DNA from: a virus
Length of the DNA stretch: 64,000 nucleotides
IMG/VR virus record: IMGVR_UViG_3300042558_003617
Location: 1 to 64,000 of that record
Direction: 5' to 3' (one strand)
The position numbers and the translations under genes are program-made. Positions 1-64,000 of this stretch are shown here, in pieces. How positions within the stretch are numbered: position 1 is the stretch's first letter; every line of letters starts with the position of its first letter. Under the pieces are notes generated by a model. That model saw nothing but the letters and a program-made list of their open reading frames with translations, ran no database searches and was not told the DNA's origin.

Positions 1-1
1 T

Positions 2-3000
2 ACAATCTTTGTGGAACCTGGTAGCAATGTATTTGAACAGCGACAGCTATTGGTTGCTCCCGACGGCGATGAAGCGGTGCAGGGATTATTTGGTTCTTCT
101 GTAACCATGAGCCAAGATGAACGCTGGATGTACATCGGCGCTCCAGATGACAATGCAGTTTATGCATTTACTCGTGTTGATGTGCAATCTCAGTCAGTGA
201 CTTATATTGGTGATGGAATTACCACATCGTTCAACTGGAGCGACAGCCTAGTTATTGACTCAAACTATCCTGATCAATTGGCTGTGGTGTTAAACAATGT
301 ATTGTTGACTAACTCCACCGACTACACTGTTACTGCATCCACGGTAGAGCTTAACTCTACTCCTACAGTGGGGCAAAGAATTGTAATAACTCGCAGACAG
401 TTAACACAACTTGATCAACAAACATATACCGGTGTAGCTCCGTCAAGTACCAGCGGTGCTGGACTTGGCGCAGAGTTCACAGTTAACCGCGTGCGTGGCG
501 TGTACACTGTTACCTTGGAATCACCAGGTCAAGGTTACGCTGTTAACGACACCATTACAATTAATGCATCGGTTGTTGGCGGCGGAACAAGCCCGGCTAA
601 CAATATAACAATCACCGTGGATGCAGTTACTAATGTGTTGTCTGGTGAGATTAGTGAAATTTCCTACACCGGCAGTGGCGTGTCAAATACCAGTGTGTTT
701 GCGCTCAACCAAACTCTGGCCACAGCAACCTCGCTTCATTCCTTTACTGTGCGAGTGGGCGATATGTTGTATCGTCCAAATATTGATTACACGTTTGACC
801 CAGTCACTACTCAATTGACATTCGTTACTATTCCAGTACCTGGCGCAACAATCTTAGTTGACAGTAGTTCACATTTTGATTTTGTTGAAAAACTCACAGT
901 ACCGGGTATTGATGCTGACGCTCAATTTGGTAAATCGGTTAGTGCAACCACTACTGGTTCGCAAGTCATGATTGGTAGTCCAGATTCAGATGCAAATGAA
1001 GAAGGACTGGTTTATGTATTTGATCGTAGTTTAGAAAAGTTTACAGTCACAGATGCAACTCAGACTGAGTATACTACTCTAAACAGCATGTTGACTCCAG
1101 GATTTGTTGCTGTGTCTGTCAACGGTGTTTATTTGTTGCAGACTGGATTAAACATTGGTGGAACATACAGTGTGGACACTGGCACCAAAACTGTTACAAT
1201 TACTTCTCCTCTAGCAGTTGGAGATATTATACAAATTGAAACCAATCAATTTAGTCTGTTGCAAACCATACAGTCAAATAACCCAGTGGCTGCGGCAAGA
1301 TTTGGCCTAAAAGTTGATCAGTGTGTGAATGATTGCAGTCTGTATATTTCGTCACCATATGATTCAGCTATTCTTTCACAAGCCGGCAAAGTTGAAGTGT
1401 ATCGAAATCAAGCTCGTCTCTACGGAACAATAAGCACCACTGTTGCAAACCCAGTTTTGACAGAGGATGACTACATTCGAATTGATGATTATTTTGTCAA
1501 ATGCACCGGTACTACTATTGCTGACTTGATACTTGATATCAATACTGCTGGTATACCCAATGTAATTGCAATGCCCACTGAGGATCTAGTGTTGCAAGGC
1601 GACGGTACAACCCGCGTGTTTGATATTGGTACCACCTATACAGATGCTTCTAGTTACACCACAGTGGTATACATTGAGGATGTGTTGCAGACATATGGCA
1701 GTGATTACACCTACGATAATACTGTTCAACAGATTACATTCACAATTCCGCCATACAATACTGCAGACATCACTGTGGTTTCTGGACGCATGATGCTGAA
1801 TGTTAAAAATATTCAATCAACTCAGCGATTTAACAGAATGTCAGTTTTGCCAGGGTCGGGCACACTGTTTAATGATCTAGGATTAACTGTTTATTCTTGG
1901 GCTCAGGAGATTGTTAGCCCAGTACCGCAAACTCAAGCAAACTTTGGCCTGGGTCTATTCATCAGCGACGACACCCAAACTTTGATAGTGGGTGCTCCAA
2001 ATGGTAACATGATTGCCCCAACAACATTTGATGCTGGCAATACATATTTTGACTCGTACAGCACACCTTTTGCTGATCCAGTTCAGCAGAGTGGAGCCGT
2101 GTATGAATATGATTTGCTAACCGCAGTTGACGAATCGATAACTAACCCGGCAAAATTTGTATTTGGCCAGCAGTTTGTAAATAGCAGTTTGCAACCATTA
2201 GATAACTTTGGTGCTGCAATCGATTACACTACTGGTGTTATGTTGATCGGTGCCCCTGGATCAGATCTTGGAGACAGTAGCCTGTCAAACTTTGGCCAGG
2301 TATTACAATATCACAATCCAAATTTATTGCCAGCTTGGATACCTGTTAGAGTGCAACAGCCGGTGGTTGATGTTAACTTACTCAATACCATATTCATGTA
2401 TGATCGTGTGAGCAGCTCGCCACAGGAGTATTTTGACTTTTTTGACCCATTACAAGGCCGATTGTTGGGCGTGGTGCGTCAGAACATAGATTTTATTGGT
2501 GCAGTGGACCCGGCAACATACAACACGGGCAGTGTGAATAATTTTGGCCAACAATGGGGGCAATCTCGTGTTGGACAGGTCTGGTGGAATACATCAAATG
2601 TGAGATTTATTGATCCACACCAAAATGATATTGTGTATGCGAGCCGACGCTGGGGACAAATATTCCCTGGTAGCAAAGTTGAAATGTATCAGTGGATAGT
2701 AAGTCCATTGCCCCCAGCAGAGTACGTTGGACCAGGCACCCCGTACAGTATCACCAGCTATGATGTGACCACATCAGTTAATCTTCAAGGATTTATTGAA
2801 ACACAATATTACTTCTGGGTCACTGGTATTGCAGAAACAGCAACAGTTGCTGGTAAAACACTGAGTATTAATACATTAACCAACTACATTGAAAATCCGC
2901 GCAGTAGTGGTATTAGTTATCTTGCTCCAATAGATGCCAGCACAGTGGCCATTTACAATGGTTTACAGTATATCTCTGCACAGGACACTGTGCTGTATAT

Positions 3001-6000
3001 AGAGTATGATCAACAAGCAACAGATGCAGCAGTGCACGTTGAGTATCAGCTGATTGCACAAGACCGTCCAGATGCGTTCCTGGATGCATCCTTGTATCGA
3101 AAATTCCTTGACAGCATGACCGGATCTGACTCAGCTGGTAATGCTGTGCCTGACCCGTTGCTGAGTCCTAGCGAGCAATACGGTATTGAATATCGCCCAC
3201 GTCAGAGCATGTTTGTTAATCGATTCCTTGCACTGAAAAACTATATTCAGCAAACCAACGCAGTGCTGGCCCTGTATCCAATAACCGAGATTCGATCATT
3301 TAATTTACTAAACAGTGCAGAGCCTGAACCAGCTGCAACTACCGGAGCTTGGGACAAGAGAGTGTCCAATATTGAAGAATTAGGATACCAAGACCTGCTT
3401 GAAGTTCCAATTGGCTATCGATATCTTGTGGTTAGTGATAGTACCAATAGTGGTTTCTGGACAATCTATCAAGTGGTTGCTGGAATTTTACCAGGCGAGC
3501 GTAATCTAAGTTTAGCACGAGTGCAAAACTATGATACCAAAATATACTGGTCTCGTATTGATTGGTTTAAGGCCAATTACAATCCATTGACACGCATTTT
3601 ACTAGAAGTGCCCAATGTTTCTTCACTAGACACGATCACAGTACCGACTGGCAGTGCAGTCAAGGTAACTGCTAATGCTCAAAACTTGTGGGAAATTTAT
3701 GTCTATACCGGCACCAGCTGGGAACGTGTGGCACTACAACGCGGCACTATTGAGATATCTCCTGCATTGTGGGATTATAACCTGGGACGATTTGGATTTG
3801 ATAGCGAAGTATTTGACGCACAGTACTATGACGAAGCCCCGATTACCGAAACTCGAAAGATTCTTGAAGCAATCAATCAGGAGTTGTTTATTGGAGAATT
3901 ATTAATTGAACGTAATCGGTTGTTAATGCTGATGTTTAATTACATCCTCAGTGAACAACAAGCACCAAATTGGCTAACCAAGACCAGCTTGATTGATGTT
4001 GATCATACCATTCGAAATCTTGTGCCATACCAAGTGTACCGCCAAGACAATCAAAACTTTGTATTGGACTACATTAACGAAGTCAAGCCATACCATGTTC
4101 AAATAAGAGAATTTAATTTGAAGTACCAAGGATTTGACCAATATCTTGGTAGCGTGACTGATTTTGATTTACCAGCATACTGGGATGCCGCCGAGCAACT
4201 GTTTGTTAGTCCGGTACTAGACAATACTGGCAACTTGAGTACAACCAGCAGCCGCCCAAGCACTGATCCTGTGTGGACTACATTCCCCTGGAATCAATGG
4301 TATCAGAACTATCTATTGAGTATTGAAAATGTTGGGATAGTGTCTGGCGGCACTGGATATATTACTCAACCCACAGTGACTGTTACTGGTGATTGTATTA
4401 CACCTGCCACAATGACTGCACAAATCAACAGCGCAGGCCAAGTGGTGGCAATTAATGTTGTATCTGCAGGCGAGGGATATTCCACCACTGCAATAATTAC
4501 CATAACAGGTGGCGGTGGTTCAGGTGCAAGTGCAGTGGCTTACATGGGCAACTCTCGTGTGCGTAGTTTAACAACAACCATGCGATATGATCGTTATCAG
4601 TATACTCCAACTGTGGTTCCGTGGCAATCTGGGGTGATATACACAGAGGGTACCATGGTACGTTATGCAGATCGAGTATGGTCAGCAAACGCACAAGTAC
4701 AGACAACAACATTTGACCCAACAGATTGGACAGTGGTGCCCGCTGGTGATCTAACTGGTGTTGATCGCACCATGGGATATTATGCACCCACTCCTGATCA
4801 GCCTGGCCTAGATCTAGCATTATTGATCAGTGGCATTGATTACCCAGGTGTGCAAGTAATGGGTCCAGGGTTTGACCAAAATACTGGATTTGATGTTGGA
4901 AACTTTGACATCAACCCGTTTGACAATATCTCGTATGATGCTGAGGGTATCCCAACTTACGATCCAGCTATTTTAGATGCAGCGTACAGCAGTTCGTTCT
5001 TGGATCCGTACCTCGGAACACTCCCTACGGACATCAATGTTGACGGTGGTGCATTTGTTGACACATACGAGAGTCATGCTCCAGAAGAGTTGGTGCCAGG
5101 TATCACATATGATACACTTGACATGCGTGTGTATACCACACCGGGGGCTGACTGGATAGGTGATGGACACGGCTGGCCAGAAAAAGATCGTAACTATATT
5201 TTTGATGGCAGCAGTTTGAGTTTTGTTGGATTGTTAAACAATGCAATTGCACTAAATGTATACAATCTAACCACTGGGGTTGATCTAGCACTTGGCACTG
5301 ATTACACAGTTAATTGGGTAAATTCTACAGTTACAATTATCAGTGCAAATGCCAGCCTTGGTGATGTGCTCACTATTGCGGCGTATTCCCTGGGCGGCGG
5401 TAATCAGTTGTTTACACAAACATACTTGGGATCCGATATTGGGTCTACAGTGGTAATCCCAATGACCTATAGTTTGATTGATAGTTTAGTGGTGTTTGTG
5501 AATGGTGTTCAAGTATCTAACTTTACATCAAGTGCAGACTCCACCGTAAACACATTGATTACATTTAGCAGTGCATTTACTTCAACAGACAGTGTGACAA
5601 TAACAGCTCTTGGTGCTGAGGTTGGCGGTACATGGAGCTTGCCAGTGACTCAGTACATCTACAGCACTGGTGCGCTGACTTACACACTGACCAACAGCAT
5701 GATGGGAACCAACCCAGTTAATGTGGTAGTAAACAAAAATGGCACAAGAGCTCGTCCTGCAGAAGGGATAGACTATGTTGGAGATGGAGTCACTGTTTAT
5801 TATGATCTACCAACTACGGGTGGGTATAGCTTGAATCTTGTGGCTGACAACGATGTTGCAGTGTATGTCAACAACGTTGCACAAGTACTGGGAGTTGACT
5901 TTACAGTTGATCCAGCTGACGATAGCACACAACGAGCAATTGAATTTGCTACACCGCCAGCCAACTTATCAAATATATTGATATCTGTTAGAACCAAAGC

Positions 6001-7108
6001 ACAGTATTGGGTAGTGGGCAATCAGATCACATTCCAACCAAGTCAGGGTTTGATTCCTGTAGTAGGAGATGTTATTTCGGTTACTTCATGGAACGACACT
6101 ACCCAACAACAATTGCTAACACAAGTATTTGTGGGCCCGAATGAATCAGGGCTAGTGATAACTGAAGGATACAGCGATACCCTGTACGACACTGGCAATA
6201 CCACCGGCGAGCCAGGCTCGTATGACTATCAAAGTGGTACATTGATTCAGAACAATCAATTTGACACTGGACGTCTAATACTCAAACCTGAACGTTTGAT
6301 TGTTACTCTTGATGGACGATACTTGTCTTCGGGACGTGACTTTGTGGTTGATGGGTCGTTGGTTATTTTGAATAATCCAGTAATTGGCGCATCTCAAGTG
6401 GTGGTAATTACAAGCATGACAAATCAAGTGGTACCAGAAGCCATGGCATTCCGCATATTCCAAGACATGCGAGGACTACAGCGCACCTATCGAATCACAC
6501 CTGCCACGACAACCCAAGTTGCAGTGGCTTTGAGTGCAAGTGATGACATAATTTATGTCAGTGATGTGACAGCCTTGCCTGAACCAAATCTGCCCCTGGG
6601 TATTTTTGGGTATATCACAATTGATGGCGAACGCATTACCTATCGCAACCGCGATACTGCAAACAACACAGTTAGTGGTCTGCGCCGTGGTACTGCCGGA
6701 ACCGCAGCCGCACCACATGCAGTTGGAGCCGCAGTATATGACATTGGTAGTGGTAATTTACTAATATCTGAATACCAAAACTATATAGTTAATGAAAACT
6801 TCCTAGGCGATGGAACAACCACAGTGTTTGAAACTGAATCAATATCGGTATCTGGATTGGATTCTACTGAAATCCTAGAAGCAGTTGAAGTACGAATTGG
6901 TGGCACACTACAGTCCTCGGGATACAGCATTATCAATTCTAACCCAGTTACTGTGGAATTTGATCAAGCACCTGAATCTGGATATCAAGTGTCTATCAGT
7001 TTACTACGTGGGAAAAGCTGGTATCAATTGGGAGCAGGCACAGCTAGCGATGGTGTTCCATTACAAGATACCGATACCTATGCCGCAAGGTTTTTGCGCG
7101 GAGAATAA
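2..7108 (+). CDS. Very large virion structural protein (baseplate wedge/tail-associated), 5'-truncated by the window
   Basis: >2365 aa; the frame is open to the window edge; FG-GAP-like repeats (FGxSV...IGAP), repeated 'GDGxTTxF...DYT' modules and 'G.GY' repeats typical of jumbo-phage structural proteins. Confidence 0.75.
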   Translation, partial: TIFVEPGSNVFEQRQLLVAPDGDEAVQGLFGSSVTMSQDERWMYIGAPDDNAVYAFTRVDVQSQSVTYIGDGITTSFNWSDSLVIDSNYPDQLAVVLNNVLLTNSTDYTVTASTVELNSTPTVGQRIVITRRQLTQLDQQTYTGVAPSSTSGAGLGAEFTVNRVRGVYTVTLESPGQGYAVNDTITINASVVGGGTSPANNITITVDAVTNVLSGEISEISYTGSGVSNTSVFALNQTLATATSLHSFTVRVGDMLYRPNIDYTFDPVTTQLTFVTIPVPGATILVDSSSHFDFVEKLTVPGIDADAQFGKSVSATTTGSQVMIGSPDSDANEEGLVYVFDRSLEKFTVTDATQTEYTTLNSMLTPGFVAVSVNGVYLLQTGLNIGGTYSVDTGTKTVTITSPLAVGDIIQIETNQFSLLQTIQSNNPVAAARFGLKVDQCVNDCSLYISSPYDSAILSQAGKVEVYRNQARLYGTISTTVANPVLTEDDYIRIDDYFVKCTGTTIADLILDINTAGIPNVIAMPTEDLVLQGDGTTRVFDIGTTYTDASSYTTVVYIEDVLQTYGSDYTYDNTVQQITFTIPPYNTADITVVSGRMMLNVKNIQSTQRFNRMSVLPGSGTLFNDLGLTVYSWAQEIVSPVPQTQANFGLGLFISDDTQTLIVGAPNGNMIAPTTFDAGNTYFDSYSTPFADPVQQSGAVYEYDLLTAVDESITNPAKFVFGQQFVNSSLQPLDNFGAAIDYTTGVMLIGAPGSDLGDSSLSNFGQVLQYHNPNLLPAWIPVRVQQPVVDVNLLNTIFMYDRVSSSPQEYFDFFDPLQGRLLGVVRQNIDFIGAVDPATYNTGSVNNFGQQWGQSRVGQVWWNTSNVRFIDPHQNDIVYASRRWGQIFPGSKVEMYQWIVSPLPPAEYVGPGTPYSITSYDVTTSVNLQGFIETQYYFWVTGIAETATVAGKTLSINTLTNYIENPRSSGISYLAPIDASTVAIYNGLQYISAQDTVLYIEYDQQATDAAVHVEYQLIAQDRPDAFLDASLYRKFLDSMTGSDSAGNAVPDPLLSPSEQYGIEYRPRQSMFVNRFLALKNYIQQTNAVLALYPITEIRSFNLLNSAEPEPAATTGAWDKRVSNIEELGYQDLLEVPIGYRYLVVSDSTNSGFWTIYQVVAGILPGERNLSLARVQNYDTKIYWSRIDWFKANYNPLTRILLEVPNVSSLDTITVPTGSAVKVTANAQNLWEIYVYTGTSWERVALQRGTIEISPALWDYNLGRFGFDSEVFDAQYYDEAPITETRKILEAINQELFIGELLIERNRLLMLMFNYILSEQQAPNWLTKTSLIDVDHTIRNLVPYQVYRQDNQNFVLDYINEVKPYHVQIREFNLKYQGFDQYLGSVTDFDLPAYWDAAEQLFVSPVLDNTGNLSTTSSRPSTDPVWTTFPWNQWYQNYLLSIENVGIVSGGTGYITQPTVTVTGDCITPATMTAQINSAGQVVAINVVSAGEGYSTTAIITITGGGGSGASAVAYMGNSRVRSLTTTMRYDRYQYTPTVVPWQSGVIYTEGTMVRYADRVWSANAQVQTTTFDPTDWTVVPAGDLTGVDRTMGYYAPTPDQPGLDLALLISGIDYPGVQVMGPGFDQNTGFDVGNFDINPFDNISYDAEGIPTYDPAILDAAYSSSFLDPYLGTLPTDINVDGGAFVDTYESHAPEELVPGITYDTLDMRVYTTPGADWIGDGHGWPEKDRNYIFDGSSLSFVGLLNNAIALNVYNLTTGVDLALGTDYTVNWVNSTVTIISANASLGDVLTIAAYSLGGGNQLFTQTYLGSDIGSTVVIPMTYSLIDSLVVFVNGVQVSNFTSSADSTVNTLITFSSAFTSTDSVTITALGAEVGGTWSLPVTQYIYSTGALTYTLTNSMMGTNPVNVVVNKNGTRARPAEGIDYVGDGVTVYYDLPTTGGYSLNLVADNDVAVYVNNVAQVLGVDFTVDPADDSTQRAIEFATPPANLSNILISVRTKAQYWVVGNQITFQPSQGLIPVVGDVISVTSWNDTTQQQLLTQVFVGPNESGLVITEGYSDTLYDTGNTTGEPGSYDYQSGTLIQNNQFDTGRLILKPERLIVTLDGRYLSSGRDFVVDGSLVILNNPVIGASQVVVITSMTNQVVPEAMAFRIFQDMRGLQRTYRITPATTTQVAVALSASDDIIYVSDVTALPEPNLPLGIFGYITIDGERITYRNRDTANNTVSGLRRGTAGTAAAPHAVGAAVYDIGSGNLLISEYQNYIVNENFLGDGTTTVFETESISVSGLDSTEILEAVEVRIGGTLQSSGYSIINSNPVTVEFDQAPESGYQVSISLLRGKSWYQLGAGTASDGVPLQDTDTYAARFLRGE

Positions 7109-7114
7109 AGGACA

Positions 7115-7120
7115 TAAATA
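7115..7120 (+). promoter_or_regulatory. T4-like late promoter core TAAATA (further copies at 7877 and 7902)
   Basis: TAAATA immediately upstream of structural genes; resembles the T4 gp55 late promoter TATAAATA. Confidence 0.6.
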
Positions 7121-7124
7121 AAAC

Positions 7125-7277
7125 ATGATGCCCCAAGACAACAATATTAATAATGCCCCAAACACACCCGAGCGTAAACCAGCTCGGCCCGACGACCAAG
7201 GCAACATACAGCTTGCAGCCTACGTTCGTGTGTTTGATCCAAACACACAAGAAGTACTAGTGGAGGCTCGGTCATGA
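7125..7277 (+). CDS. Small 50-aa protein (not in ORF track), similar to the N-terminus of the next gene
   Basis: MMPQDNN...AYVRVFDPNTQEVLVEARS*; ATGA overlap with the gene at 7274; follows TAAATA. Confidence 0.65.
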   Translation: MMPQDNNINNAPNTPERKPARPDDQGNIQLAAYVRVFDPNTQEVLVEARS

Positions 7278-7879
7278 TGCCACTAATTCCAGTCGCAGTG
7301 CAGGGATTCTTAAAGATCTACGACCCCAACAACGGGGAAACATTCGTTGACAAGAAAAATGCAATTCATTATGAAAATATGAGTATTGCATTGGCCCAGA
7401 GCATTGCCAATAAAGACCTTGGCTATATCTATGCCATGGCATTTGGCAACGGTGGCAGTAGCGTGGATCCAACAGGGGTCATTACATATCTGCCCCCTAA
7501 CGTAACTGGTCAAAACGCCGACTTGTACAACCAAACTTTTATCAAGGTAGTTGATGACAATTCTGCTGCCAATACAGACCCAACCCGCAACAAGCTCACA
7601 GTGTTGCACACTTCTGGGCAAGTGTACACTGACGTTTTGGTCACTTGTTTGCTAGATTACGGTGAACCAGCTGGGCAACAAGCATTTGACAACAGCACAA
7701 ACTTCAATGGTGAATACGTGTTTGATGAGCTGGGATTAAAAGCCTGGGAAGGTTCTTCAAGCAATCTTATGCTTTTGACTCACGTGATATTTCATCCTGT
7801 GCAAAAAAGCTTAAATAGGCAAATACAAATAGATTATACTGTGCGCATTCAGACGTTAACTAACTTGAGTGCAGCATAA
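7274..7879 (+). CDS. Putative virion structural (baseplate/tail) protein
   Basis: 201 aa in the structural operon; 'FDELGL...LLTHVIFHPVQK' resembles phage tail-collar/baseplate proteins. Confidence 0.6.
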   Translation: MMPLIPVAVQGFLKIYDPNNGETFVDKKNAIHYENMSIALAQSIANKDLGYIYAMAFGNGGSSVDPTGVITYLPPNVTGQNADLYNQTFIKVVDDNSAANTDPTRNKLTVLHTSGQVYTDVLVTCLLDYGEPAGQQAFDNSTNFNGEYVFDELGLKAWEGSSSNLMLLTHVIFHPVQKSLNRQIQIDYTVRIQTLTNLSAA

Positions 7880-7930
7880 ATATGAATATAGAATTCGCCC
7901 ATAAATACTGAAATGACGGAGTAACGATAA

Positions 7931-9325
7931 ATGGCATATACAATCAATTTAACTGACGGCAGCATTTTTGCTACCATTGCAGATGGTACAATTAACACCG
8001 CTAGTAGCATGATCTTAGTGGGTAAAAACTATGCCGGCTACGGCGAGTTTTTAGACGAAAACTTCATGCACTTGCTAGAGTGTGGTGCTAATACCACTGC
8101 ACCTAGCGCACCGCTTACAGGACAACTGTGGTGGGACAAAACCAATAACGTCATGAAAGTGTACAACGGTACAACTTTCAAAGTTATTTCAGCATCAACT
8201 GCATCATCTACTGCGCCCGTCAGCAATGTGGCTGGAGATCTTTGGTTTGACACTGTCAATCAACAGTTGAAAGTTTACAATGGTGCTGCTTTTATTCTGG
8301 TTGGTCCAGCATCAACTTCCGGACAAGGAACATCGGGCGCAATTGTTACCACACTAACAGATAACCTCAGCGTAAATCACGTAGTTATTCAACTGTACGT
8401 TCAAGACACACTGGTTGGGTTGATATCAAAGGATGCTACGTTTACTCCAGTACCAAGCATTACTGGTTTTGCAACAATCAGTCCTGGTATCCAGCTCAGC
8501 ACAACAGTATCAAACGCACTGTTCCGTGGAACAGCTACTGATGCACAAAGTCTTGGCGGATTCACAAGTTCAGAATTTATACGCAACAATACCAACGGCA
8601 CCACATCGGGCACACTAGGCGTCCTGAATGATTCAGGACTGACAGTTGGTGTTGACCAAGACGCAAAAATTTCTGTCAACACCGGCACATCAGAAGTTAC
8701 ATTACAGAATCAAACACAAGATGCCAACTTATCTGTCAAGGTAAATGACGGCGGTGTTACTACCACAGTTATGTTGGTTAATGGAGCAACATCGGTTGTG
8801 TCATTCCCAACTACTCTGTCACTTAATTCGGCAGCTGGAGCAACTGCTCTTATAAATGCAGCCGGTAACGGTGTGGGCAATATTGGCAGTTCCAGCAGTT
8901 ACTTCAACACGGTTTTTGCCCAGGCCACTTCAGCACAATACGCTGACGTGGCTGAACGTTTTGCAGCCGATGCGTACCTAGAGCCAGGCACTGTGGTCGA
9001 ACTTGGCGGCACAAATGAAATTACAATGAGCATTTCTGATCTTAGCGAAGAAGTGTTTGGCGTTGTGAGTACGAATGCAGCGTATCTAATGAATTCTGGT
9101 GCCGGCAACGACCAAACACACCCACCAATTGCTATGACTGGACGTGTGCCAGTCAAGGTCAACGGAGTGGTGCGCAAAGGTGATCGCCTTGTGTCAGCAG
9201 GTGCTGGAACAGCCCGAGCTGCACTACCTGGCGAAGCAACGGCATTCAACGTGATTGGCCGTGCATTAGAAGCCAAAACAACTACTGGACTTGGCCTGGT
9301 CGAATCCATAGTAACAATCAAATAA
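7931..9325 (+). CDS. Tail fibre-like protein with a C-terminal autocleaving/chaperone-type domain
   Basis: 'GQLWWD'/'GDLWFD' fibre repeats; C-terminal 'YADVAE...GVVS...IAMTGRVPVKV.G.V.KGDRLV' domain. Confidence 0.7.
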   Translation: MAYTINLTDGSIFATIADGTINTASSMILVGKNYAGYGEFLDENFMHLLECGANTTAPSAPLTGQLWWDKTNNVMKVYNGTTFKVISASTASSTAPVSNVAGDLWFDTVNQQLKVYNGAAFILVGPASTSGQGTSGAIVTTLTDNLSVNHVVIQLYVQDTLVGLISKDATFTPVPSITGFATISPGIQLSTTVSNALFRGTATDAQSLGGFTSSEFIRNNTNGTTSGTLGVLNDSGLTVGVDQDAKISVNTGTSEVTLQNQTQDANLSVKVNDGGVTTTVMLVNGATSVVSFPTTLSLNSAAGATALINAAGNGVGNIGSSSSYFNTVFAQATSAQYADVAERFAADAYLEPGTVVELGGTNEITMSISDLSEEVFGVVSTNAAYLMNSGAGNDQTHPPIAMTGRVPVKVNGVVRKGDRLVSAGAGTARAALPGEATAFNVIGRALEAKTTTGLGLVESIVTIK

Positions 9326-9335
9326 GGTAAAACAA

Positions 9336-10328
9336 ATGACATATTCATCAGGCGGATTAATCCAAGCAACAGATTACAACGGATTTGCTAGTACCACATC
9401 TGGTGCCAACGTCAACAACGTGTGGAGCACCGGATCAGGCGATAGTGGATGGGGACAAACTGCACTCTCAACTGTGACCGGCGGATCAACCGTTGTAACA
9501 GCTACACAGTGGGCAGGCCTAGTCAACAACATAGCTAGTATGGGCGCACAAACTGGCACAACCATAACATCAAGATCCGCACCCACAACAGGTCAGACCA
9601 TTAGTATTTTGGCAGCAATCAACACAGACTTGACCAACATCACACCCAATCGTGGCAACGCTGCCGCCAGCGGCACAACCAGTTCAACATGGACCGGTAG
9701 TAGCGCCAAAACAACGGGCACTGGTTCAGGTGCCAGCGCCTGGACTATCACGTTCACGCACACAGTTACTTTCCCCAGTGCTGATCAAGCAAGATACTTC
9801 TGGAATGCAGGTGGACTTGTACGCTTGGACATGAGCAAAACATCAACCGGCACAGACGCTGACCCAGACTGGAACACTCTTATTGGTACAGTTGGTACCT
9901 TGTACATGAGTGGTCGTGTAAACAGTGCGGCGCAGACCATTGCTGGCCAAAGCTACACAGGCTTTACTCGAATTGGTGGATCAGGCACACCTAGTCCAAA
10001 CTTGACCACAACTGGCTGGTACACACTAACAGCCGGTGCCGCTGCCACAACAATGTTCCAGTTGACCTCAACAGTTTCCCCTTATACTTCTGACTTTGTT
10101 AGAGTCACTGCCGCAAAAAATGCTGGATCAACTACGCTTACATTTGTTACCACTTGGTCAGATTCAGGATCAGGTCAAACATCTAACATCAGTGGTGGAA
10201 CAGACACTGCCAGCCCATTCTCTTCGTTTGGTACAGCACCGGCTGTGGTATGTCGTTTTGTTCCACCAGCAACCACAAACTTGACCAACAGCTGGGGAAC
10301 TCCTACTATTGCAGCCAGTGTAAGTTAA
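9336..10328 (+). CDS. Thr/Ser/Gly-rich virion structural protein
   Basis: 330 aa with 'ARYFWNAGG' motif; last gene before a terminator. Confidence 0.6.
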   Translation: MTYSSGGLIQATDYNGFASTTSGANVNNVWSTGSGDSGWGQTALSTVTGGSTVVTATQWAGLVNNIASMGAQTGTTITSRSAPTTGQTISILAAINTDLTNITPNRGNAAASGTTSSTWTGSSAKTTGTGSGASAWTITFTHTVTFPSADQARYFWNAGGLVRLDMSKTSTGTDADPDWNTLIGTVGTLYMSGRVNSAAQTIAGQSYTGFTRIGGSGTPSPNLTTTGWYTLTAGAAATTMFQLTSTVSPYTSDFVRVTAAKNAGSTTLTFVTTWSDSGSGQTSNISGGTDTASPFSSFGTAPAVVCRFVPPATTNLTNSWGTPTIAASVS

Positions 10329-10343
10329 TTGATGCAATTGTCC

Positions 10344-10370
10344 AAAAGGGCCGCAAGGCCCTTTTATTTT
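10344..10370 (+). terminator. Intrinsic terminator
   Basis: AAAAGGGCC-GCAA-GGCCCTTTT followed by a T-rich tract. Confidence 0.85.
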
Positions 10371-10396
10371 GTCAAAAAATCCTGTATAATTACTAG

Positions 10397-10702
10397 ATGA
10401 ATACTGCGCAACTTATTGAACACGGCCGTGCAAGATTTGAACACACAGCGGCCAAGCAACTGCTAAAAGAAAAATACCTAGCTAGGATGTTGTTTGCCTA
10501 TCGCGGAGGCATGTGGCGAGCTGGTCCCGAGCTACAAACCACACTGTTAACCTGCCCAGATGCAACCGCAGTGATTCTGGACCTGTACGAAAACCCTGTT
10601 CAAGTTGATACCAAAGAGCTGTACGCACAAAGCCAACAACGCTGGCAAGAGCAAATGAATGCTTGGCTAATAGAGCACGAAGAGAACAACAAAAAACGAT
10701 GA
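10397..10702 (+). CDS. Hypothetical phage protein
   Basis: 101 aa ORF; TATAAT 6 nt upstream; ATGA coupling to the next gene. Confidence 0.7.
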   Translation: MNTAQLIEHGRARFEHTAAKQLLKEKYLARMLFAYRGGMWRAGPELQTTLLTCPDATAVILDLYENPVQVDTKELYAQSQQRWQEQMNAWLIEHEENNKKR

Positions 10703-11511
10703 CTACTGGTGCCCTGGTATTTGCATTTAACAACGAACAAATAGACTATGTGTCCATGGCACGTTGGACAGCCAACAACATCCGTAGACATCTAAACATA
10801 CCAGTTTGTTTGATCACCGACACACAACAGCAGGATCTGTCAGGCTTTGACAAAGCCATCTGTGTTGGACCTGCTAACCTTGGCATAGCAAACAAACGAT
10901 ATTTTAGTGATTACAACACCACAGTAACCTGGCACAACACCAATCGCATGGATGCTTATGCATTAAGTCCATGGGATCAGACCCTGGTACTGGATGCAGA
11001 CTATGTCGTTGCAAGTAATCAACTTGGCACAATTTTACAAAGCCCCGATAACTTTCTTGCACATCGCTGGGCCAGTGACGTAACTGGGTTGACTGATTTT
11101 ACTGGGCTTAATTATTTTGGTAACTATCGCATGCCCATGTGGTGGGCTACTGTAATGATGTTTAGGCGTAGCGACACAGCCAAAATGATATTTGATGCTA
11201 TGAGCATGGTTCGAAATAATTGGATGCATTATAGAAATCTCTATGCAAACAATTCCGGCACATACCGCAATGACCATGCCTTGAGCATTGCGCTAAACAC
11301 AGTTAACGGGCACATGCAGCCACAGTGCAGTATACCCTGGAACCTAGCAAGTTTGTTACCTGAGCACAAACTAACACAGCTGGGACAGGATCATTACAGA
11401 GTTGATTTTGTCACCGGCGACAATAAAACTCGTTGGATCAATTTGCAACAACAAGATTTCCATGCCATGGGTAAATTACAACTAGGGGAAATAATTGCCA
11501 ATACTTGCTGA
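10699..11511 (+). CDS. Glycosyltransferase-like protein (GT-A)
   Basis: 'SPWDQTLVLDAD' DxD motif. Confidence 0.6.
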   Translation: MTTGALVFAFNNEQIDYVSMARWTANNIRRHLNIPVCLITDTQQQDLSGFDKAICVGPANLGIANKRYFSDYNTTVTWHNTNRMDAYALSPWDQTLVLDADYVVASNQLGTILQSPDNFLAHRWASDVTGLTDFTGLNYFGNYRMPMWWATVMMFRRSDTAKMIFDAMSMVRNNWMHYRNLYANNSGTYRNDHALSIALNTVNGHMQPQCSIPWNLASLLPEHKLTQLGQDHYRVDFVTGDNKTRWINLQQQDFHAMGKLQLGEIIANTC

Positions 11512-12283
11512 GCGTGGGTACTTGATCCCAGCTATCAATTCTGACACTGTTAGCTACACTGATTGCGCAGAAAAATTGGCAATCAGTATTCGACAATGGC
11601 ATCCAGATGCAAACATAGCAATCATGACCAACGACCGTTGTGACTGGAGTTTGTTCACACATGTTGTTGAATTACCAACTAGCAACATTCACGGGTATGC
11701 CAACGATTGGCAATGTTTTTCAGCCAGCCCGTATCGCCAAACAATCAAACTTGAAGCTGACATGTTGTGCACAAGTCCCGTGGATCATTGGTGGCAGTTG
11801 TTTGAGCATAGAGATGTTGTGATAAGTCAAGGGTGTAGGACATTTTACAATGAGCCTGCAACCAGTAGATTTTACAGAAAATTGTTTGACACCAACAATC
11901 TGCCAGATGTGTACAATGCAATAACATACTGGCGATTGAGTAAAACTGCCCGTGAGTTTTTTGATGTGGTTCGCAACATATTTGAAAATTGGCCACAGTG
12001 GCGAATGTTGCTTAAATTTCCCGATGACCATGCAACAACTGATGTGGTTTATGCCATGGCGGCAGTGATTGTGGGAGTGGAAAATGTCACATTACCAGCA
12101 GAACTAGGTCCAAGTATTGTGCACATGAAAAGACACATCCAGCCAATACACAGCAATAACTGGACACAGGAACTGGTATGGGAACACACTAATCCTGGAC
12201 TACGCATCAATTCAGTAGCTCAGACTGGTATGTTTCATTATCACGTCAAGGATTGGTTAGAACATGACTCAAGCAACAACTGA
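11495..12283 (+). CDS. Glycosyltransferase-like protein, paralogue of the preceding gene
   Basis: 'SPYRQTIKLEAD' aligns with 'SPWDQTLVLDAD'; similar C-terminal HxK/HYH motifs. Confidence 0.55.
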   Translation: MPILAERGYLIPAINSDTVSYTDCAEKLAISIRQWHPDANIAIMTNDRCDWSLFTHVVELPTSNIHGYANDWQCFSASPYRQTIKLEADMLCTSPVDHWWQLFEHRDVVISQGCRTFYNEPATSRFYRKLFDTNNLPDVYNAITYWRLSKTAREFFDVVRNIFENWPQWRMLLKFPDDHATTDVVYAMAAVIVGVENVTLPAELGPSIVHMKRHIQPIHSNNWTQELVWEHTNPGLRINSVAQTGMFHYHVKDWLEHDSSNN

Positions 12284-12614
12284 TAACTTCTGGGCTGCAC
12301 TAACTGCCTGGAATCCACCTGCACCTGCACCTGTATTCTATCGGTTATATTACAATGACCAAGGACGGCCGTTATTCTACACCATGGAAGACTTGCCCGG
12401 TAACTACATAGAAGTTGATCTAGAAACCTATTTAATCAGCCCCACAAACGCACGAGTGGTCGACGGCCACCTAGTGCTAATTGAGACTCGACAATTTAAT
12501 AAATTACGTCCTGGACAGGATGGCACATGTTGTGACCCAACCAATGTGGCCATTGTGGTAGAGCCTAGCGAACCACACATCAAATGGAGTTTGAATAACC
12601 ATGCACAAGATTGA
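12264..12614 (+). CDS. Hypothetical protein
   Basis: 116 aa, overlapping its operon neighbours. Confidence 0.65.
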   Translation: MTQATTDNFWAALTAWNPPAPAPVFYRLYYNDQGRPLFYTMEDLPGNYIEVDLETYLISPTNARVVDGHLVLIETRQFNKLRPGQDGTCCDPTNVAIVVEPSEPHIKWSLNNHAQD

Positions 12615-13527
12615 TATTGCAGATCTAGACTGCATATATTTAAGTTACGACGAACCACAAAAAGAAGAGTTCTGGGTCAAAATCAAAAACATGATTCCCT
12701 GGGCCAAACGTGTGGATGGAGTCCAAGGTAGTGATGCGGCACACAAGGCCGCTGCCGCTGCCAGTGATACTGAACGTTTTGTTTTGATTGATGGTGATAA
12801 TTTACCTGATGAAAAATTCTTTAACCTGACTATAGAATACCAAGACACCGACTGGGAAAATGCAGTGTATCGCTGGCGTGCTCGTAACCACATCAATGGG
12901 CTCATGTATGGCAACGGTGGTATCAGTAGCTGGACACGTAAGTTTGTCAATGACATGAAAACACACGAAGCAACAGATGGGCGTACCGAAACTCAAGTGG
13001 AGTTCTGTTTTGATCCCTTGTACTGGAGCATGTACGATTGTTATTCAACCACATACCCCAACGGCTCGCCCAAGCACGCCTGGCGTGCCGGCTTTAGGGA
13101 AGGGGTCAAGATGTGCCTGGACCGTGGCCGACGTCCCACAGTAGTTGAATTCCGTGACCGTGTGCATCAACGCAACCTTGATCATCTTACCATATGGCAA
13201 AACGTTGGGTTGGATGTTGACCAGGGTGCGTGGGCCATTGCTGGTGCTAGAATGGGCACATACATGACCATGCTAACTGACTGGGACTATAGAGATGTGC
13301 AGAGCTTTGATGCATTGGACCAGCTTTGGAAATCTATCCAGGGAGTGGATTCGGCTGAATTGATTGTGAGATATCAAGAGCAGTTGCACACTCAGTTGGA
13401 CCTGCCAATGAATACTTTGCTACACAAAGAAAGTGAATTCTTTAAACATCACTATCGTAGCAACTGGCACAACCGTGGTGTAATGACACGAGAGATAGAT
13501 GTTATCAGACAACAAGAAGGTTGGTAA
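12601..13527 (+). CDS. GT2-like glycosyltransferase
   Basis: 'LSYDEP...RVDGVQG...AH', 'IDGD' DxD motif, 'AWRAGFREGVK'. Confidence 0.6.
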   Translation: MHKIDIADLDCIYLSYDEPQKEEFWVKIKNMIPWAKRVDGVQGSDAAHKAAAAASDTERFVLIDGDNLPDEKFFNLTIEYQDTDWENAVYRWRARNHINGLMYGNGGISSWTRKFVNDMKTHEATDGRTETQVEFCFDPLYWSMYDCYSTTYPNGSPKHAWRAGFREGVKMCLDRGRRPTVVEFRDRVHQRNLDHLTIWQNVGLDVDQGAWAIAGARMGTYMTMLTDWDYRDVQSFDALDQLWKSIQGVDSAELIVRYQEQLHTQLDLPMNTLLHKESEFFKHHYRSNWHNRGVMTREIDVIRQQEGW

Positions 13528-13530
13528 CAC

Positions 13531-14025
13531 ATGAGTTGGCGGATCCAGCAGTTGCAAGGACTTGGCTGCAACATCTTGCAAGACAAATATCTTGTTGATT
13601 TTGTAAAACAACACAGCATTACTAGCCTGGAACTGCACGGCGACAATGATGTTGAGTACTTTCAGTCTCAGTTGCCAGATTGCAAAATTGGAACAGTGCA
13701 CAACACTGGATTGCTGGCAGTGTTTGTGAATCAACTTGATAACAAACTAGAAGAGGTATTGCTGGCAATTGATAAAAAAATACAAGCTGCCAACCCAGAC
13801 TGGGTTTACATAGCAATTAACAAATACTTAATAACCACTGACCAACACTGGCATAATCTCACGGACAATTATGACCAGGACCTGATTGACATAGTTAGTT
13901 TGTCTCTACTGCCGTTGAATTTTGTAAAAATCAAACAGTCTTACATTGAACACGATGATGGCACACATTTTAATTTTGTTCATCCAACAACAAACATGTA
14001 TTATGAAAAAAAATTATGCATGTAA
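13531..14025 (+). CDS. Hypothetical protein
   Basis: 164 aa ORF in the operon. Confidence 0.6.
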   Translation: MSWRIQQLQGLGCNILQDKYLVDFVKQHSITSLELHGDNDVEYFQSQLPDCKIGTVHNTGLLAVFVNQLDNKLEEVLLAIDKKIQAANPDWVYIAINKYLITTDQHWHNLTDNYDQDLIDIVSLSLLPLNFVKIKQSYIEHDDGTHFNFVHPTTNMYYEKKLCM

Positions 14026-14567
14026 AACAAAAATTATTTGCCTGGAGAGTGTACAAAGCACTACATCCTTTATTGAGATTTAGAAAAATATCGCCTGTCC
14101 CAGTGGCATTTATTAAAAACAACATGGTCAACGGCAGCACCATGTCAATTGATAGTTTCCCGTACACACTGCCCAAAGATATACAGATTGACAAAATAAT
14201 TGAATTAACAGACTCACAAGTGATATGGAATAAATTACATGTGCACAATGTCAGTTTTGTTGATTCGTACAACCATGTACCAGACTCAATTCAGTACAAC
14301 AACATAATTTTAGCAGGCCTAACTGAATTTAGATACCGGACTGTGGCTGATTGTGCCAGAGTTATTGGCAAACTTGTTCCTGTATTAAAACAAAATGGGC
14401 GTGTTATAGTGACAATTCCAATTACCACGTTGTTGTTTCATAGATTAAAATTTTCGTACAATCAAGTGATTGATGAATTAAATTTACATCTGGCATCAAG
14501 CGGATTGACCATAACAGACAGATTATTGGACATTGACATTTTTTACATAACAGCAACACAATTATGA
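14016..14567 (+). CDS. Hypothetical protein, possibly a methyltransferase-like fold
   Basis: 'LVPVLKQNGRVIVT' resembles the class I MTase LKPGG strand; weak support. Confidence 0.45.
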   Translation: MHVKQKLFAWRVYKALHPLLRFRKISPVPVAFIKNNMVNGSTMSIDSFPYTLPKDIQIDKIIELTDSQVIWNKLHVHNVSFVDSYNHVPDSIQYNNIILAGLTEFRYRTVADCARVIGKLVPVLKQNGRVIVTIPITTLLFHRLKFSYNQVIDELNLHLASSGLTITDRLLDIDIFYITATQL

Positions 14568-16480
14568 TCATAGCATTTTACCCCGGCGCAGGTGGAAACA
14601 GATACTACCAATATCTAACAGGAACAACGGAATTCACCAGTCACACCACCTATGATCATTTGCTTAAAAATCAACGTTTTGAATACCGTTACCTAACAGC
14701 AGACTCAGTCTTGCCAGATCAGGACCTGATACTCACACACTGTGTAAATGCTCCGTTGTTGAGTCGGTTGTTTCCGGGACAGAAAATCACAATCATCAAG
14801 TCTGATTTGGGTAGCAGTCTACAACGAGAGTGGTATCTAGAGGATCAGTATCGTGACAAAGACATGCCCGGCAAATTAGAGCATGCCAAGGCACATGTAT
14901 CGTACCATAAAAAATATTACACTGAATATCCACTGGACACAACCGGCGCTGACATCATTGTCAACATCTCCCTGGATCAGTCTGACTTTGCTCAAATGAT
15001 GCGAATGGAATTGGCAACAATCAACAGTGTGGAATATCAACAGGCCATTGCAGAATATCAACCGCATGATCTGACTCAGGTGTCTGGGGATAAAATTGTG
15101 GATGGATTCAAAAGCAAGTTTCTTGACGATGCCGAAACCATGAAACAACGACTGGACACAGTAAGTCCCAGCATGTGTCTAGCCAAGTGGAAACAGGTTA
15201 GTCTGCACCTGGCCACAGGCCTCAATAACAGTTGTTACCATCCACCATTGCATGAAATTCGTCTCGAAGACATCAAGCGAGGCCCAAGCGGATTGCACAA
15301 TACTGAACACAAAAAACAACAGCGTAAATTAATGCTTGATGGTGTGCGCCCTGCAGAATGCAGTTATTGCTGGACCATGGAGGATAACGGCAAGCTGAGT
15401 GATCGGCATTACCGCAGCGGAGAATCTTGGGCTGAAAAAGATTTTGGAAAAATTGTAAGCGCAAACTGGGACGATGATATTGTGCCTAGTTATGTAGAAG
15501 TCAATTTCAATCATGCTTGCAATCTACGCTGTAGTTACTGCTCTCCTCAGTTTAGTTCTAGTTGGGCTGATGAGATTGCTAGACAGGGAGGTTACCCCAC
15601 CAGTACCGAGCATAACTCACCGTCTCACTTTGTTGGAACTCGAACTCCAATTCCTGTGAGAGAAAACAATCCCTACGTTGAAGCGTTTTGGCAGTGGTGG
15701 CCTACTCTGTACCCTGAACTGGTGCACTTTCGCATGACCGGCGGCGAACCGCTCATGGACAAAAACACTTATAGAGTGTTTGACTATGTGATTCAAAACC
15801 CGTCAAAGCAACTACACTTGAATGTCACAAGTAACTTTTCAGTAGACCAAGTGCTATTTGACAAATATCTAACAGCAGTACAAAACATTTGTGACGGGCG
15901 CATAGAACACTTTATGCAATATGTCTCCTTGGACGGATGGGGCTCACAAGCAGAGTACATGCGTCATGGCATGGATTTTGATCTAGTTTGGAGTAGAGTA
16001 GATCAATACCTGACTCAAGTGCCCAGTTACAACAGCCTGACGTTTATTATCACAATGAACAATCTCTCTGTGAGTAGTCTGCCACAACTGCTTGAAGGCA
16101 TACTAGAACTACGCCGCAAGCACAGCACCACATATCAGCGTGTGTGGTTTGATACGCCTGTACTGCGCGACCCTGCATGGCAAAGCTTGCAAATTTTGCC
16201 TGAATCTTATGCACAAAAATTAGAGGACATTAGAGATTGGATGAGCACACACTTGACCACACCCGACAACCCTTATCATGGATTCAAGGACTACGAAGTG
16301 GCACGTTTGGACAGAGACATTGCCTGGATGCGCAGTGGCCAAACTGCTGATCACAATGTGGCACGAGCAGATTTTTATCGTTTTTTTACTGAACACGATC
16401 GCCGCCGCAACACAGATTTTTTAAAGACCTTTCCCGAAATGCGAGCCTGGTGGGCAGAATGTGAATACAATGCTAGATAA
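14564..16480 (+). CDS. Radical SAM enzyme with a Cys-rich domain before the core, fused to an extra N-terminal domain
   Basis: CNLRCSYC, 'TGGEPL'; upstream C..KW...SC...CxxC; extra N-terminal 'YPGAGGN' domain. Confidence 0.85.
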   Translation: MIIAFYPGAGGNRYYQYLTGTTEFTSHTTYDHLLKNQRFEYRYLTADSVLPDQDLILTHCVNAPLLSRLFPGQKITIIKSDLGSSLQREWYLEDQYRDKDMPGKLEHAKAHVSYHKKYYTEYPLDTTGADIIVNISLDQSDFAQMMRMELATINSVEYQQAIAEYQPHDLTQVSGDKIVDGFKSKFLDDAETMKQRLDTVSPSMCLAKWKQVSLHLATGLNNSCYHPPLHEIRLEDIKRGPSGLHNTEHKKQQRKLMLDGVRPAECSYCWTMEDNGKLSDRHYRSGESWAEKDFGKIVSANWDDDIVPSYVEVNFNHACNLRCSYCSPQFSSSWADEIARQGGYPTSTEHNSPSHFVGTRTPIPVRENNPYVEAFWQWWPTLYPELVHFRMTGGEPLMDKNTYRVFDYVIQNPSKQLHLNVTSNFSVDQVLFDKYLTAVQNICDGRIEHFMQYVSLDGWGSQAEYMRHGMDFDLVWSRVDQYLTQVPSYNSLTFIITMNNLSVSSLPQLLEGILELRRKHSTTYQRVWFDTPVLRDPAWQSLQILPESYAQKLEDIRDWMSTHLTTPDNPYHGFKDYEVARLDRDIAWMRSGQTADHNVARADFYRFFTEHDRRRNTDFLKTFPEMRAWWAECEYNAR

Positions 16481-17612
16481 TCGTAAACTTATACTTGATA
16501 CAATGTGCGAAGTTTATGATCAATTAAAGCCCTGGCTGGATGATCATTTCTACAATTTCAACAAGCACAACATAGTACCAGGCGCCATTTATGTAATTGG
16601 CCGCGCACAATATAATTTAAATAAAGATCGAATCAGAGAGTTAGTGACCTCCAACACAATCAGTGTTGTGTTGAGCAATCCAGCCGAAGGCAGCGAGACA
16701 TTAAAAGCACACTGCGAGCATGTGCACAACTGCGCGGATCTAATACAATCCGGACGTGTGTTATTGGTTGGTGGTGGGGACATGGATGAAACCTGGCCCT
16801 GTTTACTGTATGATAGTTTCTTGCCCAAGATACACGACTATGAAGAAAACATCGCTGCTATTACACAAGCACAGGCGCTGTACTCAACCACTAACAAGCC
16901 CTATAAGTTTTTGTTTCTAAATGGGCGTATTCGTGGGCATCGTAAGTTTCTAATAGAAAAACTCAATATCATGGGCCTGCTAGATCAGAGTTTATGGAGT
17001 TGCTTGGAGGGCGGGCTTGGTGGCAAAATTAATTTGTCTGTGCCATTTAATGGTCAAGATCTAATGCTCACACATCGAGATCCGCATCTTTTACCGGCTC
17101 ATTATGAAGTTGATCGATACAGTGTCAATGTAGATCGCAACCTAGGACACGGCTACATCAAATTTGGGTTGTTTAATCAAGAATGGGGAGAAATATATCT
17201 CAAGGCCGATCCCTATATCGACACCTACTTTAGTCTAGTATCAGAAACAGTGTTTGAATATCCGTATTCATTTAGAACTGAAAAGATATGGAAGCCTGTG
17301 GCCATGGGACATCCTTGGATAGCAGCAGCCAATCGCGGATACTATCGCGACATGCGTAACCTAGGCTTCAAGACATTTGGGCATGTGATTGACGAAAGTT
17401 TTGATTTGATTGACAACAGCCAGGATCGACTCACACGTATTACACAGGTAGTTGAAGATTTGTGTGCTCAGAATCTAGATGAATTCCTTGCGGCCTGCTC
17501 CAGCGTATGTAAATACAATCAACAGCACATGTTAGAACTGCGTGACACTGTGCGTGATGAATTCCCCGAGCGTTTTCGTCAATTTCTTAAAGAAAACAAA
17601 TTTAATGACTGA
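16470..17612 (+). CDS. Putative GT-B glycosyltransferase-like protein (TEK..KP family, copy 1)
   Basis: 'FLFLNGRIRGHR...LVSET...TEKIWKP...GFKTF...DESFD' shared with 26526 and 27701. Confidence 0.55.
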   Translation: MLDNRKLILDTMCEVYDQLKPWLDDHFYNFNKHNIVPGAIYVIGRAQYNLNKDRIRELVTSNTISVVLSNPAEGSETLKAHCEHVHNCADLIQSGRVLLVGGGDMDETWPCLLYDSFLPKIHDYEENIAAITQAQALYSTTNKPYKFLFLNGRIRGHRKFLIEKLNIMGLLDQSLWSCLEGGLGGKINLSVPFNGQDLMLTHRDPHLLPAHYEVDRYSVNVDRNLGHGYIKFGLFNQEWGEIYLKADPYIDTYFSLVSETVFEYPYSFRTEKIWKPVAMGHPWIAAANRGYYRDMRNLGFKTFGHVIDESFDLIDNSQDRLTRITQVVEDLCAQNLDEFLAACSSVCKYNQQHMLELRDTVRDEFPERFRQFLKENKFND

Positions 17613-18936
17613 TTTAGATTTTAAACACACAGTACTGGACAAACTGTCTAACAGTTTTTGTGCTGCCAAATGGTACAACGCCACTATATGGCTAGGAAGT
17701 GGGCAAACTACCAGTTGTCATCACCCACTGCCGCATGCAATTGACGTTGAAGAGATCAAGTTAAACCCCAGCGCACTGCACAACACTACCAAAAAGAAAA
17801 TGGAACGTGAGCAAATGCAACGGGGAGAACGTCCCAGCGGCTGTGAATATTGCTGGAAGGTAGAGGACATTGGTCGTGACAACATCAGCGACCGTGTGTA
17901 CAAAAGTAAAATTTACGAAATAAAGGATTTGAAACATGCTTACGCAACTCCAGCCCGTGAAGACTTTAATCTCAAAACATTGGAAATTGCTTTTGATCGC
18001 ACTTGCCAGTTTGCTTGTAGTTACTGTAATCCTGCTTTCAGCACTACATGGGTTAACGACATTAAACGAAACGGGGCATACACAGGACTTGTATCAGACG
18101 GGCGCAATCACTTTACTCATACTCATGATAGCAGCCAATTGTATAAATTCGGTGAGGTTAATCCTTATGTGGAAGCGTTCCACCAATGGTGGGAGTCAGA
18201 CCTCCACAGAACACTACAAGAGCTAAGGATCACCGGTGGTGAACCCTTGATGAGTGCCGAAACATGGCGACTAATTGAGTGGTTTAAAACCAACAAAGGC
18301 AAGAGTACCACACGCTTGGCCATTAACAGTAACCTAGGCACCGATGTTGATGTTGATCGCCTGTTAACTGCTATTGATGGTGTGGAAGTAGACCTATACA
18401 CTTCAAACGAAGCAATGAGTTTACAAGCAGAATACATTCGTGATGGCCTGGTATTTGACGACTGGGCAAACAATGTAGAACGTTTGTTAAGCTCGGGCAA
18501 GTTCCGTGGCCTACACGTTATGTGTACCATTAATGCACTGTGCTTGACTACACTGGATTCATTTTTAGAGTGTGTGCTGAATTGGAAGCGCGAATACGGA
18601 AATGATTCCATTAATGTCAGCTTGAATATTCTACGTTTCCCTAGTTTCCAAAGCCCGTTAGTGTTACCCGATCATTTACGCCAAGAACTTCAACAGCGAT
18701 TGGTCCAGGTCATGGTTGATAATAAAGGATCAAGCTTGTTCCAGGAATTTGAGTGGAATCAATTACAACGCCTAGTAGACTATTTAGATGTGGTCAAAAC
18801 ACCACATGCCGGAGCCGCTGAACAATCAGTGCTACAGCAAGACTTCAAACAGTTCTACACACAGTACGACAACCGCAGGGGTAAAAACTTTGCGGATGCA
18901 TTTCCGGAACTGACCGAGTGGTATAATTCACTATAA
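17605..18936 (+). CDS. Radical SAM enzyme (N-terminal twitch-like domain)
   Basis: CQFACSYC, TGGEPL; close paralogue of the C-terminal part of 14564. Confidence 0.9.
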   Translation: MTDLDFKHTVLDKLSNSFCAAKWYNATIWLGSGQTTSCHHPLPHAIDVEEIKLNPSALHNTTKKKMEREQMQRGERPSGCEYCWKVEDIGRDNISDRVYKSKIYEIKDLKHAYATPAREDFNLKTLEIAFDRTCQFACSYCNPAFSTTWVNDIKRNGAYTGLVSDGRNHFTHTHDSSQLYKFGEVNPYVEAFHQWWESDLHRTLQELRITGGEPLMSAETWRLIEWFKTNKGKSTTRLAINSNLGTDVDVDRLLTAIDGVEVDLYTSNEAMSLQAEYIRDGLVFDDWANNVERLLSSGKFRGLHVMCTINALCLTTLDSFLECVLNWKREYGNDSINVSLNILRFPSFQSPLVLPDHLRQELQQRLVQVMVDNKGSSLFQEFEWNQLQRLVDYLDVVKTPHAGAAEQSVLQQDFKQFYTQYDNRRGKNFADAFPELTEWYNSL

Positions 18937-20195
18937 TGACATACAATTACAACTCAACAGATCTAGTACATGCCACAGAGCTGACCGAGCGTGAGGAATT
19001 TTTATTAAAAGATTCAAAAACGTTTTGTATCTATCCTTGGATACACTTACACGCATACCCCACAGGCGAAGCATATCCTTGCTGTCATGCTGAAATGAAG
19101 CCGGGTGTGGTAGGCAACTGTAGAACCAACACACTTGAGGAAATCTGGCGCGGCAAACCCATGCAAAAGCTACGTGCAGATATGTTAAGCGAAACGCCCA
19201 ATGCTGCCTGCACACGTTGCTACGAGCAAGAAGAATCGGGGTTCTTTAGTGGCCGTAAGAGCGCCAATAAACATCACGGGCATCAGATCAAGAAGTTGGA
19301 AGACAACCCGTTTGAAATGACTTACTGGGACATTCGTTTCAGCAACTTGTGTAACCTAAGTTGCCGTAGCTGTGGCCATATCTTTAGTTCAAGCTGGTAT
19401 CAAGATCAAGCCAAGTTAGCTGGCGGAGATTGGAAAGCACAAAACAAAGTATTAAACTACGCAGGCCGCACAGAAACAGACATGTGGACTCAATTGATTC
19501 CCCATTTAGACTATGTGGAACAAATATACTTTGCCGGGGGTGAACCATTATTAATGGAAGAACACTACAATATCCTGGAAGAACTGGTTCGACGTGGGCG
19601 CACAGATGTCAGACTGATATACAACACAAACTTCACACATACAGACCTTAAAGGTCGCAGTGTATTTGAATACTGGAAGCAATTTAAATCAGTTGCAGTG
19701 GGTGCCAGCCTGGACGACATGGGCTCACGCGGTGAATACATACGTAAAGGCACAGACTGGGGTGTGGTGCGCCAGAACCGTATAGATATGTTGGCCACAT
19801 GTCCCGACGTGGATTTTTACATCTCGCCTACACTAAGCATCATGAATGCAATGCATCTGTCAGAGTTTCATCGTGCTTGGGTAGACCAAGGATTGATTCG
19901 CGCACAAGATCTCAATGTAAACATACTACAAGATCCACAGCACTACAGGATTGATATTGCTCCGTTGAAATACAAAGCACAGTTACACGCAAAGTGGACA
20001 CAGCATCTAGAATGGCTTCGTCCCCAGGATCGCCTGGGTCGTGCCACCCAAGGATTTGAGTCAGCTATTACGTTTATGAACGCAACAGATAATACTCATT
20101 TAATTGATACATTCTGGCGCAAAACACATGAGCTAGATACCATTAGAAAAGAAAACATTCTAGATGTGATCCCAGAATTAAAGGCCCTAAAATGA
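18936..20195 (+). CDS. Radical SAM enzyme (N-terminal twitch-like domain)
   Basis: CIYPW...PCC...CTRC, then CNLSCRSC, AGGEPL. Confidence 0.9.
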   Translation: MTYNYNSTDLVHATELTEREEFLLKDSKTFCIYPWIHLHAYPTGEAYPCCHAEMKPGVVGNCRTNTLEEIWRGKPMQKLRADMLSETPNAACTRCYEQEESGFFSGRKSANKHHGHQIKKLEDNPFEMTYWDIRFSNLCNLSCRSCGHIFSSSWYQDQAKLAGGDWKAQNKVLNYAGRTETDMWTQLIPHLDYVEQIYFAGGEPLLMEEHYNILEELVRRGRTDVRLIYNTNFTHTDLKGRSVFEYWKQFKSVAVGASLDDMGSRGEYIRKGTDWGVVRQNRIDMLATCPDVDFYISPTLSIMNAMHLSEFHRAWVDQGLIRAQDLNVNILQDPQHYRIDIAPLKYKAQLHAKWTQHLEWLRPQDRLGRATQGFESAITFMNATDNTHLIDTFWRKTHELDTIRKENILDVIPELKALK

Positions 20196-21400
20196 ACCTG
20201 CCTCATGAGAAGTTTTGTGTATTGCCCTGGGTCAGTCTGGAAGCCAGTCCCATAGGAACTGTGCGTCCTTGCTGTCTAGCTGATGATGAGCTGGTGGATG
20301 ATGCTGGTCAAAAGTTCTCATTGTTAACTGCTGACTTTGCCTCTGTGCAAAATTCCAAATCAATGCAATCTCTGCGTGAACAATTCCTTCAGGGGCAACA
20401 GCCCAAAACATGCCGCAAGTGCTGGAACGAGGAAGATGCTGGCCGCACCAGCAAACGCATGCACACCCTGGACAGACTCAAACACATGGGCATTGATACA
20501 GACTGGACAGCACATGCCAAGCCCCTGATGTTCTTGGATTTAAAACTAGGCAACATTTGCAATTTAAAATGCCGTATATGTGGATCGTGGAGTAGCAGTC
20601 AATTTGCCACAGAAGAACTGAGCTTTTTGCCACGTGAGGAACAAAAGCAGTCATTTCATTATCAGATGCTACGTGCCGGGGCTTGGCCTAGGGACAACAA
20701 GAATTTTTGGCAGGAAATTGATTCAATATTGAGTCAGATCAAATATATTGAATTCACCGGTGGCGAGCCATTTATGATTCAGGAACATTTTGACATGTTG
20801 CAAGGCATGGTGGATCGTGGCATTGCTGGCAACGTGGAAATACATTACAACACAAATGGAACACAATTCCCAGATCAAGCACCGTCAATTTGGAAACATT
20901 TTAAAACTGTGGAAATTGCCATCAGCATCGACGATGTAGGGTCAAGATTTGAATATCAACGCACCAACGCCAGTTGGCCCAAGGTAGTAGATAATCTTGA
21001 TCGTTTTCGGGCGTTAAGGACTCAAATGCCCAACCTACAGTTGCAATGCTGTAGTACTGTGAATATCTTTAATGTGTGCTATCTTGAAGACACTGCATTG
21101 TGGATCAGCCTACAGGACTTTGACTTTGTGTACTGGAATATCATGCATGATGCTTGGTATTTTAGTGTGGCTGCTTTGCCTGCACATGCCAAGCTAGAAA
21201 TCACACAGTACCTACAACAAGCCAGTACAGAATATCGTGCTGACTTTGATGGAATCATTGATTTTATGAATCAAGGAACCAGCACTTCGGGTGAGAGAAT
21301 CTGCGCAGAAATACGCCAATTGGATCAACGTCGTGACACTGATTTAAAATGGGCCATACCCAAATTGTCGCAATTGCTGAATTATGTCAAAAACATCTAG
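20192..21400 (+). CDS. Radical SAM enzyme (N-terminal twitch-like domain)
   Basis: CVLPW...PCC...CRKC, then CNLKCRIC, TGGEPF. Confidence 0.9.
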   Translation: MNLPHEKFCVLPWVSLEASPIGTVRPCCLADDELVDDAGQKFSLLTADFASVQNSKSMQSLREQFLQGQQPKTCRKCWNEEDAGRTSKRMHTLDRLKHMGIDTDWTAHAKPLMFLDLKLGNICNLKCRICGSWSSSQFATEELSFLPREEQKQSFHYQMLRAGAWPRDNKNFWQEIDSILSQIKYIEFTGGEPFMIQEHFDMLQGMVDRGIAGNVEIHYNTNGTQFPDQAPSIWKHFKTVEIAISIDDVGSRFEYQRTNASWPKVVDNLDRFRALRTQMPNLQLQCCSTVNIFNVCYLEDTALWISLQDFDFVYWNIMHDAWYFSVAALPAHAKLEITQYLQQASTEYRADFDGIIDFMNQGTSTSGERICAEIRQLDQRRDTDLKWAIPKLSQLLNYVKNI

Positions 21401-22676
21401 TCTTTGCCTGGCCCCGTGGACTCACACATACCTGAGTCCGCAAACCGAACGGCGGCTGTGCTGTGCGTCTAGAGAACCTGCGCAAAACTTTCGTCAGTAT
21501 ATTGACACTGCGGCAGGTTCTGGGCAATACATACCAATAACACTGGAACAACACTGGAACGGTGACCACATGCGCAGTGTGCGCCAACGCATGCTGGCCG
21601 GGGAATCCTTGCCCGAGTGTGAAGTATGCAATGACAAACTGCTGAATACCAGTGTGTACCGAGATTACTTTTGGCATTTGTTCCAACACAAACTAGATCA
21701 AGTATATGAATCAACAGACCAATCAGGATCTACAACCATGCGGCCAGTGTCGTGGGACTATAGATTTTCGAACTTGTGCAATTTCAAGTGTAGAATGTGT
21801 GGTGACATGTTATCCAGCAGTTGGGAAGCCGAGCAAAAAACACACAACATGGTTGACTGGACCAACTCTAAAAACAATTGGCAATTGCCGGAAATACGTG
21901 AACAAATATCTCAATTTCAAGACCAGCAAATCGAAGCAGAATTCTCCACAGCAGTAGAACAGCACAGTGTGGAGGAAATATACTGGGTGGGCGGCGAACC
22001 ACTCATGTACGAACAGCACTGGCGTTATATGCAACGCATAATTGAATTAGGGGATGGAGGGCAAGTATATGCTAGATACAATACCAATCTTAGCCGTGTT
22101 AATTATAGGGGGTGTAATCTTTACAGTGATATTTTGGATCATGTACGAGATTGGCAAATTTGCGCGAGCCTTGACGGCACTGGAGCAATCGGTGAATACA
22201 TTAGAACAGGGCTTGACTACCAGCAGTTTAGACACAACTTTGAAGCAGGATTATCACACCAACGTCACCGCAGACAAATGCGATTAGATTTCACACTCAC
22301 GCTGCCGGGCATGTTTGAAGTTGAGAACATACAGCAGTTGGCACAGGAATACAATGTGGACTTGTTGGCCAAGGTCATATTCAGCTTTGGACCAGATATT
22401 ATCATGAGTCCACTGGCATTGCCAAGATCGCTATTGGAAGACTGGATTGATGAATTGATTCCAAACTGTACAGAGCCCGCCATGCGCGATGTGCTGGCAC
22501 AGTTAAAAACACGCCCAACGTTTGAAGAACAATGGCCGGATACCTATCAGAAAGAGCTTGCAAAAGGCAAAGCTCGTGTGTTACAATTAGAAAACATTCG
22601 CACAGCAAAGACATCAATGTCAGACATACTGAGTGCAAGACCCAAGATAAAGAAATGGTGGGATGAAATTGCTTGA
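21384..22676 (+). CDS. Radical SAM enzyme (N-terminal twitch-like domain)
   Basis: CLAPW...LCC...CEVC, then CNFKCRMC, VGGEPL. Confidence 0.9.
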   Translation: MSKTSSLCLAPWTHTYLSPQTERRLCCASREPAQNFRQYIDTAAGSGQYIPITLEQHWNGDHMRSVRQRMLAGESLPECEVCNDKLLNTSVYRDYFWHLFQHKLDQVYESTDQSGSTTMRPVSWDYRFSNLCNFKCRMCGDMLSSSWEAEQKTHNMVDWTNSKNNWQLPEIREQISQFQDQQIEAEFSTAVEQHSVEEIYWVGGEPLMYEQHWRYMQRIIELGDGGQVYARYNTNLSRVNYRGCNLYSDILDHVRDWQICASLDGTGAIGEYIRTGLDYQQFRHNFEAGLSHQRHRRQMRLDFTLTLPGMFEVENIQQLAQEYNVDLLAKVIFSFGPDIIMSPLALPRSLLEDWIDELIPNCTEPAMRDVLAQLKTRPTFEEQWPDTYQKELAKGKARVLQLENIRTAKTSMSDILSARPKIKKWWDEIA

Positions 22677-23751
22677 TAAAATTCAAATGACCCTGCGTGA
22701 TATACGCACAGGCAATTTATTACCATTACACATTGACGTAATGGATTCATCATTGTCACGCAAATGGCTTGGCGCACTGAATCAATTGCTAAAGAACAAC
22801 TATCATCTAGAAAAGAATTACTGTTTTCTGGGATTTGCACAAAGCCAGCGCAACGGTGCGTACATACTAGACCAAATAAACACCAGCATCCAGGCAATAA
22901 ATTCAGCTGATCTGGGATACACAATACATGATCACTTTTCACTTAGTGACTGTTTGATTCCCGGACCATTTGACGAACACACCCCTGGGGGTATGGTCAA
23001 CCAGCAACGCATGAACATGTTGCACAGATACTTTGAAGACCTTCAAGGGGTCAGTGGCCAAATGAGCCAGTTGTACACTGCGGCCAACGGCACCACTCGC
23101 TGGCACATACGACAGCTGAATTTGCTGTGTCATGAATTTGAATCCTGGGTACTCAGCAATAGAAAACTACACACAGCGCCAGAATGGCAACGTCCCAGTC
23201 AACTCATGTGCTGGCTGCATGCACCGAGGTTTGTGCTAGATCAACACGACTATGAGTTGTTTGGGGTTGATACCATTAATCGTGCTCAGGGCGGGGTGTT
23301 TGTTGGGGTCAACAAAGCAGTGGGCAAACATCATTGGGAAGTGTTTAATGATGAAGGTCGCAGTGTGGACGAATTAACAACCAGCACCCTGCGCAGTCAG
23401 ACTGAAGCTGCTGGAGATTTTGATATTGAATGGGGTGTGAACCCTGCTGGACGTGATTGGCAAGTGCGCAAGTTGGCAGAATTTAGATCATGGCTACGAG
23501 ATAATGGATTTGATCCGGAAGATCCAGCTCTGACCATTGGACATCCACAAGTGGCGCAGATTGATTTGCACAGTAGTTTTGGAACCCAGGACTATTTGTC
23601 TGTGTGGCAACAACTCTATAAATATTTGGATGTATACAGTATTCGTACCAGCGATGCTGTGGCAACATACGATTATCACTGGAGTGACAGCAATTTTACG
23701 GCATCACAAGTGGCCATTATTGAACAAGGACGCACACATGAACTGGATTAA
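22663..23751 (+). CDS. Hypothetical protein (distant paralogue of 52379..53266)
   Basis: 362 aa; motifs N.LHRY, LN...H..E, GK...F.D. Confidence 0.7.
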   Translation: MKLLDKIQMTLRDIRTGNLLPLHIDVMDSSLSRKWLGALNQLLKNNYHLEKNYCFLGFAQSQRNGAYILDQINTSIQAINSADLGYTIHDHFSLSDCLIPGPFDEHTPGGMVNQQRMNMLHRYFEDLQGVSGQMSQLYTAANGTTRWHIRQLNLLCHEFESWVLSNRKLHTAPEWQRPSQLMCWLHAPRFVLDQHDYELFGVDTINRAQGGVFVGVNKAVGKHHWEVFNDEGRSVDELTTSTLRSQTEAAGDFDIEWGVNPAGRDWQVRKLAEFRSWLRDNGFDPEDPALTIGHPQVAQIDLHSSFGTQDYLSVWQQLYKYLDVYSIRTSDAVATYDYHWSDSNFTASQVAIIEQGRTHELD

Positions 23752-23839
23752 GAACATAATCAATCGAATCAAATTGGAAATTCACTACCGCCGAAAGCTC
23801 AAAGAGTTACGCAAACGAGACCCATTTATCTACAAATGA
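23738..23839 (+). CDS. Small basic 33-aa protein
   Basis: MNWIKNIINRIKLEIHYRRKLKELRKRDPFIYK; AAGGA SD; ATGA overlap with the next gene. Confidence 0.65.
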   Translation: MNWIKNIINRIKLEIHYRRKLKELRKRDPFIYK

Positions 23840-25323
23840 ATATACTGGGAATCGCAGCTGGATTTCATGATGCGGCAGCCACAGTGATATCTCCCCAGGG
23901 TGATATCTTGTTTGCTGGACATAGTGAACGCTACAGCAAGAAAAAAAATGACGAAAACCTATGTCTTGAATTGATTCAAGATGCCGTGGATTATGGCAAC
24001 ACAATCAATCAGATTGCCTACTATGAACGACCATGGTTGAAACAGTTGCGACAATTGTACTCGGGACAGGGCATAGAATGGAACAAGTTAACAGCTAGAC
24101 GCATCATCAATGATCAATTAGGCGGCCTGGTCACGTTGCCAGCACGCATCAGCACGCACAGCCATCATCTCAGTCATGCAGCCGGTGGATTCCAAACCAG
24201 CCCGTTTGATCGTGCTACTGTGGTGGTAATTGATGCCATTGGGGAATTTGACACAATAACAATATGGGCGGCAGAATATGATAAATTTGGTAAAGCGCAT
24301 TATCGCAAGATGTGGAGCCAGTGTTATCCGCATAGCATCGGACTCTTTTATTCAGCAGCGACTGGCCGCGTTGGCCTACGTGTACTAGACGAAGAGTATA
24401 TACTAATGGGCATGGCTGCATATGGCGACCGCAAAATGTCCAACAAGTTTAAATATGATTTTGTTGCCGACGAATGGAATATCAAGTTTACACAAAATCT
24501 GCACACAGGAATAGACAAATCTTATCTTGAAAAATCAAATGACATGGACTTGGCTGCTGGTGCTCAGGAACTGGCAGAGCAGTTGATTCTAAATGTGATG
24601 TTACGTGCAAGACAATTCAACTGGAGCAACAATCTGGTTTACATGGGCGGGGTTGCACTTAATTGTGCAGCCAATGCACGAATAGGGCGTTACTTTGATA
24701 ATATATGGATTATGCCTTGCCCGGGTGATGCTGGCAGCAGTCTTGGCGCTGCCGCACTGACTCTTGGGCGCAAAATCAACTGGCAAAATGCTTTTTTGGG
24801 TCATGATATTCCTGGTCCCTATCCCGTTAACAGTATCCTGGATCGGCTACTGGCTGACAAAATTGTAGGAGTTGCCTCGGGCCGGGCTGAGTTTGGTCCC
24901 AGAGCCCTAGGAAATCGCAGTTTACTGGCTGACCCCAGAGGTCAAGAAATCAAGGAGAAAGTAAATGACATCAAACGACGACAACAATTCAGACCTTTTG
25001 CGCCCGTTATTTTGGAAGAATTGGCTGATACTTACTTTGATATGCCTGGGGGTTTCGGCAACAGTAGGTATATGCAGTCAGTCGCTCGTTGCAGGGTTCC
25101 TGACTTATTTCCTGCTATCGTTCACGCTGACGGTACTAGTCGTGTACAGACAGTGCCGCGAGATGGAAGTGGAATTAGAGAACTGCTCGAAAAGTGGTAC
25201 GTCATGACCGACTGCCCCATGTTGCTCAACACCAGCCTTAACATACGTGGTGAGCCCATGGTCAACAATCGAGCAGATGCAGATAGATTTGAACAACAAT
25301 ACGGAGTGAAAGTATGCAGTTAG
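23836..25323 (+). CDS. Carbamoyltransferase (NodU/CmcH/TobZ family)
   Basis: 'HDAAA', 'HHLSHAA', 'GGVALN', 'EFGPRALGNRSLLADP', 'RPFAP', 'LLNTSLN'. Confidence 0.95.
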   Translation: MNILGIAAGFHDAAATVISPQGDILFAGHSERYSKKKNDENLCLELIQDAVDYGNTINQIAYYERPWLKQLRQLYSGQGIEWNKLTARRIINDQLGGLVTLPARISTHSHHLSHAAGGFQTSPFDRATVVVIDAIGEFDTITIWAAEYDKFGKAHYRKMWSQCYPHSIGLFYSAATGRVGLRVLDEEYILMGMAAYGDRKMSNKFKYDFVADEWNIKFTQNLHTGIDKSYLEKSNDMDLAAGAQELAEQLILNVMLRARQFNWSNNLVYMGGVALNCAANARIGRYFDNIWIMPCPGDAGSSLGAAALTLGRKINWQNAFLGHDIPGPYPVNSILDRLLADKIVGVASGRAEFGPRALGNRSLLADPRGQEIKEKVNDIKRRQQFRPFAPVILEELADTYFDMPGGFGNSRYMQSVARCRVPDLFPAIVHADGTSRVQTVPRDGSGIRELLEKWYVMTDCPMLLNTSLNIRGEPMVNNRADADRFEQQYGVKVCS

Positions 25324-25550
25324 TAGAAACACACAAACGAACAATAACAAGAATGCTCACATATAGATTGACCGCTTGGTCATTTACAATATTGTGGACC
25401 TATATGTTTACTGGAAATATTGCCAGTGCCACAGGATTTGCAACAGCATTGCATATACTGTTAAGCATTGACTATTATATCCATGAACGCATTTGGCTAA
25501 AAATCAAATGGGGTCTTAAAGATACCGTTCAAGCCCGCCCCGACGCCTGA
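25314..25550 (+). CDS. Small membrane protein, DUF2061-like
   Basis: 'ETHKRTI...TYR...YYIHERIW.KIKWG'. Confidence 0.7.
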   Translation: MQLVETHKRTITRMLTYRLTAWSFTILWTYMFTGNIASATGFATALHILLSIDYYIHERIWLKIKWGLKDTVQARPDA

Positions 25551-26565
25551 TGTCCTGGGTACAGCAACTGATTCCCCCATCCCAGAAATAACTGTGTCGT
25601 AGCTCAGATATAATGGGATTGATTTTGTGTTGTTGGCAAAAATCAAATACTGATTTGTTGTAGGCTGAGAAGATGACATTTTGTTCGTCTAGTACCAAGC
25701 AGTTGACGTCAAACACTGTTTCGGCCACAAAGCCAGTCCATTTAGTCAAGTATGTGTCTACATACTGTTTGAAGTTGTCGCTAGGTGTTTGTCCCTGTAT
25801 GTACCAAGCACCTGCATTGCTTTGATTTTTAAACTGTCCCATGGCAATGGCAGCATCAATACTGGAATCCAACACACGCAAGACTTCCCAGCCTGGAAAG
25901 TCACGATCAAAGTGCAAGTTTTCATCGTGCTTGCTTGACAAGATAACACCAGGCTTGAGAATGGCAAAAACAGCATCTCCGTGGCCATCTGTAACTGCTT
26001 CGTGAACACGGTGTTGCTTGCTCAGGCAGTTGTCAACAATCCATTGTGTTTGATCTGGACGCAAGTAATCACTATTGTCAAAAAACACATCAAGGCCAAC
26101 TCGCACAATACAACTGGCACTGGCACCGACTAACACACAGTCAGGATCATGTATGCCATCCACGTGCCGAATTCCGTGATCATGATGAGGACTGCGCACT
26201 TGATCTCCGTACTGATCACAAATATGATCCAGTTCTTTTAATGGCAGTATGCGTAACAGTGTTTCGCCAAGAGTGATTTGCCAATCTCTAGGAGTCAATG
26301 GGGGTAGCGGAATTGGTCTGCCAAACGTTTGAAACTTTTGAAATCTGTCTTTGTCAGGCAAGTCTGGGCGTTGCACAATTGCTCCGTACCGCTCAATGGT
26401 CTTTTGCAAGTTGTCCAGATCTTCAGCTGTTTCAGCAAGAATTTGCTGTAGTTGATTTCGCACTTGTGCATCTTCGATGAAATCAAAGTAGTCTGGACTG
26501 TAGGCTCGCCCCACAACAACTTCTTCTAATGGTTGCCAACTGGTGTGGCTGCTAACTCTAGGCAT
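25516..26565 (-). CDS. Amidinotransferase (glycine/inosamine-phosphate amidinotransferase family)
   Basis: 'WQPLEEVVVGR', 'PRD', 'GHGD', 'FDVN', C-terminal 'WDGGISCCTQD'. Confidence 0.85.
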   Translation of the reverse strand: MPRVSSHTSWQPLEEVVVGRAYSPDYFDFIEDAQVRNQLQQILAETAEDLDNLQKTIERYGAIVQRPDLPDKDRFQKFQTFGRPIPLPPLTPRDWQITLGETLLRILPLKELDHICDQYGDQVRSPHHDHGIRHVDGIHDPDCVLVGASASCIVRVGLDVFFDNSDYLRPDQTQWIVDNCLSKQHRVHEAVTDGHGDAVFAILKPGVILSSKHDENLHFDRDFPGWEVLRVLDSSIDAAIAMGQFKNQSNAGAWYIQGQTPSDNFKQYVDTYLTKWTGFVAETVFDVNCLVLDEQNVIFSAYNKSVFDFCQQHKINPIISELRHSYFWDGGISCCTQDIRRRGGLERYL

Positions 26566-27704
26566 TTTGTCTCCATGTGTTTTATTAAATTATTTAATGG
26601 TAGTTGTCCACGACTGGCAAACAACTGTTGGTTATGCAGTATGTCCGGAAGACAACGGCGGAACCAGGTCAATCGATCAAATTCGTTATTGATTTTTGCA
26701 ATGGTATTCTGTATTGCGGCCCACCTGCCACGATTGTCATGAATACTATCATAACTGTTGTCTATCACATGATCAAATGTGCGATACCCCAGTGCCCGTA
26801 GTGCCTCTAGACTTCCTGCACATCCGATTATCACAAATGGCTGTCCATACTTGATGGGCTTGAATGTTTTTTCTGTCAAGAATGCACCCAAGCTCTGATC
26901 AACATCGTACAGTGTTTCCAACACAATATTACAATAAGAATTGGTAAACAGGTCCAGATTTACATCACTGTGTTGGTTTTGTTTGTCGGCATCGGCAGTG
27001 TCACACACATACGGTCCGTGTGCAATGAACTCTAGCACACGACGATACTGTTTGGGGTGCCAGGCACGTATGGGATTGTTTTCGTTAGAGTCATTGATGT
27101 CTACCAGAGTGTTGTAGCTCCAGAGACTTTGATCTAGATAACCGGCATGTTTTAGCTCGCTCATGACTGTGGCACGCCACCATTTGTGTGTTCGACTCAG
27201 TGCTGTAAACGTATAGTCACGTGGTTGATTTGTTGCTGGTTGGCTGACCTGGAATCGATTTATGTGTCGGAAAAAGTACTCGTGATCTGGAAAGTATATA
27301 CCTTGTGACACTTGATCGGCTGCTGTGTTAGCACTGATCAATAGTGCATGTGGCAGTGAATATGTGTCACACAATTGATTCAATCGTTGGATTATCAATT
27401 GAGGATTGTCTCCTTCGTGATAGTAAAACAACAATTGAATGTGTTTGTTTTGAACACGCTTGATCAGTGCCGGGGTCATCAATGACATGTAATCACAAGA
27501 GTGATCAAACCAGCTTATACCAATGGGGTACCAGGCGCCCGGGGGTGCTTGCTCTACTGTGGATTCTGCACAGGGTATTCCGTGAGATTTTAAATACAGA
27601 CTCAGTCTTGGCAACACTGTGAATGGCCACTGGGTATCATAACTACCATCTGTTGCAAGTGCTAGATTTGGGCGGCCAACTTGATCGTAACACAAGTGAA
27701 TCAT
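26526..27704 (-). CDS. Putative GT-B glycosyltransferase-like protein (TEK..KP family, copy 2)
   Basis: 'IVLET...FLTEKTFKPI...GYRTF...DNSYD'. Confidence 0.55.
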   Translation of the reverse strand: MIHLCYDQVGRPNLALATDGSYDTQWPFTVLPRLSLYLKSHGIPCAESTVEQAPPGAWYPIGISWFDHSCDYMSLMTPALIKRVQNKHIQLLFYYHEGDNPQLIIQRLNQLCDTYSLPHALLISANTAADQVSQGIYFPDHEYFFRHINRFQVSQPATNQPRDYTFTALSRTHKWWRATVMSELKHAGYLDQSLWSYNTLVDINDSNENNPIRAWHPKQYRRVLEFIAHGPYVCDTADADKQNQHSDVNLDLFTNSYCNIVLETLYDVDQSLGAFLTEKTFKPIKYGQPFVIIGCAGSLEALRALGYRTFDHVIDNSYDSIHDNRGRWAAIQNTIAKINNEFDRLTWFRRCLPDILHNQQLFASRGQLPLNNLIKHMETKCLELAATPVGNH

Positions 27705-28810
27705 GAAAAATCTTTGCGCAAGTTTTGTAACATCGTTGTAAATTCAGACCAAAGCACTGTTTCAAATCCACCATTATAAAAATGATTCCAGTTGTGCTCA
27801 ATTATGCTGTGGGCTGCCTTAAAAATATCTTGCTTGTGCAACGGTGACAGGCAGTCTAGGCCTTTAAGGGTCTGTGCTATCATCTGAATTCTCACAGCGG
27901 TGTCCGGCTCGTTGTCATAACTTTCATCCCAAAGCCCATCAAAAGTTTTAAACCCATATTGACGCAGATATTTCAAACTGCCCTGTGTGCCCACTACCAT
28001 AAATGGCATACCCAGGGCAATGGGTTTGAATATCTTTTCAGTCAAGTGCTGACGCTGACCTTGAGCCACAGTTTCAGTCACAAGATACAGCAAACTATCA
28101 GCACATTCATCAAACAAACTTAACCAACAACTGTGCATGGGGTGATTGACTTCTCCGGCAAAATTTAACGGCAACGGTGGTTTTGCAAATACTGATGCTA
28201 TGTCGGGGTACTGTGGCAATAGCGGAGAAATTGCATCGTGTATACTGACATTTTCTGCTGGACATGTTTTGGGACAACTGATGTGGTTGTCCATCATGTC
28301 TAGTTTAAATATCCAATATAACATTTGCAATCTGTGTGCCCTGTGTCCAGCAATGATCCTGTTGGGGGCTATGAATGTTTTGGTAGGAACACGGTCAGCC
28401 CAGGGCTGAATCAAAAAGGTTTTATTGTACCCTCGATACCAATCCAGTGCTGCCCACCCATGAAAGAAGTAATAGTAGTGCTGCCAGTTAAATTGACTAC
28501 ATACTTGTTCAACTGCCTGGCTTTGATATTCACTAGTGATAATAGCTTGATGAGTAGCGCCTGTGTTTTGATTCAAGTCTCGATTTCGTCTCACTGCATC
28601 TTCAAATAACGGAATGTGTGTGTCCAGATGAATAGGCTCTTGGTCATGAAATAATATATAATTAGAATCGTGTACACTACTTCCATAATTGATCAAACTC
28701 TCAGCATCGCTTCGCCCCGGCGGATCGCACATGAACATTCTAGTTCCGGGCATGAACCTGTTTATATAGGGCTTGAATGTGTTGTTATAAATCTCGTCGA
28801 TTCTAATCAT
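27701..28810 (-). CDS. Putative GT-B glycosyltransferase-like protein (TEK..KP family, copy 3)
   Basis: 'LVTET...HLTEKIFKPI...GFKTF...DESYD'. Confidence 0.55.
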   Translation of the reverse strand: MIRIDEIYNNTFKPYINRFMPGTRMFMCDPPGRSDAESLINYGSSVHDSNYILFHDQEPIHLDTHIPLFEDAVRRNRDLNQNTGATHQAIITSEYQSQAVEQVCSQFNWQHYYYFFHGWAALDWYRGYNKTFLIQPWADRVPTKTFIAPNRIIAGHRAHRLQMLYWIFKLDMMDNHISCPKTCPAENVSIHDAISPLLPQYPDIASVFAKPPLPLNFAGEVNHPMHSCWLSLFDECADSLLYLVTETVAQGQRQHLTEKIFKPIALGMPFMVVGTQGSLKYLRQYGFKTFDGLWDESYDNEPDTAVRIQMIAQTLKGLDCLSPLHKQDIFKAAHSIIEHNWNHFYNGGFETVLWSEFTTMLQNLRKDFS

Positions 28811-30425
28811 GTTTGATGTATTTTATATTGGAGCCAAACCCAACTTGTTCCCACACGAGCAGGCTGTGAATTCTTTGGCAGAGGCATGTGAAAAAAGTCG
28901 TACGCGGGCATGTTGGATTGTCAACTACTTATCGGACTATCAGGGCTTTGACTTTCTTTGGGTGCCCAGCCCTTGGCAAGCTGATCAAACACATGTTTGG
29001 CCCAGTCAGCATCAAGCCAACGGCGGCACCTACTTGTTGCCCAAATCTGGCATGAGTGATATCAATCGAGATCATGCTGTGATCAATCGTGGTCAATCAG
29101 TTCCAATCATTGCAATTGATCACGGCAACGGATTTGAAACCGCATACGACACAGTCACTCGATACGTAAGCGATTATCTAGGCACTCTACGCAGAGTATT
29201 AAAAAATGTAAAGCATGAATATGTGTGGGTGGTATCAAGTGTTTGCGATTACAGCAACTTTGATTTTACTTGGCATCCAAGCGAATGGCAGAACAACATG
29301 TTGCATGTGTTTGCCAGCAACGAACAGAAATTTGGTGATACTTTTTATGTGCACGTGCCTAGCTTTTTACAGAAAACTGAAAGCTTGAAAGTTTTGGAAT
29401 GGTTTGAGACTTTGCATTTTGTTGAAGATATAGTTGTGCCTCGATTGCCCATGCCAGAAGTTGAGTACACACATGACAGTCTAGCAACTGCTATTTGGGA
29501 ACATGAATTCACCACTCCCTTGGTGCAGTTTCATCAAGGCACCAGCATGGGCACACATGCTCCCACAGTAAGTTTGTGGCAAGAGCGTACCAAAACAGTT
29601 ACACCACTCAGCAACGATCATGGCACAGCAGTGGTACCTAGGGAATGTAAAAATTACATCAAAACACAAGTATACGATTATCCTTATATTGATAAAAGTA
29701 AAATTTGTCTCAAGACTCATCCCTTGGACATTGTGTTTATCAGCAATGGCGAACCCAATGCCAAGTCTAATTATTTGCAGATGACAGTGTATCTGGCCAA
29801 TGAGTCAAGGTACACAAATCGCGTTCATGTGATAGAGGGTGTAAATGGACGAGTGGCAGCATACCACGCGGCTGCCAGAGCCAGCACCACGCCTTGGTTC
29901 TTTGCGGTGTTTGCCAAGCTAGAAGTAAATCAAAGGTTTGATTGGACCTGGCAACCTGATCGTATGCAACAGCCCAAGCACTATATTTTTCATGCTGGTA
30001 ATCCTGTGAATGGACTGGTATACGGACACCAAGCCATGATTGCCTACAACCGGCAGTTGGTGTTGGAGAACACAGGTGTTGGCTTGGACTTTACTCTAGA
30101 TCAACCGCACGAAGTTGTACCTATTATCAGTGGCACAGCCATGTATGCTGAATCGCCTTGGATGGCCTGGCGCACTGCATTCCGTGAAGTACTAAAACTT
30201 CGTGCAAGTTTACCCGACGTGGAAAACGAGTACCGACTAAAGGTTTGGCTAAAGGAAGACTCAGGTACTATTGCCAATGGTCATTGGAGCCACAAAGGTG
30301 CACAAGATGCTGTGGAGTATTACGAAGCAGTCAATGGTGATCCCACTGAACTCCGCAAGAGCTACGAGTGGGATTGGTTGGCAAGTTATGCGTTTATGAA
30401 ACGCAATCTACTAACTGATCGCTGA
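28809..30425 (+). CDS. Multi-repeat GT2-like protein, paralogous to 12601
   Basis: Three 'FDF.W.P..W/M' repeats; C-terminal 'ISNGEP...GVNGR..AYH...NPVNGLVYG...AWRTAFREVLK'. Confidence 0.6.
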   Translation: MFDVFYIGAKPNLFPHEQAVNSLAEACEKSRTRACWIVNYLSDYQGFDFLWVPSPWQADQTHVWPSQHQANGGTYLLPKSGMSDINRDHAVINRGQSVPIIAIDHGNGFETAYDTVTRYVSDYLGTLRRVLKNVKHEYVWVVSSVCDYSNFDFTWHPSEWQNNMLHVFASNEQKFGDTFYVHVPSFLQKTESLKVLEWFETLHFVEDIVVPRLPMPEVEYTHDSLATAIWEHEFTTPLVQFHQGTSMGTHAPTVSLWQERTKTVTPLSNDHGTAVVPRECKNYIKTQVYDYPYIDKSKICLKTHPLDIVFISNGEPNAKSNYLQMTVYLANESRYTNRVHVIEGVNGRVAAYHAAARASTTPWFFAVFAKLEVNQRFDWTWQPDRMQQPKHYIFHAGNPVNGLVYGHQAMIAYNRQLVLENTGVGLDFTLDQPHEVVPIISGTAMYAESPWMAWRTAFREVLKLRASLPDVENEYRLKVWLKEDSGTIANGHWSHKGAQDAVEYYEAVNGDPTELRKSYEWDWLASYAFMKRNLLTDR

Positions 30426-31500
30426 CATATTCAACTTCAAGATCTGTTAACTCAGGATAGATAGGCAAACTCAGTACTCGTCGACACAGTGCACTGGCTG
30501 AACTCAACAAGTCGGGTCCTGGATATTGTCTATAAGCACCCAGTTCGTGCAAGGGATACTCATAATGCACTTTGGTTTCGATTTTGCGTAGAGATAGATT
30601 CTTTTTTACAATGTCTCGTTGATCAATGTCAACTACAAATTTATGAAAGCAATGTTCCTGGTTATTGCTGTCATTGATTAAACATCTAATGGGACTTTTC
30701 TTGAATCGATCAATCCAGTAATTGGCAATGTTACGTCTACGATGTTGCCATTGATCAATATACTGAGCTTTCACACGCATGGTTGCACAATCAATCTCGC
30801 TCATTCTGCTGTTGGTACCTGGTTGGTGATTGCTGGGTTTACCATTGTCTCTCCAGGATCGTGCATGATTGGCTAGACTGATGTTGTTGGTTACCACAGC
30901 ACCGCCATTGCCATAATTGGCTAGATTTTTCATTGGGTCAAAGCTAACAGCAGCCGCCTCACCTAGTCTAACACACCCGGCACTGAGCCAGTGTTGAGCA
31001 GCATCCTCAATTATTGCAACATCTTGCAATTGCCAGTCGTCCCATTGTCGGGAATTTTTATAATGCAACACACTGGCACCATACAAGCCCACCAGCACAA
31101 CAGCATCGTACCCTAGTGTGGATGGGATACGGTTGAGATCCAACAGTCCATGTACATCAGTGTCAACAAAGTAAACATCCCACCCTGCATTGATAAATGC
31201 ATTAGCAGTGGCCACGTAAGTTACTGATGGAAGCAATACCCTGGGAGGGTCGGAGATGTCTGCTTGACCTGCATAATAGCTAGCAATAATTTCCAGTGCA
31301 TGTGTACCACTGTGGCAAGTCACTGCATATCTTGCGTGATTCTTTTGAGCCAACCAGTGTTCAAACTCTAGTGTATGATTGCCATTCATGAGTTGTCCAG
31401 ATCGCAGTACCTCATCCACAGAATTCAGTATTTCTGTGCGAAGATTATTGTACTGTTTTCGCAATCCAGTAAACGGAATAGTAAGACCAGTGGCTGTCAT
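30394..31500 (-). CDS. DegT/DnrJ/EryC1/StrS PLP-dependent sugar aminotransferase
   Basis: 'SGTHAL', 'IEDAAQ', 'SFDPMKNL..YGNGG', 'NSRMSE', 'LSLPIYP'. Confidence 0.93.
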   Translation of the reverse strand: MTATGLTIPFTGLRKQYNNLRTEILNSVDEVLRSGQLMNGNHTLEFEHWLAQKNHARYAVTCHSGTHALEIIASYYAGQADISDPPRVLLPSVTYVATANAFINAGWDVYFVDTDVHGLLDLNRIPSTLGYDAVVLVGLYGASVLHYKNSRQWDDWQLQDVAIIEDAAQHWLSAGCVRLGEAAAVSFDPMKNLANYGNGGAVVTNNISLANHARSWRDNGKPSNHQPGTNSRMSEIDCATMRVKAQYIDQWQHRRRNIANYWIDRFKKSPIRCLINDSNNQEHCFHKFVVDIDQRDIVKKNLSLRKIETKVHYEYPLHELGAYRQYPGPDLLSSASALCRRVLSLPIYPELTDLEVEYVSDQLVDCVS

Positions 31501-32456
31501 TTGTTCCAATAAGACGATTCGCTCAACCACTTGTAGTAATTTTGGAATCCTTGTTCAACATCTACCTTGGGATCAAAACCAAGAATGGTTCGTGCACGGT
31601 CAATGTTCAGTGCGCCACGGCTGGGAAAGTCTGCATCCTTGTCTCGAACTTCAATCTTGCCCCGCCCCACAATACCTGTGATCATTTCGGCAGCTTGCAG
31701 TAGACTCACACTGTGGCTCTTGGTAATGTTAAACGTCATATCACGACATGTGATACGTGTGGCTGCTGATACCACACCGTCGGCAGCATCGTCAACATAG
31801 GTAAAGTCCAGTGTTTCGCCTGCCCCGTTTACTTTGAGAGTTTCATCTCGCATGGCAGTGAGCATGAACTTTGCAACTACACGATCTTCCACATCCAGTG
31901 GTCCATACACAGCACTAGGTCTAAGAATAACATATTCCATACCAGTGCGGCGAGCATAGTCTTTGACCAACCATTCACCGGCCAGTTTCATAATGCCGTA
32001 TTGCCCTTGTGGGCTACACTCATCATCTTCTAACACTTGGTCATCAAAGTCTCCGTACACCATGCTTGAACTAATGTATACAAAACGTTCTACACCATGC
32101 TTTTTGGCACTCTCCAACAGGTTGATCAAGCCACGCATCATGACGTCAGCACCATGTGCAGGGTTGGCATTGACCACTTTCTGTCGAGGGAAACTAGCAC
32201 AGTGAATGATCACCCGGGGGTTTTCTTTTTCTACAATATGATCAATTTCGTAACTGTCTGTGATACACTGATTGTAGTATGTGTGATCGGTGAGCTTTTT
32301 GAGTCGTTCGCCAATCAAGTAATCAATCTCTGCTTGTGGGATGATTCCATAAGTGGTGTGTGTGTCCACAACACTGACTGTTTCGCCACGTGCCTGAAGA
32401 CGTTGTACCACGTTGTGTCCAATCAGACCATGTCCACCAGTTACTAAAATATTCAT
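31497..32456 (-). CDS. NAD-dependent nucleotide-sugar epimerase/dehydratase
   Basis: 'TGGHGLIG', 'SSSMVYG', 'YGIMK' YxxxK. Confidence 0.95.
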   Translation of the reverse strand: MNILVTGGHGLIGHNVVQRLQARGETVSVVDTHTTYGIIPQAEIDYLIGERLKKLTDHTYYNQCITDSYEIDHIVEKENPRVIIHCASFPRQKVVNANPAHGADVMMRGLINLLESAKKHGVERFVYISSSMVYGDFDDQVLEDDECSPQGQYGIMKLAGEWLVKDYARRTGMEYVILRPSAVYGPLDVEDRVVAKFMLTAMRDETLKVNGAGETLDFTYVDDAADGVVSAATRITCRDMTFNITKSHSVSLLQAAEMITGIVGRGKIEVRDKDADFPSRGALNIDRARTILGFDPKVDVEQGFQNYYKWLSESSYWNK

Positions 32457-32779
32457 ACCTTGAATCTCAATCTAAAATAAGTTTCGTTTTGTTCACTAAG
32501 CCGGGCCATTACAATGTATCTATAACCATGTATTTCATAACTAGATGATCTAACCCAATATGGTGTTTCTTCTGCATTTTCTATACACCATTTGCCAACT
32601 TCGCTTTCGGCCCACTTGTGCAACGGTCTGGCTGCAAACAAGTCAGGGTCATCTACATCACCTAGGATAAATTCATGCACTTGTACATCTCGAAACCGAA
32701 CTGCACGATCGGCAATTACCTTGACTTCTTCAGATTTAAAATGACGCCACTGAGCGTGTTCTTTGCGTGTTATTGCCAT
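32453..32779 (-). CDS. Hypothetical protein
   Basis: ORF in the minus-strand operon. Confidence 0.65.
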   Translation of the reverse strand: MAITRKEHAQWRHFKSEEVKVIADRAVRFRDVQVHEFILGDVDDPDLFAARPLHKWAESEVGKWCIENAEETPYWVRSSSYEIHGYRYIVMARLSEQNETYFRLRFKV

Positions 32780-32793
32780 AACACATTGTAGCA

Positions 32794-33486
32794 TTATTCT
32801 GCCACAAGGTCACTGGCCATTGGGAATATTTCAGTAATTACCTTGGCACATGCTATCGCAATGGCTTGATGTTCTTTCTGAGTTCCATTGGCACTACGCA
32901 GTTGGATAAAGTGAATCCAGCTACGTAATGTGCCATTCATGTACAAACGACTCACTGTAAGACCTTCGGGTAATACAGCACGGGCCTGTTCTTTGGCAAT
33001 GCCATTTTTGATTGCCCAGGCGTACTCTTGTTTGGCCGAGAATAGCACACGTTTTTGAGCACGTTCCCATTCAATAGCCAACAGCCGCTGAGACTCATCG
33101 GCAAGATCAAGTTCTACGCTGTTTTGTCGATTCTTGGTGTCTTGGAATCTAGCGTCTCGTAGTACAAACGCATCATCCAACTCTGCCGTTGGGTCAGCAT
33201 ATCGTTGGGAGAACTCTTGAAAGGAGAAGCTTCGATGTCGTAGAATTTGTCTTGCGATGTCGCGGGTGGTGACGATTTCGAGGCAGGCTGACACCATCTC
33301 CAAAGGACTCCAGTGTTGGTGTCGGATAAGGTATCGTATGAGTTTGTCGCTTGTTTCAGTGTTGAACTGATTGGCGGGATTGGACACACGGGCGCAATAC
33401 GCAATGAGTTCCTGCGCATCTTCGACGCCCAGGCTTGCAAATTCTGCTGTGGGTTGACTGTAACTGAGTAGTTTAACATTCATCAT
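32794..33486 (-). CDS. thyX: FAD-dependent thymidylate synthase
   Basis: ThyX signature 'RHRSFSFQEFSQRY', 'EQARAVLP', 'HWSPLE'. Confidence 0.97.
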   Translation of the reverse strand: MMNVKLLSYSQPTAEFASLGVEDAQELIAYCARVSNPANQFNTETSDKLIRYLIRHQHWSPLEMVSACLEIVTTRDIARQILRHRSFSFQEFSQRYADPTAELDDAFVLRDARFQDTKNRQNSVELDLADESQRLLAIEWERAQKRVLFSAKQEYAWAIKNGIAKEQARAVLPEGLTVSRLYMNGTLRSWIHFIQLRSANGTQKEHQAIAIACAKVITEIFPMASDLVAE

Positions 33487-33785
33487 ATTCCTCTAAGGAG
33501 CTTGTCAGTTTCGGGTTGTAATAATTCTGCCACTGCTTCGATGTCAAGCACAAATTCCATGTTGGTGATATCATCACAATTGGCCTGCACAAAGTTGTCC
33601 ACTGCCTCTTGAATGTCGTCAATTCCAAATCCTTGATCTTTAAGTTTTCGAAGATTAATGGTTTTTTGACGACCACCTGCAATTCGGAACACTACCTTTT
33701 TGATGCATTCAAACGGGATGTGCTCTTTCTCGACTTGGTCAATGATGTCTTCCCATCGTTTCAGCCAATCCTCAGTATGTTGCAT
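33483..33785 (-). CDS. Hypothetical protein
   Basis: 100 aa coupled ORF. Confidence 0.7.
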   Translation of the reverse strand: MQHTEDWLKRWEDIIDQVEKEHIPFECIKKVVFRIAGGRQKTINLRKLKDQGFGIDDIQEAVDNFVQANCDDITNMEFVLDIEAVAELLQPETDKLLRGI

Positions 33786-34473
33786 CCGGCACCGCCTTTT
33801 TATTAGGACGGCCGCGCTTGGGTTTTGCGGCTTGTTCTCCGGACGCTACACTGCCGCTCATGGTAGCTGCCTCTTTCATCAAACGATCTGACTCGGCTAG
33901 CAAGCTTCGTGCCTCTGCTGCCATACGTGTGGCTTGGTCCCGGAAGTTGTTGGCCAAGGCCGCATCGTCAAGTGCACGTGCCGCATCTGAACCTGCCACA
34001 GCGGCACTTCCTTGACGCAGTTGCTCCATTGGCGCACCAATCTCACGACCGTAATCATCTCTGCGTTTGTAGTTACTCATGCCGCGATTGTTGTCAATGT
34101 CGGCCATTTTCTTGATAGCATCTGCACCGGTCTTCATCTCGCGGATGATACGATTCATTTCTTCCAAGTTAACATGACTTGATGGATTTGGTGTAACTAC
34201 CACCTGCTTTGTTTGCACTTTCTTCAACATGCCTTCGGCGTGCAGAGTCTGAAGCATAGGGCGTCCATCTGGGAACAAACTACGGAACAGAGCATCTCCA
34301 AGATTCTCTGCTGTTTGTCCAATGTCTGACTCGATTGTGCGCATGATAGTATCATGCATGGAAACTGGCATGGTGTCAGGATAAATTACCAAGCACATGT
34401 GCTCTTCACCAGGCACTTCTCTGAATACAATAGCGACTCTACGGTCACCGTGTTTACCTACGTGTTTAATCAT
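33772..34473 (-). CDS. Hypothetical protein with a C-terminal AT-hook-like motif
   Basis: 233 aa; ends with 'KPKRGRPNKK'. Confidence 0.7.
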   Translation of the reverse strand: MIKHVGKHGDRRVAIVFREVPGEEHMCLVIYPDTMPVSMHDTIMRTIESDIGQTAENLGDALFRSLFPDGRPMLQTLHAEGMLKKVQTKQVVVTPNPSSHVNLEEMNRIIREMKTGADAIKKMADIDNNRGMSNYKRRDDYGREIGAPMEQLRQGSAAVAGSDAARALDDAALANNFRDQATRMAAEARSLLAESDRLMKEAATMSGSVASGEQAAKPKRGRPNKKAVPDATY

Positions 34474-34679
34474 TTTGGTTCTCCTTGTTGATTAGCGGAT
34501 GTTGCATTGGCTTGAGCGACCACTTCGCTCAGGAATGCATTTAGGCGTTCGTATATTTCGCCAACTGATTTCATTTCTGAAGCTCGGTACGCACCCCTAG
34601 AGCATGCAGTGTCGATTAAATCTCTAATAGATGCTAAGTCAGCTATGGTAAGATTTGTTTGTTGTGTAGTTTCGTCCAT
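34470..34679 (-). CDS. Small hypothetical protein
   Basis: 69 aa; TAAATA at 34685-34690 directly upstream. Confidence 0.7.
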   Translation of the reverse strand: MDETTQQTNLTIADLASIRDLIDTACSRGAYRASEMKSVGEIYERLNAFLSEVVAQANATSANQQGEPK

Positions 34680-34693
34680 GTCAATATTTAAGA

Positions 34694-34727
34694 TAAAAAG
34701 AACACCGGGGGTAAAAAATCCCCCGGT
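34694..34727 (-). terminator. Intrinsic terminator after the VWA gene
   Basis: ACCGGGGG/CCCCCGGT stem, then TTCTTTTT on the minus strand. Confidence 0.7.
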
Positions 34728-34748
34728 TATAGCACGGTTCTGGACAAA

Positions 34749-36035
34749 TTAGTCTTGATCGCCTTCGCCGTACAATGCAAAAGTACCAAACGGTGGATCA
34801 GGATTCTTGTCACCGTGAATGATCCAAACAGTGTCACAATAAATTGGGTCGCCCCAGCTACCGAATGGATACCCATCTGTAAACACCACCAGCTTCTTGG
34901 GCTCAATTTCAACATCTTTAAGATAGCGGAAAATAGCATCAAAATCAGTACCGCCACCACCCTGAATGTCGTACTCAGTAATGTCTTCAAGATTCTCGCT
35001 GTTGTACTGTTGTGGATTGTATGTTTCAGTATCAAAAGTAAACACATGGATTTTGTAGCTGTCAAAGCTTTCCATGATGCCCTTGATCTCACTCAAGAAG
35101 TCACGAGCTTGTTCAGTACTGATAGATCCAGATGTGTCAATAGCCACAGCAATATCAATGGCATCGGTAGTTTTCATACCGGGCATCACTGCATCCATGT
35201 CCCAACCTTTACGGCTAGATCGCATCCAACTGTAATCACTCTTGATAGTGCTCTCCAATTGCATGCGTAGCAGTTCTCGCCAGTTCATCTGAGGCTCTGT
35301 CAATTGACTAATCAATCGCTTGACTCCAGCTGGCAAGTTACCTGCATCGCAAGTCTGTGCCGCTGACAACATGGCTTCTTTAATCTCATCGCGAATCTTG
35401 GCACGTTCCTCATCGCTCAACTTTGGACGACCCTTGCCGTCCTTGCCACCATCGCCGCCACCATCGCCACTGCCTTCGTCTGTGCCGTCTAGATGCTCGT
35501 CAATCAGTTGATTGACCAGGTCATCAATATTGATTTTTTCTGCGTTCTCATACAGTTTGTCGTAAACTTCTTCAGAGCTCATGCCATCGTATTTGGAATT
35601 ATACAAGCAAGGCACACTGGTAATGAATTCTCCAACTTTGTGTTTCTTCAAATCTGAGTTAACACAGAAATCGTTTGCAACGTTCCACAATTGCGGGTCA
35701 CGATCTCCGCGACGCCCAAAGTGATCATAAACACAATGCAATACCTCATGCCCAAACAAGAACTCAATCTCTTTGGGTTTTAGCATTTTGACAAACCGAC
35801 TGTTGTAATAGAAATTACGACCATCTGTTGCGGCAGTACTGCACCACTCGTCGGCATTGACCAATTTCAACCGAGTTGCTAGGTTACCAAAGAAGCTGGC
35901 ACGAAGCAACATACCAACTCGTGCAGTAATCAAGGACTCTCGAACTTCGCGATCAATTTTTGGGTCTGTGGCACCAATAAGACTAGCAAACTTTTTTGCC
36001 AGTTCTTTTTTGTTTTCTGTAGTGGTTGCGCTCAT
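34749..36035 (-). CDS. DUF2201-type metallopeptidase/VWA-domain protein
   Basis: 'TAATDG', HEVLH (HExxH), MIDAS 'DTSGS', 'GGGGTDF', 'FTDG'. Confidence 0.9.
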   Translation of the reverse strand: MSATTTENKKELAKKFASLIGATDPKIDREVRESLITARVGMLLRASFFGNLATRLKLVNADEWCSTAATDGRNFYYNSRFVKMLKPKEIEFLFGHEVLHCVYDHFGRRGDRDPQLWNVANDFCVNSDLKKHKVGEFITSVPCLYNSKYDGMSSEEVYDKLYENAEKINIDDLVNQLIDEHLDGTDEGSGDGGGDGGKDGKGRPKLSDEERAKIRDEIKEAMLSAAQTCDAGNLPAGVKRLISQLTEPQMNWRELLRMQLESTIKSDYSWMRSSRKGWDMDAVMPGMKTTDAIDIAVAIDTSGSISTEQARDFLSEIKGIMESFDSYKIHVFTFDTETYNPQQYNSENLEDITEYDIQGGGGTDFDAIFRYLKDVEIEPKKLVVFTDGYPFGSWGDPIYCDTVWIIHGDKNPDPPFGTFALYGEGDQD

Positions 36036-36061
36036 GTCAGTTCCTTGGTGTCTATACAAGT

Positions 36062-36090
36062 ATTATAACAAATTGGAATTTATTGGTCAA
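36062..36090 (-). promoter_or_regulatory. Sigma70-type early promoter
   Basis: TTGACC-17-TATAAT. Confidence 0.85.
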
Positions 36091-36307
36091 CCTTTTTGTC
36101 AAGGTATTGAGCTTCGAATTTTGCTTGATCAAGTTTGGTATCGTAGATCAACTTGGCGGCAAAACACATAGCCGCCACACCGACGATTCCGCCCAGTACT
36201 GGCAAAGGGATCAGAAAGATTGTGACCGGTACCAGCACAGCAATGGCAGTGAGTCCTGCCAGAGTTTTGGCTGTTTCTTTGAGTGCTGTTTTTTGGATAG
36301 TGTCCAT
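36080..36307 (-). CDS. Small two-TM membrane protein
   Basis: 75 aa, two hydrophobic segments, SD AAGGA. Confidence 0.7.
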   Translation of the reverse strand: MDTIQKTALKETAKTLAGLTAIAVLVPVTIFLIPLPVLGGIVGVAAMCFAAKLIYDTKLDQAKFEAQYLDKKVDQ

Positions 36308-36338
36308 TTTGAGTTCCTTTGTTTCTTACTATACCCTA

Positions 36339-36367
36339 ATTGTAGCAAAAAGGGAATTATTGGTCAA
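36339..36367 (-). promoter_or_regulatory. Sigma70-type early promoter
   Basis: TTGACC-17-TACAAT. Confidence 0.8.
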
Positions 36368-36737
36368 CCGCATTTGCCAGTTGAAAAAACGCTAGTTCTG
36401 CGTCACTTTTGAAGTAAATTCGTAGCTCGTTGGCACTGGTAGAACCATTGGTCCAACTCCAATAAGGATTGCACTCTTCGGGGAGATTACTAGGTGTTTG
36501 TTTAACAAAGCCGCCAGGCAAACGCATCATTGGAGTATGATTTGAGCTCCAGCGATAGATGTCGTTCCATTGCCTGACCTCGGCACTCCAGCCCCAGGTA
36601 CGAAAACACCATTGTTGAGCTTGAGTAAAATGCAATGGTCCTTTGTTAAAGGACATGGAATTTGAAAATCCGGCATAATACTGAAACCATTTTTGATAAC
36701 TATGTCTGCCATCAAGCCGCTGTACAGTGTATTTCAT
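36357..36737 (-). CDS. Hypothetical protein
   Basis: 126 aa, Trp-rich. Confidence 0.65.
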   Translation of the reverse strand: MKYTVQRLDGRHSYQKWFQYYAGFSNSMSFNKGPLHFTQAQQWCFRTWGWSAEVRQWNDIYRWSSNHTPMMRLPGGFVKQTPSNLPEECNPYWSWTNGSTSANELRIYFKSDAELAFFQLANAVDQ

Positions 36738-36967
36738 CTTGCGTATTTAAGACTAAACATAATTGCATCATGTGGGTCTTTGAATGTGAAGTCCAGTATC
36801 CAGACATTTTCTTCAACTGAGTCAACTGGAGGAGAAACATAATACCACCGATTTTTATCTTTTCCAAAACTGGCGTAAATTTGTCGCAAGAGTTGTTGAA
36901 CTTCATGATGACTGTAAGGACTAAACTTTATCCGAACAGTGGAATAGTCCGGGGTTGAGTCAGACAT
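36734..36967 (-). CDS. Hypothetical protein
   Basis: Likely start MSDST; ATGA overlap with the next gene. Confidence 0.6.
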   Translation of the reverse strand: MSDSTPDYSTVRIKFSPYSHHEVQQLLRQIYASFGKDKNRWYYVSPPVDSVEENVWILDFTFKDPHDAIMFSLKYAR

Positions 36968-37004
36968 AGCCCTATGTCCCTTCACTTGACTCAACCCCGT
37001 GCTA

Positions 37005-38096
37005 TCAGCTGTTGGCTTGCAAGATGTACTTGCCGTAACGTTGATGAAACTCATCAAAGTACTTCAGCTTGGTGGGCTGGAAAGGCAAGTTATAAGTTGT
37101 AAGGGCAATCCTTGCACCCATAACAACCAGCTCTGTTTCAAAATTCTTCATCATGAACGCAAAGAAATTGTCAGACATTTCATGGAACTTTTTGTCGTCC
37201 ACACGCTTGCTGTCAATTGCATCCTTGAGCTCGTAACACAAGCTGATGACCAAACTGTACATTGCACTCACTTCTTTAACTGCGAGTTCAGTAGCCTTGC
37301 CACTCAGCACATCCTCGGGCTTGGGCAATTTACCAGCAATCTTGCGATGTGCCATGAACTTCACTGCAAGACCTTCGCCAACGGTGCCGGCAATCAAATC
37401 AGTTGCAGTGGTCTCGTCGATGTCGTCATCATCCAACAACTCGCTTACAAAGGTCCAGGTGCGCGGAGTAGCAAATGCACGTGAGCTGGACTTGGCATCA
37501 AAGTCATACAAGTCTTGCTTGGCAAAACTCAAGTAACCAACCACATCCTTGTGGATCTGATTCTGCACAGCCCACTCTTGCCAGCTTGGGAAGTCCACAC
37601 GCATTTCAGCATGCACAAATCGGTTTGCCAGCGGAGTAGGCATGCGATACGTGACACCTTTGTCGCTCTCGCGGTTGCCTGCGGCTACCATAACAACATT
37701 GTCGGGCAGTCGGTACTTGCCAATTCGGCGATTCAATACCAATTGATAAGCCGCAGCCTGTACAGCAGGTGCCGCAGAGTTCATTTCGTCCATGAACAAA
37801 ACCACAACTGGATATTGGCCAGCCAAGTCTTCGTCCGGCAAGTCAATTGGTGGAGCCCAGTCCATCTTACCAATTTCTTTGTTGTAAAACGGAATACCGC
37901 GAATGTCTGTTGGATCCATTTGTCCCAGACGCAAGTCAATCATGAAGCCACCAAGTTCTTCGGTGATACTAGCAACAACCTCAGACTTGCCAATACCAGG
38001 AGGGCCCCAGAGGAACAGTGGGCGTTTTTTAGAAAAGCACTTTTTAATGGCTTTTCGGGCACCAGCAGAGGTAACTGTGCGATTTTCGTGTGACAT
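37005..38096 (-). CDS. MoxR-like AAA+ ATPase
   Basis: Walker A GPPGIGKS, Walker B 'LFMDE', 'AAGN', 'LANRF', 'TPRTW'. Confidence 0.92.
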   Translation of the reverse strand: MSHENRTVTSAGARKAIKKCFSKKRPLFLWGPPGIGKSEVVASITEELGGFMIDLRLGQMDPTDIRGIPFYNKEIGKMDWAPPIDLPDEDLAGQYPVVVLFMDEMNSAAPAVQAAAYQLVLNRRIGKYRLPDNVVMVAAGNRESDKGVTYRMPTPLANRFVHAEMRVDFPSWQEWAVQNQIHKDVVGYLSFAKQDLYDFDAKSSSRAFATPRTWTFVSELLDDDDIDETTATDLIAGTVGEGLAVKFMAHRKIAGKLPKPEDVLSGKATELAVKEVSAMYSLVISLCYELKDAIDSKRVDDKKFHEMSDNFFAFMMKNFETELVVMGARIALTTYNLPFQPTKLKYFDEFHQRYGKYILQANS

Positions 38097-38135
38097 AGGG
38101 CGTTTCCTTCAGTTAAAAAATGTTTCAATACAAGT

Positions 38136-38164
38136 ATTATACAATCAAGCGATTTCTGTGTCAA
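38136..38164 (-). promoter_or_regulatory. Consensus sigma70 promoter
   Basis: TTGACA-17-TATAAT. Confidence 0.9.
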
Positions 38165-38279
38165 CTAGCACTTGTTGTGTAAAAACAACACCACCAAATG
38201 CCGCTTGATACGTTTCTGCTACAGATTTGAGATAAAAAGTGTAAACTTTACCAGACTTTGTGATCAGTGTGTACATCAT
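38145..38279 (-). CDS. Small 44-aa protein (not in ORF track)
   Basis: MMYTLITKSGKVYTFYLKSVAETYQAAFGGVVFTQQVLVDTEIA*; SD AAGGA and its own promoter. Confidence 0.65.
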   Translation of the reverse strand: MMYTLITKSGKVYTFYLKSVAETYQAAFGGVVFTQQVLVDTEIA

Positions 38280-38305
38280 CTCAATTCCTTATTGTCTATA
38301 CATGT

Positions 38306-38334
38306 ATTATAGCAAATCAGGAATTATTGGTCAA
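38306..38334 (-). promoter_or_regulatory. Sigma70-type early promoter
   Basis: TTGACC-17-TATAAT; near-repeat of the promoter at 36062. Confidence 0.85.
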
Positions 38335-38335
38335 C

Positions 38336-38605
38336 CTACAAATAGCGCAACTGGAACCAACTTTGTGCAGATTCATTGAAGAAATCTAGATGAATTTGAG
38401 CTTGATAGTACATTCTGTTTGGGTCTTTGGCTATGTTGGCAGACGCCAGCCCCTGGTGATTGCGCCAGGTGAATCCAAGTTCTCGACGCATGACCCAACT
38501 GATTCTAATTGTTGGGCCGTGATTGTCTACTAGTTTCTGAAGAATTGGTTCCCAATCTGCTGGATCATGGAACACAATAAGGTTACGTTTTACGGTGACT
38601 TTCAT
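38336..38605 (-). CDS. Hypothetical protein
   Basis: 89 aa ORF. Confidence 0.65.
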   Translation of the reverse strand: MKVTVKRNLIVFHDPADWEPILQKLVDNHGPTIRISWVMRRELGFTWRNHQGLASANIAKDPNRMYYQAQIHLDFFNESAQSWFQLRYL

Positions 38606-38828
38606 GTTTGCTCTGAATAAGGTTTACAATTTGTTGCACAGTTCTTGCGTTCTCGTATTCGTGTTCTTCAATTGCAATTTTAAATTTTGTTTCAATCTCC
38701 ATCACCAGCTCAATCAAGTCCAGTGAGTCGGCCCCCAAGTCAGCTACAATCTCGTGGTGTTCGTGAATTTTGCTTTCAGGAATTCCCAGTTGAATAGAAA
38801 TAATTTTTTTAAGTTCAGATATAATCAT
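38583..38828 (-). CDS. acpP: Acyl carrier protein
   Basis: 'DLGADSLDLIELVMEIE' phosphopantetheine attachment motif. Confidence 0.92.
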   Translation of the reverse strand: MIISELKKIISIQLGIPESKIHEHHEIVADLGADSLDLIELVMEIETKFKIAIEEHEYENARTVQQIVNLIQSKHESHRKT

Positions 38829-38833
38829 GATAG

Positions 38834-39562
38834 TTAGGTGATATGTCGTTGTTGTTCAGAATAGACTCGACTCATATTGGAGCCATTGATGCTGACCACT
38901 TCCCCTGGCATGGTTCCGCGTCGAATGTATAGGCATTCGTGCACAAAGGTGTCTTTGCCAAATGTTGCACTGGTCTTGAGAGCCTTGACATTGACCCCCA
39001 GGAAACAGTTTTCTTCAAAGTGAATGTCACCACCAATCGAGCAAAATCTTTGCAGTACTGAATTACGGTCAACTCTGGTGTGATGACCCACACAAGTAAA
39101 ACTGTAAATCATAGAGTAATCACCCAGTACCACACCTGGCTCAATCTGCGCAAGACCATCAACAAACACCCCACGACCAATAGTGGCGCTACGGCTAACA
39201 TGGGCCGTGGGGTCAATCAAGCTAATGACTGACAGTTGCTTACTATCCAGTAGATTGATCAGCCTCTGTCGCTTTTCTCTATTGCGAGTGGTAACAGCAT
39301 CCTTTTCGGGAGCCCAGTTTGTAGCACAAAAGAAATTGAAGTTGCGTTGGTAGTAATTCAGTTTGGTGTCTTGCTCAAACGCATCTTCTGTGTCGATAAC
39401 AGGCACTCCATACAATTCAGATTTGTTGCCAAAGTAATCGCTGTCAATACAACCATGGATTTGTATACCCAACACATTGCACATGTCGGTGTACTTTTCC
39501 ATGGTCATACTTGACCCCACCAATATCAACGGTCTGTCAGTTGTATTAATGTGTTGGGTCAT
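38834..39562 (-). CDS. Hexapeptide-repeat sugar acyltransferase (PglD/NeuD-like)
   Basis: 'LIDPTAHVSRSATIGRGVFV' left-handed beta-helix repeats, 'VGHH'. Confidence 0.8.
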   Translation of the reverse strand: MTQHINTTDRPLILVGSSMTMEKYTDMCNVLGIQIHGCIDSDYFGNKSELYGVPVIDTEDAFEQDTKLNYYQRNFNFFCATNWAPEKDAVTTRNREKRQRLINLLDSKQLSVISLIDPTAHVSRSATIGRGVFVDGLAQIEPGVVLGDYSMIYSFTCVGHHTRVDRNSVLQRFCSIGGDIHFEENCFLGVNVKALKTSATFGKDTFVHECLYIRRGTMPGEVVSINGSNMSRVYSEQQRHIT

Positions 39563-40604
39563 AAACAGTGTAAGAACTCTGTTGAGTTTTTTCAAAATAG
39601 TCTTTGCGATCTGCATCAACCAACTTGGCAAATTCGTCGTGTGTGTAAATTTCCCCGTTGTATCTCACCGTGGTTGCAGGTTGCACATGCGGGTATACCT
39701 TGTTTAGATAAGACACCACACGAGCCATGGTGCGTTTGTCTCCATCTTGCACATTGGTTGGTCGAGCATGCAGTGTAATTTCTTGATCCATGAACACAAT
39801 TTGTCCGTCAGCCCAATTTTGGGTGTATACATAGCGATCCTGATACACATGACGTTTCAATTCAGACATCACACGCTGACTTTCTTCTTGACTCATGCCA
39901 ACAAAACCGTCAAATGTATGACTGGGGATTTTCATACCCGACAGTCCTGTAACAGTTTCTCGGTACAGCCGAGTCTCCATGCCATCCAACGGAGTCATGT
40001 TGTAACGCAGAATCAAGCTCTGTGTTTTGTTCAGTCCAGGGGCCATGAGATTGTCAGTCCATTTGTGTCGAACCACAAGCTCTTTGACCATGCTACGCAT
40101 ATCACTGCTGAGAGACTCATATGCATCGTGTGTGCACAAAAATGTGGTTTGGCTGTTGGCCGTGTCGCTTACACTCTGCAGGCCAATAATGCGTTGTGCA
40201 TCATCGGATGAACATTGGTCACTGTGCCAGTCTAGTTCACCATTGGTAAACAATCCAGTAGGACGCCCGTGATCATCATTCTTGTAGCTGACCAGGGTCA
40301 CTGCCGCTGATAGGTCTTTTACATTCTTGGCAACAAATCCCAAGTTGAGCAACAGTTCGCGCCAATGCCGACCTTGCAGTTTACTTTCAAGCACGTAGTT
40401 ATGCATGATTGCTCGGCTAGGGTCTCCCCATTGCATCATTACATTGAACAATCTTTCTGTGGGAATTTTTTGATTGACAAATACAATGCATTGTCCGGCA
40501 ACAAGCCTACCAAGTTCAAATATTTCATCATCTGAATTTAGGTCAATGTCGTATACTTCTACTCCAACTGTGGAGTCGTAATTTTTAAGTGAGCGAGTTT
40601 TCAT
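39546..40604 (-). CDS. TauD/TfdA Fe(II)/2-oxoglutarate dioxygenase
   Basis: 'WHSD' HxD, 'W.DG.IVF.D...TLH.R', terminal R. Confidence 0.85.
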   Translation of the reverse strand: MKTRSLKNYDSTVGVEVYDIDLNSDDEIFELGRLVAGQCIVFVNQKIPTERLFNVMMQWGDPSRAIMHNYVLESKLQGRHWRELLLNLGFVAKNVKDLSAAVTLVSYKNDDHGRPTGLFTNGELDWHSDQCSSDDAQRIIGLQSVSDTANSQTTFLCTHDAYESLSSDMRSMVKELVVRHKWTDNLMAPGLNKTQSLILRYNMTPLDGMETRLYRETVTGLSGMKIPSHTFDGFVGMSQEESQRVMSELKRHVYQDRYVYTQNWADGQIVFMDQEITLHARPTNVQDGDKRTMARVVSYLNKVYPHVQPATTVRYNGEIYTHDEFAKLVDADRKDYFEKTQQSSYTVYDPTH

Positions 40605-40777
40605 CGTGTTTTCCTTTGTTGTGATTTAGGGCTAGTGAACGTTTTGTCCACACACGGTAGGCGTTCTGTATTAATAATACAGTAAAGACATCGATATGTC
40701 AAGCGTCTTGGAGATCCGACGTCGGTCTGATACCGGCGTTGCTGACTATATTTATTCTGTCAATTAATTTAATCAAG

Positions 40778-40800
40778 AAAAAGCCCACCGAAGTGGGCTT
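40778..40800 (-). terminator. Intrinsic terminator ending the tmRNA transcript
   Basis: AAGCCCAC-TTCG-GTGGGCTT followed by TTT. Confidence 0.85.
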
Positions 40801-40802
40801 CT

Positions 40803-41122
40803 AGAGTTTCTGTTACGAGGTATGTCTTACCCTAAGCTGAGTTTAGGCAGCTAATGCGAACTGTGAGTCGTTTGCGTTTACTTTGTTTTGCTTCTTCGAC
40901 CGAGTTACCCCAATCCTACGGCTTCTACATTGCCGGACTGTCCATTTCAATACTCTTGACCCAATCGATCCTGTGTCAGGCCCATCATAAAAAGATTGCT
41001 ACTATTACTATGAAAATTAATATTGCTAACAATGATGGTAATCTCACGTAATCTCCTTATGGTGGACCTGGCGGGCACTGCCCCCGCGTCTTGAATCCTT
41101 TTCTGTCTACTTCATACAGTCT
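40803..41122 (-). ncRNA. ssrA: Permuted (two-piece) tmRNA; tag peptide ANDSQFALAA
   Basis: Acceptor piece ends ...CAGGTCCACCA (41060) and precedes the coding piece starting GGGCCTG (40983); G3.U70 pair; tag ORF 40875..40843; outer ends approximate. Confidence 0.92.
40985..41047 (-). CDS. 20-aa hydrophobic peptide encoded inside the tmRNA intervening segment
   Basis: AAGGAG + 5 nt + GTG; MRLPSLLAILIFIVIVAIFL*. Confidence 0.45.
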   Translation of the reverse strand: MRLPSLLAILIFIVIVAIFL

Positions 41123-41132
41123 TAACTTTTAT

Positions 41133-41309
41133 TTATTCTTCAACTCCGAAATGTGCCAGTATAATGTCTGCATCGTAGTCTGCCAAGCAAAGTTCAGCAC
41201 ATTTCTTCACAATCAACTCGGCGAACTTTTCAGCATGGTCCACGCCCATCCATTTGCCACTAGTATCAGTGCCTGCTTGATTCATTAGTTGTTTAATTCG
41301 TTCGTTCAT
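41133..41309 (-). CDS. Small hypothetical phage protein (58 aa, not in ORF track)
   Basis: MNERIKQLMNQAG...EKFAELIVKKCA...HFGVEE*; GGAG SD. Confidence 0.7.
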   Translation of the reverse strand: MNERIKQLMNQAGTDTSGKWMGVDHAEKFAELIVKKCAELCLADYDADIILAHFGVEE

Positions 41310-41340
41310 CTATCAACTCCGGAATAGGTTAACAGAATCA

Positions 41341-41604
41341 TTATCGACCGGGAAGGCCAGGTGTGGCACTGTGTCGTTCTTTGCGTGTTCTTCGATCTTC
41401 CACATGCGTGGATTTTAGCAAAAGCTCACGCCCAATTTTGCCTTGTTCAATTTCTTCCAGAGCCTTGACAAGATTGCCCGAATTGCTGACAACAGTTGGT
41501 TGATACCCCACAGAAAGTTCTCTAGCACGCCTGGATGCAATCAGCACCAGGTCGTACCGGTTGCCCACTGCACTTACTGCTGATTCACTGGTGTATCTGG
41601 CCAT
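41341..41604 (-). CDS. rpoZ: RNA polymerase omega subunit homologue
   Basis: 'VGNRYDLVLIASRRAREL...ALEEIEQG' matches the omega consensus. Confidence 0.88.
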   Translation of the reverse strand: MARYTSESAVSAVGNRYDLVLIASRRARELSVGYQPTVVSNSGNLVKALEEIEQGKIGRELLLKSTHVEDRRTRKERHSATPGLPGR

Positions 41605-41634
41605 AAAATTTTCCTTTTGTTAAACTATGTGTGT

Positions 41635-41663
41635 ATTATAGCAAATTATTCATTTGTTGTCAA
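41635..41663 (-). promoter_or_regulatory. Consensus sigma70 promoter for the omega homologue
   Basis: TTGACA-17-TATAAT. Confidence 0.85.
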
Positions 41664-43223
41664 CGGCATGATACCCAGTCGGCGATGCAACAACTCCTTG
41701 TATTCAATTGCTCGCTGTTGTTTTCTAACATCAACACTGTGCCAATCAAAATCTTTCATTGGTTTGTTCAGAGCAAAGTCCAAATCAAACCCAAGCCCGG
41801 CAATTTCAAATGCGGCCAAATTGCTTACTTTTCTATTACCGTCACGAATGCCCTGAGCCATTAACTCGTCAGCCATGCGTTTGCAATCTTCAAAGGTGGT
41901 AAATTGATTTTTCCACAAGTACCGATTGTTGTCTTGTGTTCCAGTGATTTCGTATCCGTATTTTTCTGGGTAACGATCGAACTCACTTGTGTAGGCTAGA
42001 TTTTGTTGACTTAGATAAAATGGAAGCACCACCCAGGAGTCTAGTGGTATATCTTTGTTCAGCAAAGCCTGTGCAGTACGTTCCATGCTGGCAATTTCTT
42101 CTCCAGGCAATCCAAAGATAAATGTACCATGCAACAGAATACGATCACCGTATTTTTCTTTGCAAATGCGCAAGGTATCAATCAGCTTTTGTCTTGATCC
42201 ACCTTTACCAATCAACTTGGCAGTGGCAGGGTCAAGTGTTTCAATACCGAAAAAACATCCACGACATCCACTGTCAAACAACAAGTCAATGGTATGAGGG
42301 TGAGCTGCCAGCAGATCTAATCTAGCAAATGCCCAAAACTCTAAATCAAACGGCAGTGATTTAGACACACGATGTATCATCTCTACTTTTTCTTGACTGT
42401 CATTAAATGTGTCATCGGAAAACAAGTACCTTGTGACTCCGAATTGCTGATAATTATCAATCAGTTCGTTGCGCAGAGTTTCTTCATGCTTGATGTGATC
42501 TAATTTTTTCTTGCCGTTCAAGGGATAACTGCAAAATCCACATCGAAATATACAACCTCGACTGATCTCGATTACCAATGTTTCCCCGGGCAAGATAGCA
42601 TCCTGAGGTTGATATTTCATAACACTGCTGTTAAAGTCGTATGATTCGGCCGCTCGGTCATCCACTAGCGTGGTTCCAAACAAACTGCGCCGAGACTTTT
42701 CAAGTGGAGTGCCTTTGTGCAAATGATCAGCTAGATTTACTATGGCAACATCGCCGTAACCAATCACAGCATAATCGTAATCTCGTATGTAAGATAAGTC
42801 TTGTGCATCTGGTCCACCAAGCACCCATTGACAATGCGGGTTGATATTGGAAACTAGCTCACGTAGTTCACGGTTGTACTTGATACCATGTGGTAGAAAC
42901 GCACCGGGCTCTCGCTCGGTATACTTCTGTCCACCGCGTTCGTGATCCAGCACGTCCGGGGTGTCAAGTTGAATGGGATTTTCTATTGACTGATAAAAGA
43001 AAGAATTAACTCCCACAAACAATGTTTGTTGATTAACTGTTTGTTGGAGTATGTTCTTGATTTCTTCAATTGAAAACACATGCAAGTGATTTATCACTAG
43101 CACTTCGTACCCAGCCGCTCTAAGCTCGCATGCAACTTTGTGAGAGCCCAGTGGCTTAGACAGCAACAACACATCTGTGCGATCAGTAAGGATTACAACA
43201 TTTGGTTTGTGGTTGTCTAGCAT
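41646..43223 (-). CDS. Cobalamin-binding-type (class B-like) radical SAM enzyme
   Basis: 'SRGCIFRCGFC', 'DDTFN', 'FFGIET', 'FIFGLPGE'; N-terminal 'VLGGP...GYGD' domain. Confidence 0.85.
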   Translation of the reverse strand: MLDNHKPNVVILTDRTDVLLLSKPLGSHKVACELRAAGYEVLVINHLHVFSIEEIKNILQQTVNQQTLFVGVNSFFYQSIENPIQLDTPDVLDHERGGQKYTEREPGAFLPHGIKYNRELRELVSNINPHCQWVLGGPDAQDLSYIRDYDYAVIGYGDVAIVNLADHLHKGTPLEKSRRSLFGTTLVDDRAAESYDFNSSVMKYQPQDAILPGETLVIEISRGCIFRCGFCSYPLNGKKKLDHIKHEETLRNELIDNYQQFGVTRYLFSDDTFNDSQEKVEMIHRVSKSLPFDLEFWAFARLDLLAAHPHTIDLLFDSGCRGCFFGIETLDPATAKLIGKGGSRQKLIDTLRICKEKYGDRILLHGTFIFGLPGEEIASMERTAQALLNKDIPLDSWVVLPFYLSQQNLAYTSEFDRYPEKYGYEITGTQDNNRYLWKNQFTTFEDCKRMADELMAQGIRDGNRKVSNLAAFEIAGLGFDLDFALNKPMKDFDWHSVDVRKQQRAIEYKELLHRRLGIMPLTTNE

Positions 43224-43235
43224 AGCTGATACTTA

Positions 43236-43709
43236 TCAAGCCACTCGTTGCAGGCTTGGGAACTTGTCGGCTGCATGTGAGGCAGCCCAGGCATGCGGTT
43301 TCACCAACGGAATAACATTGCAGGTGCCGCGAATGTAGCCAATGGCTTGACTGACCACACATGAACTACCGTGCATTTCATCTGGGTTAATATCCAAGTG
43401 AACTTCAACTGGTCGATCTTCAAGTACAGTACTCAGTTTCTGAAACATTTCGCTAACCTTGTATACTTCATTCATCAAACGCATGCTGGGACGATTGGCT
43501 CGTTGGTCGTAGTCACGTTCACGAGTGATTTCTCCAAAGATTTTGCAACCGTGGCATCCGTCGATATGTACTACAATGCACACAGTGTAAACACCCCACC
43601 ATATTCCATTGATACGATGGCGCTCCGAGTCTGCTCCTAGGTAGATACGTGTGTTTGGGCCTTGTTGGGCAATATAATCCTTGACTTGGTTTATATCTAT
43701 AGTTGGCAT
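43236..43709 (-). CDS. RNase H-like YkuK (DUF458) family protein
   Basis: 'IYLGADS', 'RLMNEV', 'EVHLDIN', 'KP.AWAASHAAD'. Confidence 0.8.
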   Translation of the reverse strand: MPTIDINQVKDYIAQQGPNTRIYLGADSERHRINGIWWGVYTVCIVVHIDGCHGCKIFGEITRERDYDQRANRPSMRLMNEVYKVSEMFQKLSTVLEDRPVEVHLDINPDEMHGSSCVVSQAIGYIRGTCNVIPLVKPHAWAASHAADKFPSLQRVA

Positions 43710-43726
43710 ACAATTTCCTTTGTGTG

Positions 43727-44359
43727 TTATGTCTGTATGGAGTGGTCGGTATCTATTAAATTTTTATAACGTTGCCTAAAGTCGGCAAACGTGGGGTTGG
43801 TATCAAGCAGTAGAGAAAACAAATAGCGTTCAGTTATGATATTCTCCACGCTGTGATAGTGTTGCACATCATAAGCATGCCATTGATGTAACGGAATCAC
43901 AGTTTTAAAATCCACAGTCACATCCTTGTGGTAGATGTTGGCAGCACTGGAAAGATCGGGATTGGGTCGCGATTCTTTGTAAAATACTGTGCGAACATCC
44001 GGACCGCCAAGCTCTAGCAAATAGTTTATGGCAACATATCTTGCACGATCACAATGTGGTGGACTTTGACTGGGAACCGACAATACATTTTTAATTTTAC
44101 CAACCACTGCGGATACAACTGTGTTTGGAAAAAATTTCTGATAAACTGCTCTAATTTGATTTTGTATTTCGGCAGACAGTACAGTGTCTTTGGTGCCGTA
44201 TTCGTGTGCAGCCACAGGGATTTCGTTGCGATGAAAATTGTCGACCCAGATCCTGTGTTCTTCAAACAAGGGGATTTGTTGGCAACAGTTGATCAACTGG
44301 GTTGCCAACGCTGTCGGCGGCGCAGGCAAATTTAAAAAAGCTACTTTAAGTGTCGACAT
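43727..44359 (-). CDS. Hypothetical protein, possible 2OG-Fe(II)/cupin oxygenase
   Basis: 'PHCD...AINY...YHSV...R' HxD...H pattern. Confidence 0.55.
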   Translation of the reverse strand: MSTLKVAFLNLPAPPTALATQLINCCQQIPLFEEHRIWVDNFHRNEIPVAAHEYGTKDTVLSAEIQNQIRAVYQKFFPNTVVSAVVGKIKNVLSVPSQSPPHCDRARYVAINYLLELGGPDVRTVFYKESRPNPDLSSAANIYHKDVTVDFKTVIPLHQWHAYDVQHYHSVENIITERYLFSLLLDTNPTFADFRQRYKNLIDTDHSIQT

Positions 44360-44378
44360 TGTGTTATCTTACTTATAC

Positions 44379-44462
44379 TGGTGCGAGTGGCCGGAGTCGA
44401 ACCGGCACGCCCTAAGACGGGAGATTTTAAGTCTCCTGTGGCTACCATTACACCACACTCGC
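44379..44462 (-). tRNA. tRNA-Leu(TAA)
   Basis: Cloverleaf, long variable arm, encoded CCA. Confidence 0.92.
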
Positions 44463-44469
44463 ATTAATC

Positions 44470-44551
44470 TGGTACCCCAACCCGGACTCGAACCGGGACG
44501 CCGAAGCAGTAGATTTTGAGTCTACCGTGTCTACCATTCCACCATCGGGGC
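44470..44551 (-). tRNA. tRNA-Leu(CAA)
   Basis: Cloverleaf, long variable arm, CCA. Confidence 0.92.
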
Positions 44552-44553
44552 GT

Positions 44554-44982
44554 CTAAAAGTCTGCGGTAACAGGCTTCAAATCTTCCACATCAGCTAGTC
44601 CGTCTTGGTTGTAACTGATGGATCCTCCGTAATAACCATTGTGGCTGTTACGAACTTCTAAATCTATATATCCACGATCTGTGCGGATGGTCACAAATGC
44701 GTCATCGACGCACTCGTGTTCATCTTCGAGATCTTGTCTTTCAAAATCTTTTGACTCTACAGCCAACACTGTTGCACCACGCAGGATATCAAAAGAGTTG
44801 CCACTGCCCAGTACAGAGTCTACACCATTAACATGGTTGAACCACACAGAATTGCAACAATCATTTGCAGTGTCAAATCGATAGTGATTTCCGTTGATGT
44901 CGCGAAATACCAATGTCCATGCATCGTTGCCTATGAACATTCCGTTTATCTTTTTATTAACTAACACACTAAAGCACGACAT
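44554..44982 (-). CDS. Hypothetical phage protein
   Basis: 'DCC...WF' and 'SHNGYYG' motifs; likely start MSCFS. Confidence 0.7.
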   Translation of the reverse strand: MSCFSVLVNKKINGMFIGNDAWTLVFRDINGNHYRFDTANDCCNSVWFNHVNGVDSVLGSGNSFDILRGATVLAVESKDFERQDLEDEHECVDDAFVTIRTDRGYIDLEVRNSHNGYYGGSISYNQDGLADVEDLKPVTADF

Positions 44983-45217
44983 CGCTAATCCTTTCTTTTT
45001 TAACGCGGCCAATTCGGCTTGATTTGTCCCAGTCGTAAGCAACACCGTCTGGACACACACCGTCTTTGACAGCGTCAACACCAAACACCCCGCATACTTC
45101 GAAGTCTGCTCCTGCAATGGTTACAAATACTCCAACAGTTTTGGCAAAGCTCATGGCCTCGTCCAAAGTTGCACATACGTTTAATGTTAGGTTATTTTTG
45201 CTGATTACTTTGTACAT
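44969..45217 (-). CDS. Hypothetical protein
   Basis: 82 aa, directly after a TTGACC-17-TATAAT promoter (45224-45252). Confidence 0.7.
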   Translation of the reverse strand: MYKVISKNNLTLNVCATLDEAMSFAKTVGVFVTIAGADFEVCGVFGVDAVKDGVCPDGVAYDWDKSSRIGRVKKERISDVVL

Positions 45218-45262
45218 GCATCAATTATACTACATTGTTGATTTTTGGTCAACCATAAAAAA

Positions 45263-45393
45263 GCAAACATACTGATTTCGCTAGGGCGTGTGTGAGATAT
45301 CAGCATCTCTATGGGTCTTGCACCCGATCACCTGGTCCACTGGATTGTATCAAGCGCCAATGGTAGGTATACCCCTACACGTCTAATGTTTGC
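45263..45393 (-). ncRNA. Candidate structured RNA
   Basis: GCAAACAT/ATGTTTGC closing stem enclosing 3-4 hairpins, directly 3' of tRNA-Val. Confidence 0.5.
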
Positions 45394-45398
45394 AAAAC

Positions 45399-45472
45399 TG
45401 GTAGGTCATAACGGTAACGATCCGCTGTATGTGCAATGTCAATGCACCGCTCTACCTTTGAGCTAATGACCT
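45399..45472 (-). tRNA. tRNA-Val(GAC), A54/U58 T-loop
   Basis: Cloverleaf, CCA; T-loop ATCGTTA. Confidence 0.85.
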
Positions 45473-45481
45473 AAATATTCA

Positions 45482-45982
45482 TCAACTGCTTTCGTGAGTG
45501 TCAGTACCGCGTGGATCGTTTTCATCCGGTTGGTACAGATATGGACGATGTTTGATTTCTTCTTGTTCATCGTAAGTCCAACCCAGTGCCTTCATCATGC
45601 GATGTTTGACCAACAAGTTGGGACTGCGAAACACCTCAGTATCATCAAAGCCCAGCATGACACCAACTTCGCACACTGCACCACTACGGCAAACACCCGC
45701 CACACAGTGAACAACCACATTCATGTGATTGTCCTTTGCATGTTGCAATAGTCGAACAAGCTCGTTGGCCTGCTCTTGACTGCACCGCATGGCTTCGTCT
45801 AATGCAAAATCATTTTCTTCAATGTCTAAGAATTCAAATTGATGAACTTGCTTGAACTTGTACAAGGGTGTGGGAAAGTCACCAGGTGGATCCACAATTT
45901 GAATCAGCATAGCGTTCTCACCGGGATTGATATGAAATCCCCGGGCAATGTCGCTTTTGGCTACGTTTTGAATCCACGGCAT
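45482..45982 (-). CDS. Cys-based (tyrosine/dual-specificity) phosphatase-like protein
   Basis: HCVAGVCRS = HCx5R P-loop. Confidence 0.85.
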   Translation of the reverse strand: MPWIQNVAKSDIARGFHINPGENAMLIQIVDPPGDFPTPLYKFKQVHQFEFLDIEENDFALDEAMRCSQEQANELVRLLQHAKDNHMNVVVHCVAGVCRSGAVCEVGVMLGFDDTEVFRSPNLLVKHRMMKALGWTYDEQEEIKHRPYLYQPDENDPRGTDTHESS

Positions 45983-45999
45983 GGTGCACTCCTTTTGAT

Positions 46000-46074
46000 T
46001 GGTACCCTAGCGTGGGAACGATCCACGGACCTACGCCTTATCAAGACGGCGCTCTACCACTGAGCTACTAGGGC
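46000..46074 (-). tRNA. tRNA-Ile(GAT), A54/U58 T-loop
   Basis: Cloverleaf, CCA. Confidence 0.87.
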
Positions 46075-46080
46075 AATAAA

Positions 46081-46155
46081 TGGTACCTGGACACGGTTTC
46101 GAACCGCGGACCCTCTCCGTGTAAAGGAGACGCTCTACCCCTGAGCTATCCAGGC
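46081..46155 (-). tRNA. tRNA-Val(TAC)
   Basis: Cloverleaf, CCA. Confidence 0.92.
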
Positions 46156-46166
46156 AAAATCTCAAC

Positions 46167-46242
46167 TGGGGTGTCACACGGGGAACGATCCCGTACTACC
46201 AGTTTCACAGACTAGTGTGCGAACCTCTACACTAGTGACACC
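46167..46242 (-). tRNA. tRNA-His(GTG), A54/U58 T-loop
   Basis: Cloverleaf with G-1:C73 pair, CCA. Confidence 0.87.
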
Positions 46243-46249
46243 ATAGAAC

Positions 46250-46558
46250 TTATTCCAACTCTGTTGGCGGCAAAATACCATTGCTATGTCGATCTGTAGA
46301 TTTTTCTACATCTTGAAACAATCTCTTTTCTTGAGTTGTTAGTTTATCTTTGTGTGTTTTCCTAGGATTACCACACAAATAACATTCAGGGTTACCACAA
46401 TCCATGGCGTGATGTTTTGCTAATCGATGAGGCTCTTGTATGGCTTTATCTTTGTCAGTTAACCCATGTGCTTTGGCAATCTTGACTTGCTTGTTTACAG
46501 CATTTTCATCTTTTTGAATACGCTTCGAACGTTTGAATTTATCTGACTCACTGTTCAT
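46250..46558 (-). CDS. Basic hypothetical protein with a Cys/His cluster
   Basis: 'HHAMDCGNPECYLCGNPR'. Confidence 0.7.
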   Translation of the reverse strand: MNSESDKFKRSKRIQKDENAVNKQVKIAKAHGLTDKDKAIQEPHRLAKHHAMDCGNPECYLCGNPRKTHKDKLTTQEKRLFQDVEKSTDRHSNGILPPTELE

Positions 46559-47081
46559 GCCATGATCCATCTTTGTGTTTTTCAATTGCCAACCTCAGAG
46601 CCTGCTCAACATATTGGTTAAACGTGATATCCAAGTCATGCGCCGCCTTCATGTATTTTAGCAAATCCTCGTCGGAAAAATCAACTGGCATTTGTACTCG
46701 AGTATCGTAAACCTCGCCAGCTACAATAGCTAGACCCTTTTGGATCCACTCATCGTCAACTTCAAGATTGATATACTCAACATCGTCCCAGGCTTGATTA
46801 CCTAATTCTCCGCGGTCAACGGATTCATCGGCATGTGCTTGAGTGTACTCAGAATTGATAATACGATATGCACGATTGTTAGTGTAGTCACAAACATCAA
46901 CTTCGTAGACCTCCTGAGTCTTTGTATCAAACACAATATTGGCACTCCAGCCGCCGGCGCCGTGAATACCATTCCACGCACTCAGGCTATATGCATCATC
47001 ACCAAAACAACTCCAGCCGTAGTCGCTACCCTCGGTAACACGATAATTCACTACTTCCATGAATTCTTTAAAAGTAATCAT
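46548..47081 (-). CDS. Hypothetical protein
   Basis: Start MITFK after an AAGGA SD and a sigma70 promoter (about 47121-47149). Confidence 0.7.
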   Translation of the reverse strand: MITFKEFMEVVNYRVTEGSDYGWSCFGDDAYSLSAWNGIHGAGGWSANIVFDTKTQEVYEVDVCDYTNNRAYRIINSEYTQAHADESVDRGELGNQAWDDVEYINLEVDDEWIQKGLAIVAGEVYDTRVQMPVDFSDEDLLKYMKAAHDLDITFNQYVEQALRLAIEKHKDGSWHEQ

Positions 47082-47173
47082 TTCAATTCCTTGGTTTAAA
47101 TTACTGTCTCTGCATGTAAAATTATACACTAACTGCAATTTGTTGTCAATGCATTTGTTTTGCCAGTTATGAT

Positions 47174-47249
47174 TGGTACCGCTGAAGGGAATCGAACCCC
47201 TATCCCGACGTTCGTAGCATCGTATTCTTATCCATTGAACTACAGCGAT
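47174..47249 (-). tRNA. tRNA-Arg(ACG)
   Basis: Cloverleaf, CCA. Confidence 0.9.
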
Positions 47250-47255
47250 ATAAAT

Positions 47256-47332
47256 TGGTCGGTGTGACACGATTCGAACATGCGACCACTGCGTCCCAAA
47301 CGCAGAGCTCTACCAGACTGAGCTACACACCG
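47256..47332 (-). tRNA. tRNA-Pro(TGG)
   Basis: Cloverleaf, CCA. Confidence 0.9.
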
Positions 47333-47333
47333 A

Positions 47334-47486
47334 TTAACTTGCTACAATTTTTGGAATGTATGGCACTGCTCTAGGACCACCATACAGTTGTTCAAAAAGT
47401 CGTTTAGCCTCTTGCGGGGTGTCCGCATAGATACGCTTCTTTTCTTCACCTTGTGGTGTTCTTACAGTTGTTTCATACATTGGCAT
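47334..47486 (-). CDS. Small 50-aa protein (not in ORF track)
   Basis: MPMYETTVRTPQGEEKKRIYADTPQEAKRLFEQLYGG...; AAGGA SD. Confidence 0.65.
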   Translation of the reverse strand: MPMYETTVRTPQGEEKKRIYADTPQEAKRLFEQLYGGPRAVPYIPKIVAS

Positions 47487-47500
47487 ATTGTATCCTTGAA

Positions 47501-47574
47501 TGGAGCGGGGTGCGAGAATCGAACTCGCAACTCTAACTTGGAAGGATAGCGTTTTGCCACTAAACTAACCCCGC
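47501..47574 (-). tRNA. tRNA-Gly(TCC)
   Basis: Cloverleaf, CCA. Confidence 0.9.
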
Positions 47575-47582
47575 TTGGTTTT

Positions 47583-47656
47583 TGGTGCCCCATGACAGAA
47601 TCGAACTGCCGTAACCTGATTACAAAACAGGTGTAATACCATTATACTAATAGGGC
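47583..47656 (-). tRNA. tRNA-Thr(TGT)
   Basis: Cloverleaf, CCA. Confidence 0.9.
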
Positions 47657-47673
47657 ATCTTTACTATATATCC

Positions 47674-47748
47674 TGGTAGTGATAAGTGGGAATGATCCAC
47701 TCTCCTCGCCTTATGAGGGCGGTACGCATCCATCTACGTCATATCACC
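47674..47748 (-). tRNA. tRNA with CAT anticodon (Met or Ile2), A54/U58 T-loop
   Basis: Cloverleaf, CCA; T-loop ATCATTC. Confidence 0.8.
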
Positions 47749-47847
47749 ATATAGAAACACACTAACGAACCTGGCTGTGGGGATCGAACCCACTAAATCC
47801 CGTAGCACCAGCAGTACTGCTACGATACTGGTTAATGTGTTTTTATA
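47749..47847 (-). ncRNA. Stem-enclosed RNA cassette with a tRNA-like T-arm
   Basis: ATAAAAACACATTAAC/GTTAGTGTGTTTCTAT stem; internal GTGGG-TTCGATC-CCCAC. Confidence 0.55.
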
Positions 47848-47925
47848 TGGTAGGGGCACAGGGATTCGAACCCTGACCTGGCAGATTAAAAGTCTGCTGT
47901 GCTAAACCGTTAACACTATACCCCC
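47848..47925 (-). tRNA. tRNA-Lys(TTT)
   Basis: Cloverleaf, CCA. Confidence 0.9.
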
Positions 47926-47928
47926 ATA

Positions 47929-48005
47929 TGGTCCCTCCACTGAGATTCGAACTCAGACTTCTCGGATTAAGAGTCCGGTATGCTAACCAGTAACATCTTG
48001 AAGGG
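47929..48005 (-). tRNA. tRNA-Lys(CTT)
   Basis: Cloverleaf, CCA. Confidence 0.88.
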
Positions 48006-48114
48006 ATGGATCGTAAAGAATTGTCTTTTACGTGCCATCCAGGACCATACGGGGGTCTAGGATGACACTATCGTTTCGCTGAACGTTTCATGTCATTTTC
48101 CTTAGTAAAAACAT

Positions 48115-48143
48115 ATTATACGACAAATGTCATTTGTTGTCAA
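48115..48143 (-). promoter_or_regulatory. Consensus sigma70 promoter
   Basis: TTGACA-17-TATAAT. Confidence 0.88.
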
Positions 48144-48151
48144 GTCATTTG

Positions 48152-48229
48152 TGGCTGAGGATCTAGGATTCGAACCTAGGAATGCCGGAATCAAAATCCG
48201 GTGCCTTGGACCAACTTGGCGAATCCCCA
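48152..48229 (-). tRNA. tRNA-Gln(TTG)
   Basis: Cloverleaf, CCA. Confidence 0.9.
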
Positions 48230-48235
48230 ACAAAA

Positions 48236-48670
48236 CTACAGGTACTCGTAGTTTACTGTGTCTGTGTTGGTACGGTAAACCTTGGCACCATTTTTGATAT
48301 GGAACCTACGGGCCATCTCAGTGGGCGGACTCAGTGTAACAAACCGTTGAATACCTGGCTTGTTTTTTTGAATCCAGTCTCTTGCTTCAAAGATCAAGTC
48401 TCGTCCTGCTCCTGCTTCGTAGCTCCAAATGGTGTAGAAAACCACAACAATTGGCTCTTGGGAAGGAGTAAACAATTGGCTTTCACTTTCGGGCACAATT
48501 GACTGGTAGCTCACGCAAGTGATTGCGCGGGCAGTTGAGTCATTTTTGCGAGCAACAAAAATGTCTCTGTTTTCACCAACTCTTGAAGAAGTTGGTATGT
48601 GTGGGCGCACAGGATCTTGTGCAATAAACTCAAGAAATGAGTCAGCGGCTGATTTAATTAGATGTAACAT
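48236..48670 (-). CDS. Hypothetical protein (possible GNAT-like fold)
   Basis: 'FYTIWSY..GAGR.LI...A.RFH.KNGA' resembles GNAT motifs A/B. Confidence 0.55.
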   Translation of the reverse strand: MLHLIKSAADSFLEFIAQDPVRPHIPTSSRVGENRDIFVARKNDSTARAITCVSYQSIVPESESQLFTPSQEPIVVVFYTIWSYEAGAGRDLIFEARDWIQKNKPGIQRFVTLSPPTEMARRFHIKNGAKVYRTNTDTVNYEYL

Positions 48671-48748
48671 AATATCCTTATATATCTATTTTTGTATTAC
48701 AATAACATTAAACTCAGCATGGGCTCGGCTACAGCATAAGTATTCTTG

Positions 48749-49180
48749 ATGCTAATTTCCCTAACAATCAATCCCACCCAAGTTTGTCAAGACATCAAAA
48801 TTGATGTATCCTTAAATGGTCATTTGTTGTCTACCTTGGTTTGTGACCAAAAATGGACTTTTGAACATGAACTTGATGAAAGTGATATTTCACAAGACCA
48901 TGTGTTAACTGTGACCATGCATGGCAAAAATCAAACGCACACAGTGGTTGACAGCAACAACCTCATAGTCTCGGACTGCACAGTACTCGTTGAACATATA
49001 ACATTTGATGGCATAGATATTACTGATCTCTATGCAAAAGGTAAAAAATGCTACACTCACGATTTCAACGGAACACAGCCTGAGTTTACAGACGAATTCT
49101 ACGGAATCATGGGCTGCAACGGCACAGTAACAATTGATTTTTATACTCCAATTCACATTTGGTTATTGGAGAATTGTTAA
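48749..49180 (+). CDS. Hypothetical protein
   Basis: TAAGTA 6 nt upstream; coupled to the radical SAM gene. Confidence 0.65.
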   Translation: MLISLTINPTQVCQDIKIDVSLNGHLLSTLVCDQKWTFEHELDESDISQDHVLTVTMHGKNQTHTVVDSNNLIVSDCTVLVEHITFDGIDITDLYAKGKKCYTHDFNGTQPEFTDEFYGIMGCNGTVTIDFYTPIHIWLLENC

Positions 49181-50157
49181 TGATTGTTGCTGAACAAGTG
49201 ACCGGAGTTGTAGTAGAAGCTACATCGCATTGCAATTTGCATTGCCCACAGTGTCCTAGATACGATCAGGAAGGATTCTTAAACAAGTTTCTAGTGCCTG
49301 ACCATTTGGACTTTGAAGCATTTGAACAAAACTTTGTACTGTCTCAGTTGCCAAACCTCAAACACATTGTGTTTGAAGGCGACTACGGTGATATCATGAT
49401 GCATCCACGTGCCGAAAGCTTTTTTAGGCACTGCTCAAGTGTGGAGTCAATTGTTGCATACACCAACGGTAGCATGCGATCCACAACCTGGTGGGCAAAT
49501 CTTGCAACCATTCCCAACTTGACAGTTGTTTTTTCAATTGACGGATTAGCTGACACCAATGCAACATACAGAATCAATGCTGATTTTGATAAAATCATGC
49601 GCAACGCCCGGGCATACATCAATGCAGGCGGTCGTGCCACGTGGAAATTTCTTGTGTTCAAACACAATCAGCACCAAGTGGCGCAAGCACAAGAACTTGC
49701 CGCTAGCATGGGGTTTGCTGATTTTCAAACACAATCAACCAATAGAAACTTTTGGGATAATCCAATTTGGCCGGTAAAGATCAACGGTGAGTACTCACAC
49801 GATATTGAAATGAGTGACACAGCTGATTCTACTCGTACCAAGGATTATATTGTGGCGCTTGACAAAGTCAAACAACAACAATTTACCAAACCATCTTGTT
49901 CCTGGATCAACAGTGGTAGAATTTACATAAACCACAAAGGGCATGTGATTCCTTGTTGCATGACCAGTGGCTTGTCTTGGCAACGCGATATATCTGCACA
50001 GTTGTGGCAGCGCATTATACAGCATGTGGATTCAATTGATATCAATCAGCACAACATTGCTGACATATTAACAAGTGACTTCTTTGTGCATAATCTAGCA
50101 ACATCGCTGTCCAGCGCCAAGACAGTACATCCAACCTGTTTGTCTCAATGTTCATAA
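49180..50157 (+). CDS. Radical SAM enzyme with a C-terminal SPASM/twitch domain
   Basis: CNLHCPQC, 'TNGS', 'FSIDG', C...G.V.PCC...C...C. Confidence 0.88.
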   Translation: MIVAEQVTGVVVEATSHCNLHCPQCPRYDQEGFLNKFLVPDHLDFEAFEQNFVLSQLPNLKHIVFEGDYGDIMMHPRAESFFRHCSSVESIVAYTNGSMRSTTWWANLATIPNLTVVFSIDGLADTNATYRINADFDKIMRNARAYINAGGRATWKFLVFKHNQHQVAQAQELAASMGFADFQTQSTNRNFWDNPIWPVKINGEYSHDIEMSDTADSTRTKDYIVALDKVKQQQFTKPSCSWINSGRIYINHKGHVIPCCMTSGLSWQRDISAQLWQRIIQHVDSIDINQHNIADILTSDFFVHNLATSLSSAKTVHPTCLSQCS

Positions 50158-50232
50158 TGGCCCGGCGTAGAGGAATCGAACCCCTATAATGACTTTAGAA
50201 GAATCATGTCCTATCCGTTGAACGAACGCCGG
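50158..50232 (-). tRNA. tRNA-Arg(TCT)
   Basis: Cloverleaf, CCA. Confidence 0.88.
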
Positions 50233-50238
50233 AGTATT

Positions 50239-50314
50239 TGGTCTCCCTACAAGGATTCGAACCTTGACCACACGGCCCCAAACCGTGTACGCAACCAGAT
50301 AACGCTTTAGAGAG
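50239..50314 (-). tRNA. tRNA-Pro(TGG)
   Basis: Cloverleaf, CCA. Confidence 0.87.
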
Positions 50315-50321
50315 ATAAACT

Positions 50322-50396
50322 TGGTGGAGACCGTCGGTATCGAACCGATCTAGACACGAATCTTGCAAGGATCCGCCGTAGCCCTCTACTGCCCCC
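50322..50396 (-). tRNA. Atypical tRNA-Ala(TGC) with a minimal D-arm
   Basis: G3.U70, TGC anticodon loop, TTCGA T-loop, CCA; D-arm is only GTAG-AGGG-CTAC. Confidence 0.65.
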
Positions 50397-50479
50397 ATTA
50401 TAGAAACACACTTAAACAGTCCTTCAACGTTAGTCGCTATCTCCCTTACTATCGGGCGGATCTGTATGTGTTTCTATAA
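50397..50479 (-). ncRNA. Stem-enclosed RNA cassette
   Basis: TTATAGAAACACA/TGTGTTTCTATAA stem exactly filling the inter-tRNA gap. Confidence 0.55.
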
Positions 50480-50558
50480 TGGCTCCGCATCTGGGTAACG
50501 ATCCCAGCTAATCATTGATTAACAGTCAAGCCCATGCACCATGCTCGGGTTCTGCGGA
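50480..50558 (-). tRNA. tRNA-Asn(GTT), A54/U58 T-loop, atypical D-arm
   Basis: Cloverleaf, CCA. Confidence 0.8.
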
Positions 50559-50567
50559 ATAAAATTT

Positions 50568-50657
50568 TGGCGGAACGACTCGGACTCGAACCGAGAACCC
50601 GGATTACGCCGAGCGACAGATTAGCAATCTGCTCTAATACCATTATAGGACCGTTCC
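50568..50657 (-). tRNA. tRNA-Ser(GCT)
   Basis: Long variable arm, G73, CCA. Confidence 0.9.
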
Positions 50658-50670
50658 AAAACTTACAAAA

Positions 50671-50745
50671 TGGCTGGCCTTGAGAGGATCGAACTCCCAC
50701 CCCTTGTTTCGAAGACAAGGATGATATCCATTTCACCAAAGGCCA
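50671..50745 (-). tRNA. tRNA-Arg(TCG)
   Basis: Cloverleaf, CCA. Confidence 0.88.
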
Positions 50746-50750
50746 AAAAC

Positions 50751-50824
50751 TGGTGCTCTCACCAGGTAACGATCCTGGGTTGCTACATTACCAATGTAGT
50801 GTAATGCCTTTATACTATGAGAGC
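50751..50824 (-). tRNA. tRNA-Thr(GGT), A54/U58 T-loop
   Basis: Cloverleaf, CCA. Confidence 0.87.
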
Positions 50825-50832
50825 AATAAAAC

Positions 50833-50906
50833 TGGTGCGGGGTAAGAGAATCGAACTCTTGCTTAAACGTTGGCAACGTCTGGTTCTACCATTAAACTAA
50901 CCACGC
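50833..50906 (-). tRNA. tRNA-Gly(GCC)
   Basis: Cloverleaf, CCA. Confidence 0.88.
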
Positions 50907-50930
50907 ATTTGCTATTTGCAAATAGCAAAT
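50907..50930. repeat. Perfect 24-bp palindrome
   Basis: ATTTGCTATTTG|CAAATAGCAAAT. Confidence 0.9.
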
Positions 50931-50935
50931 AAAAT

Positions 50936-51011
50936 TGGCTCCACAGCCTGGGCTCGAACCAGGGACCAAAAGATTAACAGTCTTCTACTCTACCAACTGA
51001 GCTACTGCGGA
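50936..51011 (-). tRNA. tRNA-Asn(GTT)
   Basis: Canonical cloverleaf, CCA. Confidence 0.92.
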
Positions 51012-51020
51012 ATAAAAATT

Positions 51021-51097
51021 TGGAGTAGGTGACAAGGATCGAACTTGCATAAAACGGATTTGCAATCCGCGGCCTAACCATTCAGCGACACACCTAC
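51021..51097 (-). tRNA. tRNA-Cys(GCA)
   Basis: Cloverleaf, U73, CCA. Confidence 0.87.
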
Positions 51098-51099
51098 AT

Positions 51100-51320
51100 A
51101 TTGCTCTGCATCCCCCGGCGGTAATTGTAGTACATCAGAAATTTGGTCAGCAAGTTTTCACTCACCAATTAGTTTTTCATCACACGTACCTTCCACCCGC
51201 TTCCCGACAGGGACCGTTATCGCATTGCTAGCGGCCTTTGGGTTCGAAGACTACCACCCGTACTTGTCACAGTACTTCTCATCGTGTGGGTCACACTATC
51301 CGGAGACACCCGGAACGTTC
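51100..51320 (-). ncRNA. Candidate ~220-nt structured RNA
   Basis: GC-richer gap between tRNA-Tyr and tRNA-Cys with several hairpins and no credible ORF. Confidence 0.5.
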
Positions 51321-51409
51321 TGGTGGAGATGATAGGATTCGAACCTATTGCGTTTCTTAAGTACCGGATTTACAGTCCGGGGCCACTCCACCATCGTAGC
51401 CGCATCTCC
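51321..51409 (-). tRNA. tRNA-Tyr(GTA)
   Basis: Long variable region, CCA. Confidence 0.87.
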
Positions 51410-51413
51410 AAAG

Positions 51414-51488
51414 TGGTACTGGGTACGGGAATCGAACCCGTCTTACAAACGTGAAAGGCTTGTGTCCTAACCGATAGACGAACCCAGC
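51414..51488 (-). tRNA. tRNA-Glu(TTC)
   Basis: Cloverleaf, CCA. Confidence 0.9.
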
Positions 51489-51616
51489 GTAAAGAAAAAC
51501 CCTGAAGTAGTCCAGTCAAGCAACCAAACAGGGCCGTGTTAAAAAGAGAAACTGCTGTTGCAGGACCTAGTGCCTCAATGAGGGAAGTATCCAGGCGATG
51601 CAGTTTCAAAAATGAA

Positions 51617-51826
51617 TTTGAGAGTAGTGCCACCCTGTTATAGGCACCATTCACCCGATTTAACAAGTCCGGACGGGGTTCGGTACGTCACTTGGGATTC
51701 ATCCAGCGTGGTAACCATGCTACACCGATCTTCCGATCAGCCGGGAGTCGAACCCGCTTGCCTTCTATTACTCAGTACCTTCGAAGAATACTGCATAACG
51801 TGACTTCACTTGCTGACACTCTCAAA
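51617..51826 (-). ncRNA. Candidate ~210-nt multi-branched RNA with an internal T-arm
   Basis: TTTGAGAGT/ACTCTCAAA closing stem; CGGG-TTCGACT-CCCG; several hairpins. Confidence 0.55.
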
Positions 51827-51829
51827 ACT

Positions 51830-51905
51830 TGGCGGTCTTAGGGGGTAACGATCCCCACTCTTACGGCGTGACAAGCCGTCGTGCGTCCATGAACACTTTA
51901 AGACC
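51830..51905 (-). tRNA. tRNA-Asp(GTC), A54/U58 T-loop
   Basis: Cloverleaf, G73, CCA. Confidence 0.87.
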
Positions 51906-51907
51906 AA

Positions 51908-52125
51908 CTATATTAAAAAATACTAAAGGAACCATTGTGCATCTATGTCTACCTATACGACCGTCTCGTATAGGCCTGCACGGTCATTACTGCCTACATG
52001 CTCCGCCGCTTTTCTGAGCATTACTGCTCGGCTTCATGAACTCTGACTATTGAGCGTGGGCGGCCCCACTGTCCTCGCACAAAGTTCCTAACGGTGTAGG
52101 TAACCTTTAATACATTTTAATATAG
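51908..52125 (-). ncRNA. Candidate ~218-nt multi-branched RNA
   Basis: ~20-bp interrupted closing stem CTATATTAAAA..TATTAAAGG/CCTTTAGTA..TTTTAATATAG; CCTATACGA/TCGTATAGG hairpin. Confidence 0.55.
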
Positions 52126-52158
52126 CAACCCTTGCGGGTTACTACAAGAAAACTCGAC

Positions 52159-52322
52159 TTTTTAAAGAACATCTAGTTAATTTCTAACTAGTCTCTAGTA
52201 TAACACGATGTGCAATACCAGTCAATCTGTTTTGCAAAGTCCCTACAACTTCTAGGGTTTTTGCAACATCAGTTAATTTCTTAACTTGTTTCTATTGTAG
52301 CAAAAATACGTTTACCGGTCAA
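52159..52322 (-). promoter_or_regulatory. Tandem sigma70 promoters followed by a hairpin and a boxA-like element
   Basis: TTGACC-17-TACAAT (52322-52294); TTGACT-17-TATACT (52225-52197); CTAGTTA-GAAAT-TAACTAG; TGTTCTTTAAAAA. Confidence 0.7.
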
Positions 52323-52378
52323 GTGAATTTTTGTTGTATTTTCACAACACTACCGGGGCCGCCCCTATAAGTATAGGC

Positions 52379-53266
52379 ATGACCAATCAAATACAACTTT
52401 CGACCAAGCACGGTCAGGTCCTGGTCGAACTACTTGACACTGAGTTTGTTCACTTCTGGAAAACTCATTATGATCAAATGGTTGATTGTTACAGCCTAAC
52501 ACCTAGACACGTGCCCTGGCCCAATTATCAGCCCTGCAGCCACGAAACTGTTGACACACTAATTGATCGCATTTTGAACGTGATCAAAACAATTAACTCC
52601 AGCAGTTACCTATGCCCGTTACCGGAAATTGTAACCAAAGATCAATTGAGTAGATTGGATTTGAGCACACAACAATTGCTCAATCGATTACACAGATATG
52701 CAGTAGTAGCTACAGAATTTGGAAATCGATGGCATCACAACGGGCAGGAAGAATTTAACCCTGTACCCTATACCAACGATGAATTCATGTACAACATCAA
52801 TGTGTTAAATCAAAGCATTCATTACCTTGAAGAATATGTAATAACACCACACAAACAAGAATTCTTGCGACAAGTACAAACAGTAGAGTTTGTTTTTGAG
52901 TCATCTAAATACCAAGATGTTGACGTTTTTCTAGATGGATCAGCTGTTGCAATCCCTGACGAAATGCAACAGCATCTCAGATTGTCGGGGTATGATGTGT
53001 GGATCAAAAAAGATCTACTGGGAAAAGACTTTATAACTGCATTTGCAGATCATGATGACCCTGCACAATTTGACATACGTCCACCGCCTACAATCAGTGG
53101 CGGTATCGCAATTGATCTTGACCAAGGTAGGGACAACCTATTTGACAGTCCTTTATTTGCTGCCTGGCTCGGACAATCTCCCAATGATACACATGGTAGC
53201 TATCCATTGGGCAAAGTCATTTCTGGTAAAGAAAACTTATTAAAATTCAGCAGACGTTTCTGGTAG
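52379..53266 (+). CDS. Hypothetical protein (distant paralogue of 22663..23751)
   Basis: TAAGTA 5 nt upstream; LNRLHRY, LNQSIHYLE, LGKDF..AF.D. Confidence 0.7.
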   Translation: MTNQIQLSTKHGQVLVELLDTEFVHFWKTHYDQMVDCYSLTPRHVPWPNYQPCSHETVDTLIDRILNVIKTINSSSYLCPLPEIVTKDQLSRLDLSTQQLLNRLHRYAVVATEFGNRWHHNGQEEFNPVPYTNDEFMYNINVLNQSIHYLEEYVITPHKQEFLRQVQTVEFVFESSKYQDVDVFLDGSAVAIPDEMQQHLRLSGYDVWIKKDLLGKDFITAFADHDDPAQFDIRPPPTISGGIAIDLDQGRDNLFDSPLFAAWLGQSPNDTHGSYPLGKVISGKENLLKFSRRFW

Positions 53267-53334
53267 CTCCACCGGGTAACGATCCCAGGACTGCCGGTTA
53301 TCAGCCGACTGTTATTCCATTTAACTACAGAGCT
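53261..53334 (-). tRNA. tRNA-Ile(GAT), A54/U58 T-loop
   Basis: Cloverleaf, CCA. Confidence 0.87.
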
Positions 53335-53342
53335 ATTCAATT

Positions 53343-53416
53343 TGGCACGGGTACTAGGGCTCGAACCTAGAATGACAGAGTCAAAGTCTGTAGTGTTACC
53401 ATTACACTATACCCGA
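53343..53416 (-). tRNA. tRNA-Gln(TTG)
   Basis: Cloverleaf, CCA. Confidence 0.9.
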
Positions 53417-53423
53417 ACAATCT

Positions 53424-53515
53424 TGGCGGAAAGCAGAGGAGTCGAACCCCATCCCATTTCTGAGAACCTGGTTTTCAAGGCCAGTCGCAGGACCATCCCC
53501 GCTGCATTACTTTCC
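53424..53515 (-). tRNA. tRNA-Ser(TGA), enlarged D-arm
   Basis: Long variable arm, G73, CCA. Confidence 0.83.
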
Positions 53516-53524
53516 ATTAACTAT

Positions 53525-53599
53525 TGGTGCCCCAGGATGGAATCGAACCACCACACCCTGCTTACAAAACAGGACCTCTACCACTAAGGATACAAGGGC
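53525..53599 (-). tRNA. tRNA-Thr(TGT)
   Basis: Cloverleaf, CCA. Confidence 0.88.
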
Positions 53600-53605
53600 A
53601 AAAAT

Positions 53606-53679
53606 TGGCGTACCCACTAGGACTCGAACCTAGACTGACGGTTTTGGAGACCGCGATGCTGCCATTACACTATGGATAC
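53606..53679 (-). tRNA. tRNA-Trp(CCA)
   Basis: Cloverleaf, CCA. Confidence 0.9.
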
Positions 53680-53688
53680 ATTAACATA

Positions 53689-53763
53689 TGGTGGACCGTA
53701 ACGGGATCGAACCGTTCCTTAAGGCTTGCAAAGCCCTCGTGCCCCCAACAACACTTACAGCCC
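53689..53763 (-). tRNA. tRNA-Ala(TGC)
   Basis: G3.U70, cloverleaf, CCA. Confidence 0.87.
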
Positions 53764-53764
53764 A

Positions 53765-53829
53765 TACATTCTAAAACACACCATCTGCGGTATTGCAACC
53801 CAGATCAGCTTGGTGTATTTTAGAATGTA
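53765..53829 (-). ncRNA. Stem-enclosed RNA cassette
   Basis: 19-bp stem TACATTCTAAAATACACCA/TGGTGTGTTTTAGAATGTA abutting the tRNA-Ala 5' end. Confidence 0.5.
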
Positions 53830-53979
53830 GTGTGTTTCCACACCACATGATAGGGTCAATACCCTACCCAGGAGTCTTACTGTCTGTGTTACCGCCACAG
53901 AGTTCATGTGTCCTGTCCGCCCGTTTGCTTGTTTTTTTGAGTGCTTTAGCGGGACCTCGTTTCCCAATAGCACTAAGTG

Positions 53980-54012
53980 AAAAACCCTGGAGTTTTTAAT
54001 TCCAGGGTCTTT
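53980..54012 (-). terminator. Intrinsic terminator (putative attenuator) upstream of the tRNA array
   Basis: AAAGACCCTGGA-loop-TCCAGGGTTTTT. Confidence 0.75.
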
Positions 54013-54034
54013 GAATTTGTAGATGTTAACTTAG

Positions 54035-54166
54035 TTAATCATCCCATCCTTCAATAGACCCCGGTACTCCTGGAATACTATTCACATGATCATAGCCGCG
54101 TGACCAGGCTGTTGTCGCCTGTGTCAACATGGGTTTGGATCTTGTTAAAGTATTTGTTTTCATCAT
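54035..54166 (-). CDS. Putative 43-aa leader peptide (not in ORF track)
   Basis: MMKTNTLTRSKPMLTQATTAWSRGYDHVNSIPGVPGSIEGWDD*; starts at the predicted +1 of the promoter. Confidence 0.5.
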   Translation of the reverse strand: MMKTNTLTRSKPMLTQATTAWSRGYDHVNSIPGVPGSIEGWDD

Positions 54167-54172
54167 GTACCT

Positions 54173-54280
54173 ATTATAGTTTATTTATGATTGCCTGTCA
54201 ACCACTAAATTTATGTTTTATTTAGTCCAGTTGATTGGTATTCATTCAAGTATTATACAACAAAAAGCTTTCTTGGTCAA
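54173..54280 (-). promoter_or_regulatory. Tandem sigma70 promoters heading the tRNA array
   Basis: TTGACC-17-TATAAT (54280-54252) and TTGACA-17-TATAAT (54201-54173). Confidence 0.85.
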
Positions 54281-54337
54281 GGGGGTATTTTGCCAGAATC
54301 ATGTAAATACAACAACACAACATAGAAATGGAAACAC

Positions 54338-54613
54338 ATGGACTTTTTAAAAATTGTTGCCGAGCTTGGCTTTCCTATTGCGGCTGCATGCGGTGCAGGC
54401 TACTTTGTGTTCCTGACCTTGAAGTTTATTCTTGCAGGCGTGACTAGCAGTGTGAATGGCATGGGCGGAATCATCAAGGGACTGGACAGCAGAGTTGATA
54501 CCATGACCAACCAATTGCAACGTATCGACGTCAAGGTTAGTCATGCACTGGGGCTACAGCCTGACTATGATCGCATAAGCAGAGCAGAGCAAATAGATCA
54601 AAGGAAAGATTAA
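54338..54613 (+). CDS. Small membrane protein, YvrJ/holin-like
   Basis: 'LGFPIAA' N-terminal TM segment followed by a coiled coil. Confidence 0.55.
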   Translation: MDFLKIVAELGFPIAAACGAGYFVFLTLKFILAGVTSSVNGMGGIIKGLDSRVDTMTNQLQRIDVKVSHALGLQPDYDRISRAEQIDQRKD

Positions 54614-54795
54614 TGAAATACCACGACTACGACCTAGATCTTTCCAAAGAAAAAATTGTACTTGATCGAGAAATAACACTTAAAAAACTTGAGTGGCACA
54701 AGGGTGACTACTTTGAAGTCACGGAGCATGATGGTCAAATTGAATTGGTCAGGGTTGATCCATTGGTAAAATTTATAAAAGGTTACGAATTGTGA
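54613..54795 (+). CDS. Small protein, possibly AbrB/SpoVT-like
   Basis: 'LKKLEWHKGDYFEV...DGQIEL'; TAATG coupling. Confidence 0.45.
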   Translation: MKYHDYDLDLSKEKIVLDREITLKKLEWHKGDYFEVTEHDGQIELVRVDPLVKFIKGYEL

Positions 54796-54831
54796 ATTTC
54801 ATGAGTGTTCAACCAGTAGGTAAATATTACT

Positions 54832-55188
54832 ATGAATTTAGCAGAATTAATTAACAAATATGGATTCCCTATTATCAGCGCAGCTGGCATGGGATATTTC
54901 ATTTACTATGTGTGGACCTGGGTAACCACTGAGATCAAGCCAGTTATAGGACAAGCCAATGGAACTCTTATTGCTCTTATTGATCGTATTCGTATGCTGG
55001 ACAACGACCTTATAAGGTTGAATCAAAAAGTAGAAACAGTTATGGAACTGCGCGGCAAAACCATTGAACAAGAGCGCATTGAAGCTGATAAAGAGATCAA
55101 CACTCGGCGCAAAAAAGTAGTAGAAGAAGAGAATTCAGCCAACAAAAGAAAAATTGCACCCAAGGAAGCCACAGGTAATGACCAATGA
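54832..55188 (+). CDS. Small membrane protein, YvrJ/holin-like (paralogue of 54338)
   Basis: 'YGFPIISAAGMGYF' versus 'LGFPIAAACGAGYF'; 'L.DR...L.R...KV'. Confidence 0.55.
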   Translation: MNLAELINKYGFPIISAAGMGYFIYYVWTWVTTEIKPVIGQANGTLIALIDRIRMLDNDLIRLNQKVETVMELRGKTIEQERIEADKEINTRRKKVVEEENSANKRKIAPKEATGNDQ

Positions 55189-55892
55189 TCGAAGTCATAT
55201 ACACACTGATTACAACTCACATTACTATCTTAAGTGTTACTTTATTTTTGCACAGAGGCCAAGCACACAGAGGGATTGTGTTTCACCCTGTACTAGAACA
55301 TTTTATGCGAGCCTGGCTATGGCTCACCACAGGCATGGTCACCAAGCAATGGGTTGCCATTCATCGTAAACATCATAGATTTACCGAACAACCGGGTGAT
55401 CCACATAGCCCGCATGTGTACGGCATTAGCCGGGTGTTTTTTCGAGGAGCAGGGTTGTACCACCAAGCCAGCAAAGACACAGACATGGTCAACACTTATG
55501 GGCCAGGCACCCCAGATGATTGGGTAGAACGAAATGTATATTCCAAGCACAGTCGCTTGGGAATTGCTTTGTTATTGGGTGTAAATTTACTTTGCTTTTC
55601 CTGGTGGGGATTATTGATCTGGGTGATACAGATGTTATGGATTCCTTTTTGGGCAGCTGGGTTTATCAATGGAATTGGCCACTGGGCCGGCTATCGGAAT
55701 AGCAACACCAAGGACCGCAGTTATAACATTGTGCCCTGGGGAATCATTGTTGGTGGTGAGGAATTGCACAATAATCACCACCATGCGCCAGCAAATCCAA
55801 AACTAAGTCAACGATGGTTTGAATTTGACCTAGGTTGGGCTTGGTTCAAGATATTTGAAAAATTGAAATTAGCAAACGTTAGAATTGCCTAG
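55185..55892 (+). CDS. Membrane fatty acid (delta-9-type) desaturase
   Basis: Three His boxes: HRGQAH, HRKHH, HNNHH. Confidence 0.93.
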   Translation: MIEVIYTLITTHITILSVTLFLHRGQAHRGIVFHPVLEHFMRAWLWLTTGMVTKQWVAIHRKHHRFTEQPGDPHSPHVYGISRVFFRGAGLYHQASKDTDMVNTYGPGTPDDWVERNVYSKHSRLGIALLLGVNLLCFSWWGLLIWVIQMLWIPFWAAGFINGIGHWAGYRNSNTKDRSYNIVPWGIIVGGEELHNNHHHAPANPKLSQRWFEFDLGWAWFKIFEKLKLANVRIA

Positions 55893-56580
55893 CAATAGAT
55901 TCAGCTTCAGGAATGCGTGTATGTGTGTTCTTGCTGCCCAGTAATACCACAATTCGTCGACCAACATTGGTATCCAGCATCATGACAATGCATCCGCCGC
56001 TGGCACGGATGTAACCAGTTTTACTCACTAAGAAATTGTATTTGTCAACAATTGGGTTGGTGTTATTGATCACTACCCACTTTGCACGAGTGTGAATTTT
56101 AGTTTGCCTGATGTTGCTAGCATTGATGATTTCTTGGTAGCGAGATGATTCTATTACCATCTTTACCAGGTCAGATGCAGTGCTAATATTCATTATGTTA
56201 AGGCCAGTGGAGTCAATGAATCTAGTGCTGGTCATACCAAGTTGTTGAGCTTTGCGATTCATTTCCTTAACACAAGAATTGCGAAAACCATCATAGTTAT
56301 CACACAGTACCTGCGTTGCTTGATTGTCACTTTTTATTAATGCCAGTTTGATCAGTGCTCGACGAGTGTATGTTCCCAGCAGTTCATCAAGATCTTGTTG
56401 CTTGTCCAAAATCACCATGACTGTCATCAGTTTGGTGATGCTAGCAATACTGCGAGATTCTTGACTGTTGTTGCTGTGAAGTACGTGGCCATCACTATCT
56501 GCTACCAACCAACTTTTGGCAGTCATTGCAAAGGCTGCGGGACAGGCCAGCATGGCAATAGTGAGTAAAAATTTAATCAT
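55879..56580 (-). CDS. D-alanyl-D-alanine peptidase (S11, PBP7-like), secreted
   Basis: Signal peptide; SITK (SxxK), SDN (SxN), KTG. Confidence 0.92.
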   Translation of the reverse strand: MIKFLLTIAMLACPAAFAMTAKSWLVADSDGHVLHSNNSQESRSIASITKLMTVMVILDKQQDLDELLGTYTRRALIKLALIKSDNQATQVLCDNYDGFRNSCVKEMNRKAQQLGMTSTRFIDSTGLNIMNISTASDLVKMVIESSRYQEIINASNIRQTKIHTRAKWVVINNTNPIVDKYNFLVSKTGYIRASGGCIVMMLDTNVGRRIVVLLGSKNTHTRIPEAESIARQF

Positions 56581-56639
56581 CAAATTGATTATAACTGAAC
56601 TGTTGCCAGCATACACTGATATTGAACAAACTCAGAGTC

Positions 56640-58694
56640 TTACTTGCTTGTGGCTCTAAACACACCGTCCCAATCGCCGGGCAAGTTGGCCACACGCATT
56701 TCTGCAATACGTTCAACCCATAATTCGTAGTAATGGGTCATTTTTCCGTCAAATTCATCCTTGATGGTTTCAATCAAGGCAAGAGTCTTGTCCCACTGCT
56801 GTTTACGATAGTATTCTAACATCAAGTCGTGAATCTCTTTGGCATGATTCCATTTGGACATTTCCTCAGCGGTGGGATTGTAGAACACTGTGTATATGGT
56901 TACACCTTCTTTTTTGCCCTTGACTGCAATACAGTCTAGTTCAATTGTGAAATAATCAGTGCCCAATCGTTCAGCAGTGGCTGGGCCTAACACAATTAAA
57001 ACTCCGTAATTTTTACTTTGTCCTTCGAGCCTACTAGCCAAGTTAACAGCGTCTCCAAGGCAGGTGTAATCAAACCTTTGTTCGCCGCCCATGTTGCCAA
57101 CCACAACAACCCCAGTATTACAACCGATCCCAAGACCAAAAGGAGGCACGCCTTCTTCAGCAATTTCATCATTAAATATTTTAACGGCATCCAACATCTC
57201 CAGTGCAGCCTTAACAGAATCTTTCGCATGTTTAGTATTATCTAACGGTGCGTTCCAAAATGACATTGTAGCATCACCGATGTATTTGTCAAGTGTGCCT
57301 TCGTTTTCAAGAATGACTTTGGTTACCACAGTCATATAACGATTCATGATTTTGGTTAGACCTTGTACATCTTTACCATAGTGTTCACTAATACTAGTAA
57401 AGCCACGCACATCGCTAAACTGAATTGTCAAGTCTTGTTCTGTTCCGCCTAGAACCAGTAAACTAGGATCCTTGACCAACTTGGCCACAAGATCTGGACT
57501 CAAGTAACTACCGAACTGTTTCTTGATCTGTTGCTTTTGCAAAAACTCACTCACAAACTTTACCATAAAGGCATGCAAAGCGACCAAGCCAATGCCAACT
57601 GCAAAGGCAGCACTATCGAATAAGAATAGGTAATGGCTATAAGCAAACATACTGCCAGCAATGACGCTGCCAATCGTAACCACAGTTGCCGCAATGCCCA
57701 CATAAGTCCACCTCATTAAAAAGATTAATAAAATGCCAGCCAATGCAATGCTGACTATTTCTAGCTCATCGGCGTATCCAGGACGTTGAATTGATGTGCC
57801 ACTCAACATTGTGCCTAACAAACTAGCCTGTAGTTCTTGTGGCCAAATTTCACCTCGACTGGTTGCAATTGGGTTTACAAGTCCTGCCGCACTCAGACCA
57901 ACAATGACAATTTCGCCATTGAAGTCCTTGGGCAAATCAGCCAGACTATGTTGTGAGGGACGCTGGCTCCAATCAATCCAAACACGGCTTAGCGGGTCCA
58001 CTGTGATTTTGTTTAGCTTGGGAACCCTAAGTGCCTCTACACCCATGTCTGTGATTTTAACTTGTATCTTTGTGTCGCCTGCTGCCAGCCTCAAAGTTTC
58101 CAATGCCAAACTAGGATGTATAGTGTCTTGGCTCATGATCAACAAAGGCATACGTCGAACAACGCCGTCAATCTCTGGGAATGTATTAACGACTCCAACA
58201 CCGGCTGCACGTTCTTCTAGCATGGGAACGTTGGCAATGATACCAGGATACTCTACCAACGTGCCGTGTGCATCTTGACCCACAACTTGAACAGCTGATC
58301 CAAATGTAGTGTTTTTACTTTTGGAACCAGCCACTTGAGGCAACACAGTGGCGTATTGTCCAAGAGCTTTGCTCAGTTGAACATCGCCACCAAATCTGTC
58401 AGACTCGGGCATGAGCACGTTAAACACAACCAATCCAGCATTGCGCTTGTAAAGATCTTCAATGATGGCAGCATAGGTTGTTCGCGGGAATGGAAATTGT
58501 CCATATTTGTCCAATGCCGCTTCGTCGATGTTTACTGTGTGTACTGGTATTTCTTTGGCAGGTTGGCTGGTAACCAATTGGTCAAAGTAGCGTAGTCTCA
58601 CGCTTTCAACAAATGTAGGATCCCAGGCACGTACCAGCATCACTATTAACAAGGTGAGCAAGGCAGTCCATGGGTTTAGTAATACTTTTTTCAT
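56640..58694 (-). CDS. CHASE2-domain membrane class III adenylate cyclase
   Basis: CHASE2 'DGVVRR.PL', TM helices, 'FSDVRGFT', 'DKYIGDA', 'GDAVNLASRLE'. Confidence 0.93.
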   Translation of the reverse strand: MKKVLLNPWTALLTLLIVMLVRAWDPTFVESVRLRYFDQLVTSQPAKEIPVHTVNIDEAALDKYGQFPFPRTTYAAIIEDLYKRNAGLVVFNVLMPESDRFGGDVQLSKALGQYATVLPQVAGSKSKNTTFGSAVQVVGQDAHGTLVEYPGIIANVPMLEERAAGVGVVNTFPEIDGVVRRMPLLIMSQDTIHPSLALETLRLAAGDTKIQVKITDMGVEALRVPKLNKITVDPLSRVWIDWSQRPSQHSLADLPKDFNGEIVIVGLSAAGLVNPIATSRGEIWPQELQASLLGTMLSGTSIQRPGYADELEIVSIALAGILLIFLMRWTYVGIAATVVTIGSVIAGSMFAYSHYLFLFDSAAFAVGIGLVALHAFMVKFVSEFLQKQQIKKQFGSYLSPDLVAKLVKDPSLLVLGGTEQDLTIQFSDVRGFTSISEHYGKDVQGLTKIMNRYMTVVTKVILENEGTLDKYIGDATMSFWNAPLDNTKHAKDSVKAALEMLDAVKIFNDEIAEEGVPPFGLGIGCNTGVVVVGNMGGEQRFDYTCLGDAVNLASRLEGQSKNYGVLIVLGPATAERLGTDYFTIELDCIAVKGKKEGVTIYTVFYNPTAEEMSKWNHAKEIHDLMLEYYRKQQWDKTLALIETIKDEFDGKMTHYYELWVERIAEMRVANLPGDWDGVFRATSK

Positions 58695-58722
58695 ATAATA
58701 TTTACCTGGTATAAATTTGAAG

Positions 58723-58953
58723 TCACCCGGAAGTTTTAACTACTTCCAGTATGGTAATTTCTAATACTCTATGCTTGCGATAATGCATAAAATTTTTGAA
58801 CTTGGCTTCTATGTCCCGTTGAATGTATTCGTCATGGTAGGGCATGGTGGCCGTGTCTTCGTAAGGCTCGTCGTTTTCGTTTAACGCTATGAAGCTGAGC
58901 TTGACTGTGCCTTGTTCTGGCTCTTTAAACATTTTAACAAGTTTACTGAGCAT
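58723..58953 (-). CDS. Small hypothetical protein
   Basis: 76 aa from MLSKL. Confidence 0.55.
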   Translation of the reverse strand: MLSKLVKMFKEPEQGTVKLSFIALNENDEPYEDTATMPYHDEYIQRDIEAKFKNFMHYRKHRVLEITILEVVKTSG

Positions 58954-58961
58954 AAGAATAG

Positions 58962-60353
58962 TTATTGTCCTTGTGTTACACTCACACTGCATCCCGAAAG
59001 TGTGGCACACTGTTGTGTAATGTTGATGTTTTGTGCTGTGGCACCCTGCTGAACAAGTGTGACATTACTAGCACCACCTGCATTGGTCAAATTAATTGTG
59101 GCTTTGTGACTGCCAGCATCCTTTTGATTGGCACTGACATTATGTCCGTTACCTGTTAAACTTAGATCAAGGAAACTTCCTGTACCCTGTTGTGAGATAT
59201 CAAATATGTTGGTACTGCCGTTAATAATACCAAAGAATGTTTTCTCGCCGTTGCCTGTTTGTTTTAGTGTTCCGTTGTTGTTATTTCCTGTAACATCAAC
59301 ATAGGCAAAGTGCCCACTAGTGGAGCCGCCATCGTTGGCTTGTTTTAGGCTCAATGTGTTGGTACTGCCGCTGATGTTTAGACCCATATAATGCCCGCCG
59401 CTCTCGCTAGCATCTTGTAGGCCTGTTGTAGGATTACGTGCTTGCCAGAGTGAGATATTGTTTGTATTGCCTGCGATGTTAAATTCAATCAAGTTCTTGC
59501 CCAATGTGTCGCCTTGCTTGATGTTGATAGTATTGCTGTCACCATTGATAACAGCATAGTTGGTGCCACCTAGTCCTGCAATTTTGTTATAGTTACCAGT
59601 TTGTTCAACAGTTACAGAGTTACTACTGCTACCAATTTTTTGATCAATGTAAACGCTGTTACCTATTGTAAGATTATTATCTCTTGTTTTGGCAGCATTT
59701 CGTTGTGTAATCTGTGATGCAGTTATGTCACTATTCTCTGGCCAGGTGGGTGCGGCAGTACCCCCACCTCCTCCAGAGGATGCTGTTTGTCCAGCAGCCA
59801 AAGGCGTTGAACTAGGTGGTGTATATGCTTGTAATTGTGCATTTGATGGATATTCTTGTGTTACAGCCCAACTACCACTGCTACCGTTGGTGTATCCTTG
59901 TCCGGTAGTGATAAGTGTTCCCCACATCCCATTTCCATTGTAGAATATAGCGCCATTGGCTAATGCTCTGAACGATCCTGTATTGTTGATTATTTTATAT
60001 TTTGTACCATCACTGTTAAACACAGCCATGCCATATGTCCCAGGATTGGTTGTGCTAGCAAAGAATCCAATATATCTTCCGTTACTACCGGCATCAGCAG
60101 TTTGCGCCGCCGTCCATCTTGCCGCGCTGGCTGTTTGTGTGGAATAATTTATAGATGCATAGATGTAGTTAAACCCGCTGGCATATAACGTACCTCCCGA
60201 TACATACCACTGTACATCAAATATCTGTGCTGTACTAAGTTTTAAGTCTGTAATTGCGGCCTGCGAGCATTTGGAAATACTCATTAGAAATACTGCAACA
60301 ATTAACCATGCCCAGTATTTTGGTCTTGCTGAATAAAAAATATTTTTAATCAT
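58962..60353 (-). CDS. Secreted protein with C-terminal curlin-like repeats
   Basis: Signal peptide; repeated 'I.G..N...I.Q.G' beta-solenoid units. Confidence 0.7.
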   Translation of the reverse strand: MIKNIFYSARPKYWAWLIVAVFLMSISKCSQAAITDLKLSTAQIFDVQWYVSGGTLYASGFNYIYASINYSTQTASAARWTAAQTADAGSNGRYIGFFASTTNPGTYGMAVFNSDGTKYKIINNTGSFRALANGAIFYNGNGMWGTLITTGQGYTNGSSGSWAVTQEYPSNAQLQAYTPPSSTPLAAGQTASSGGGGGTAAPTWPENSDITASQITQRNAAKTRDNNLTIGNSVYIDQKIGSSSNSVTVEQTGNYNKIAGLGGTNYAVINGDSNTINIKQGDTLGKNLIEFNIAGNTNNISLWQARNPTTGLQDASESGGHYMGLNISGSTNTLSLKQANDGGSTSGHFAYVDVTGNNNNGTLKQTGNGEKTFFGIINGSTNIFDISQQGTGSFLDLSLTGNGHNVSANQKDAGSHKATINLTNAGGASNVTLVQQGATAQNINITQQCATLSGCSVSVTQGQ

Positions 60354-61522
60354 CTGTAGTTCTGATTGATAACAATCTGTCCTATAGTTTTTCCTGTGCC
60401 AAAGTTGTAACTGGTAGTCTGCATATCTTGTGTGACAATAACTTGCACTTTGGTATCTAGTGGTATAATAACGTTGGTATAGTTTCGGCTATTAGGACTT
60501 AGACTCTCATACAACCATCCAACTTGTTGTGTTTCACTTTGATCTTTGAATAGTTTTTTAACATAGGGATTATCAGTGTCGCTCAAAGAAGCCACAGCAT
60601 TGGCTAAAGCGTCTTTATTTCCGGGAGTATCAACGCCAACTTTGGTTCCTTTAGCAGTGTCTTCGTCATCTTCGTTGGCACTACGACCTTGTTTGTAAGA
60701 TCTATTACCACCACCACCTTCTTGCTTGCCTGCTACTTGTTGCTTCTCTTGATCCTTGGCATCATCTTTTTCATCTCGCTTGTCTCTATTATCAGAGCGT
60801 TTAGCATCACCTGTAGCCACGGCAGCGGCACGAGCAGCGGCAATGACATTTACTCCGGTAGTTGTTTGTGGAGGACTGACCATCAAGTTGTTGCCAATGG
60901 CCATGCCATTAAGGGCTACAATAACAGCAGGGCTTGGCATGCCGTTTAGTGTTTCAACTAGAGTGGCTTGATAAGGACGGTTTAGTTTAACTATGCCTGC
61001 TGGTGTTTCTACATCGATAGCACCGCTACCACAGCTAAGACCTTTCAAGTTGATGTTTTGTTCAATTTCGCAAGTGGGCATCAGCATGATCATACTGGCA
61101 CCTGTTTCGCTTACTGCCATGACAAAGTCAGTACCGCGAACAGCAATGGCTGCTGTGGGTGTGTTGATTTTTACGTTTTTGGGATCTTTGGCAATGCTAC
61201 CTGATACGTAGCGAACTGTGCCTGCGGCTGCCTTGAGTCCCAGCTTACCGGCACCGCTTTTGGGATCATAAACAAAATCATCAATAACAAGGCTACTCGA
61301 CTCAGTAACAGTGACATTTGTATCGTCTTTAAAAACAATCTTGACTCGACCGTTTTTAGTTTCAACTCGGTCATTGGTTTTGATTTCTGTGCCTTTTGCA
61401 ATTTGAATTGTATCTTTACCGCGTTTGATGATAGCAGTGCCAGAGGCTTCTGTAACAGAGCCAATGTCCGCCCATGCTGAACTGGCTATTAGTAAGCCCG
61501 CGATAAGAGAGGCAACTCTCAT
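60350..61522 (-). CDS. Secreted FecR-domain protein
   Basis: 'I.F.DD.....ESS.L.ID', 'INTPTAAIAVRGTDF'. Confidence 0.85.
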   Translation of the reverse strand: MRVASLIAGLLIASSAWADIGSVTEASGTAIIKRGKDTIQIAKGTEIKTNDRVETKNGRVKIVFKDDTNVTVTESSSLVIDDFVYDPKSGAGKLGLKAAAGTVRYVSGSIAKDPKNVKINTPTAAIAVRGTDFVMAVSETGASMIMLMPTCEIEQNINLKGLSCGSGAIDVETPAGIVKLNRPYQATLVETLNGMPSPAVIVALNGMAIGNNLMVSPPQTTTGVNVIAAARAAAVATGDAKRSDNRDKRDEKDDAKDQEKQQVAGKQEGGGGNRSYKQGRSANEDDEDTAKGTKVGVDTPGNKDALANAVASLSDTDNPYVKKLFKDQSETQQVGWLYESLSPNSRNYTNVIIPLDTKVQVIVTQDMQTTSYNFGTGKTIGQIVINQNYR

Positions 61523-61531
61523 TGTTGCCCC

Positions 61532-62320
61532 TTAGTTCTTCTGCGTTATATTAAACATGCCTGAATTAGACACGCTCTTGATATTGATAACATTGTCAAT
61601 AGTACCAGTCTGGCTCATTGTAAATGTGTTGCTATTACCTGCAACATCAACCCAGATGCTAGAACCAGTAGCACCTGTTGAACGTTGATTGATATCAAAT
61701 GTGTTAGTATCACCAACTACTTTGATAGTTTGACTGTGCTTGTCACCGATTGCATCAATTCGAAAAAGGTTGCTGTTACCAGTTACATCAACTGCACTTT
61801 TTAGATCAGCACCTGTACCACGGAATTGTAGATCATTGCTGTTACCGGTGAACTTCCAGTTTAGGTCAGCAGCATTACAGCCTGTTAGGGCTGTTCCACC
61901 TGTTGAAGCTGTGCCGTATCCACAGGCTGCATCAACTCGATTGCTATCACCAATCTGTTGAATGGTGACATTAACTCCTTTACCAGAGCCTGTTGTATCA
62001 TTGACTGCTTCTAGACTGATGTCATTGTTAACACCAATTTGGCGAGTAACGATTTTTTGATCAATGCCGCGTAGGTACACAGGTCTGCCGCCAGATCCAG
62101 CTTTGTTACCTGTACCATCTTGTGTCATGTTGACGTTGGGATTGTCACCGCTTTGGTCAATAAAGATACGGTTAGTTGTGGCAATGGCCAGTGCGGCTGT
62201 TGCGTTAGGACTAACTGTAGCCATGTTTGGAATCACCGGCGCACTTGGTGCTGTGACCGCAGTCTGTGCCATTGCAGGTAATGATACTGCTAGTAAAATT
62301 GCTAATATTGTTTTTTTCAT
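61532..62320 (-). CDS. Curlin-like secreted protein (CsgA/CsgB-like)
   Basis: Signal peptide; Q.G..N / G..N repeats about 22-24 aa apart. Confidence 0.7.
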   Translation of the reverse strand: MKKTILAILLAVSLPAMAQTAVTAPSAPVIPNMATVSPNATAALAIATTNRIFIDQSGDNPNVNMTQDGTGNKAGSGGRPVYLRGIDQKIVTRQIGVNNDISLEAVNDTTGSGKGVNVTIQQIGDSNRVDAACGYGTASTGGTALTGCNAADLNWKFTGNSNDLQFRGTGADLKSAVDVTGNSNLFRIDAIGDKHSQTIKVVGDTNTFDINQRSTGATGSSIWVDVAGNSNTFTMSQTGTIDNVINIKSVSNSGMFNITQKN

Positions 62321-62350
62321 TTTTGTTCTCCCGGTTTTTTACCGATGTTA

Positions 62351-63289
62351 TTATTTCCAGAACTGTAGTCTGGACCAGACACTTTTTTCTTTGCTTCCTT
62401 CATCACGCTTTGCGATATCGGACTGTAGTGGAGTGGATGGAGCTTTGGCAGCTCCTTCACGTGGGGTTTCCTTTTGAACCAACTCATTAGATTTCTCCTT
62501 GAATTTCCATAGGCCCGTGCGTTCACCTTTGTTAATCAATTCAATTACTGCTGTTTCAATTGCTGAACGTAGAGCGTAGTTGCCTGGCTCGTTGAATGTT
62601 TGACTTGAGTCAAACTCAAATGCTCGTGTTGCCTGGTTGAAAAATTTCAACGCAGTAGTGCCATCAGCAGTACTGAGCAAGTTCTTTTCCACTGTAACAG
62701 TGGTTAATACTTCCCCAGTTTGTACACTTACCAAACGTAGGCTGATAACAACCACGTCTTGAGTGTAGGCAGTTTGTGCGCCAATACCCAACCAACGTGC
62801 TCCAGTGCCACCTGTTAGGGTATTGCTGTTGTAATCAATAATGCCACCTTCTAGAATAACACCTGCCATTTGTAGTGGAGGTAACATCTTGGCATTTGCG
62901 CCTTCGTAGATCTCACGTGTCTGTTTGATCATCTGACGTTCTTTTAACAAGTTGTCTAGGCCAACACGTTCAACAACTGTGAACCATTGACGATTGCCGA
63001 CTTCTTGAAGACTCTTCATCAAGTATGCTTCAGCACCTTGTGTAACTGCTGTTGAGAACAAGCTCAACGTTGAACTTGGTTTACGTTGTCCCGTCAGATC
63101 TTTGAAACCATATACAGCCACTGTTACTGCTGGACCTGCCGGTGCTGGTATGTTGGCAAAACTTTTGTTGATTGTTTCGCTGACACGAGCTTCTTCTTTG
63201 ATCTTCGTATCTCCCCAAGGACGTACTGTTGAGCAACCTGCCAAGGCTACAACTGCTAGAGCGATCAAGGATAATTTAATTGTTTTCAT
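62351..63289 (-). CDS. csgG: Curli secretion channel lipoprotein
   Basis: Lipobox LAGC; 'VYGFKDLTGQRK...STAVTQGA...WF.VVER.GL.NLL.ERQ.I', 'EGGII.Y', 'NEP'. Confidence 0.93.
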   Translation of the reverse strand: MKTIKLSLIALAVVALAGCSTVRPWGDTKIKEEARVSETINKSFANIPAPAGPAVTVAVYGFKDLTGQRKPSSTLSLFSTAVTQGAEAYLMKSLQEVGNRQWFTVVERVGLDNLLKERQMIKQTREIYEGANAKMLPPLQMAGVILEGGIIDYNSNTLTGGTGARWLGIGAQTAYTQDVVVISLRLVSVQTGEVLTTVTVEKNLLSTADGTTALKFFNQATRAFEFDSSQTFNEPGNYALRSAIETAVIELINKGERTGLWKFKEKSNELVQKETPREGAAKAPSTPLQSDIAKRDEGSKEKSVWSRLQFWK

Positions 63290-63298
63290 TTTTTCTCC

Positions 63299-63772
63299 TT
63301 AAAAACCAAAACTAGCAATTGGAACTGTAACAGTGGTCACAGTGCCCTTGGCATCTACCACTGTTAATGTAACTCGGTCATTGGCTTTGACCCAGGTTAC
63401 TGTATTGTTGTCTAATTTAAACGTTCCTGTAGTGGGATTTACACAACCGGGAATTGCTGAACCATCTGCGGCTGCACAACGATTTTGAAATAAGTTGTTG
63501 CTTAACTGTGTAGCCAGTTGGGCATATACTTGGCTTTGGAATAGACTCATGAATCTATTCAACGGTGTGTTTAGTAAGTCGGCTTCGGCTTTGGCGATGG
63601 CGGCTTTTTTGTCTGCTTCGATAGCATCACGTCGTGACTTTTCTATTGAATCAATGGTCAATACGTGACTGCTAAATCCAATTCCGCTAAAGGCCGGATT
63701 TTTAAACTGATGAACAAGCTCGGAGTGAGCAACAATCGGGCACAGTAACAAAACCATTAGGATTTTTTTCAT
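63299..63772 (-). CDS. csgF: Curli assembly component CsgF-like
   Basis: Signal peptide then 'SELVHQFKNPAFSG' (CsgF NPxFGG-type motif); adjacent to csgG. Confidence 0.8.
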   Translation of the reverse strand: MKKILMVLLLCPIVAHSELVHQFKNPAFSGIGFSSHVLTIDSIEKSRRDAIEADKKAAIAKAEADLLNTPLNRFMSLFQSQVYAQLATQLSNNLFQNRCAAADGSAIPGCVNPTTGTFKLDNNTVTWVKANDRVTLTVVDAKGTVTTVTVPIASFGF

Positions 63773-63840
63773 TATTAGTATACTCCTAGTATTACTAATA
63801 TTTACTTAAACTAATGTAAAACTTCTGTGCAGAGTTTAAT

Positions 63841-64000
63841 CTAGAACAAGATCCAAGCCGCCAGGCCAAGATATGTAAGTTGGTGCGCTAGTTGATCTAG
63901 GCCGAATTGATTCCAAAATAAAGGTTTGGTTTGATCCTTGATACCAAAATGAACCTTGGCCCAATCAATATGATAATGTATCACACCCTCAATCACAGTG
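63841..64000 (-). CDS. C-terminal part of a DUF3307-like membrane protein (truncated by the window)
   Basis: ...IHYHIDWAK...FWNQFGLDQLAHQLTY...*. Confidence 0.65.
   Translation of the reverse strand, partial: TVIEGVIHYHIDWAKVHFGIKDQTKPLFWNQFGLDQLAHQLTYLGLAAWILF

Follow-up and report, generated by a model that had tools for sequence, protein, structure and literature searches.

RNA genes in phage tRNA clusters and processing hairpins

Phage tRNA arrays are currently seen mainly as sets of tRNAs for codon supply or anti-defence. The tRNA gene cluster of phage T4 also holds small non-tRNA RNAs, RNAC and RNAD (species 1 and 2 RNAs), whose roles are unknown. The cassettes described here are likewise non-tRNA RNA genes within a phage tRNA cluster, oriented as the tRNAs are. 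In contrast to the two fixed RNAs of T4, they combine one shared closing stem, here called the handle, with more than 120 kinds of interchangeable insert. Two of them, cassettes A and B, show no sequence relationship to the T4 RNAs, having no match among 50,697 GenBank phage records.

The handle also resembles known processing signals. RNase III stems flank 16S and 23S rRNA and form phage T7 early-mRNA signals such as R1.1. Like them, the handle is a double-stranded RNA of about 20 bp built from both flanks of a stable RNA, with an internal imperfection (18–19 rungs and a mismatch), and, as in T7, several related copies lie in one phage transcript set. Unlike RNase III stems, the handle takes in the CCA of a tRNA and can enclose almost nothing; its sequence is conserved far beyond RNase III's known need. 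In murine gammaherpesvirus 68, the TMERs are tRNA-linked pre-miRNA hairpins released by the cell's tRNA 3'-end processing. There too a hairpin directly follows a viral tRNA or tRNA-like gene, but TMERs belong to a eukaryotic virus, depend on RNase Z and the miRNA pathway, and lack a shared fixed stem around variable inserts.

Three cassettes and their neighbours

We analysed a 64,000-nucleotide stretch of DNA from a large uncultured lake phage, referred to as the window, which is contained in lake-water metagenome runs. ARAGORN finds 28 tRNA genes, Rfam adds two more at 47851–47925 and 47677–47748, and all tRNA genes lie on the minus strand.

Cassette A (47747–47850, minus strand) was identified by direct reading, structural scan and folding. 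Directly upstream is a tRNA-Lys (47851–47925, minus) whose anticodon loop, CUUUUAA, gives UUU; Rfam scores it as a tRNA at 61.4 bits, and ARAGORN missed it. Directly downstream is a tRNA with anticodon CAU (47677–47748, minus; Rfam tRNA, 41.5 bits). The 5' arm (47834–47850) begins with the CCA of the tRNA-Lys (47848–47850), leaving 47847 as the first base past it, and the 3' arm (47747–47763) ends in G+1 and G+2 of the next tRNA, which starts at 47748. The insert between them (47764–47833) comprises a T-arm, a 5-bp hairpin and a 4-bp helix. The T-arm, GUGGG-UUCGAUC-CCCAC, is its only tRNA-like part; within 47749–47847 neither ARAGORN nor Rfam at E up to 5 calls a tRNA (RF00005). Rfam likewise gives A no match at E up to 5 to Y RNA or YrlA, Ro-binding RNAs that carry a tRNA-like module, and the 72-kb record, about 21% complete, contains no TROVE (Ro) domain. 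The earlier note had read the cargo of A as a T-arm plus a hairpin; this T-arm junction is conserved in other phages. Across the seven unique sequences of this insert family, 96.7% of cells are paired and five pairs are changed on both sides, values matched by 0–1 of 500 shuffles.

Cassette B (50395–50482, minus) is supported by its stem, the structural scan, folding and homologues of its core. Its arms (50467–50482 and 50395–50410) form a perfect 16-bp helix, a handle variant with one extra U-A rung. The insert had been taken for a three-way junction; we find instead a conserved core with a hairpin and a pseudoknot. The pseudoknot covaries (TAGT:ACTA, CTAG:CTAG, CTGG:CCAG, CGG:CCG and GTCC:GGAC), and a closing helix of at least 14 pairs surrounds the core in 34 of 36 occurrences. 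Upstream of B is a tRNA-Asn(GUU)-like gene with a CCA end (50480–50560, minus; homologues in 29 loci), and downstream is a tRNA-Ala(UGC)-like gene with a 4-nt D loop (50322–50396, minus; homologues in 27 loci). Both were read and folded directly; neither is called by ARAGORN or at the Rfam gathering score. ARAGORN calls one homologue of the upstream gene, in locus L089, as Asn-gtt. Direct reading of both junctions confirmed that A and B start immediately after the upstream CCA and end at +1 of the next tRNA.

Cassette C (53765–53829, minus; stem, structural scan and folding) carries the second of two handle types, with arms of 19 nt each (53811–53829 and 53765–53783) around a 27-nt insert, and ends one base before +1 of a tRNA-Ala. 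Its upstream neighbour is a conserved structured leader RNA (53830–53985, minus; BLAST homologues in 24 loci), which in related phages likewise lies ahead of C-type cassettes. The earlier note had placed all three cassettes in inter-tRNA gaps; A and B, the latter with tRNA-like flanks, fit this, and upstream of C is a non-tRNA RNA instead. A 50-aa frame runs through the leader RNA and C; it is absent or shortened in several of the 12 homologous regions compared by eye, so we do not read C as coding.

Larger elements in the array had been thought to follow the same terminal-stem design. Element D (51908–52125, minus), an RNA of about 218 nt, does so in part: the outer part of its 22-bp A/U-rich closing stem is handle-like. 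The closing stems of E and F are without handle sequence. Element E (51617–51826, minus), a conserved RNA some 210 nt long, is closed by a different stem of its own and has homologues in 51 loci. Element F (45263–45393, minus) has an 8-bp stem (GCAAACAU/AUGUUUGC) followed by a U run, one weak homologue, and only an AAACA/UGUUU core in common with the handle; it may be a terminator-like end. Homologues also mark element G (51098–51320, minus) as a conserved RNA of about 220 nt. A handle cassette directly follows the G homologue in loci L002 and L003, and the same upstream end is seen in L059.

The cassettes lie in tRNA sense downstream of same-strand sigma-70-like promoter sites. One site (48115–48143, minus; 12/12) is upstream of tRNA-Lys(CUU), tRNA-Lys(UUU) and A. 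Two tandem sites (52197–52322, minus; 10/12 each) are upstream of D, which is the first unit after them, and of tRNAs, E, G and B. An intrinsic terminator, a G+C-rich hairpin with a U run after it, was rejected for A, B and C: none of the terminator-like sites listed in 44000–54500 falls at any of them, and their 3' arms run straight into the next tRNA. RNA-library contigs cover the tRNA and RNA modules, one of them bridging tRNA-Lys into A (47794–47874), and leave the protein genes between almost uncovered; these are assembled contigs of relatives, lacking ends, starts or strand and possibly of DNA origin, and their mapping may be limited to conserved tRNA-like sequence, so that uncovered parts are uninformative.

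One stem family around many inserts

The handle is an A/U-rich stem of 18–19 rungs, CCA-UAUAAAAACACAUU...AGUGUGUUUCUAUAUGG, that starts with the CCA of the upstream RNA and ends in the first bases of the next tRNA. As the earlier note had suggested, A, B and C share this long closing stem: they belong to one stem family and are minus-strand hairpins in tRNA sense. Stem complementarity is 100% over 16 nt in B, 95% over 19 nt in C and 86% over 22 nt in D. Folded in tRNA sense, A, B and C have z scores of -4.9, -7.1 and -8.1, and none of 200 shuffles folds as well. The motif TAGAAACACAC, allowing up to two mismatches, matches the window 42 times, against 27.4 +/- 4.5 in shuffles (0 of 100 reach 42). 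A structural scan of the window recovered all three cassettes and one weak match at 20112–20232; that match and an exact motif at 25324 were both judged to be chance.

Across all sequence scanned, the structural scan gave 648 raw matches, compared with 31 on reversed or complemented sequence. It identified 340 places in 155 uncultured-phage loci, with 288 unique elements. The exact two-arm pattern alone matched at least 119 viral contigs. The arms are almost fixed in sequence, an apparent conservation inflated by the use of exact arm patterns to gather part of the sample. The homologues of A and B were gathered by insert patterns, and the later structural scan fixed only a 7-nt core; further AUA/UAU flanks are present in 105 of 110 unique elements. 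The second handle type, AUUCUAAAA-ACA...UGUGUUUUAGAAU, supplies the 5' arm of 19 of the 288.

Pairing at rungs 2–18 holds in nearly every unique element and is accompanied by compensatory changes. Rung 8, for example, is AU in 183, UA in 75 and GC in 19, and rung 7 is UA in 239, CG in 23 and GC in 13. Rung 17, near the top of the stem, is most often U.G (178), otherwise C-G (64) or U-A (42). A single mismatch is conserved eight rungs up, at rung 9, where 187 of the 288 have a non-standard pair. Read on the other strand, the conserved A.C rung becomes G.U, an observation that counts against the processing role favoured below. With orientation set by the nearest tRNA and not by the arms, G.U and U.G pairs outnumber A.C and C.A pairs by 100 to 33 in the tRNA-sense reading (p = 5e-9). 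Together, this bias and the compensatory changes indicate that the stem is an RNA helix in tRNA sense. Its placement is equally regular: a same-strand ARAGORN tRNA ends exactly 2 nt before the UAAAAACACA core in 94 of 131 elements, the distance being identical throughout, and an opposite-strand tRNA takes its place in one.

Within this stem the inserts vary widely. They range from 2 to 133 nt (about 175 nt with D counted) and fall into more than 120 unrelated families, bearing out the claim that a shared stem fronts unrelated cargo; copies within one locus also carry unrelated inserts. As a whole they are barely more stable than shuffles (mean z -0.5; 4% below -2), and five of the 288 unique elements have inserts shorter than 15 nt. 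Because some inserts are tiny and the inserts as a whole fold near shuffle level, the stem has a role of its own, one for which the cargo is dispensable. The A and B inserts are nonetheless conserved in other phages with compensatory changes, and compensated hairpins are visible by eye in other insert families too. Judged by these sequence comparisons, several inserts, A and B included, are conserved structured RNAs. A search for 6-mers that the inserts share turned up only weak T-loop-like words, and a T-loop-like motif occurs in 7 of 142 non-redundant inserts. Shared 10-mers do not discriminate inserts as tRNA fragments, being found for 247 of 283 inserts and for 229 shuffles.

Among the insert families with several members, 15 of 52 occur behind more than one kind of tRNA, and one insert family is common to both handle types. 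We conclude that the cassettes are reassorted among tRNA junctions. Those of tRNA-Lys(UUU), Gln(UUG) and Glu(UUC) are favoured, making up 68 of 101 combinations; cassettes also occur behind non-tRNA RNAs and behind other cassettes, and most tRNA junctions have none. Insert identity is at random level, below 0.6 in 56 of 62 pairs, even where the neighbouring tRNA-Lys genes are at least 97% identical.

Searches elsewhere returned no credible cassette, either in bacteria or among GenBank phages. Of 100 pattern matches in 596 Gb of bacterial genomes only two had the flanks, and these lay on short MAG contigs; a 7-kb query against the GenBank phage collection gave tRNA matches only. Rfam, at the gathering score and at E up to 5, holds nothing credible for A, B, C, D, E or G; its best matches (TLS-PK4, 18 bits; sRNA71, 26 bits; GP20-b, 18 bits) were dismissed as chance-level. 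Full-text searches of the literature yielded no description of the hairpin family. Of two neighbouring protein genes used as queries for related loci, that for a radical-SAM protein found none, and that for a 295-aa protein found eight, with a cassette within the stretch fetched only in L002 and L003. We conclude that A, B and C represent an uncatalogued RNA cassette family, one restricted to tRNA gene arrays in uncultured phages.

A processing and protection role weighed against its rivals

We put at roughly one in two the probability that the handle is a processing and end-protection module and that the array doubles as a small-RNA expression site. The stem would be cut by an RNase III-like host nuclease specific for double strands, acting with RNase P and 3' trimming, and the tRNAs on either side would be freed along with an end-paired small RNA. 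The array would then serve to express varied small RNAs, and recombination at the arms would reassort the cassettes. Since RNase III needs no fixed sequence, the host enzyme alone does not account for arms that are nearly invariant. Among five related records, one of them complete, no RNase III domain was found, and searches for a dsRBD domain in this record and in four of those five were likewise negative.

Arms that vary less than pairing needs, a fixed helix length and a mismatch rung kept even as its bases become U.U, C.A or C.C would suit a binding site for a dedicated sequence-specific protein, of phage or host, that escorts the cassette RNAs as a ribonucleoprotein, with nuclease processing secondary. 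We consider this unlikely. No candidate protein has emerged, the records searched, all but one incomplete, containing no dsRBD, RNase III or TROVE domain, and the arms tolerate many compensatory variants, as in locus L207.

The stem might instead be all that matters, as a spacer or timing hairpin that sequesters the CCA and delays or protects the maturation of the preceding tRNA, mostly Lys, Gln or Glu, with the inserts as filler or remnants. Inserts of 2–15 nt, near-shuffle folding overall, random insert identity beside near-identical tRNA-Lys genes and the strong bias to three tRNAs are all what it predicts. We give this reading little credence, as conservation of the A and B inserts is about 90% or higher in different contexts while their arms vary, helices inside inserts are compensated, and some cassettes come after a non-tRNA RNA or another cassette.

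Correia/NEMIS elements of Neisseria and ERIC are bacterial MITEs that fold as hairpins when transcribed, and the cassettes resemble them in their terminal inverted repeats, TA-type flanks, small size and RNA hairpin. A selfish MITE-like DNA could insert at the CCA-TA-TGG junction between tRNAs and duplicate the TA. The flanks are compatible with duplication of TA or ATAT from the palindromic empty junction CCATATGG, which exists between two tRNA-Lys genes (47926–47930), and identical inserts do occur behind different tRNAs. The CCA-TA...TA-TGG flanks, which such a TA duplication of CCATATGG would leave, can be read just as well as rungs that pair within the stem. Unlike the bacterial elements, the cassettes are low in copy number and held in a single array, with one to three copies per 160–238 kb record grouped within a few kb; their inserts are unrelated even within one locus, and their orientation is fixed (94 versus 1), with arm asymmetries that track the tRNA strand. 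With the G.U bias also pointing to selection on RNA, a MITE-like origin seems quite improbable.

Integron attC sites, which are tied to cassette exchange and are also imperfect palindromes of similar length around a variable centre, act as DNA with an integrase and have extrahelical bases and a conserved R''/R' core (GTTRRRY). Arms that recombine likewise, folding as single-stranded DNA and shuffling tRNA and RNA modules between phages, would fit an imperfect palindrome of 60–170 nt with a variable centre, the strong reshuffling of modules around the elements and the insert common to two handle types, but we think this very improbable because no attC-type core is readable in the arms, the stem has a single mismatch and no extrahelical bases, the G.U bias favours one RNA strand and most tRNA junctions have no element.

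Returning to the processing and protection role, a more speculative extension concerns what the cassettes are for. The handle could be a universal socket through which lake-phage tRNA operons swap more than 120 kinds of structured RNAs by recombination at the arms, the released, end-protected RNAs acting as fast-evolving decoys or inhibitors of host defence or RNA-processing factors. Sockets favour the positions behind tRNA-Lys(UUU), Gln(UUG) and Glu(UUC), and these tRNAs are targets of host anticodon nucleases. We regard this extension as doubtful. The strong junction bias offers a concrete and testable link to tRNA modification or tRNA-targeting defence.

The tRNA operons of many uncultured phages thus hold, besides tRNAs, a standardised slot in which one fixed stem carries many small structured RNAs. 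Should the stem prove to be a module for processing and protection, it would be a natural RNA expression scaffold and a defined handle with which to fish out its partner nuclease or protein, and its inserts would make up a collection of over 120 candidate phage effector RNAs, those of A and B included.

A shared stem between tRNA genes

Three stem-closed RNAs lie between tRNA genes on the minus strand of the window: cassettes A (47747-47850), B (50395-50482) and C (53765-53829). The earlier note proposed that their stems are related and that A and B fill their gaps exactly. Cassette A indeed fills the whole interval between the CCA of tRNA-Lys(UUU) and the next tRNA, and B extends from right after a CCA to the next gene's start, between two tRNA-like genes that standard callers miss. 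C stops one base short of tRNA-Ala, and what precedes it is a non-tRNA leader RNA. The stems are complementary over 16 nt in B (100%) and 19 nt in C (95%), and in the tRNA sense the three RNAs fold with z-scores of -4.9 (A), -7.1 (B) and -8.1 (C). An Rfam search, suggested as a check, returned nothing credible for A, B, C or the larger element D (51908-52125, minus strand).

The relationship between the stems was borne out by an exact two-arm pattern derived from A and B, which recurs in at least 119 viral contigs; the same flanks extend the match in 105 of the 110 unique elements of this set. Loosening the scan to as many as 4 substitutions in each 17-nt arm returned 431 matches, compared with 0 on reversed sequence. 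When a 7-nt core was fixed in each arm and at least 8 of 10 further pairs were required, this structural scan gave 648 raw matches versus 31 in controls. The matches collapse to 340 places, 334 of them orientable by the nearest tRNA, and yield 288 unique sequences from 155 loci (1 to 7 per locus). Across 596 Gb of bacterial and archaeal genomes, the two-arm pattern matched 100 times at 74 loci, with flanks in only 2. These two are complete cassettes (locus L128, 652-718; L157, 48-136) on short contigs in freshwater MAG bins labelled Planktophila and Polynucleobacter, and are probably phage fragments in bacterial bins rather than host copies. Neither A nor B had a match among 50,697 GenBank phage records.

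In the tRNA sense, the shared closing stem, or handle, has the consensus N73-CCA-UAUAAAAACACAUU [insert] AGUGUGUUUCUAUAUGG; we number its rungs from outside to inside. CCA occupies rungs 2-4 in 199 of the 288 unique elements. A same-strand ARAGORN tRNA ends exactly 2 nt before the UAAAAACACA core in 94 of 131 first-set elements, at an identical distance in all 94, and an opposite-strand neighbour occurs in 1 of the 131. Rungs 2-18 are almost always paired in the 288, with compensatory changes, for example at rungs 3 (CG 221, UA 32), 7 (UA 239, CG 23, GC 13) and 8 (AU 183, UA 75, GC 19). Rung 19 is paired in 237/288, and pairing at the next two positions inward falls towards chance (57/105 and 46/105, first set), which fixes the helix length at 18-19 rungs. 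At rung 17, 178 elements have U.G, 64 have C-G and 42 have U-A. Rung 9 is non-standard in 187/288 (A.C 149, C.A 15, U.U 14), and its mismatch persists despite changes in the neighbouring rungs (as in L002, L202 and L234).

Because each element took its orientation from the nearest tRNA and the arms played no part in it, wobble pairs can be assigned to a strand. The remaining rungs contain 100 G.U/U.G against 33 A.C/C.A (p = 5e-9), with another 178 G.U-type against 0 at rung 17. Such an excess marks a helix under selection in tRNA-sense RNA. The A.C at rung 9 points the opposite way from the G.U bias; since mismatches other than A.C are also kept there, it suggests an imperfection that is wanted.

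Insert families and their reassortment

Measured between the rung-19 positions, inserts span 2 to 133 nt (median 49), with 5 of 288 shorter than 15 nt. Clustering gave 131 families among 225 elements and 123 among 334. A stricter filter left 142 non-redundant inserts, in which no common motif was found; a T-loop-like word occurs in 7 of them. All inserts together fold hardly better than shuffles (mean z -0.5). Despite this pooled value, individual families are conserved and compensated, in keeping with the structured cargo that had been proposed, and the A and B inserts are conserved in other phages with compensatory changes.

An insert-only pattern placed the A family in 7 loci (1 partial) besides the window, giving 7 unique full-length sequences. 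Their inserts are about 90% or more identical, although their arms vary; about 7 rungs are changed in the arms of L207, every one with compensation. Overall, 96.7% of cells in the family structure are paired and 5 pairs have changed on both sides. One of these two-sided changes, in the CAGUA/UACUG hairpin of the insert, turns A-U into G-C. Of 500 shuffles, only 0-1 did as well. The B family has 36 core occurrences outside the window (23 unique sequences), and its closing helix has at least 14 pairs in 34 of the 36. The core ACAG.UCCGCCC...GGGAGAYAGCG...CGYUGAAGGACUGUUUAA is invariant. The three-way junction described for B turned out to be only the minimum-energy fold. Its hairpin loop is complementary to a segment further downstream in five versions (TAGT:ACTA, CTAG:CTAG, CTGG:CCAG, CGG:CCG and GTCC:GGAC), and this covariation identifies B as a pseudoknotted RNA.

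C has a second handle type, AUUCUAAAACAYAC...GURUGUUUUAGAAU, following a conserved leader RNA. Among the 12 regions printed, the shortest insert has 7 nt (L238) and the longest about 100 nt, and L204 has a T-arm insert; in L033 this handle encloses an insert family found elsewhere in type-1 handles. The region upstream of C (53830-54201, minus strand) opens with a promoter-like site (54201-54173). A reading frame some 40 codons long comes next, then a hairpin with a U run (54008-53984), and last a conserved structured RNA (53830-53985), in which one hairpin, CUGUG...CACAG, is compensated and another has a GAAA loop. A 50-aa frame across this RNA was rejected as coding because homologues do not keep it.

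Insert identity is at the random level in 56 of 62 pairs, despite neighbouring tRNA-Lys genes that are at least 97% identical. More than one kind of upstream tRNA was found for 15 of 52 multi-member families in the 123-family clustering (12 of 47 in the earlier, 131-family clustering). Cassettes also lie directly after non-tRNA RNAs (those of the type of element G, 51098-51320, and others ending in CCA) and in tandem behind other cassettes. The moving unit is the arms plus insert, sometimes the insert alone. Lys(UUU), Gln(UUG) or Glu(UUC) stands upstream in 68 of 101 distinct insert-family/tRNA combinations, and the three make up 13% of 1,985 tRNAs in the same loci; the binomial p of ~1e-36 overstates this bias because the combinations are partly dependent. 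These tRNAs carry xm5s2U34, and the set includes classic anticodon-nuclease targets.

The surrounding array and larger elements

The 72-kb IMG/VR virus record holding the window is an estimated 21% complete, and all 19 runs in which half or more of the words sampled from 44400-54000 occur are labelled lake water metagenome. ARAGORN places 28 tRNA genes between 44379 and 53763, all on the minus strand, as are the RNA genes and promoter-like sites below. Two further tRNAs (47851-47925 and 47677-47748) come from Rfam, as does a tmRNA gene of the permuted, two-piece type at 40843-41121 (tmRNA_permuted, 106 bits), which may hint at a host with a two-piece tmRNA. An Ala-UGC-like gene with a 4-nt D loop (50322-50396) and an Asn-GUU-like gene (50480-50560), both missed by ARAGORN and the Rfam gathering score, have homologues in 27 and 29 related loci, respectively. 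A Ser-UGA-like gene with a long arm (53428-53515), also missed by ARAGORN, scores 34.7 bits with the tRNA-Sec model, below the cut-off. Eight tRNA or tRNA-like genes have unusual T-arms, GGAUCGUUAC, GGAUCGUUCC or GGAUCAUUCC, in which the loop has A first and U fifth, where UUCGAAU is usual (45414-45423, 46015-46024, 46182-46191, 47689-47698, 50495-50504, 50766-50775, 51845-51854 and 53276-53285).

Sigma-70-like sites occur at 48143-48115 (12/12), 47149-47121 and 54201-54173 (each 12/12 or 10/12), and 52322-52294 and 52225-52197 (each 10/12); these are consensus matches and no proof of promoters, because the total count of such sites is no higher than in shuffles. Between the 12/12 site at 48143-48115 and tRNA-Lys(CUU) lies a leader (48006-48105) that combines a Shine-Dalgarno-like AAGGA with hairpins and a frame of 7 codons and has homologues in 57 loci. 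A perfect 24-nt palindrome (12 + 12, without spacer; 50907-50930) between tRNA-Gly(GCC) and tRNA-Asn has no relation to the handle. Two plus-strand genes are embedded between the tRNA blocks, for a radical-SAM/SPASM protein (48746-50157) and a 295-aa protein (52379-53266); the latter had no match in a Pfam search and has relatives in tRNA arrays of other phages. Metatranscriptome contigs (3 runs plus 1 doubtful) cover the tRNA and RNA modules and leave the protein genes between them almost uncovered, although these are contigs of relatives, without transcript ends, and may include DNA carry-over. One, of 81 nt, spans tRNA-Lys into A (47794-47874).

The earlier note extended the terminal-stem design to three larger elements. 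For D, the outer part of the closing stem (22 nt, 86% complementary) resembles the handle, and a homologue in L103 has an AAACAUA/UAUGUUU core with U.U at the rung of the handle mismatch; on these likenesses, D is a plausible member of the cassette family. The handle itself is not shared by E (51617-51826), which has a different closing stem, or by F (45263-45393), which has only a short core in common with it and ends in a U run. G likewise has another closing stem. E and G form two further RNA families, each conserved, and BLAST finds homologues of E in 51 loci and of G in 25.

Possible role of the handle

Where the cassettes lie, the helix they form and its strand, their conservation, the variety of their inserts and their reassortment are all established. 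We infer that the handle would be a processing and protection stem. An RNase III-like enzyme would cut it near the mismatch, 10 rungs below the helix top, leaving a short trailer on the upstream tRNA and a short leader on the next, and releasing an end-paired RNA that carries the insert. Searches of 5 related records turned up no RNase III domain, and neither the window's record nor 4 of those 5 yielded a dsRBD domain, so the enzyme would be the host's. A host enzyme leaves the near-fixed arm sequence unexplained; binding of the handle by a dedicated protein, or concerted evolution in which recombination keeps the arms alike, are therefore live alternatives. An ordinary dispersed MITE is disfavoured by the low, clustered copy number (1-3 cassettes per record, within a few kb of each other, in 5 related records of 160-238 kb, 1 complete), the fixed orientation and the fact that inserts sharing a locus are unrelated.

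Among the closest known cases are the stems processed by RNase III in rRNA operons and T7, MITEs that form hairpins, tRNA-linked hairpins of herpesviruses and integron attC sites. Also among the closest are T4 RNAC and RNAD, whose roles are described as unknown in a passage of PMC3014915. A full-text literature search found no description of the cassette family. None of these cases is known to combine the features seen here, one fixed stem that holds more than 120 different inserts and is confined to phage tRNA arrays.

What the first reader, a model, noticed from the sequence alone, without database searches (positions are those of the whole stretch)
53975..54201. Leader-peptide attenuator apparently gating the phage tRNA array (possible sensor of host translation failure)
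Seen in sequence (minus strand): a consensus promoter whose predicted +1 falls on the ATG of a 43-codon ORF, then an intrinsic terminator (AGACCCTGGA/TCCAGGGTTTTT), and only after it the ncRNA/tRNA array. The 3' part of the ORF contains CCGGGGUCU (54064-54056), which can pair over 9 bp with the terminator's 5' arm AGACCCUGG, giving a mutually exclusive antiterminator. Established: this is the geometry of ribosome-mediated attenuators such as trp, his and thr. Inference: complete translation masks the antiterminator and transcription stops, whereas upstream stalling (tRNA depletion or cleavage by host anticodon nucleases) lets the phage tRNAs be made. The peptide uses 18 of 20 amino acids and has six Thr codons (five ACA) in its first 19 codons; the phage encodes two tRNA-Thr(UGU). 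I know of no described attenuator controlling a phage tRNA array.
Basis: partly seen in the sequence, partly recalled or inferred. Interest (0 to 1): 0.85.

Follow-up and report, generated by a model that had tools for sequence, protein, structure and literature searches.

The report
Leader-peptide attenuator heading phage tRNA arrays
A short translated reading frame, a transcription stop signal and a competing RNA fold sit together in front of the transfer-RNA genes of a whole group of uncultured giant freshwater phages, and probably let the phage adjust tRNA production to how well translation is running.

Summary

It is not a one-off. The same genome (a 72-kb piece of a roughly 380-kb phage) holds a second copy. 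Three terminator-stem searches of IMG/VR gave 79 distinct modules of promoter, short ORF and terminator.
- In 48 of 79 the ATG lies 5-10 nt after the -10 hexamer. Of the 25 with a long 5' leader, 13 carry a clear Shine-Dalgarno.
- Same-strand tRNA genes follow 29/32 and 30/33 modules, against 1/57 and 4/75 same-stem terminators without a promoter.
- The 3' end of the ORF pairs with the terminator's 5' arm much better than in these controls (-14.2 vs -8.9 and -16.5 vs -9.9 kcal/mol), and the pairing covaries.

A ribosome-dependent attenuator is the best reading (confidence about 0.6), and no experiment backs it yet.

Thr enrichment is peculiar to this copy. Internal promoters limit gating to the first tRNA cluster. 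The nuclease-sensor idea is untested. A link between leader codons and the downstream tRNAs was seen but failed validation.

The parts
54252..54280 (-). Upstream tandem promoter, TTGACC-17-TATAAT (11 of 12). Transcripts from it would carry the leader ORF behind a 5' UTR of about 80 nt.
54173..54201 (-). Main promoter, TTGACA-17-TATAAT (12 of 12). Relatives share the spacer motif CATAAATAAAC.
54035..54166 (-). Leader ORF of 43 codons plus TAA. The ATG lies 6 nt after the -10 hexamer, so the mRNA is predicted to be leaderless. Homologous peptides carry the motif ..AWS(H/R)..(V)NSIPG.PGS.. in relatives.
54105..54121 (-). Small hairpin inside the ORF: CAGGC (54121..54117) pairs with GCCUG (54109..54105). 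The conserved Trp codon lies at its 3' edge. It may act as a pause hairpin, which is inference.
   Evidence: 81% of cells paired in 14 type-A sequences, no covariation
54050..54064 (-). 5' strand of the antiterminator, inside the last 12 codons of the ORF: CCGGGGUCU (54064..54056) plus UUGAA (54054..54050).
54021..54044 (-). Apical mini-hairpin of the antiterminator. It holds the TAA stop codon (54037..54035).
   Evidence: a like hairpin is seen in the relatives' alignment
54001..54015 (-). Shared strand: UUCAA plus AGACCCUGGA. It is both the 3' strand of the antiterminator and the 5' arm of the terminator.
53980..53991 (-). 3' arm of the terminator (UCCAGGG) and the U5 run. The 9-nt loop AUUAAAAAC lies at 54000..53992.
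53764..53979 (-). Structured spacer that would be transcribed only by read-through. Its 5' part is conserved in relatives and it contains a long hairpin at 53765-53829. Function unknown.
53261..53763 (-). First tRNA cluster, the genes plausibly gated: Ala(UGC), Trp(CCA), Thr(UGU), a tRNA-like stretch at 53428-53515, Gln(UUG) and Ile(GAU). No consensus promoter lies between the terminator and this cluster.

Best explanation
The element is a ribosome-dependent (leader-peptide type) transcription attenuator at the head of a phage tRNA operon.

A strong sigma-70 promoter starts an RNA whose first bases are the ATG of a 43-codon ORF. The last dozen codons and the stop codon lie in the 5' half and the tip of a long hairpin. 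The 3' half of that hairpin is the 5' arm of an intrinsic terminator.

If no ribosome covers this stretch when RNA polymerase makes the terminator, the antiterminator forms first. The terminator hairpin then cannot form, and transcription runs on into the spacer and tRNA-Ala, Trp, Thr, Gln and Ile. If a ribosome has translated to the end of the ORF, it holds the 5' strand open. The terminator forms and a leader RNA of about 187 nt is released.

The output would therefore be inverse to how promptly the leader is translated, which gives a feedback from translation capacity to tRNA synthesis.

Shown by sequence and comparison: the parts, their conservation, the conserved reading frame, the mutually exclusive pairings, the covariation, and the link to tRNA genes.
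Inferred: that the ORF is translated, the direction of the switch, and what is sensed.
For: 1. The anatomy in the window is confirmed. The antiterminator fold is -63.5 kcal/mol against -57.3 with the terminator enforced.

2. It belongs to a family.
- A second copy lies in the same genome at 68377..68150.
- There are 40 distinct promoter-plus-terminator modules among 132 hits of the first stem pattern.
- There are 42 more with an ORF among 137 distinct hits of two other stem patterns.
- One heads the main array of 36 tRNAs in a complete 383-kb relative.

3. Signs of translation.
- The ATG lies 5-10 nt after the -10 hexamer in 48 of 79 modules.
- Of the 25 with more than 25 nt of leader, 13 have an AAGGA/AGGA-type Shine-Dalgarno at -4 kcal/mol or better.
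- Frame 0 is open for 30 codons or more in 28 of 32 modules, against 6 of 32 in frame +2.
- The stop codon ends 19-32 nt before the stem in 37 of the 38 first-set modules; the validation median is 27.
- Leaderless genes are real in this phage: a 181-aa phosphoesterase (phrog_547, E = 2e-49, match from residue 1) starts 6 nt after a -10 hexamer.

4. The antiterminator is conserved and specific.
- Best duplex of the 5' arm with the upstream 120 nt: -14.2 kcal/mol (n = 40) vs -8.9 (n = 68) for same-stem terminators without a promoter, P = 6e-11.
- This was replicated: -16.5 (n = 42) vs -9.9 (n = 95), P = 9e-14.
- Gain for the nascent RNA from pairing the arm upstream: -10.8 vs -3.0 kcal/mol, next to terminator hairpins of about -14.3.
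- In 33 of 38 modules the partner ends between 36 nt before and 6 nt after the stop codon.

5. Covariation.
- Flank pairs: 87 of 108 against 72.8 +/- 2.8 after permuting arms; 0 of 20000 permutations reach the observed value.
- The arm base after CCC pairs as C-G in 30, U-A in 25 and U.G in 11 of 71 distinct combinations, and is unpaired in 5.
- On 75 aligned sequences the covariation score is 0.165 vs 0.139 +/- 0.008, with 0 of 500 shuffles as high. 70.1% of cells are paired, against 45-58% when the partner is slid by one column.
- A synonymous site takes part: the Ser codon TCY covaries with the base 5' of GACCC, as CG in 6, UA in 5, UG in 1 and other in 2.

6. Switch logic in silico. The terminator is in the minimum-energy fold in 17 of 37 free leaders and in 33 of 37 with a ribosome footprint at the stop codon. 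With the footprint at codon 10 it is 18 of 37, and at mid-ORF 17 of 37.

7. Link to tRNA genes. Same-strand tRNAs lie within 1.2 kb downstream of 29 of 32 modules vs 1 of 57 controls, and of 30 of 33 vs 4 of 75. Fisher P is about 1e-18 in each.

8. The hairpin is a real terminator type. The same stems end ordinary genes, for example an identical 31-mer in L057.
Against: - There is no experiment. The transcription start, the translation and the termination efficiency are all predicted.
- No leader has runs or enrichment of any one codon, and composition is close to the proteome. A classical amino-acid-specific signal is therefore missing.
- At equilibrium the free RNA already shows the terminator in 17 of 37 leaders, including the genome's second copy. 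The switch then rests on an unshown kinetic advantage.
- In 5 of 38 modules the best partner lies 63-79 nt before the stop codon, or pairs more weakly than -10 kcal/mol.
- Within the 14 closest relatives alone, covariation does not beat shuffles (56 of 500 reach it).
- The terminator stems were the search keys. Their conservation and the 99.5% pairing are by construction, and alignment A2 dropped 2-3 modules with duplex energies weaker than -11 kcal/mol.
- The modules are related by descent, so the P values overstate independence.
- The peptide is under weak purifying selection (dN/dS about 0.5), and one Trp is kept in 72 of 79 leaders. The peptide itself could therefore matter.
- Internal promoters feed most of the array.
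- One metatranscriptome contig of a relative runs through the terminator (X6, record 32).
Confidence: 0.6

Rival explanations
1. An ordinary very early small-protein gene, a fast-evolving peptide of 30-50 aa with its own strong promoter and its own terminator. The tRNAs downstream would be made by constitutive leakage through a moderate U5 terminator. The pairing between the ORF end and the terminator arm would serve mRNA stability or translation of the peptide, not regulation.
For: - The ORF is conserved and probably translated.
- dN/dS is about 0.5, and the third codon position is somewhat more variable: 0.316 vs 0.231 and 0.258.
- A single Trp is kept in 72 of 79 peptides.
- There are no regulatory codon runs.
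- Small genes with promoter and terminator are common in phage early regions (general knowledge).
Against: - It gives no reason for a mutually exclusive pairing with the terminator's own 5' arm that covaries at synonymous sites and in the untranslated flank. That pairing is also absent upstream of the same stems elsewhere.
- It gives no reason for the near-exclusive position in front of tRNA genes.
- The peptides differ beyond recognition between subfamilies, while promoter, geometry and terminator stay.
- No Pfam or PHROG family matches.
Confidence: 0.2
2. A non-coding small RNA, or a structured 5' leader serving as a processing or stability element of the tRNA precursor. The open frame would be a by-product of RNA-level conservation.
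For: - The predicted structure is strong: z = -5.67 for the leader and -3.11 for the second copy.
- The conserved peptide motifs coincide with pairing segments such as CCUGG, UCCAGG and GGGUC.
- In one metatranscriptome, two short contigs of relatives (119 and 121 nt) begin exactly at the last U of the run, 53980 (X3). This is a weak hint of a discrete terminated RNA, and it fits an attenuator equally well.
Against: - The frame stays open from an ATG at the predicted start in 28 of 32 modules, and far less often in another frame.
- The stop codon keeps a narrow distance to the stem.
- Variants with a 5' UTR acquire a Shine-Dalgarno.
- No Rfam family reaches its threshold.
Confidence: 0.07
3. 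A nascent-peptide arrest element. The conserved Trp, with a conserved Pro about 11 residues later, would stall the ribosome in response to a small molecule. The stalled ribosome, not general translation rate, would then set the terminator/antiterminator choice.
For: - Trp is present in 72 of 79 leaders.
- Trp and Pro lie about 11 residues apart in the two largest subfamilies, AWS..NSIPG and YWS..DRTPE.
- The resemblance to a known arrest peptide of a catabolic operon is recalled, not tested.
Against: - Several subfamilies have no Pro after the Trp (for example L083, L150, L123), and the genome's own second copy has no Trp at all.
- The Trp codon also sits in a conserved RNA hairpin arm.
- No tool here can test arrest.
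Confidence: 0.05
4. Chance: a promoter-like site, a random ORF and a terminator that happen to lie together.
For: Promoter-like and terminator-like sites are not enriched as classes in 50000-57000. A 9-bp complement within 130 nt is not very rare by itself.
Against: The arrangement recurs in 79 distinct modules with conserved geometry, covariation and context.
Confidence: 0.01

Closest known systems
Leader-peptide attenuators of amino-acid biosynthetic operons in enterobacteria (trp, his, thr, leu, pheA, ilv)
   Same: A short ORF in the transcript leader, an intrinsic terminator before the regulated genes, and an antiterminator whose 5' strand lies in or next to the ORF's 3' end. The position of the ribosome would decide between two mutually exclusive hairpins. 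The size is similar: 43 codons and about 190 nt.
   Different: - There are no tandem or enriched regulatory codons.
- The regulated genes are tRNAs, in many relatives a small protein plus tRNAs, rather than biosynthetic enzymes.
- The leader ORF is mostly leaderless (48 of 79).
- No clear anti-antiterminator (a 1:2 hairpin) competes for the 5' strand, so the untranslated RNA should read through rather than super-attenuate.
- It is carried by a phage.
- There is no Rfam leader hit at threshold; His_leader scores 15.3 bits against a gathering score of 49.
pheST (pheM leader) attenuator and T-box riboswitches, known controls of translation-apparatus genes by tRNA status
   Same: The logic would be the same: supply of the translation apparatus is tuned through a terminator/antiterminator choice in a leader.
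   Different: These control aminoacyl-tRNA synthetase or related genes, not tRNA genes. A T-box binds uncharged tRNA directly and needs no ORF. No T-box match was found. The pheM comparison rests on recall.
pyrBI-type attenuation (coupling of the ribosome to RNA polymerase at a leader terminator)
   Same: A leader ORF of about 44 codons, and a terminator whose action depends on how closely the ribosome follows the polymerase.
   Different: In pyrBI the ORF runs through the terminator and the ribosome itself blocks the hairpin (recalled). Here the ORF stops 27 nt before the stem, and a separate antiterminator exists.
tRNA gene clusters of T4- and T5-like phages
   Same: Clusters of phage tRNA genes interspersed with small ORFs, promoters, terminators and stable small RNAs.
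   Different: I know of no attenuator described there. Four full-text searches listed none (listings and abstract starts only). No DNA similarity to any of 50,697 phage records was found.

Membership tests
Ribosome-mediated (leader-peptide) transcription attenuator, as a mechanistic class | A short ORF at the 5' end of the transcript, upstream of the regulated genes. | tested here: met
   The window has a 43-codon ORF. It is conserved as an open frame in 28 of 32 modules with an ATG near the start. In all, 79 modules have ORFs of 20-63 aa.
Ribosome-mediated (leader-peptide) transcription attenuator, as a mechanistic class | An intrinsic terminator between the leader ORF and the regulated genes. 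| tested here: met
   A 9-10-bp GC-rich stem plus a U5 run at 54010..53980. The same stems end ordinary genes elsewhere. Termination itself was not measured.
Ribosome-mediated (leader-peptide) transcription attenuator, as a mechanistic class | An antiterminator that excludes the terminator and overlaps the region a translating ribosome covers. | tested here: met
   33 of 38 near the stop codon; specificity against controls; covariation.
Ribosome-mediated (leader-peptide) transcription attenuator, as a mechanistic class | Read-through responds to translation of the leader. | not testable with these tools
   Only an equilibrium folding proxy is available: the terminator is in the minimum-energy fold in 17 of 37 free leaders and in 33 of 37 with a footprint at the stop codon.
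Amino-acid operon leaders (Rfam Trp_leader, His_leader, Thr_leader, Leu_leader and the like) | Runs or enrichment of codons for the regulated amino acid in the leader peptide. | tested here: not met
   The longest same-residue run is 2 in 31 of 37 peptides and 3 in 2 of 37. Composition is close to the proteome. Thr has a median of 2 in the first 19 codons.
Amino-acid operon leaders (Rfam Trp_leader, His_leader, Thr_leader, Leu_leader and the like) | A match to the family covariance model at its gathering score. | tested here: not met
   The best hits are His_leader at 15.3 bits (gathering 49) and the trpB motif at 21.4 bits (gathering 59).
T-box riboswitch | A match to the T-box model (specifier loop and T-box antiterminator bulge). 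| tested here: not met
   There is no T-box hit at E up to 10 in 53755-54215.
Leaderless mRNA | The start codon lies at, or within a few bases of, the transcription start. | tested here: inconclusive
   The ATG lies 6 nt after the -10 hexamer here, and 5-10 nt after it in 48 of 79 modules. A bona fide phosphoesterase gene has the same layout. The start sites themselves are predicted, not mapped.

The most novel reading that the evidence does not exclude
The leader would be a codon sensor for the very tRNAs it gates. The middle of each leader peptide would be written in the amino acids of the tRNA genes that follow its own terminator. Here that is TQATTAW..I before Ala, Trp, Thr, Gln and Ile. 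The genome's second copy has ..LYEFAFEY..F.. before Tyr, Glu and Phe. A shortage of exactly those charged tRNAs would then stall the ribosome upstream of the antiterminator and switch on their genes, giving a self-balancing tRNA supply in a virus.

Evidence for:
- In the first set, 259 of 1069 leader residues match the first four downstream tRNAs, against 210.5 +/- 10.0 after permutation. With one representative per peptide cluster the median P is 0.005.
- The same holds at codon-anticodon level, and the excess lies in the third and fourth fifths of the peptide.

Evidence against:
- In the independent second set it failed: 258 of 1492 vs 253.3 +/- 8.3, P = 0.31.
- The signal is confined to modules whose tRNAs start within 300 nt (n = 22, P < 1e-4). 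Validation members of that kind alone give n = 6 and P = 0.13.
- The idea arose from looking at the same data, and shared descent can mimic it.
Probability: 0.25. Interest if true: 0.9.

Novelty: new variant of a known kind. Interest (0 to 1): 0.8.

Why it matters
Phage tRNA arrays are usually treated as passively expressed cargo. A conserved switch in front of them would mean that giant phages regulate their own tRNA supply, by a mechanism so far tied to bacterial amino-acid operons.

It would differ from the classical cases in three ways: the leader ORF is leaderless, there are no regulatory codon runs, and tRNA genes are the output. That would extend leader-peptide attenuation from sensing one amino acid to sensing translation capacity as such.

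The family gives a ready comparative data set of 79 natural variants with three terminator stems. The element is compact at about 230 bp, runs on a host sigma-70 promoter, and can be tested in standard reporter and cell-free systems.

It also bears on how phages cope with depletion of host tRNAs, although that link is not shown here.

Tried and rejected
1. Relatives found through the divergent 91-aa neighbour gene (54338-54613): 54 loci. None keeps the leader DNA (blastn) or the peptide (tblastn, best E = 0.036). Their tRNA arrays lie elsewhere, 11 kb away in the complete relative. This route could not test conservation and was dropped.

2. The 311-aa ORF at 52331-53266 has no relatives in viral contigs.

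3. Phage records: no DNA match in near or distant mode. GroEL tblastn found only distant hits and no close cultured relative.

4. Rfam: nothing at gathering score.

5. Pfam and PHROGs give nothing for the leader peptide or for the small protein that follows type-B modules.

6. Thr/ACA sensor: rejected as a family trait.

7. Leader codons matched to downstream tRNAs: significant in the first set, not in the second. It is kept only as the novel case.

8. A 9-base resemblance in the leader to the antitermination box of ribosomal RNA operons (consensus recalled, seen by eye) is not conserved in alignment A1 and was rejected.

9. Sequencing runs:
- Only assembled contigs with small shares of the stretch were on offer.
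- Parts of the stretch without cover say nothing.
- Two 119-121-nt RNA-library contigs of relatives begin at 53980.
- One 252-nt contig runs through the terminator.
- This is a weak hint only, from one study each.

10. Pfam gave no hit for the leaderless 181-aa ORF. PHROGs did.

11. A strict promoter-plus-ATG pattern in five related records found two long leaderless genes and no module.

Supplementary files were not consulted. No paper was read beyond search listings and abstract starts.
Full report
**What is there**

On the minus strand the window carries, in this order:
- a perfect sigma-70 promoter at 54201..54173 (12 of 12);
- six bases, then an ATG at 54166;
- a 43-codon ORF ending with TAA at 54037..54035;
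- a hairpin, AGACCCUGGA (54010..54001) with UCCAGGGUUU (53991..53982), with a 9-nt loop and a U5 run ending at 53980;
- a 216-nt structured spacer (z = -5.29);
- tRNA-Ala, Trp, Thr, a tRNA-like stretch, Gln and Ile at 53763..53261.

A second promoter (11 of 12) lies upstream at 54280..54252.

It extends by five more pairs, 54054..54050 with 54015..54011, around a small hairpin that holds the stop codon. This is the minimum-energy fold of the leader at -63.5 kcal/mol (z = -5.67), against -57.3 when the terminator is enforced.

**Where it comes from**

The window is part of a 72,456-base IMG/VR virus record rated 21% complete. A relative of 383,411 bases is rated complete. No cultured phage matches the DNA. 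The region carries many near-consensus sigma-70 promoters on the minus strand, five of them inside the tRNA array. One promoter is followed after 6 nt by the ATG of a 181-aa phosphoesterase (phrog_547, E = 2e-49, aligned from residue 1). Leaderless genes are therefore real in this phage.

**First route to relatives failed**

The first route, through the conserved divergent 91-aa neighbour gene, found 54 loci. None kept the leader.

**The terminator as search key**

The way in was the terminator. Its exact 31-mer also ends an unrelated gene in another viral contig. A like stem occurs a second time in the same genome at 68185..68160. There it belongs to a paralogous module:
- a promoter with the same spacer motif;
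- an ATG 10 nt after the -10 hexamer;
- a 40-codon ORF;
- the terminator;
- an 87-aa gene with an ordinary Shine-Dalgarno, then tRNA-Tyr, Glu and Phe.

**First set of modules**

The stem pattern was searched in IMG/VR. It gave 132 hits, 43 of them with a consensus-like promoter within 300 nt upstream, 40 of these distinct.

**Second set of modules**

Two other stem versions had been seen in relatives. Searching them gave 137 further distinct hits, 42 with a promoter and an ORF of at least 20 codons. These served as a validation set.

**The ORF**

- In 48 of 79 modules the ATG lies 5-10 nt after the -10 hexamer.
- In 25 modules it lies more than 25 nt after it. Of these, 13 have an AAGGA/AGGA-type Shine-Dalgarno, and most of the rest have a weaker AGAGA.
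- From an ATG near the start, frame 0 stays open for 30 codons or more in 28 of 32 modules, frame +2 in 6 of 32.
- The stop codon ends 19-32 nt before the stem in 37 of the 38 first-set modules and at a median of 27 nt in the second set.
- The peptides fall into subfamilies that are barely alignable with each other.
- Within the window's own subfamily (14 sequences, motif AWS(H/R)..NSIPG.PGS) dN/dS is about 0.5, and the third codon position is only slightly freer.
- No leader has codon runs. Composition is near the proteome. Thr is not enriched, with a median of 2 against 6 in this copy. A Trp is present in 34 of 37 and 38 of 42 leaders.

**The alternative pairing**

- The best duplex between the terminator's 5' arm and the 120 nt upstream is -14.2 kcal/mol in modules (n = 40). 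It is -8.9 in same-stem terminators without a promoter (n = 68; P = 6e-11).
- In the second set the values are -16.5 (n = 42) and -9.9 (n = 95; P = 9e-14).
- Pairing the arm upstream stabilises the nascent RNA by 10.8 kcal/mol on average, against 3.0 in controls. The terminator hairpins are about -14.3, so the two folds are nearly balanced.
- In 33 of 38 modules the partner ends between 36 nt before and 6 nt after the stop codon.

**Covariation in the alternative pairing**

- The untranslated bases 5' of the arm's CCC vary (GA, GGA, GAA, GAG, CA, AAA, CGG), and the partner varies with them. Paired positions number 87 of 108, against 72.8 +/- 2.8 after permuting arms; 0 of 20000 permutations reach that.
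- Over 71 distinct combinations from three stem classes, the arm base after CCC pairs as C-G in 30, U-A in 25 and U.G in 11, and is unpaired in 5.
- On a MAFFT alignment of 75 modules, imperfect in about a dozen rows, the antiterminator core has 70.1% paired cells, against 45-58% with the partner slid by one column. Its covariation score is 0.165 against 0.139 +/- 0.008, which no shuffle of 500 reaches.
- In the 14 closest relatives alone the overall score is not significant (56 of 500). One pair there links a synonymous Ser position to the arm's flank: CG in 6, UA in 5, UG in 1, other in 2.
- The terminator helix itself is 99.5% paired, but its stems were the search keys.

**Context**

Same-strand tRNA genes start within 1.2 kb after 29 of 32 modules, against 1 of 57 promoter-less terminators. 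In the second set the figures are 30 of 33 against 4 of 75. The exceptions among the modules are mostly hits without a family-like ORF or pairing.

There are two layouts. In one, the module is followed by a conserved structured spacer and then tRNAs, as in the window. In the other, the module is followed by a 52-87-aa protein of unknown family with a normal Shine-Dalgarno, and then tRNAs. The complete relative has the second layout at the head of its array of 36 tRNAs.

**How it most likely works**

The geometry is that of a leader-peptide attenuator. The antiterminator's 5' strand lies in the last codons of the ORF, and its 3' strand is the terminator's 5' arm. The antiterminator is made before the terminator's 3' arm. 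An untranslated or late-translated leader should therefore read through, while a ribosome that has reached the end of the ORF should free the arm for the terminator.

A folding proxy agrees. The terminator is in the minimum-energy fold in 17 of 37 free leaders and in 33 of 37 with a footprint at the stop codon. With the footprint at codon 10 it is 18 of 37, and at mid-ORF 17 of 37.

No codon class is enriched, so the signal would be general: how soon ribosomes load on and finish a leaderless ORF. Translation, the direction of the switch and the signal are all inferred. The gate covers only the first tRNA cluster, because internal promoters serve the rest.

**A bolder idea, and its test**

By eye, the middle of several leaders spells the amino acids of the tRNAs just downstream. 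A permutation test supported this in the first set:
- 259 of 1069 residues matched, against 210.5 +/- 10.0;
- with one representative per cluster the median P was 0.005;
- the result held at codon-anticodon level;
- the excess lay in the third and fourth fifths of the peptide.

The second set did not support it (258 of 1492 against 253.3 +/- 8.3, P = 0.31). The signal sits in modules whose tRNAs follow within 300 nt (n = 22, P < 1e-4; cluster level n = 9, median P = 0.004). It is absent where a protein gene intervenes (n = 39, P = 0.14). The six validation modules of the direct kind give P = 0.13. I keep it as an open lead, not as a finding.

**Comparison with what is known**

The element works like the trp, his and thr leaders but is not a member of those families. 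A defining feature, regulatory codon runs, was tested and not met, and no Rfam leader model matches.

Four full-text searches listed no attenuator in front of phage tRNA genes. I saw listings and abstract starts only and read no paper:
- phage, tRNA, leader peptide, attenuation, terminator;
- tRNA array, bacteriophage, promoter, terminator;
- tRNA operon, leader peptide, attenuator;
- phage-encoded tRNA, transcription, terminator, regulation.

**Verdict**

The attenuator reading is supported by comparison (confidence 0.6), and its Thr-sensor and whole-array parts are not. It is a new variant of a known kind. Interest is 0.8.

Noticed in passing
own genome beyond the window: G000:C1 68377..68150, minus strand (locus L059 about 1500-1720): A second, paralogous promoter / 40-codon ORF / terminator module lies just after a GroEL-like gene. 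It is followed by an 87-aa gene and tRNA-Tyr, Glu, Phe and Leu. In its minimum-energy fold the terminator is formed.
   Followed up: yes
window 53764-53979, minus strand: The spacer between terminator and tRNA-Ala is strongly structured (-80.4 kcal/mol, z = -5.29) and has a hairpin of about 25 bp at 53765-53829. Its 5' part (hairpin AGUGC..GCACU, then CAAACGGGCGG) recurs in relatives and, in the complete relative, after the small protein gene. There is no Rfam hit and the function is unknown.
   Followed up: partly
window 53428-53515, 47851-47925 and 47677-47748, minus strand: Rfam models find tRNA-like stretches that ARAGORN did not call. One scores 34.7 bits on the tRNA-Sec model (below its gathering score of 47). 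The other two score 61.4 and 41.5 bits on the general tRNA model.
   Followed up: no
window 52322..52294 and 52225..52197, minus strand: Two tandem promoters are each followed by a nearly identical short hairpin (..AGTTA(A)GAAATTAACT..). They lie ahead of the next tRNA cluster and form a different, repeated promoter-proximal element.
   Followed up: no
own genome G000:C1 about 65272..64727, minus strand (L350:727-1272): A 181-aa phosphoesterase gene (phrog_547, E = 2e-49) starts 6 nt after a 12/12-type promoter. Two long ORFs in relatives (L205, L206) have the same layout. Leaderless mRNAs seem common in this phage group.
   Followed up: partly
L057:4521-4551: The window's terminator recurs as an identical 31-mer after an unrelated Ala/Gly-rich gene in another viral contig. 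In modules the 9-nt loop A(C/U)UAAA(A/C)AC is nearly invariant, while generic same-stem terminators have other loops.
   Followed up: partly
loci L083, L097, L150, L123, L062, L065, L068, L111, L107, L140, L158, L113 (coordinates) and L059:1218-1481: A conserved family of proteins of 52-87 aa (..LT.E...L(I/F).NK..RA..) lies between type-B modules and their tRNAs. It has normal Shine-Dalgarno sites and no Pfam or PHROG match.
   Followed up: partly
leader ORFs of the 79 modules; in the window the Trp codon lies at 54106..54104: One Trp codon sits mid-ORF in 72 of 79 leaders, far more often than composition predicts. In the two largest subfamilies a conserved Pro follows about 11 residues later.
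   Followed up: partly
window 52331-53266, plus strand: A 311-aa ORF runs antisense between two minus-strand tRNA clusters. It has no Pfam hit and no relative in viral contigs, so it may not be a gene.
   Followed up: partly
window 54338-54613 and 54832-55188, plus strand: The divergent neighbours are two paralogous small proteins of PHROG 18771 (unknown function). They are conserved at 55-96% identity in 54 related contigs even though the region upstream of them is not.
   Followed up: partly
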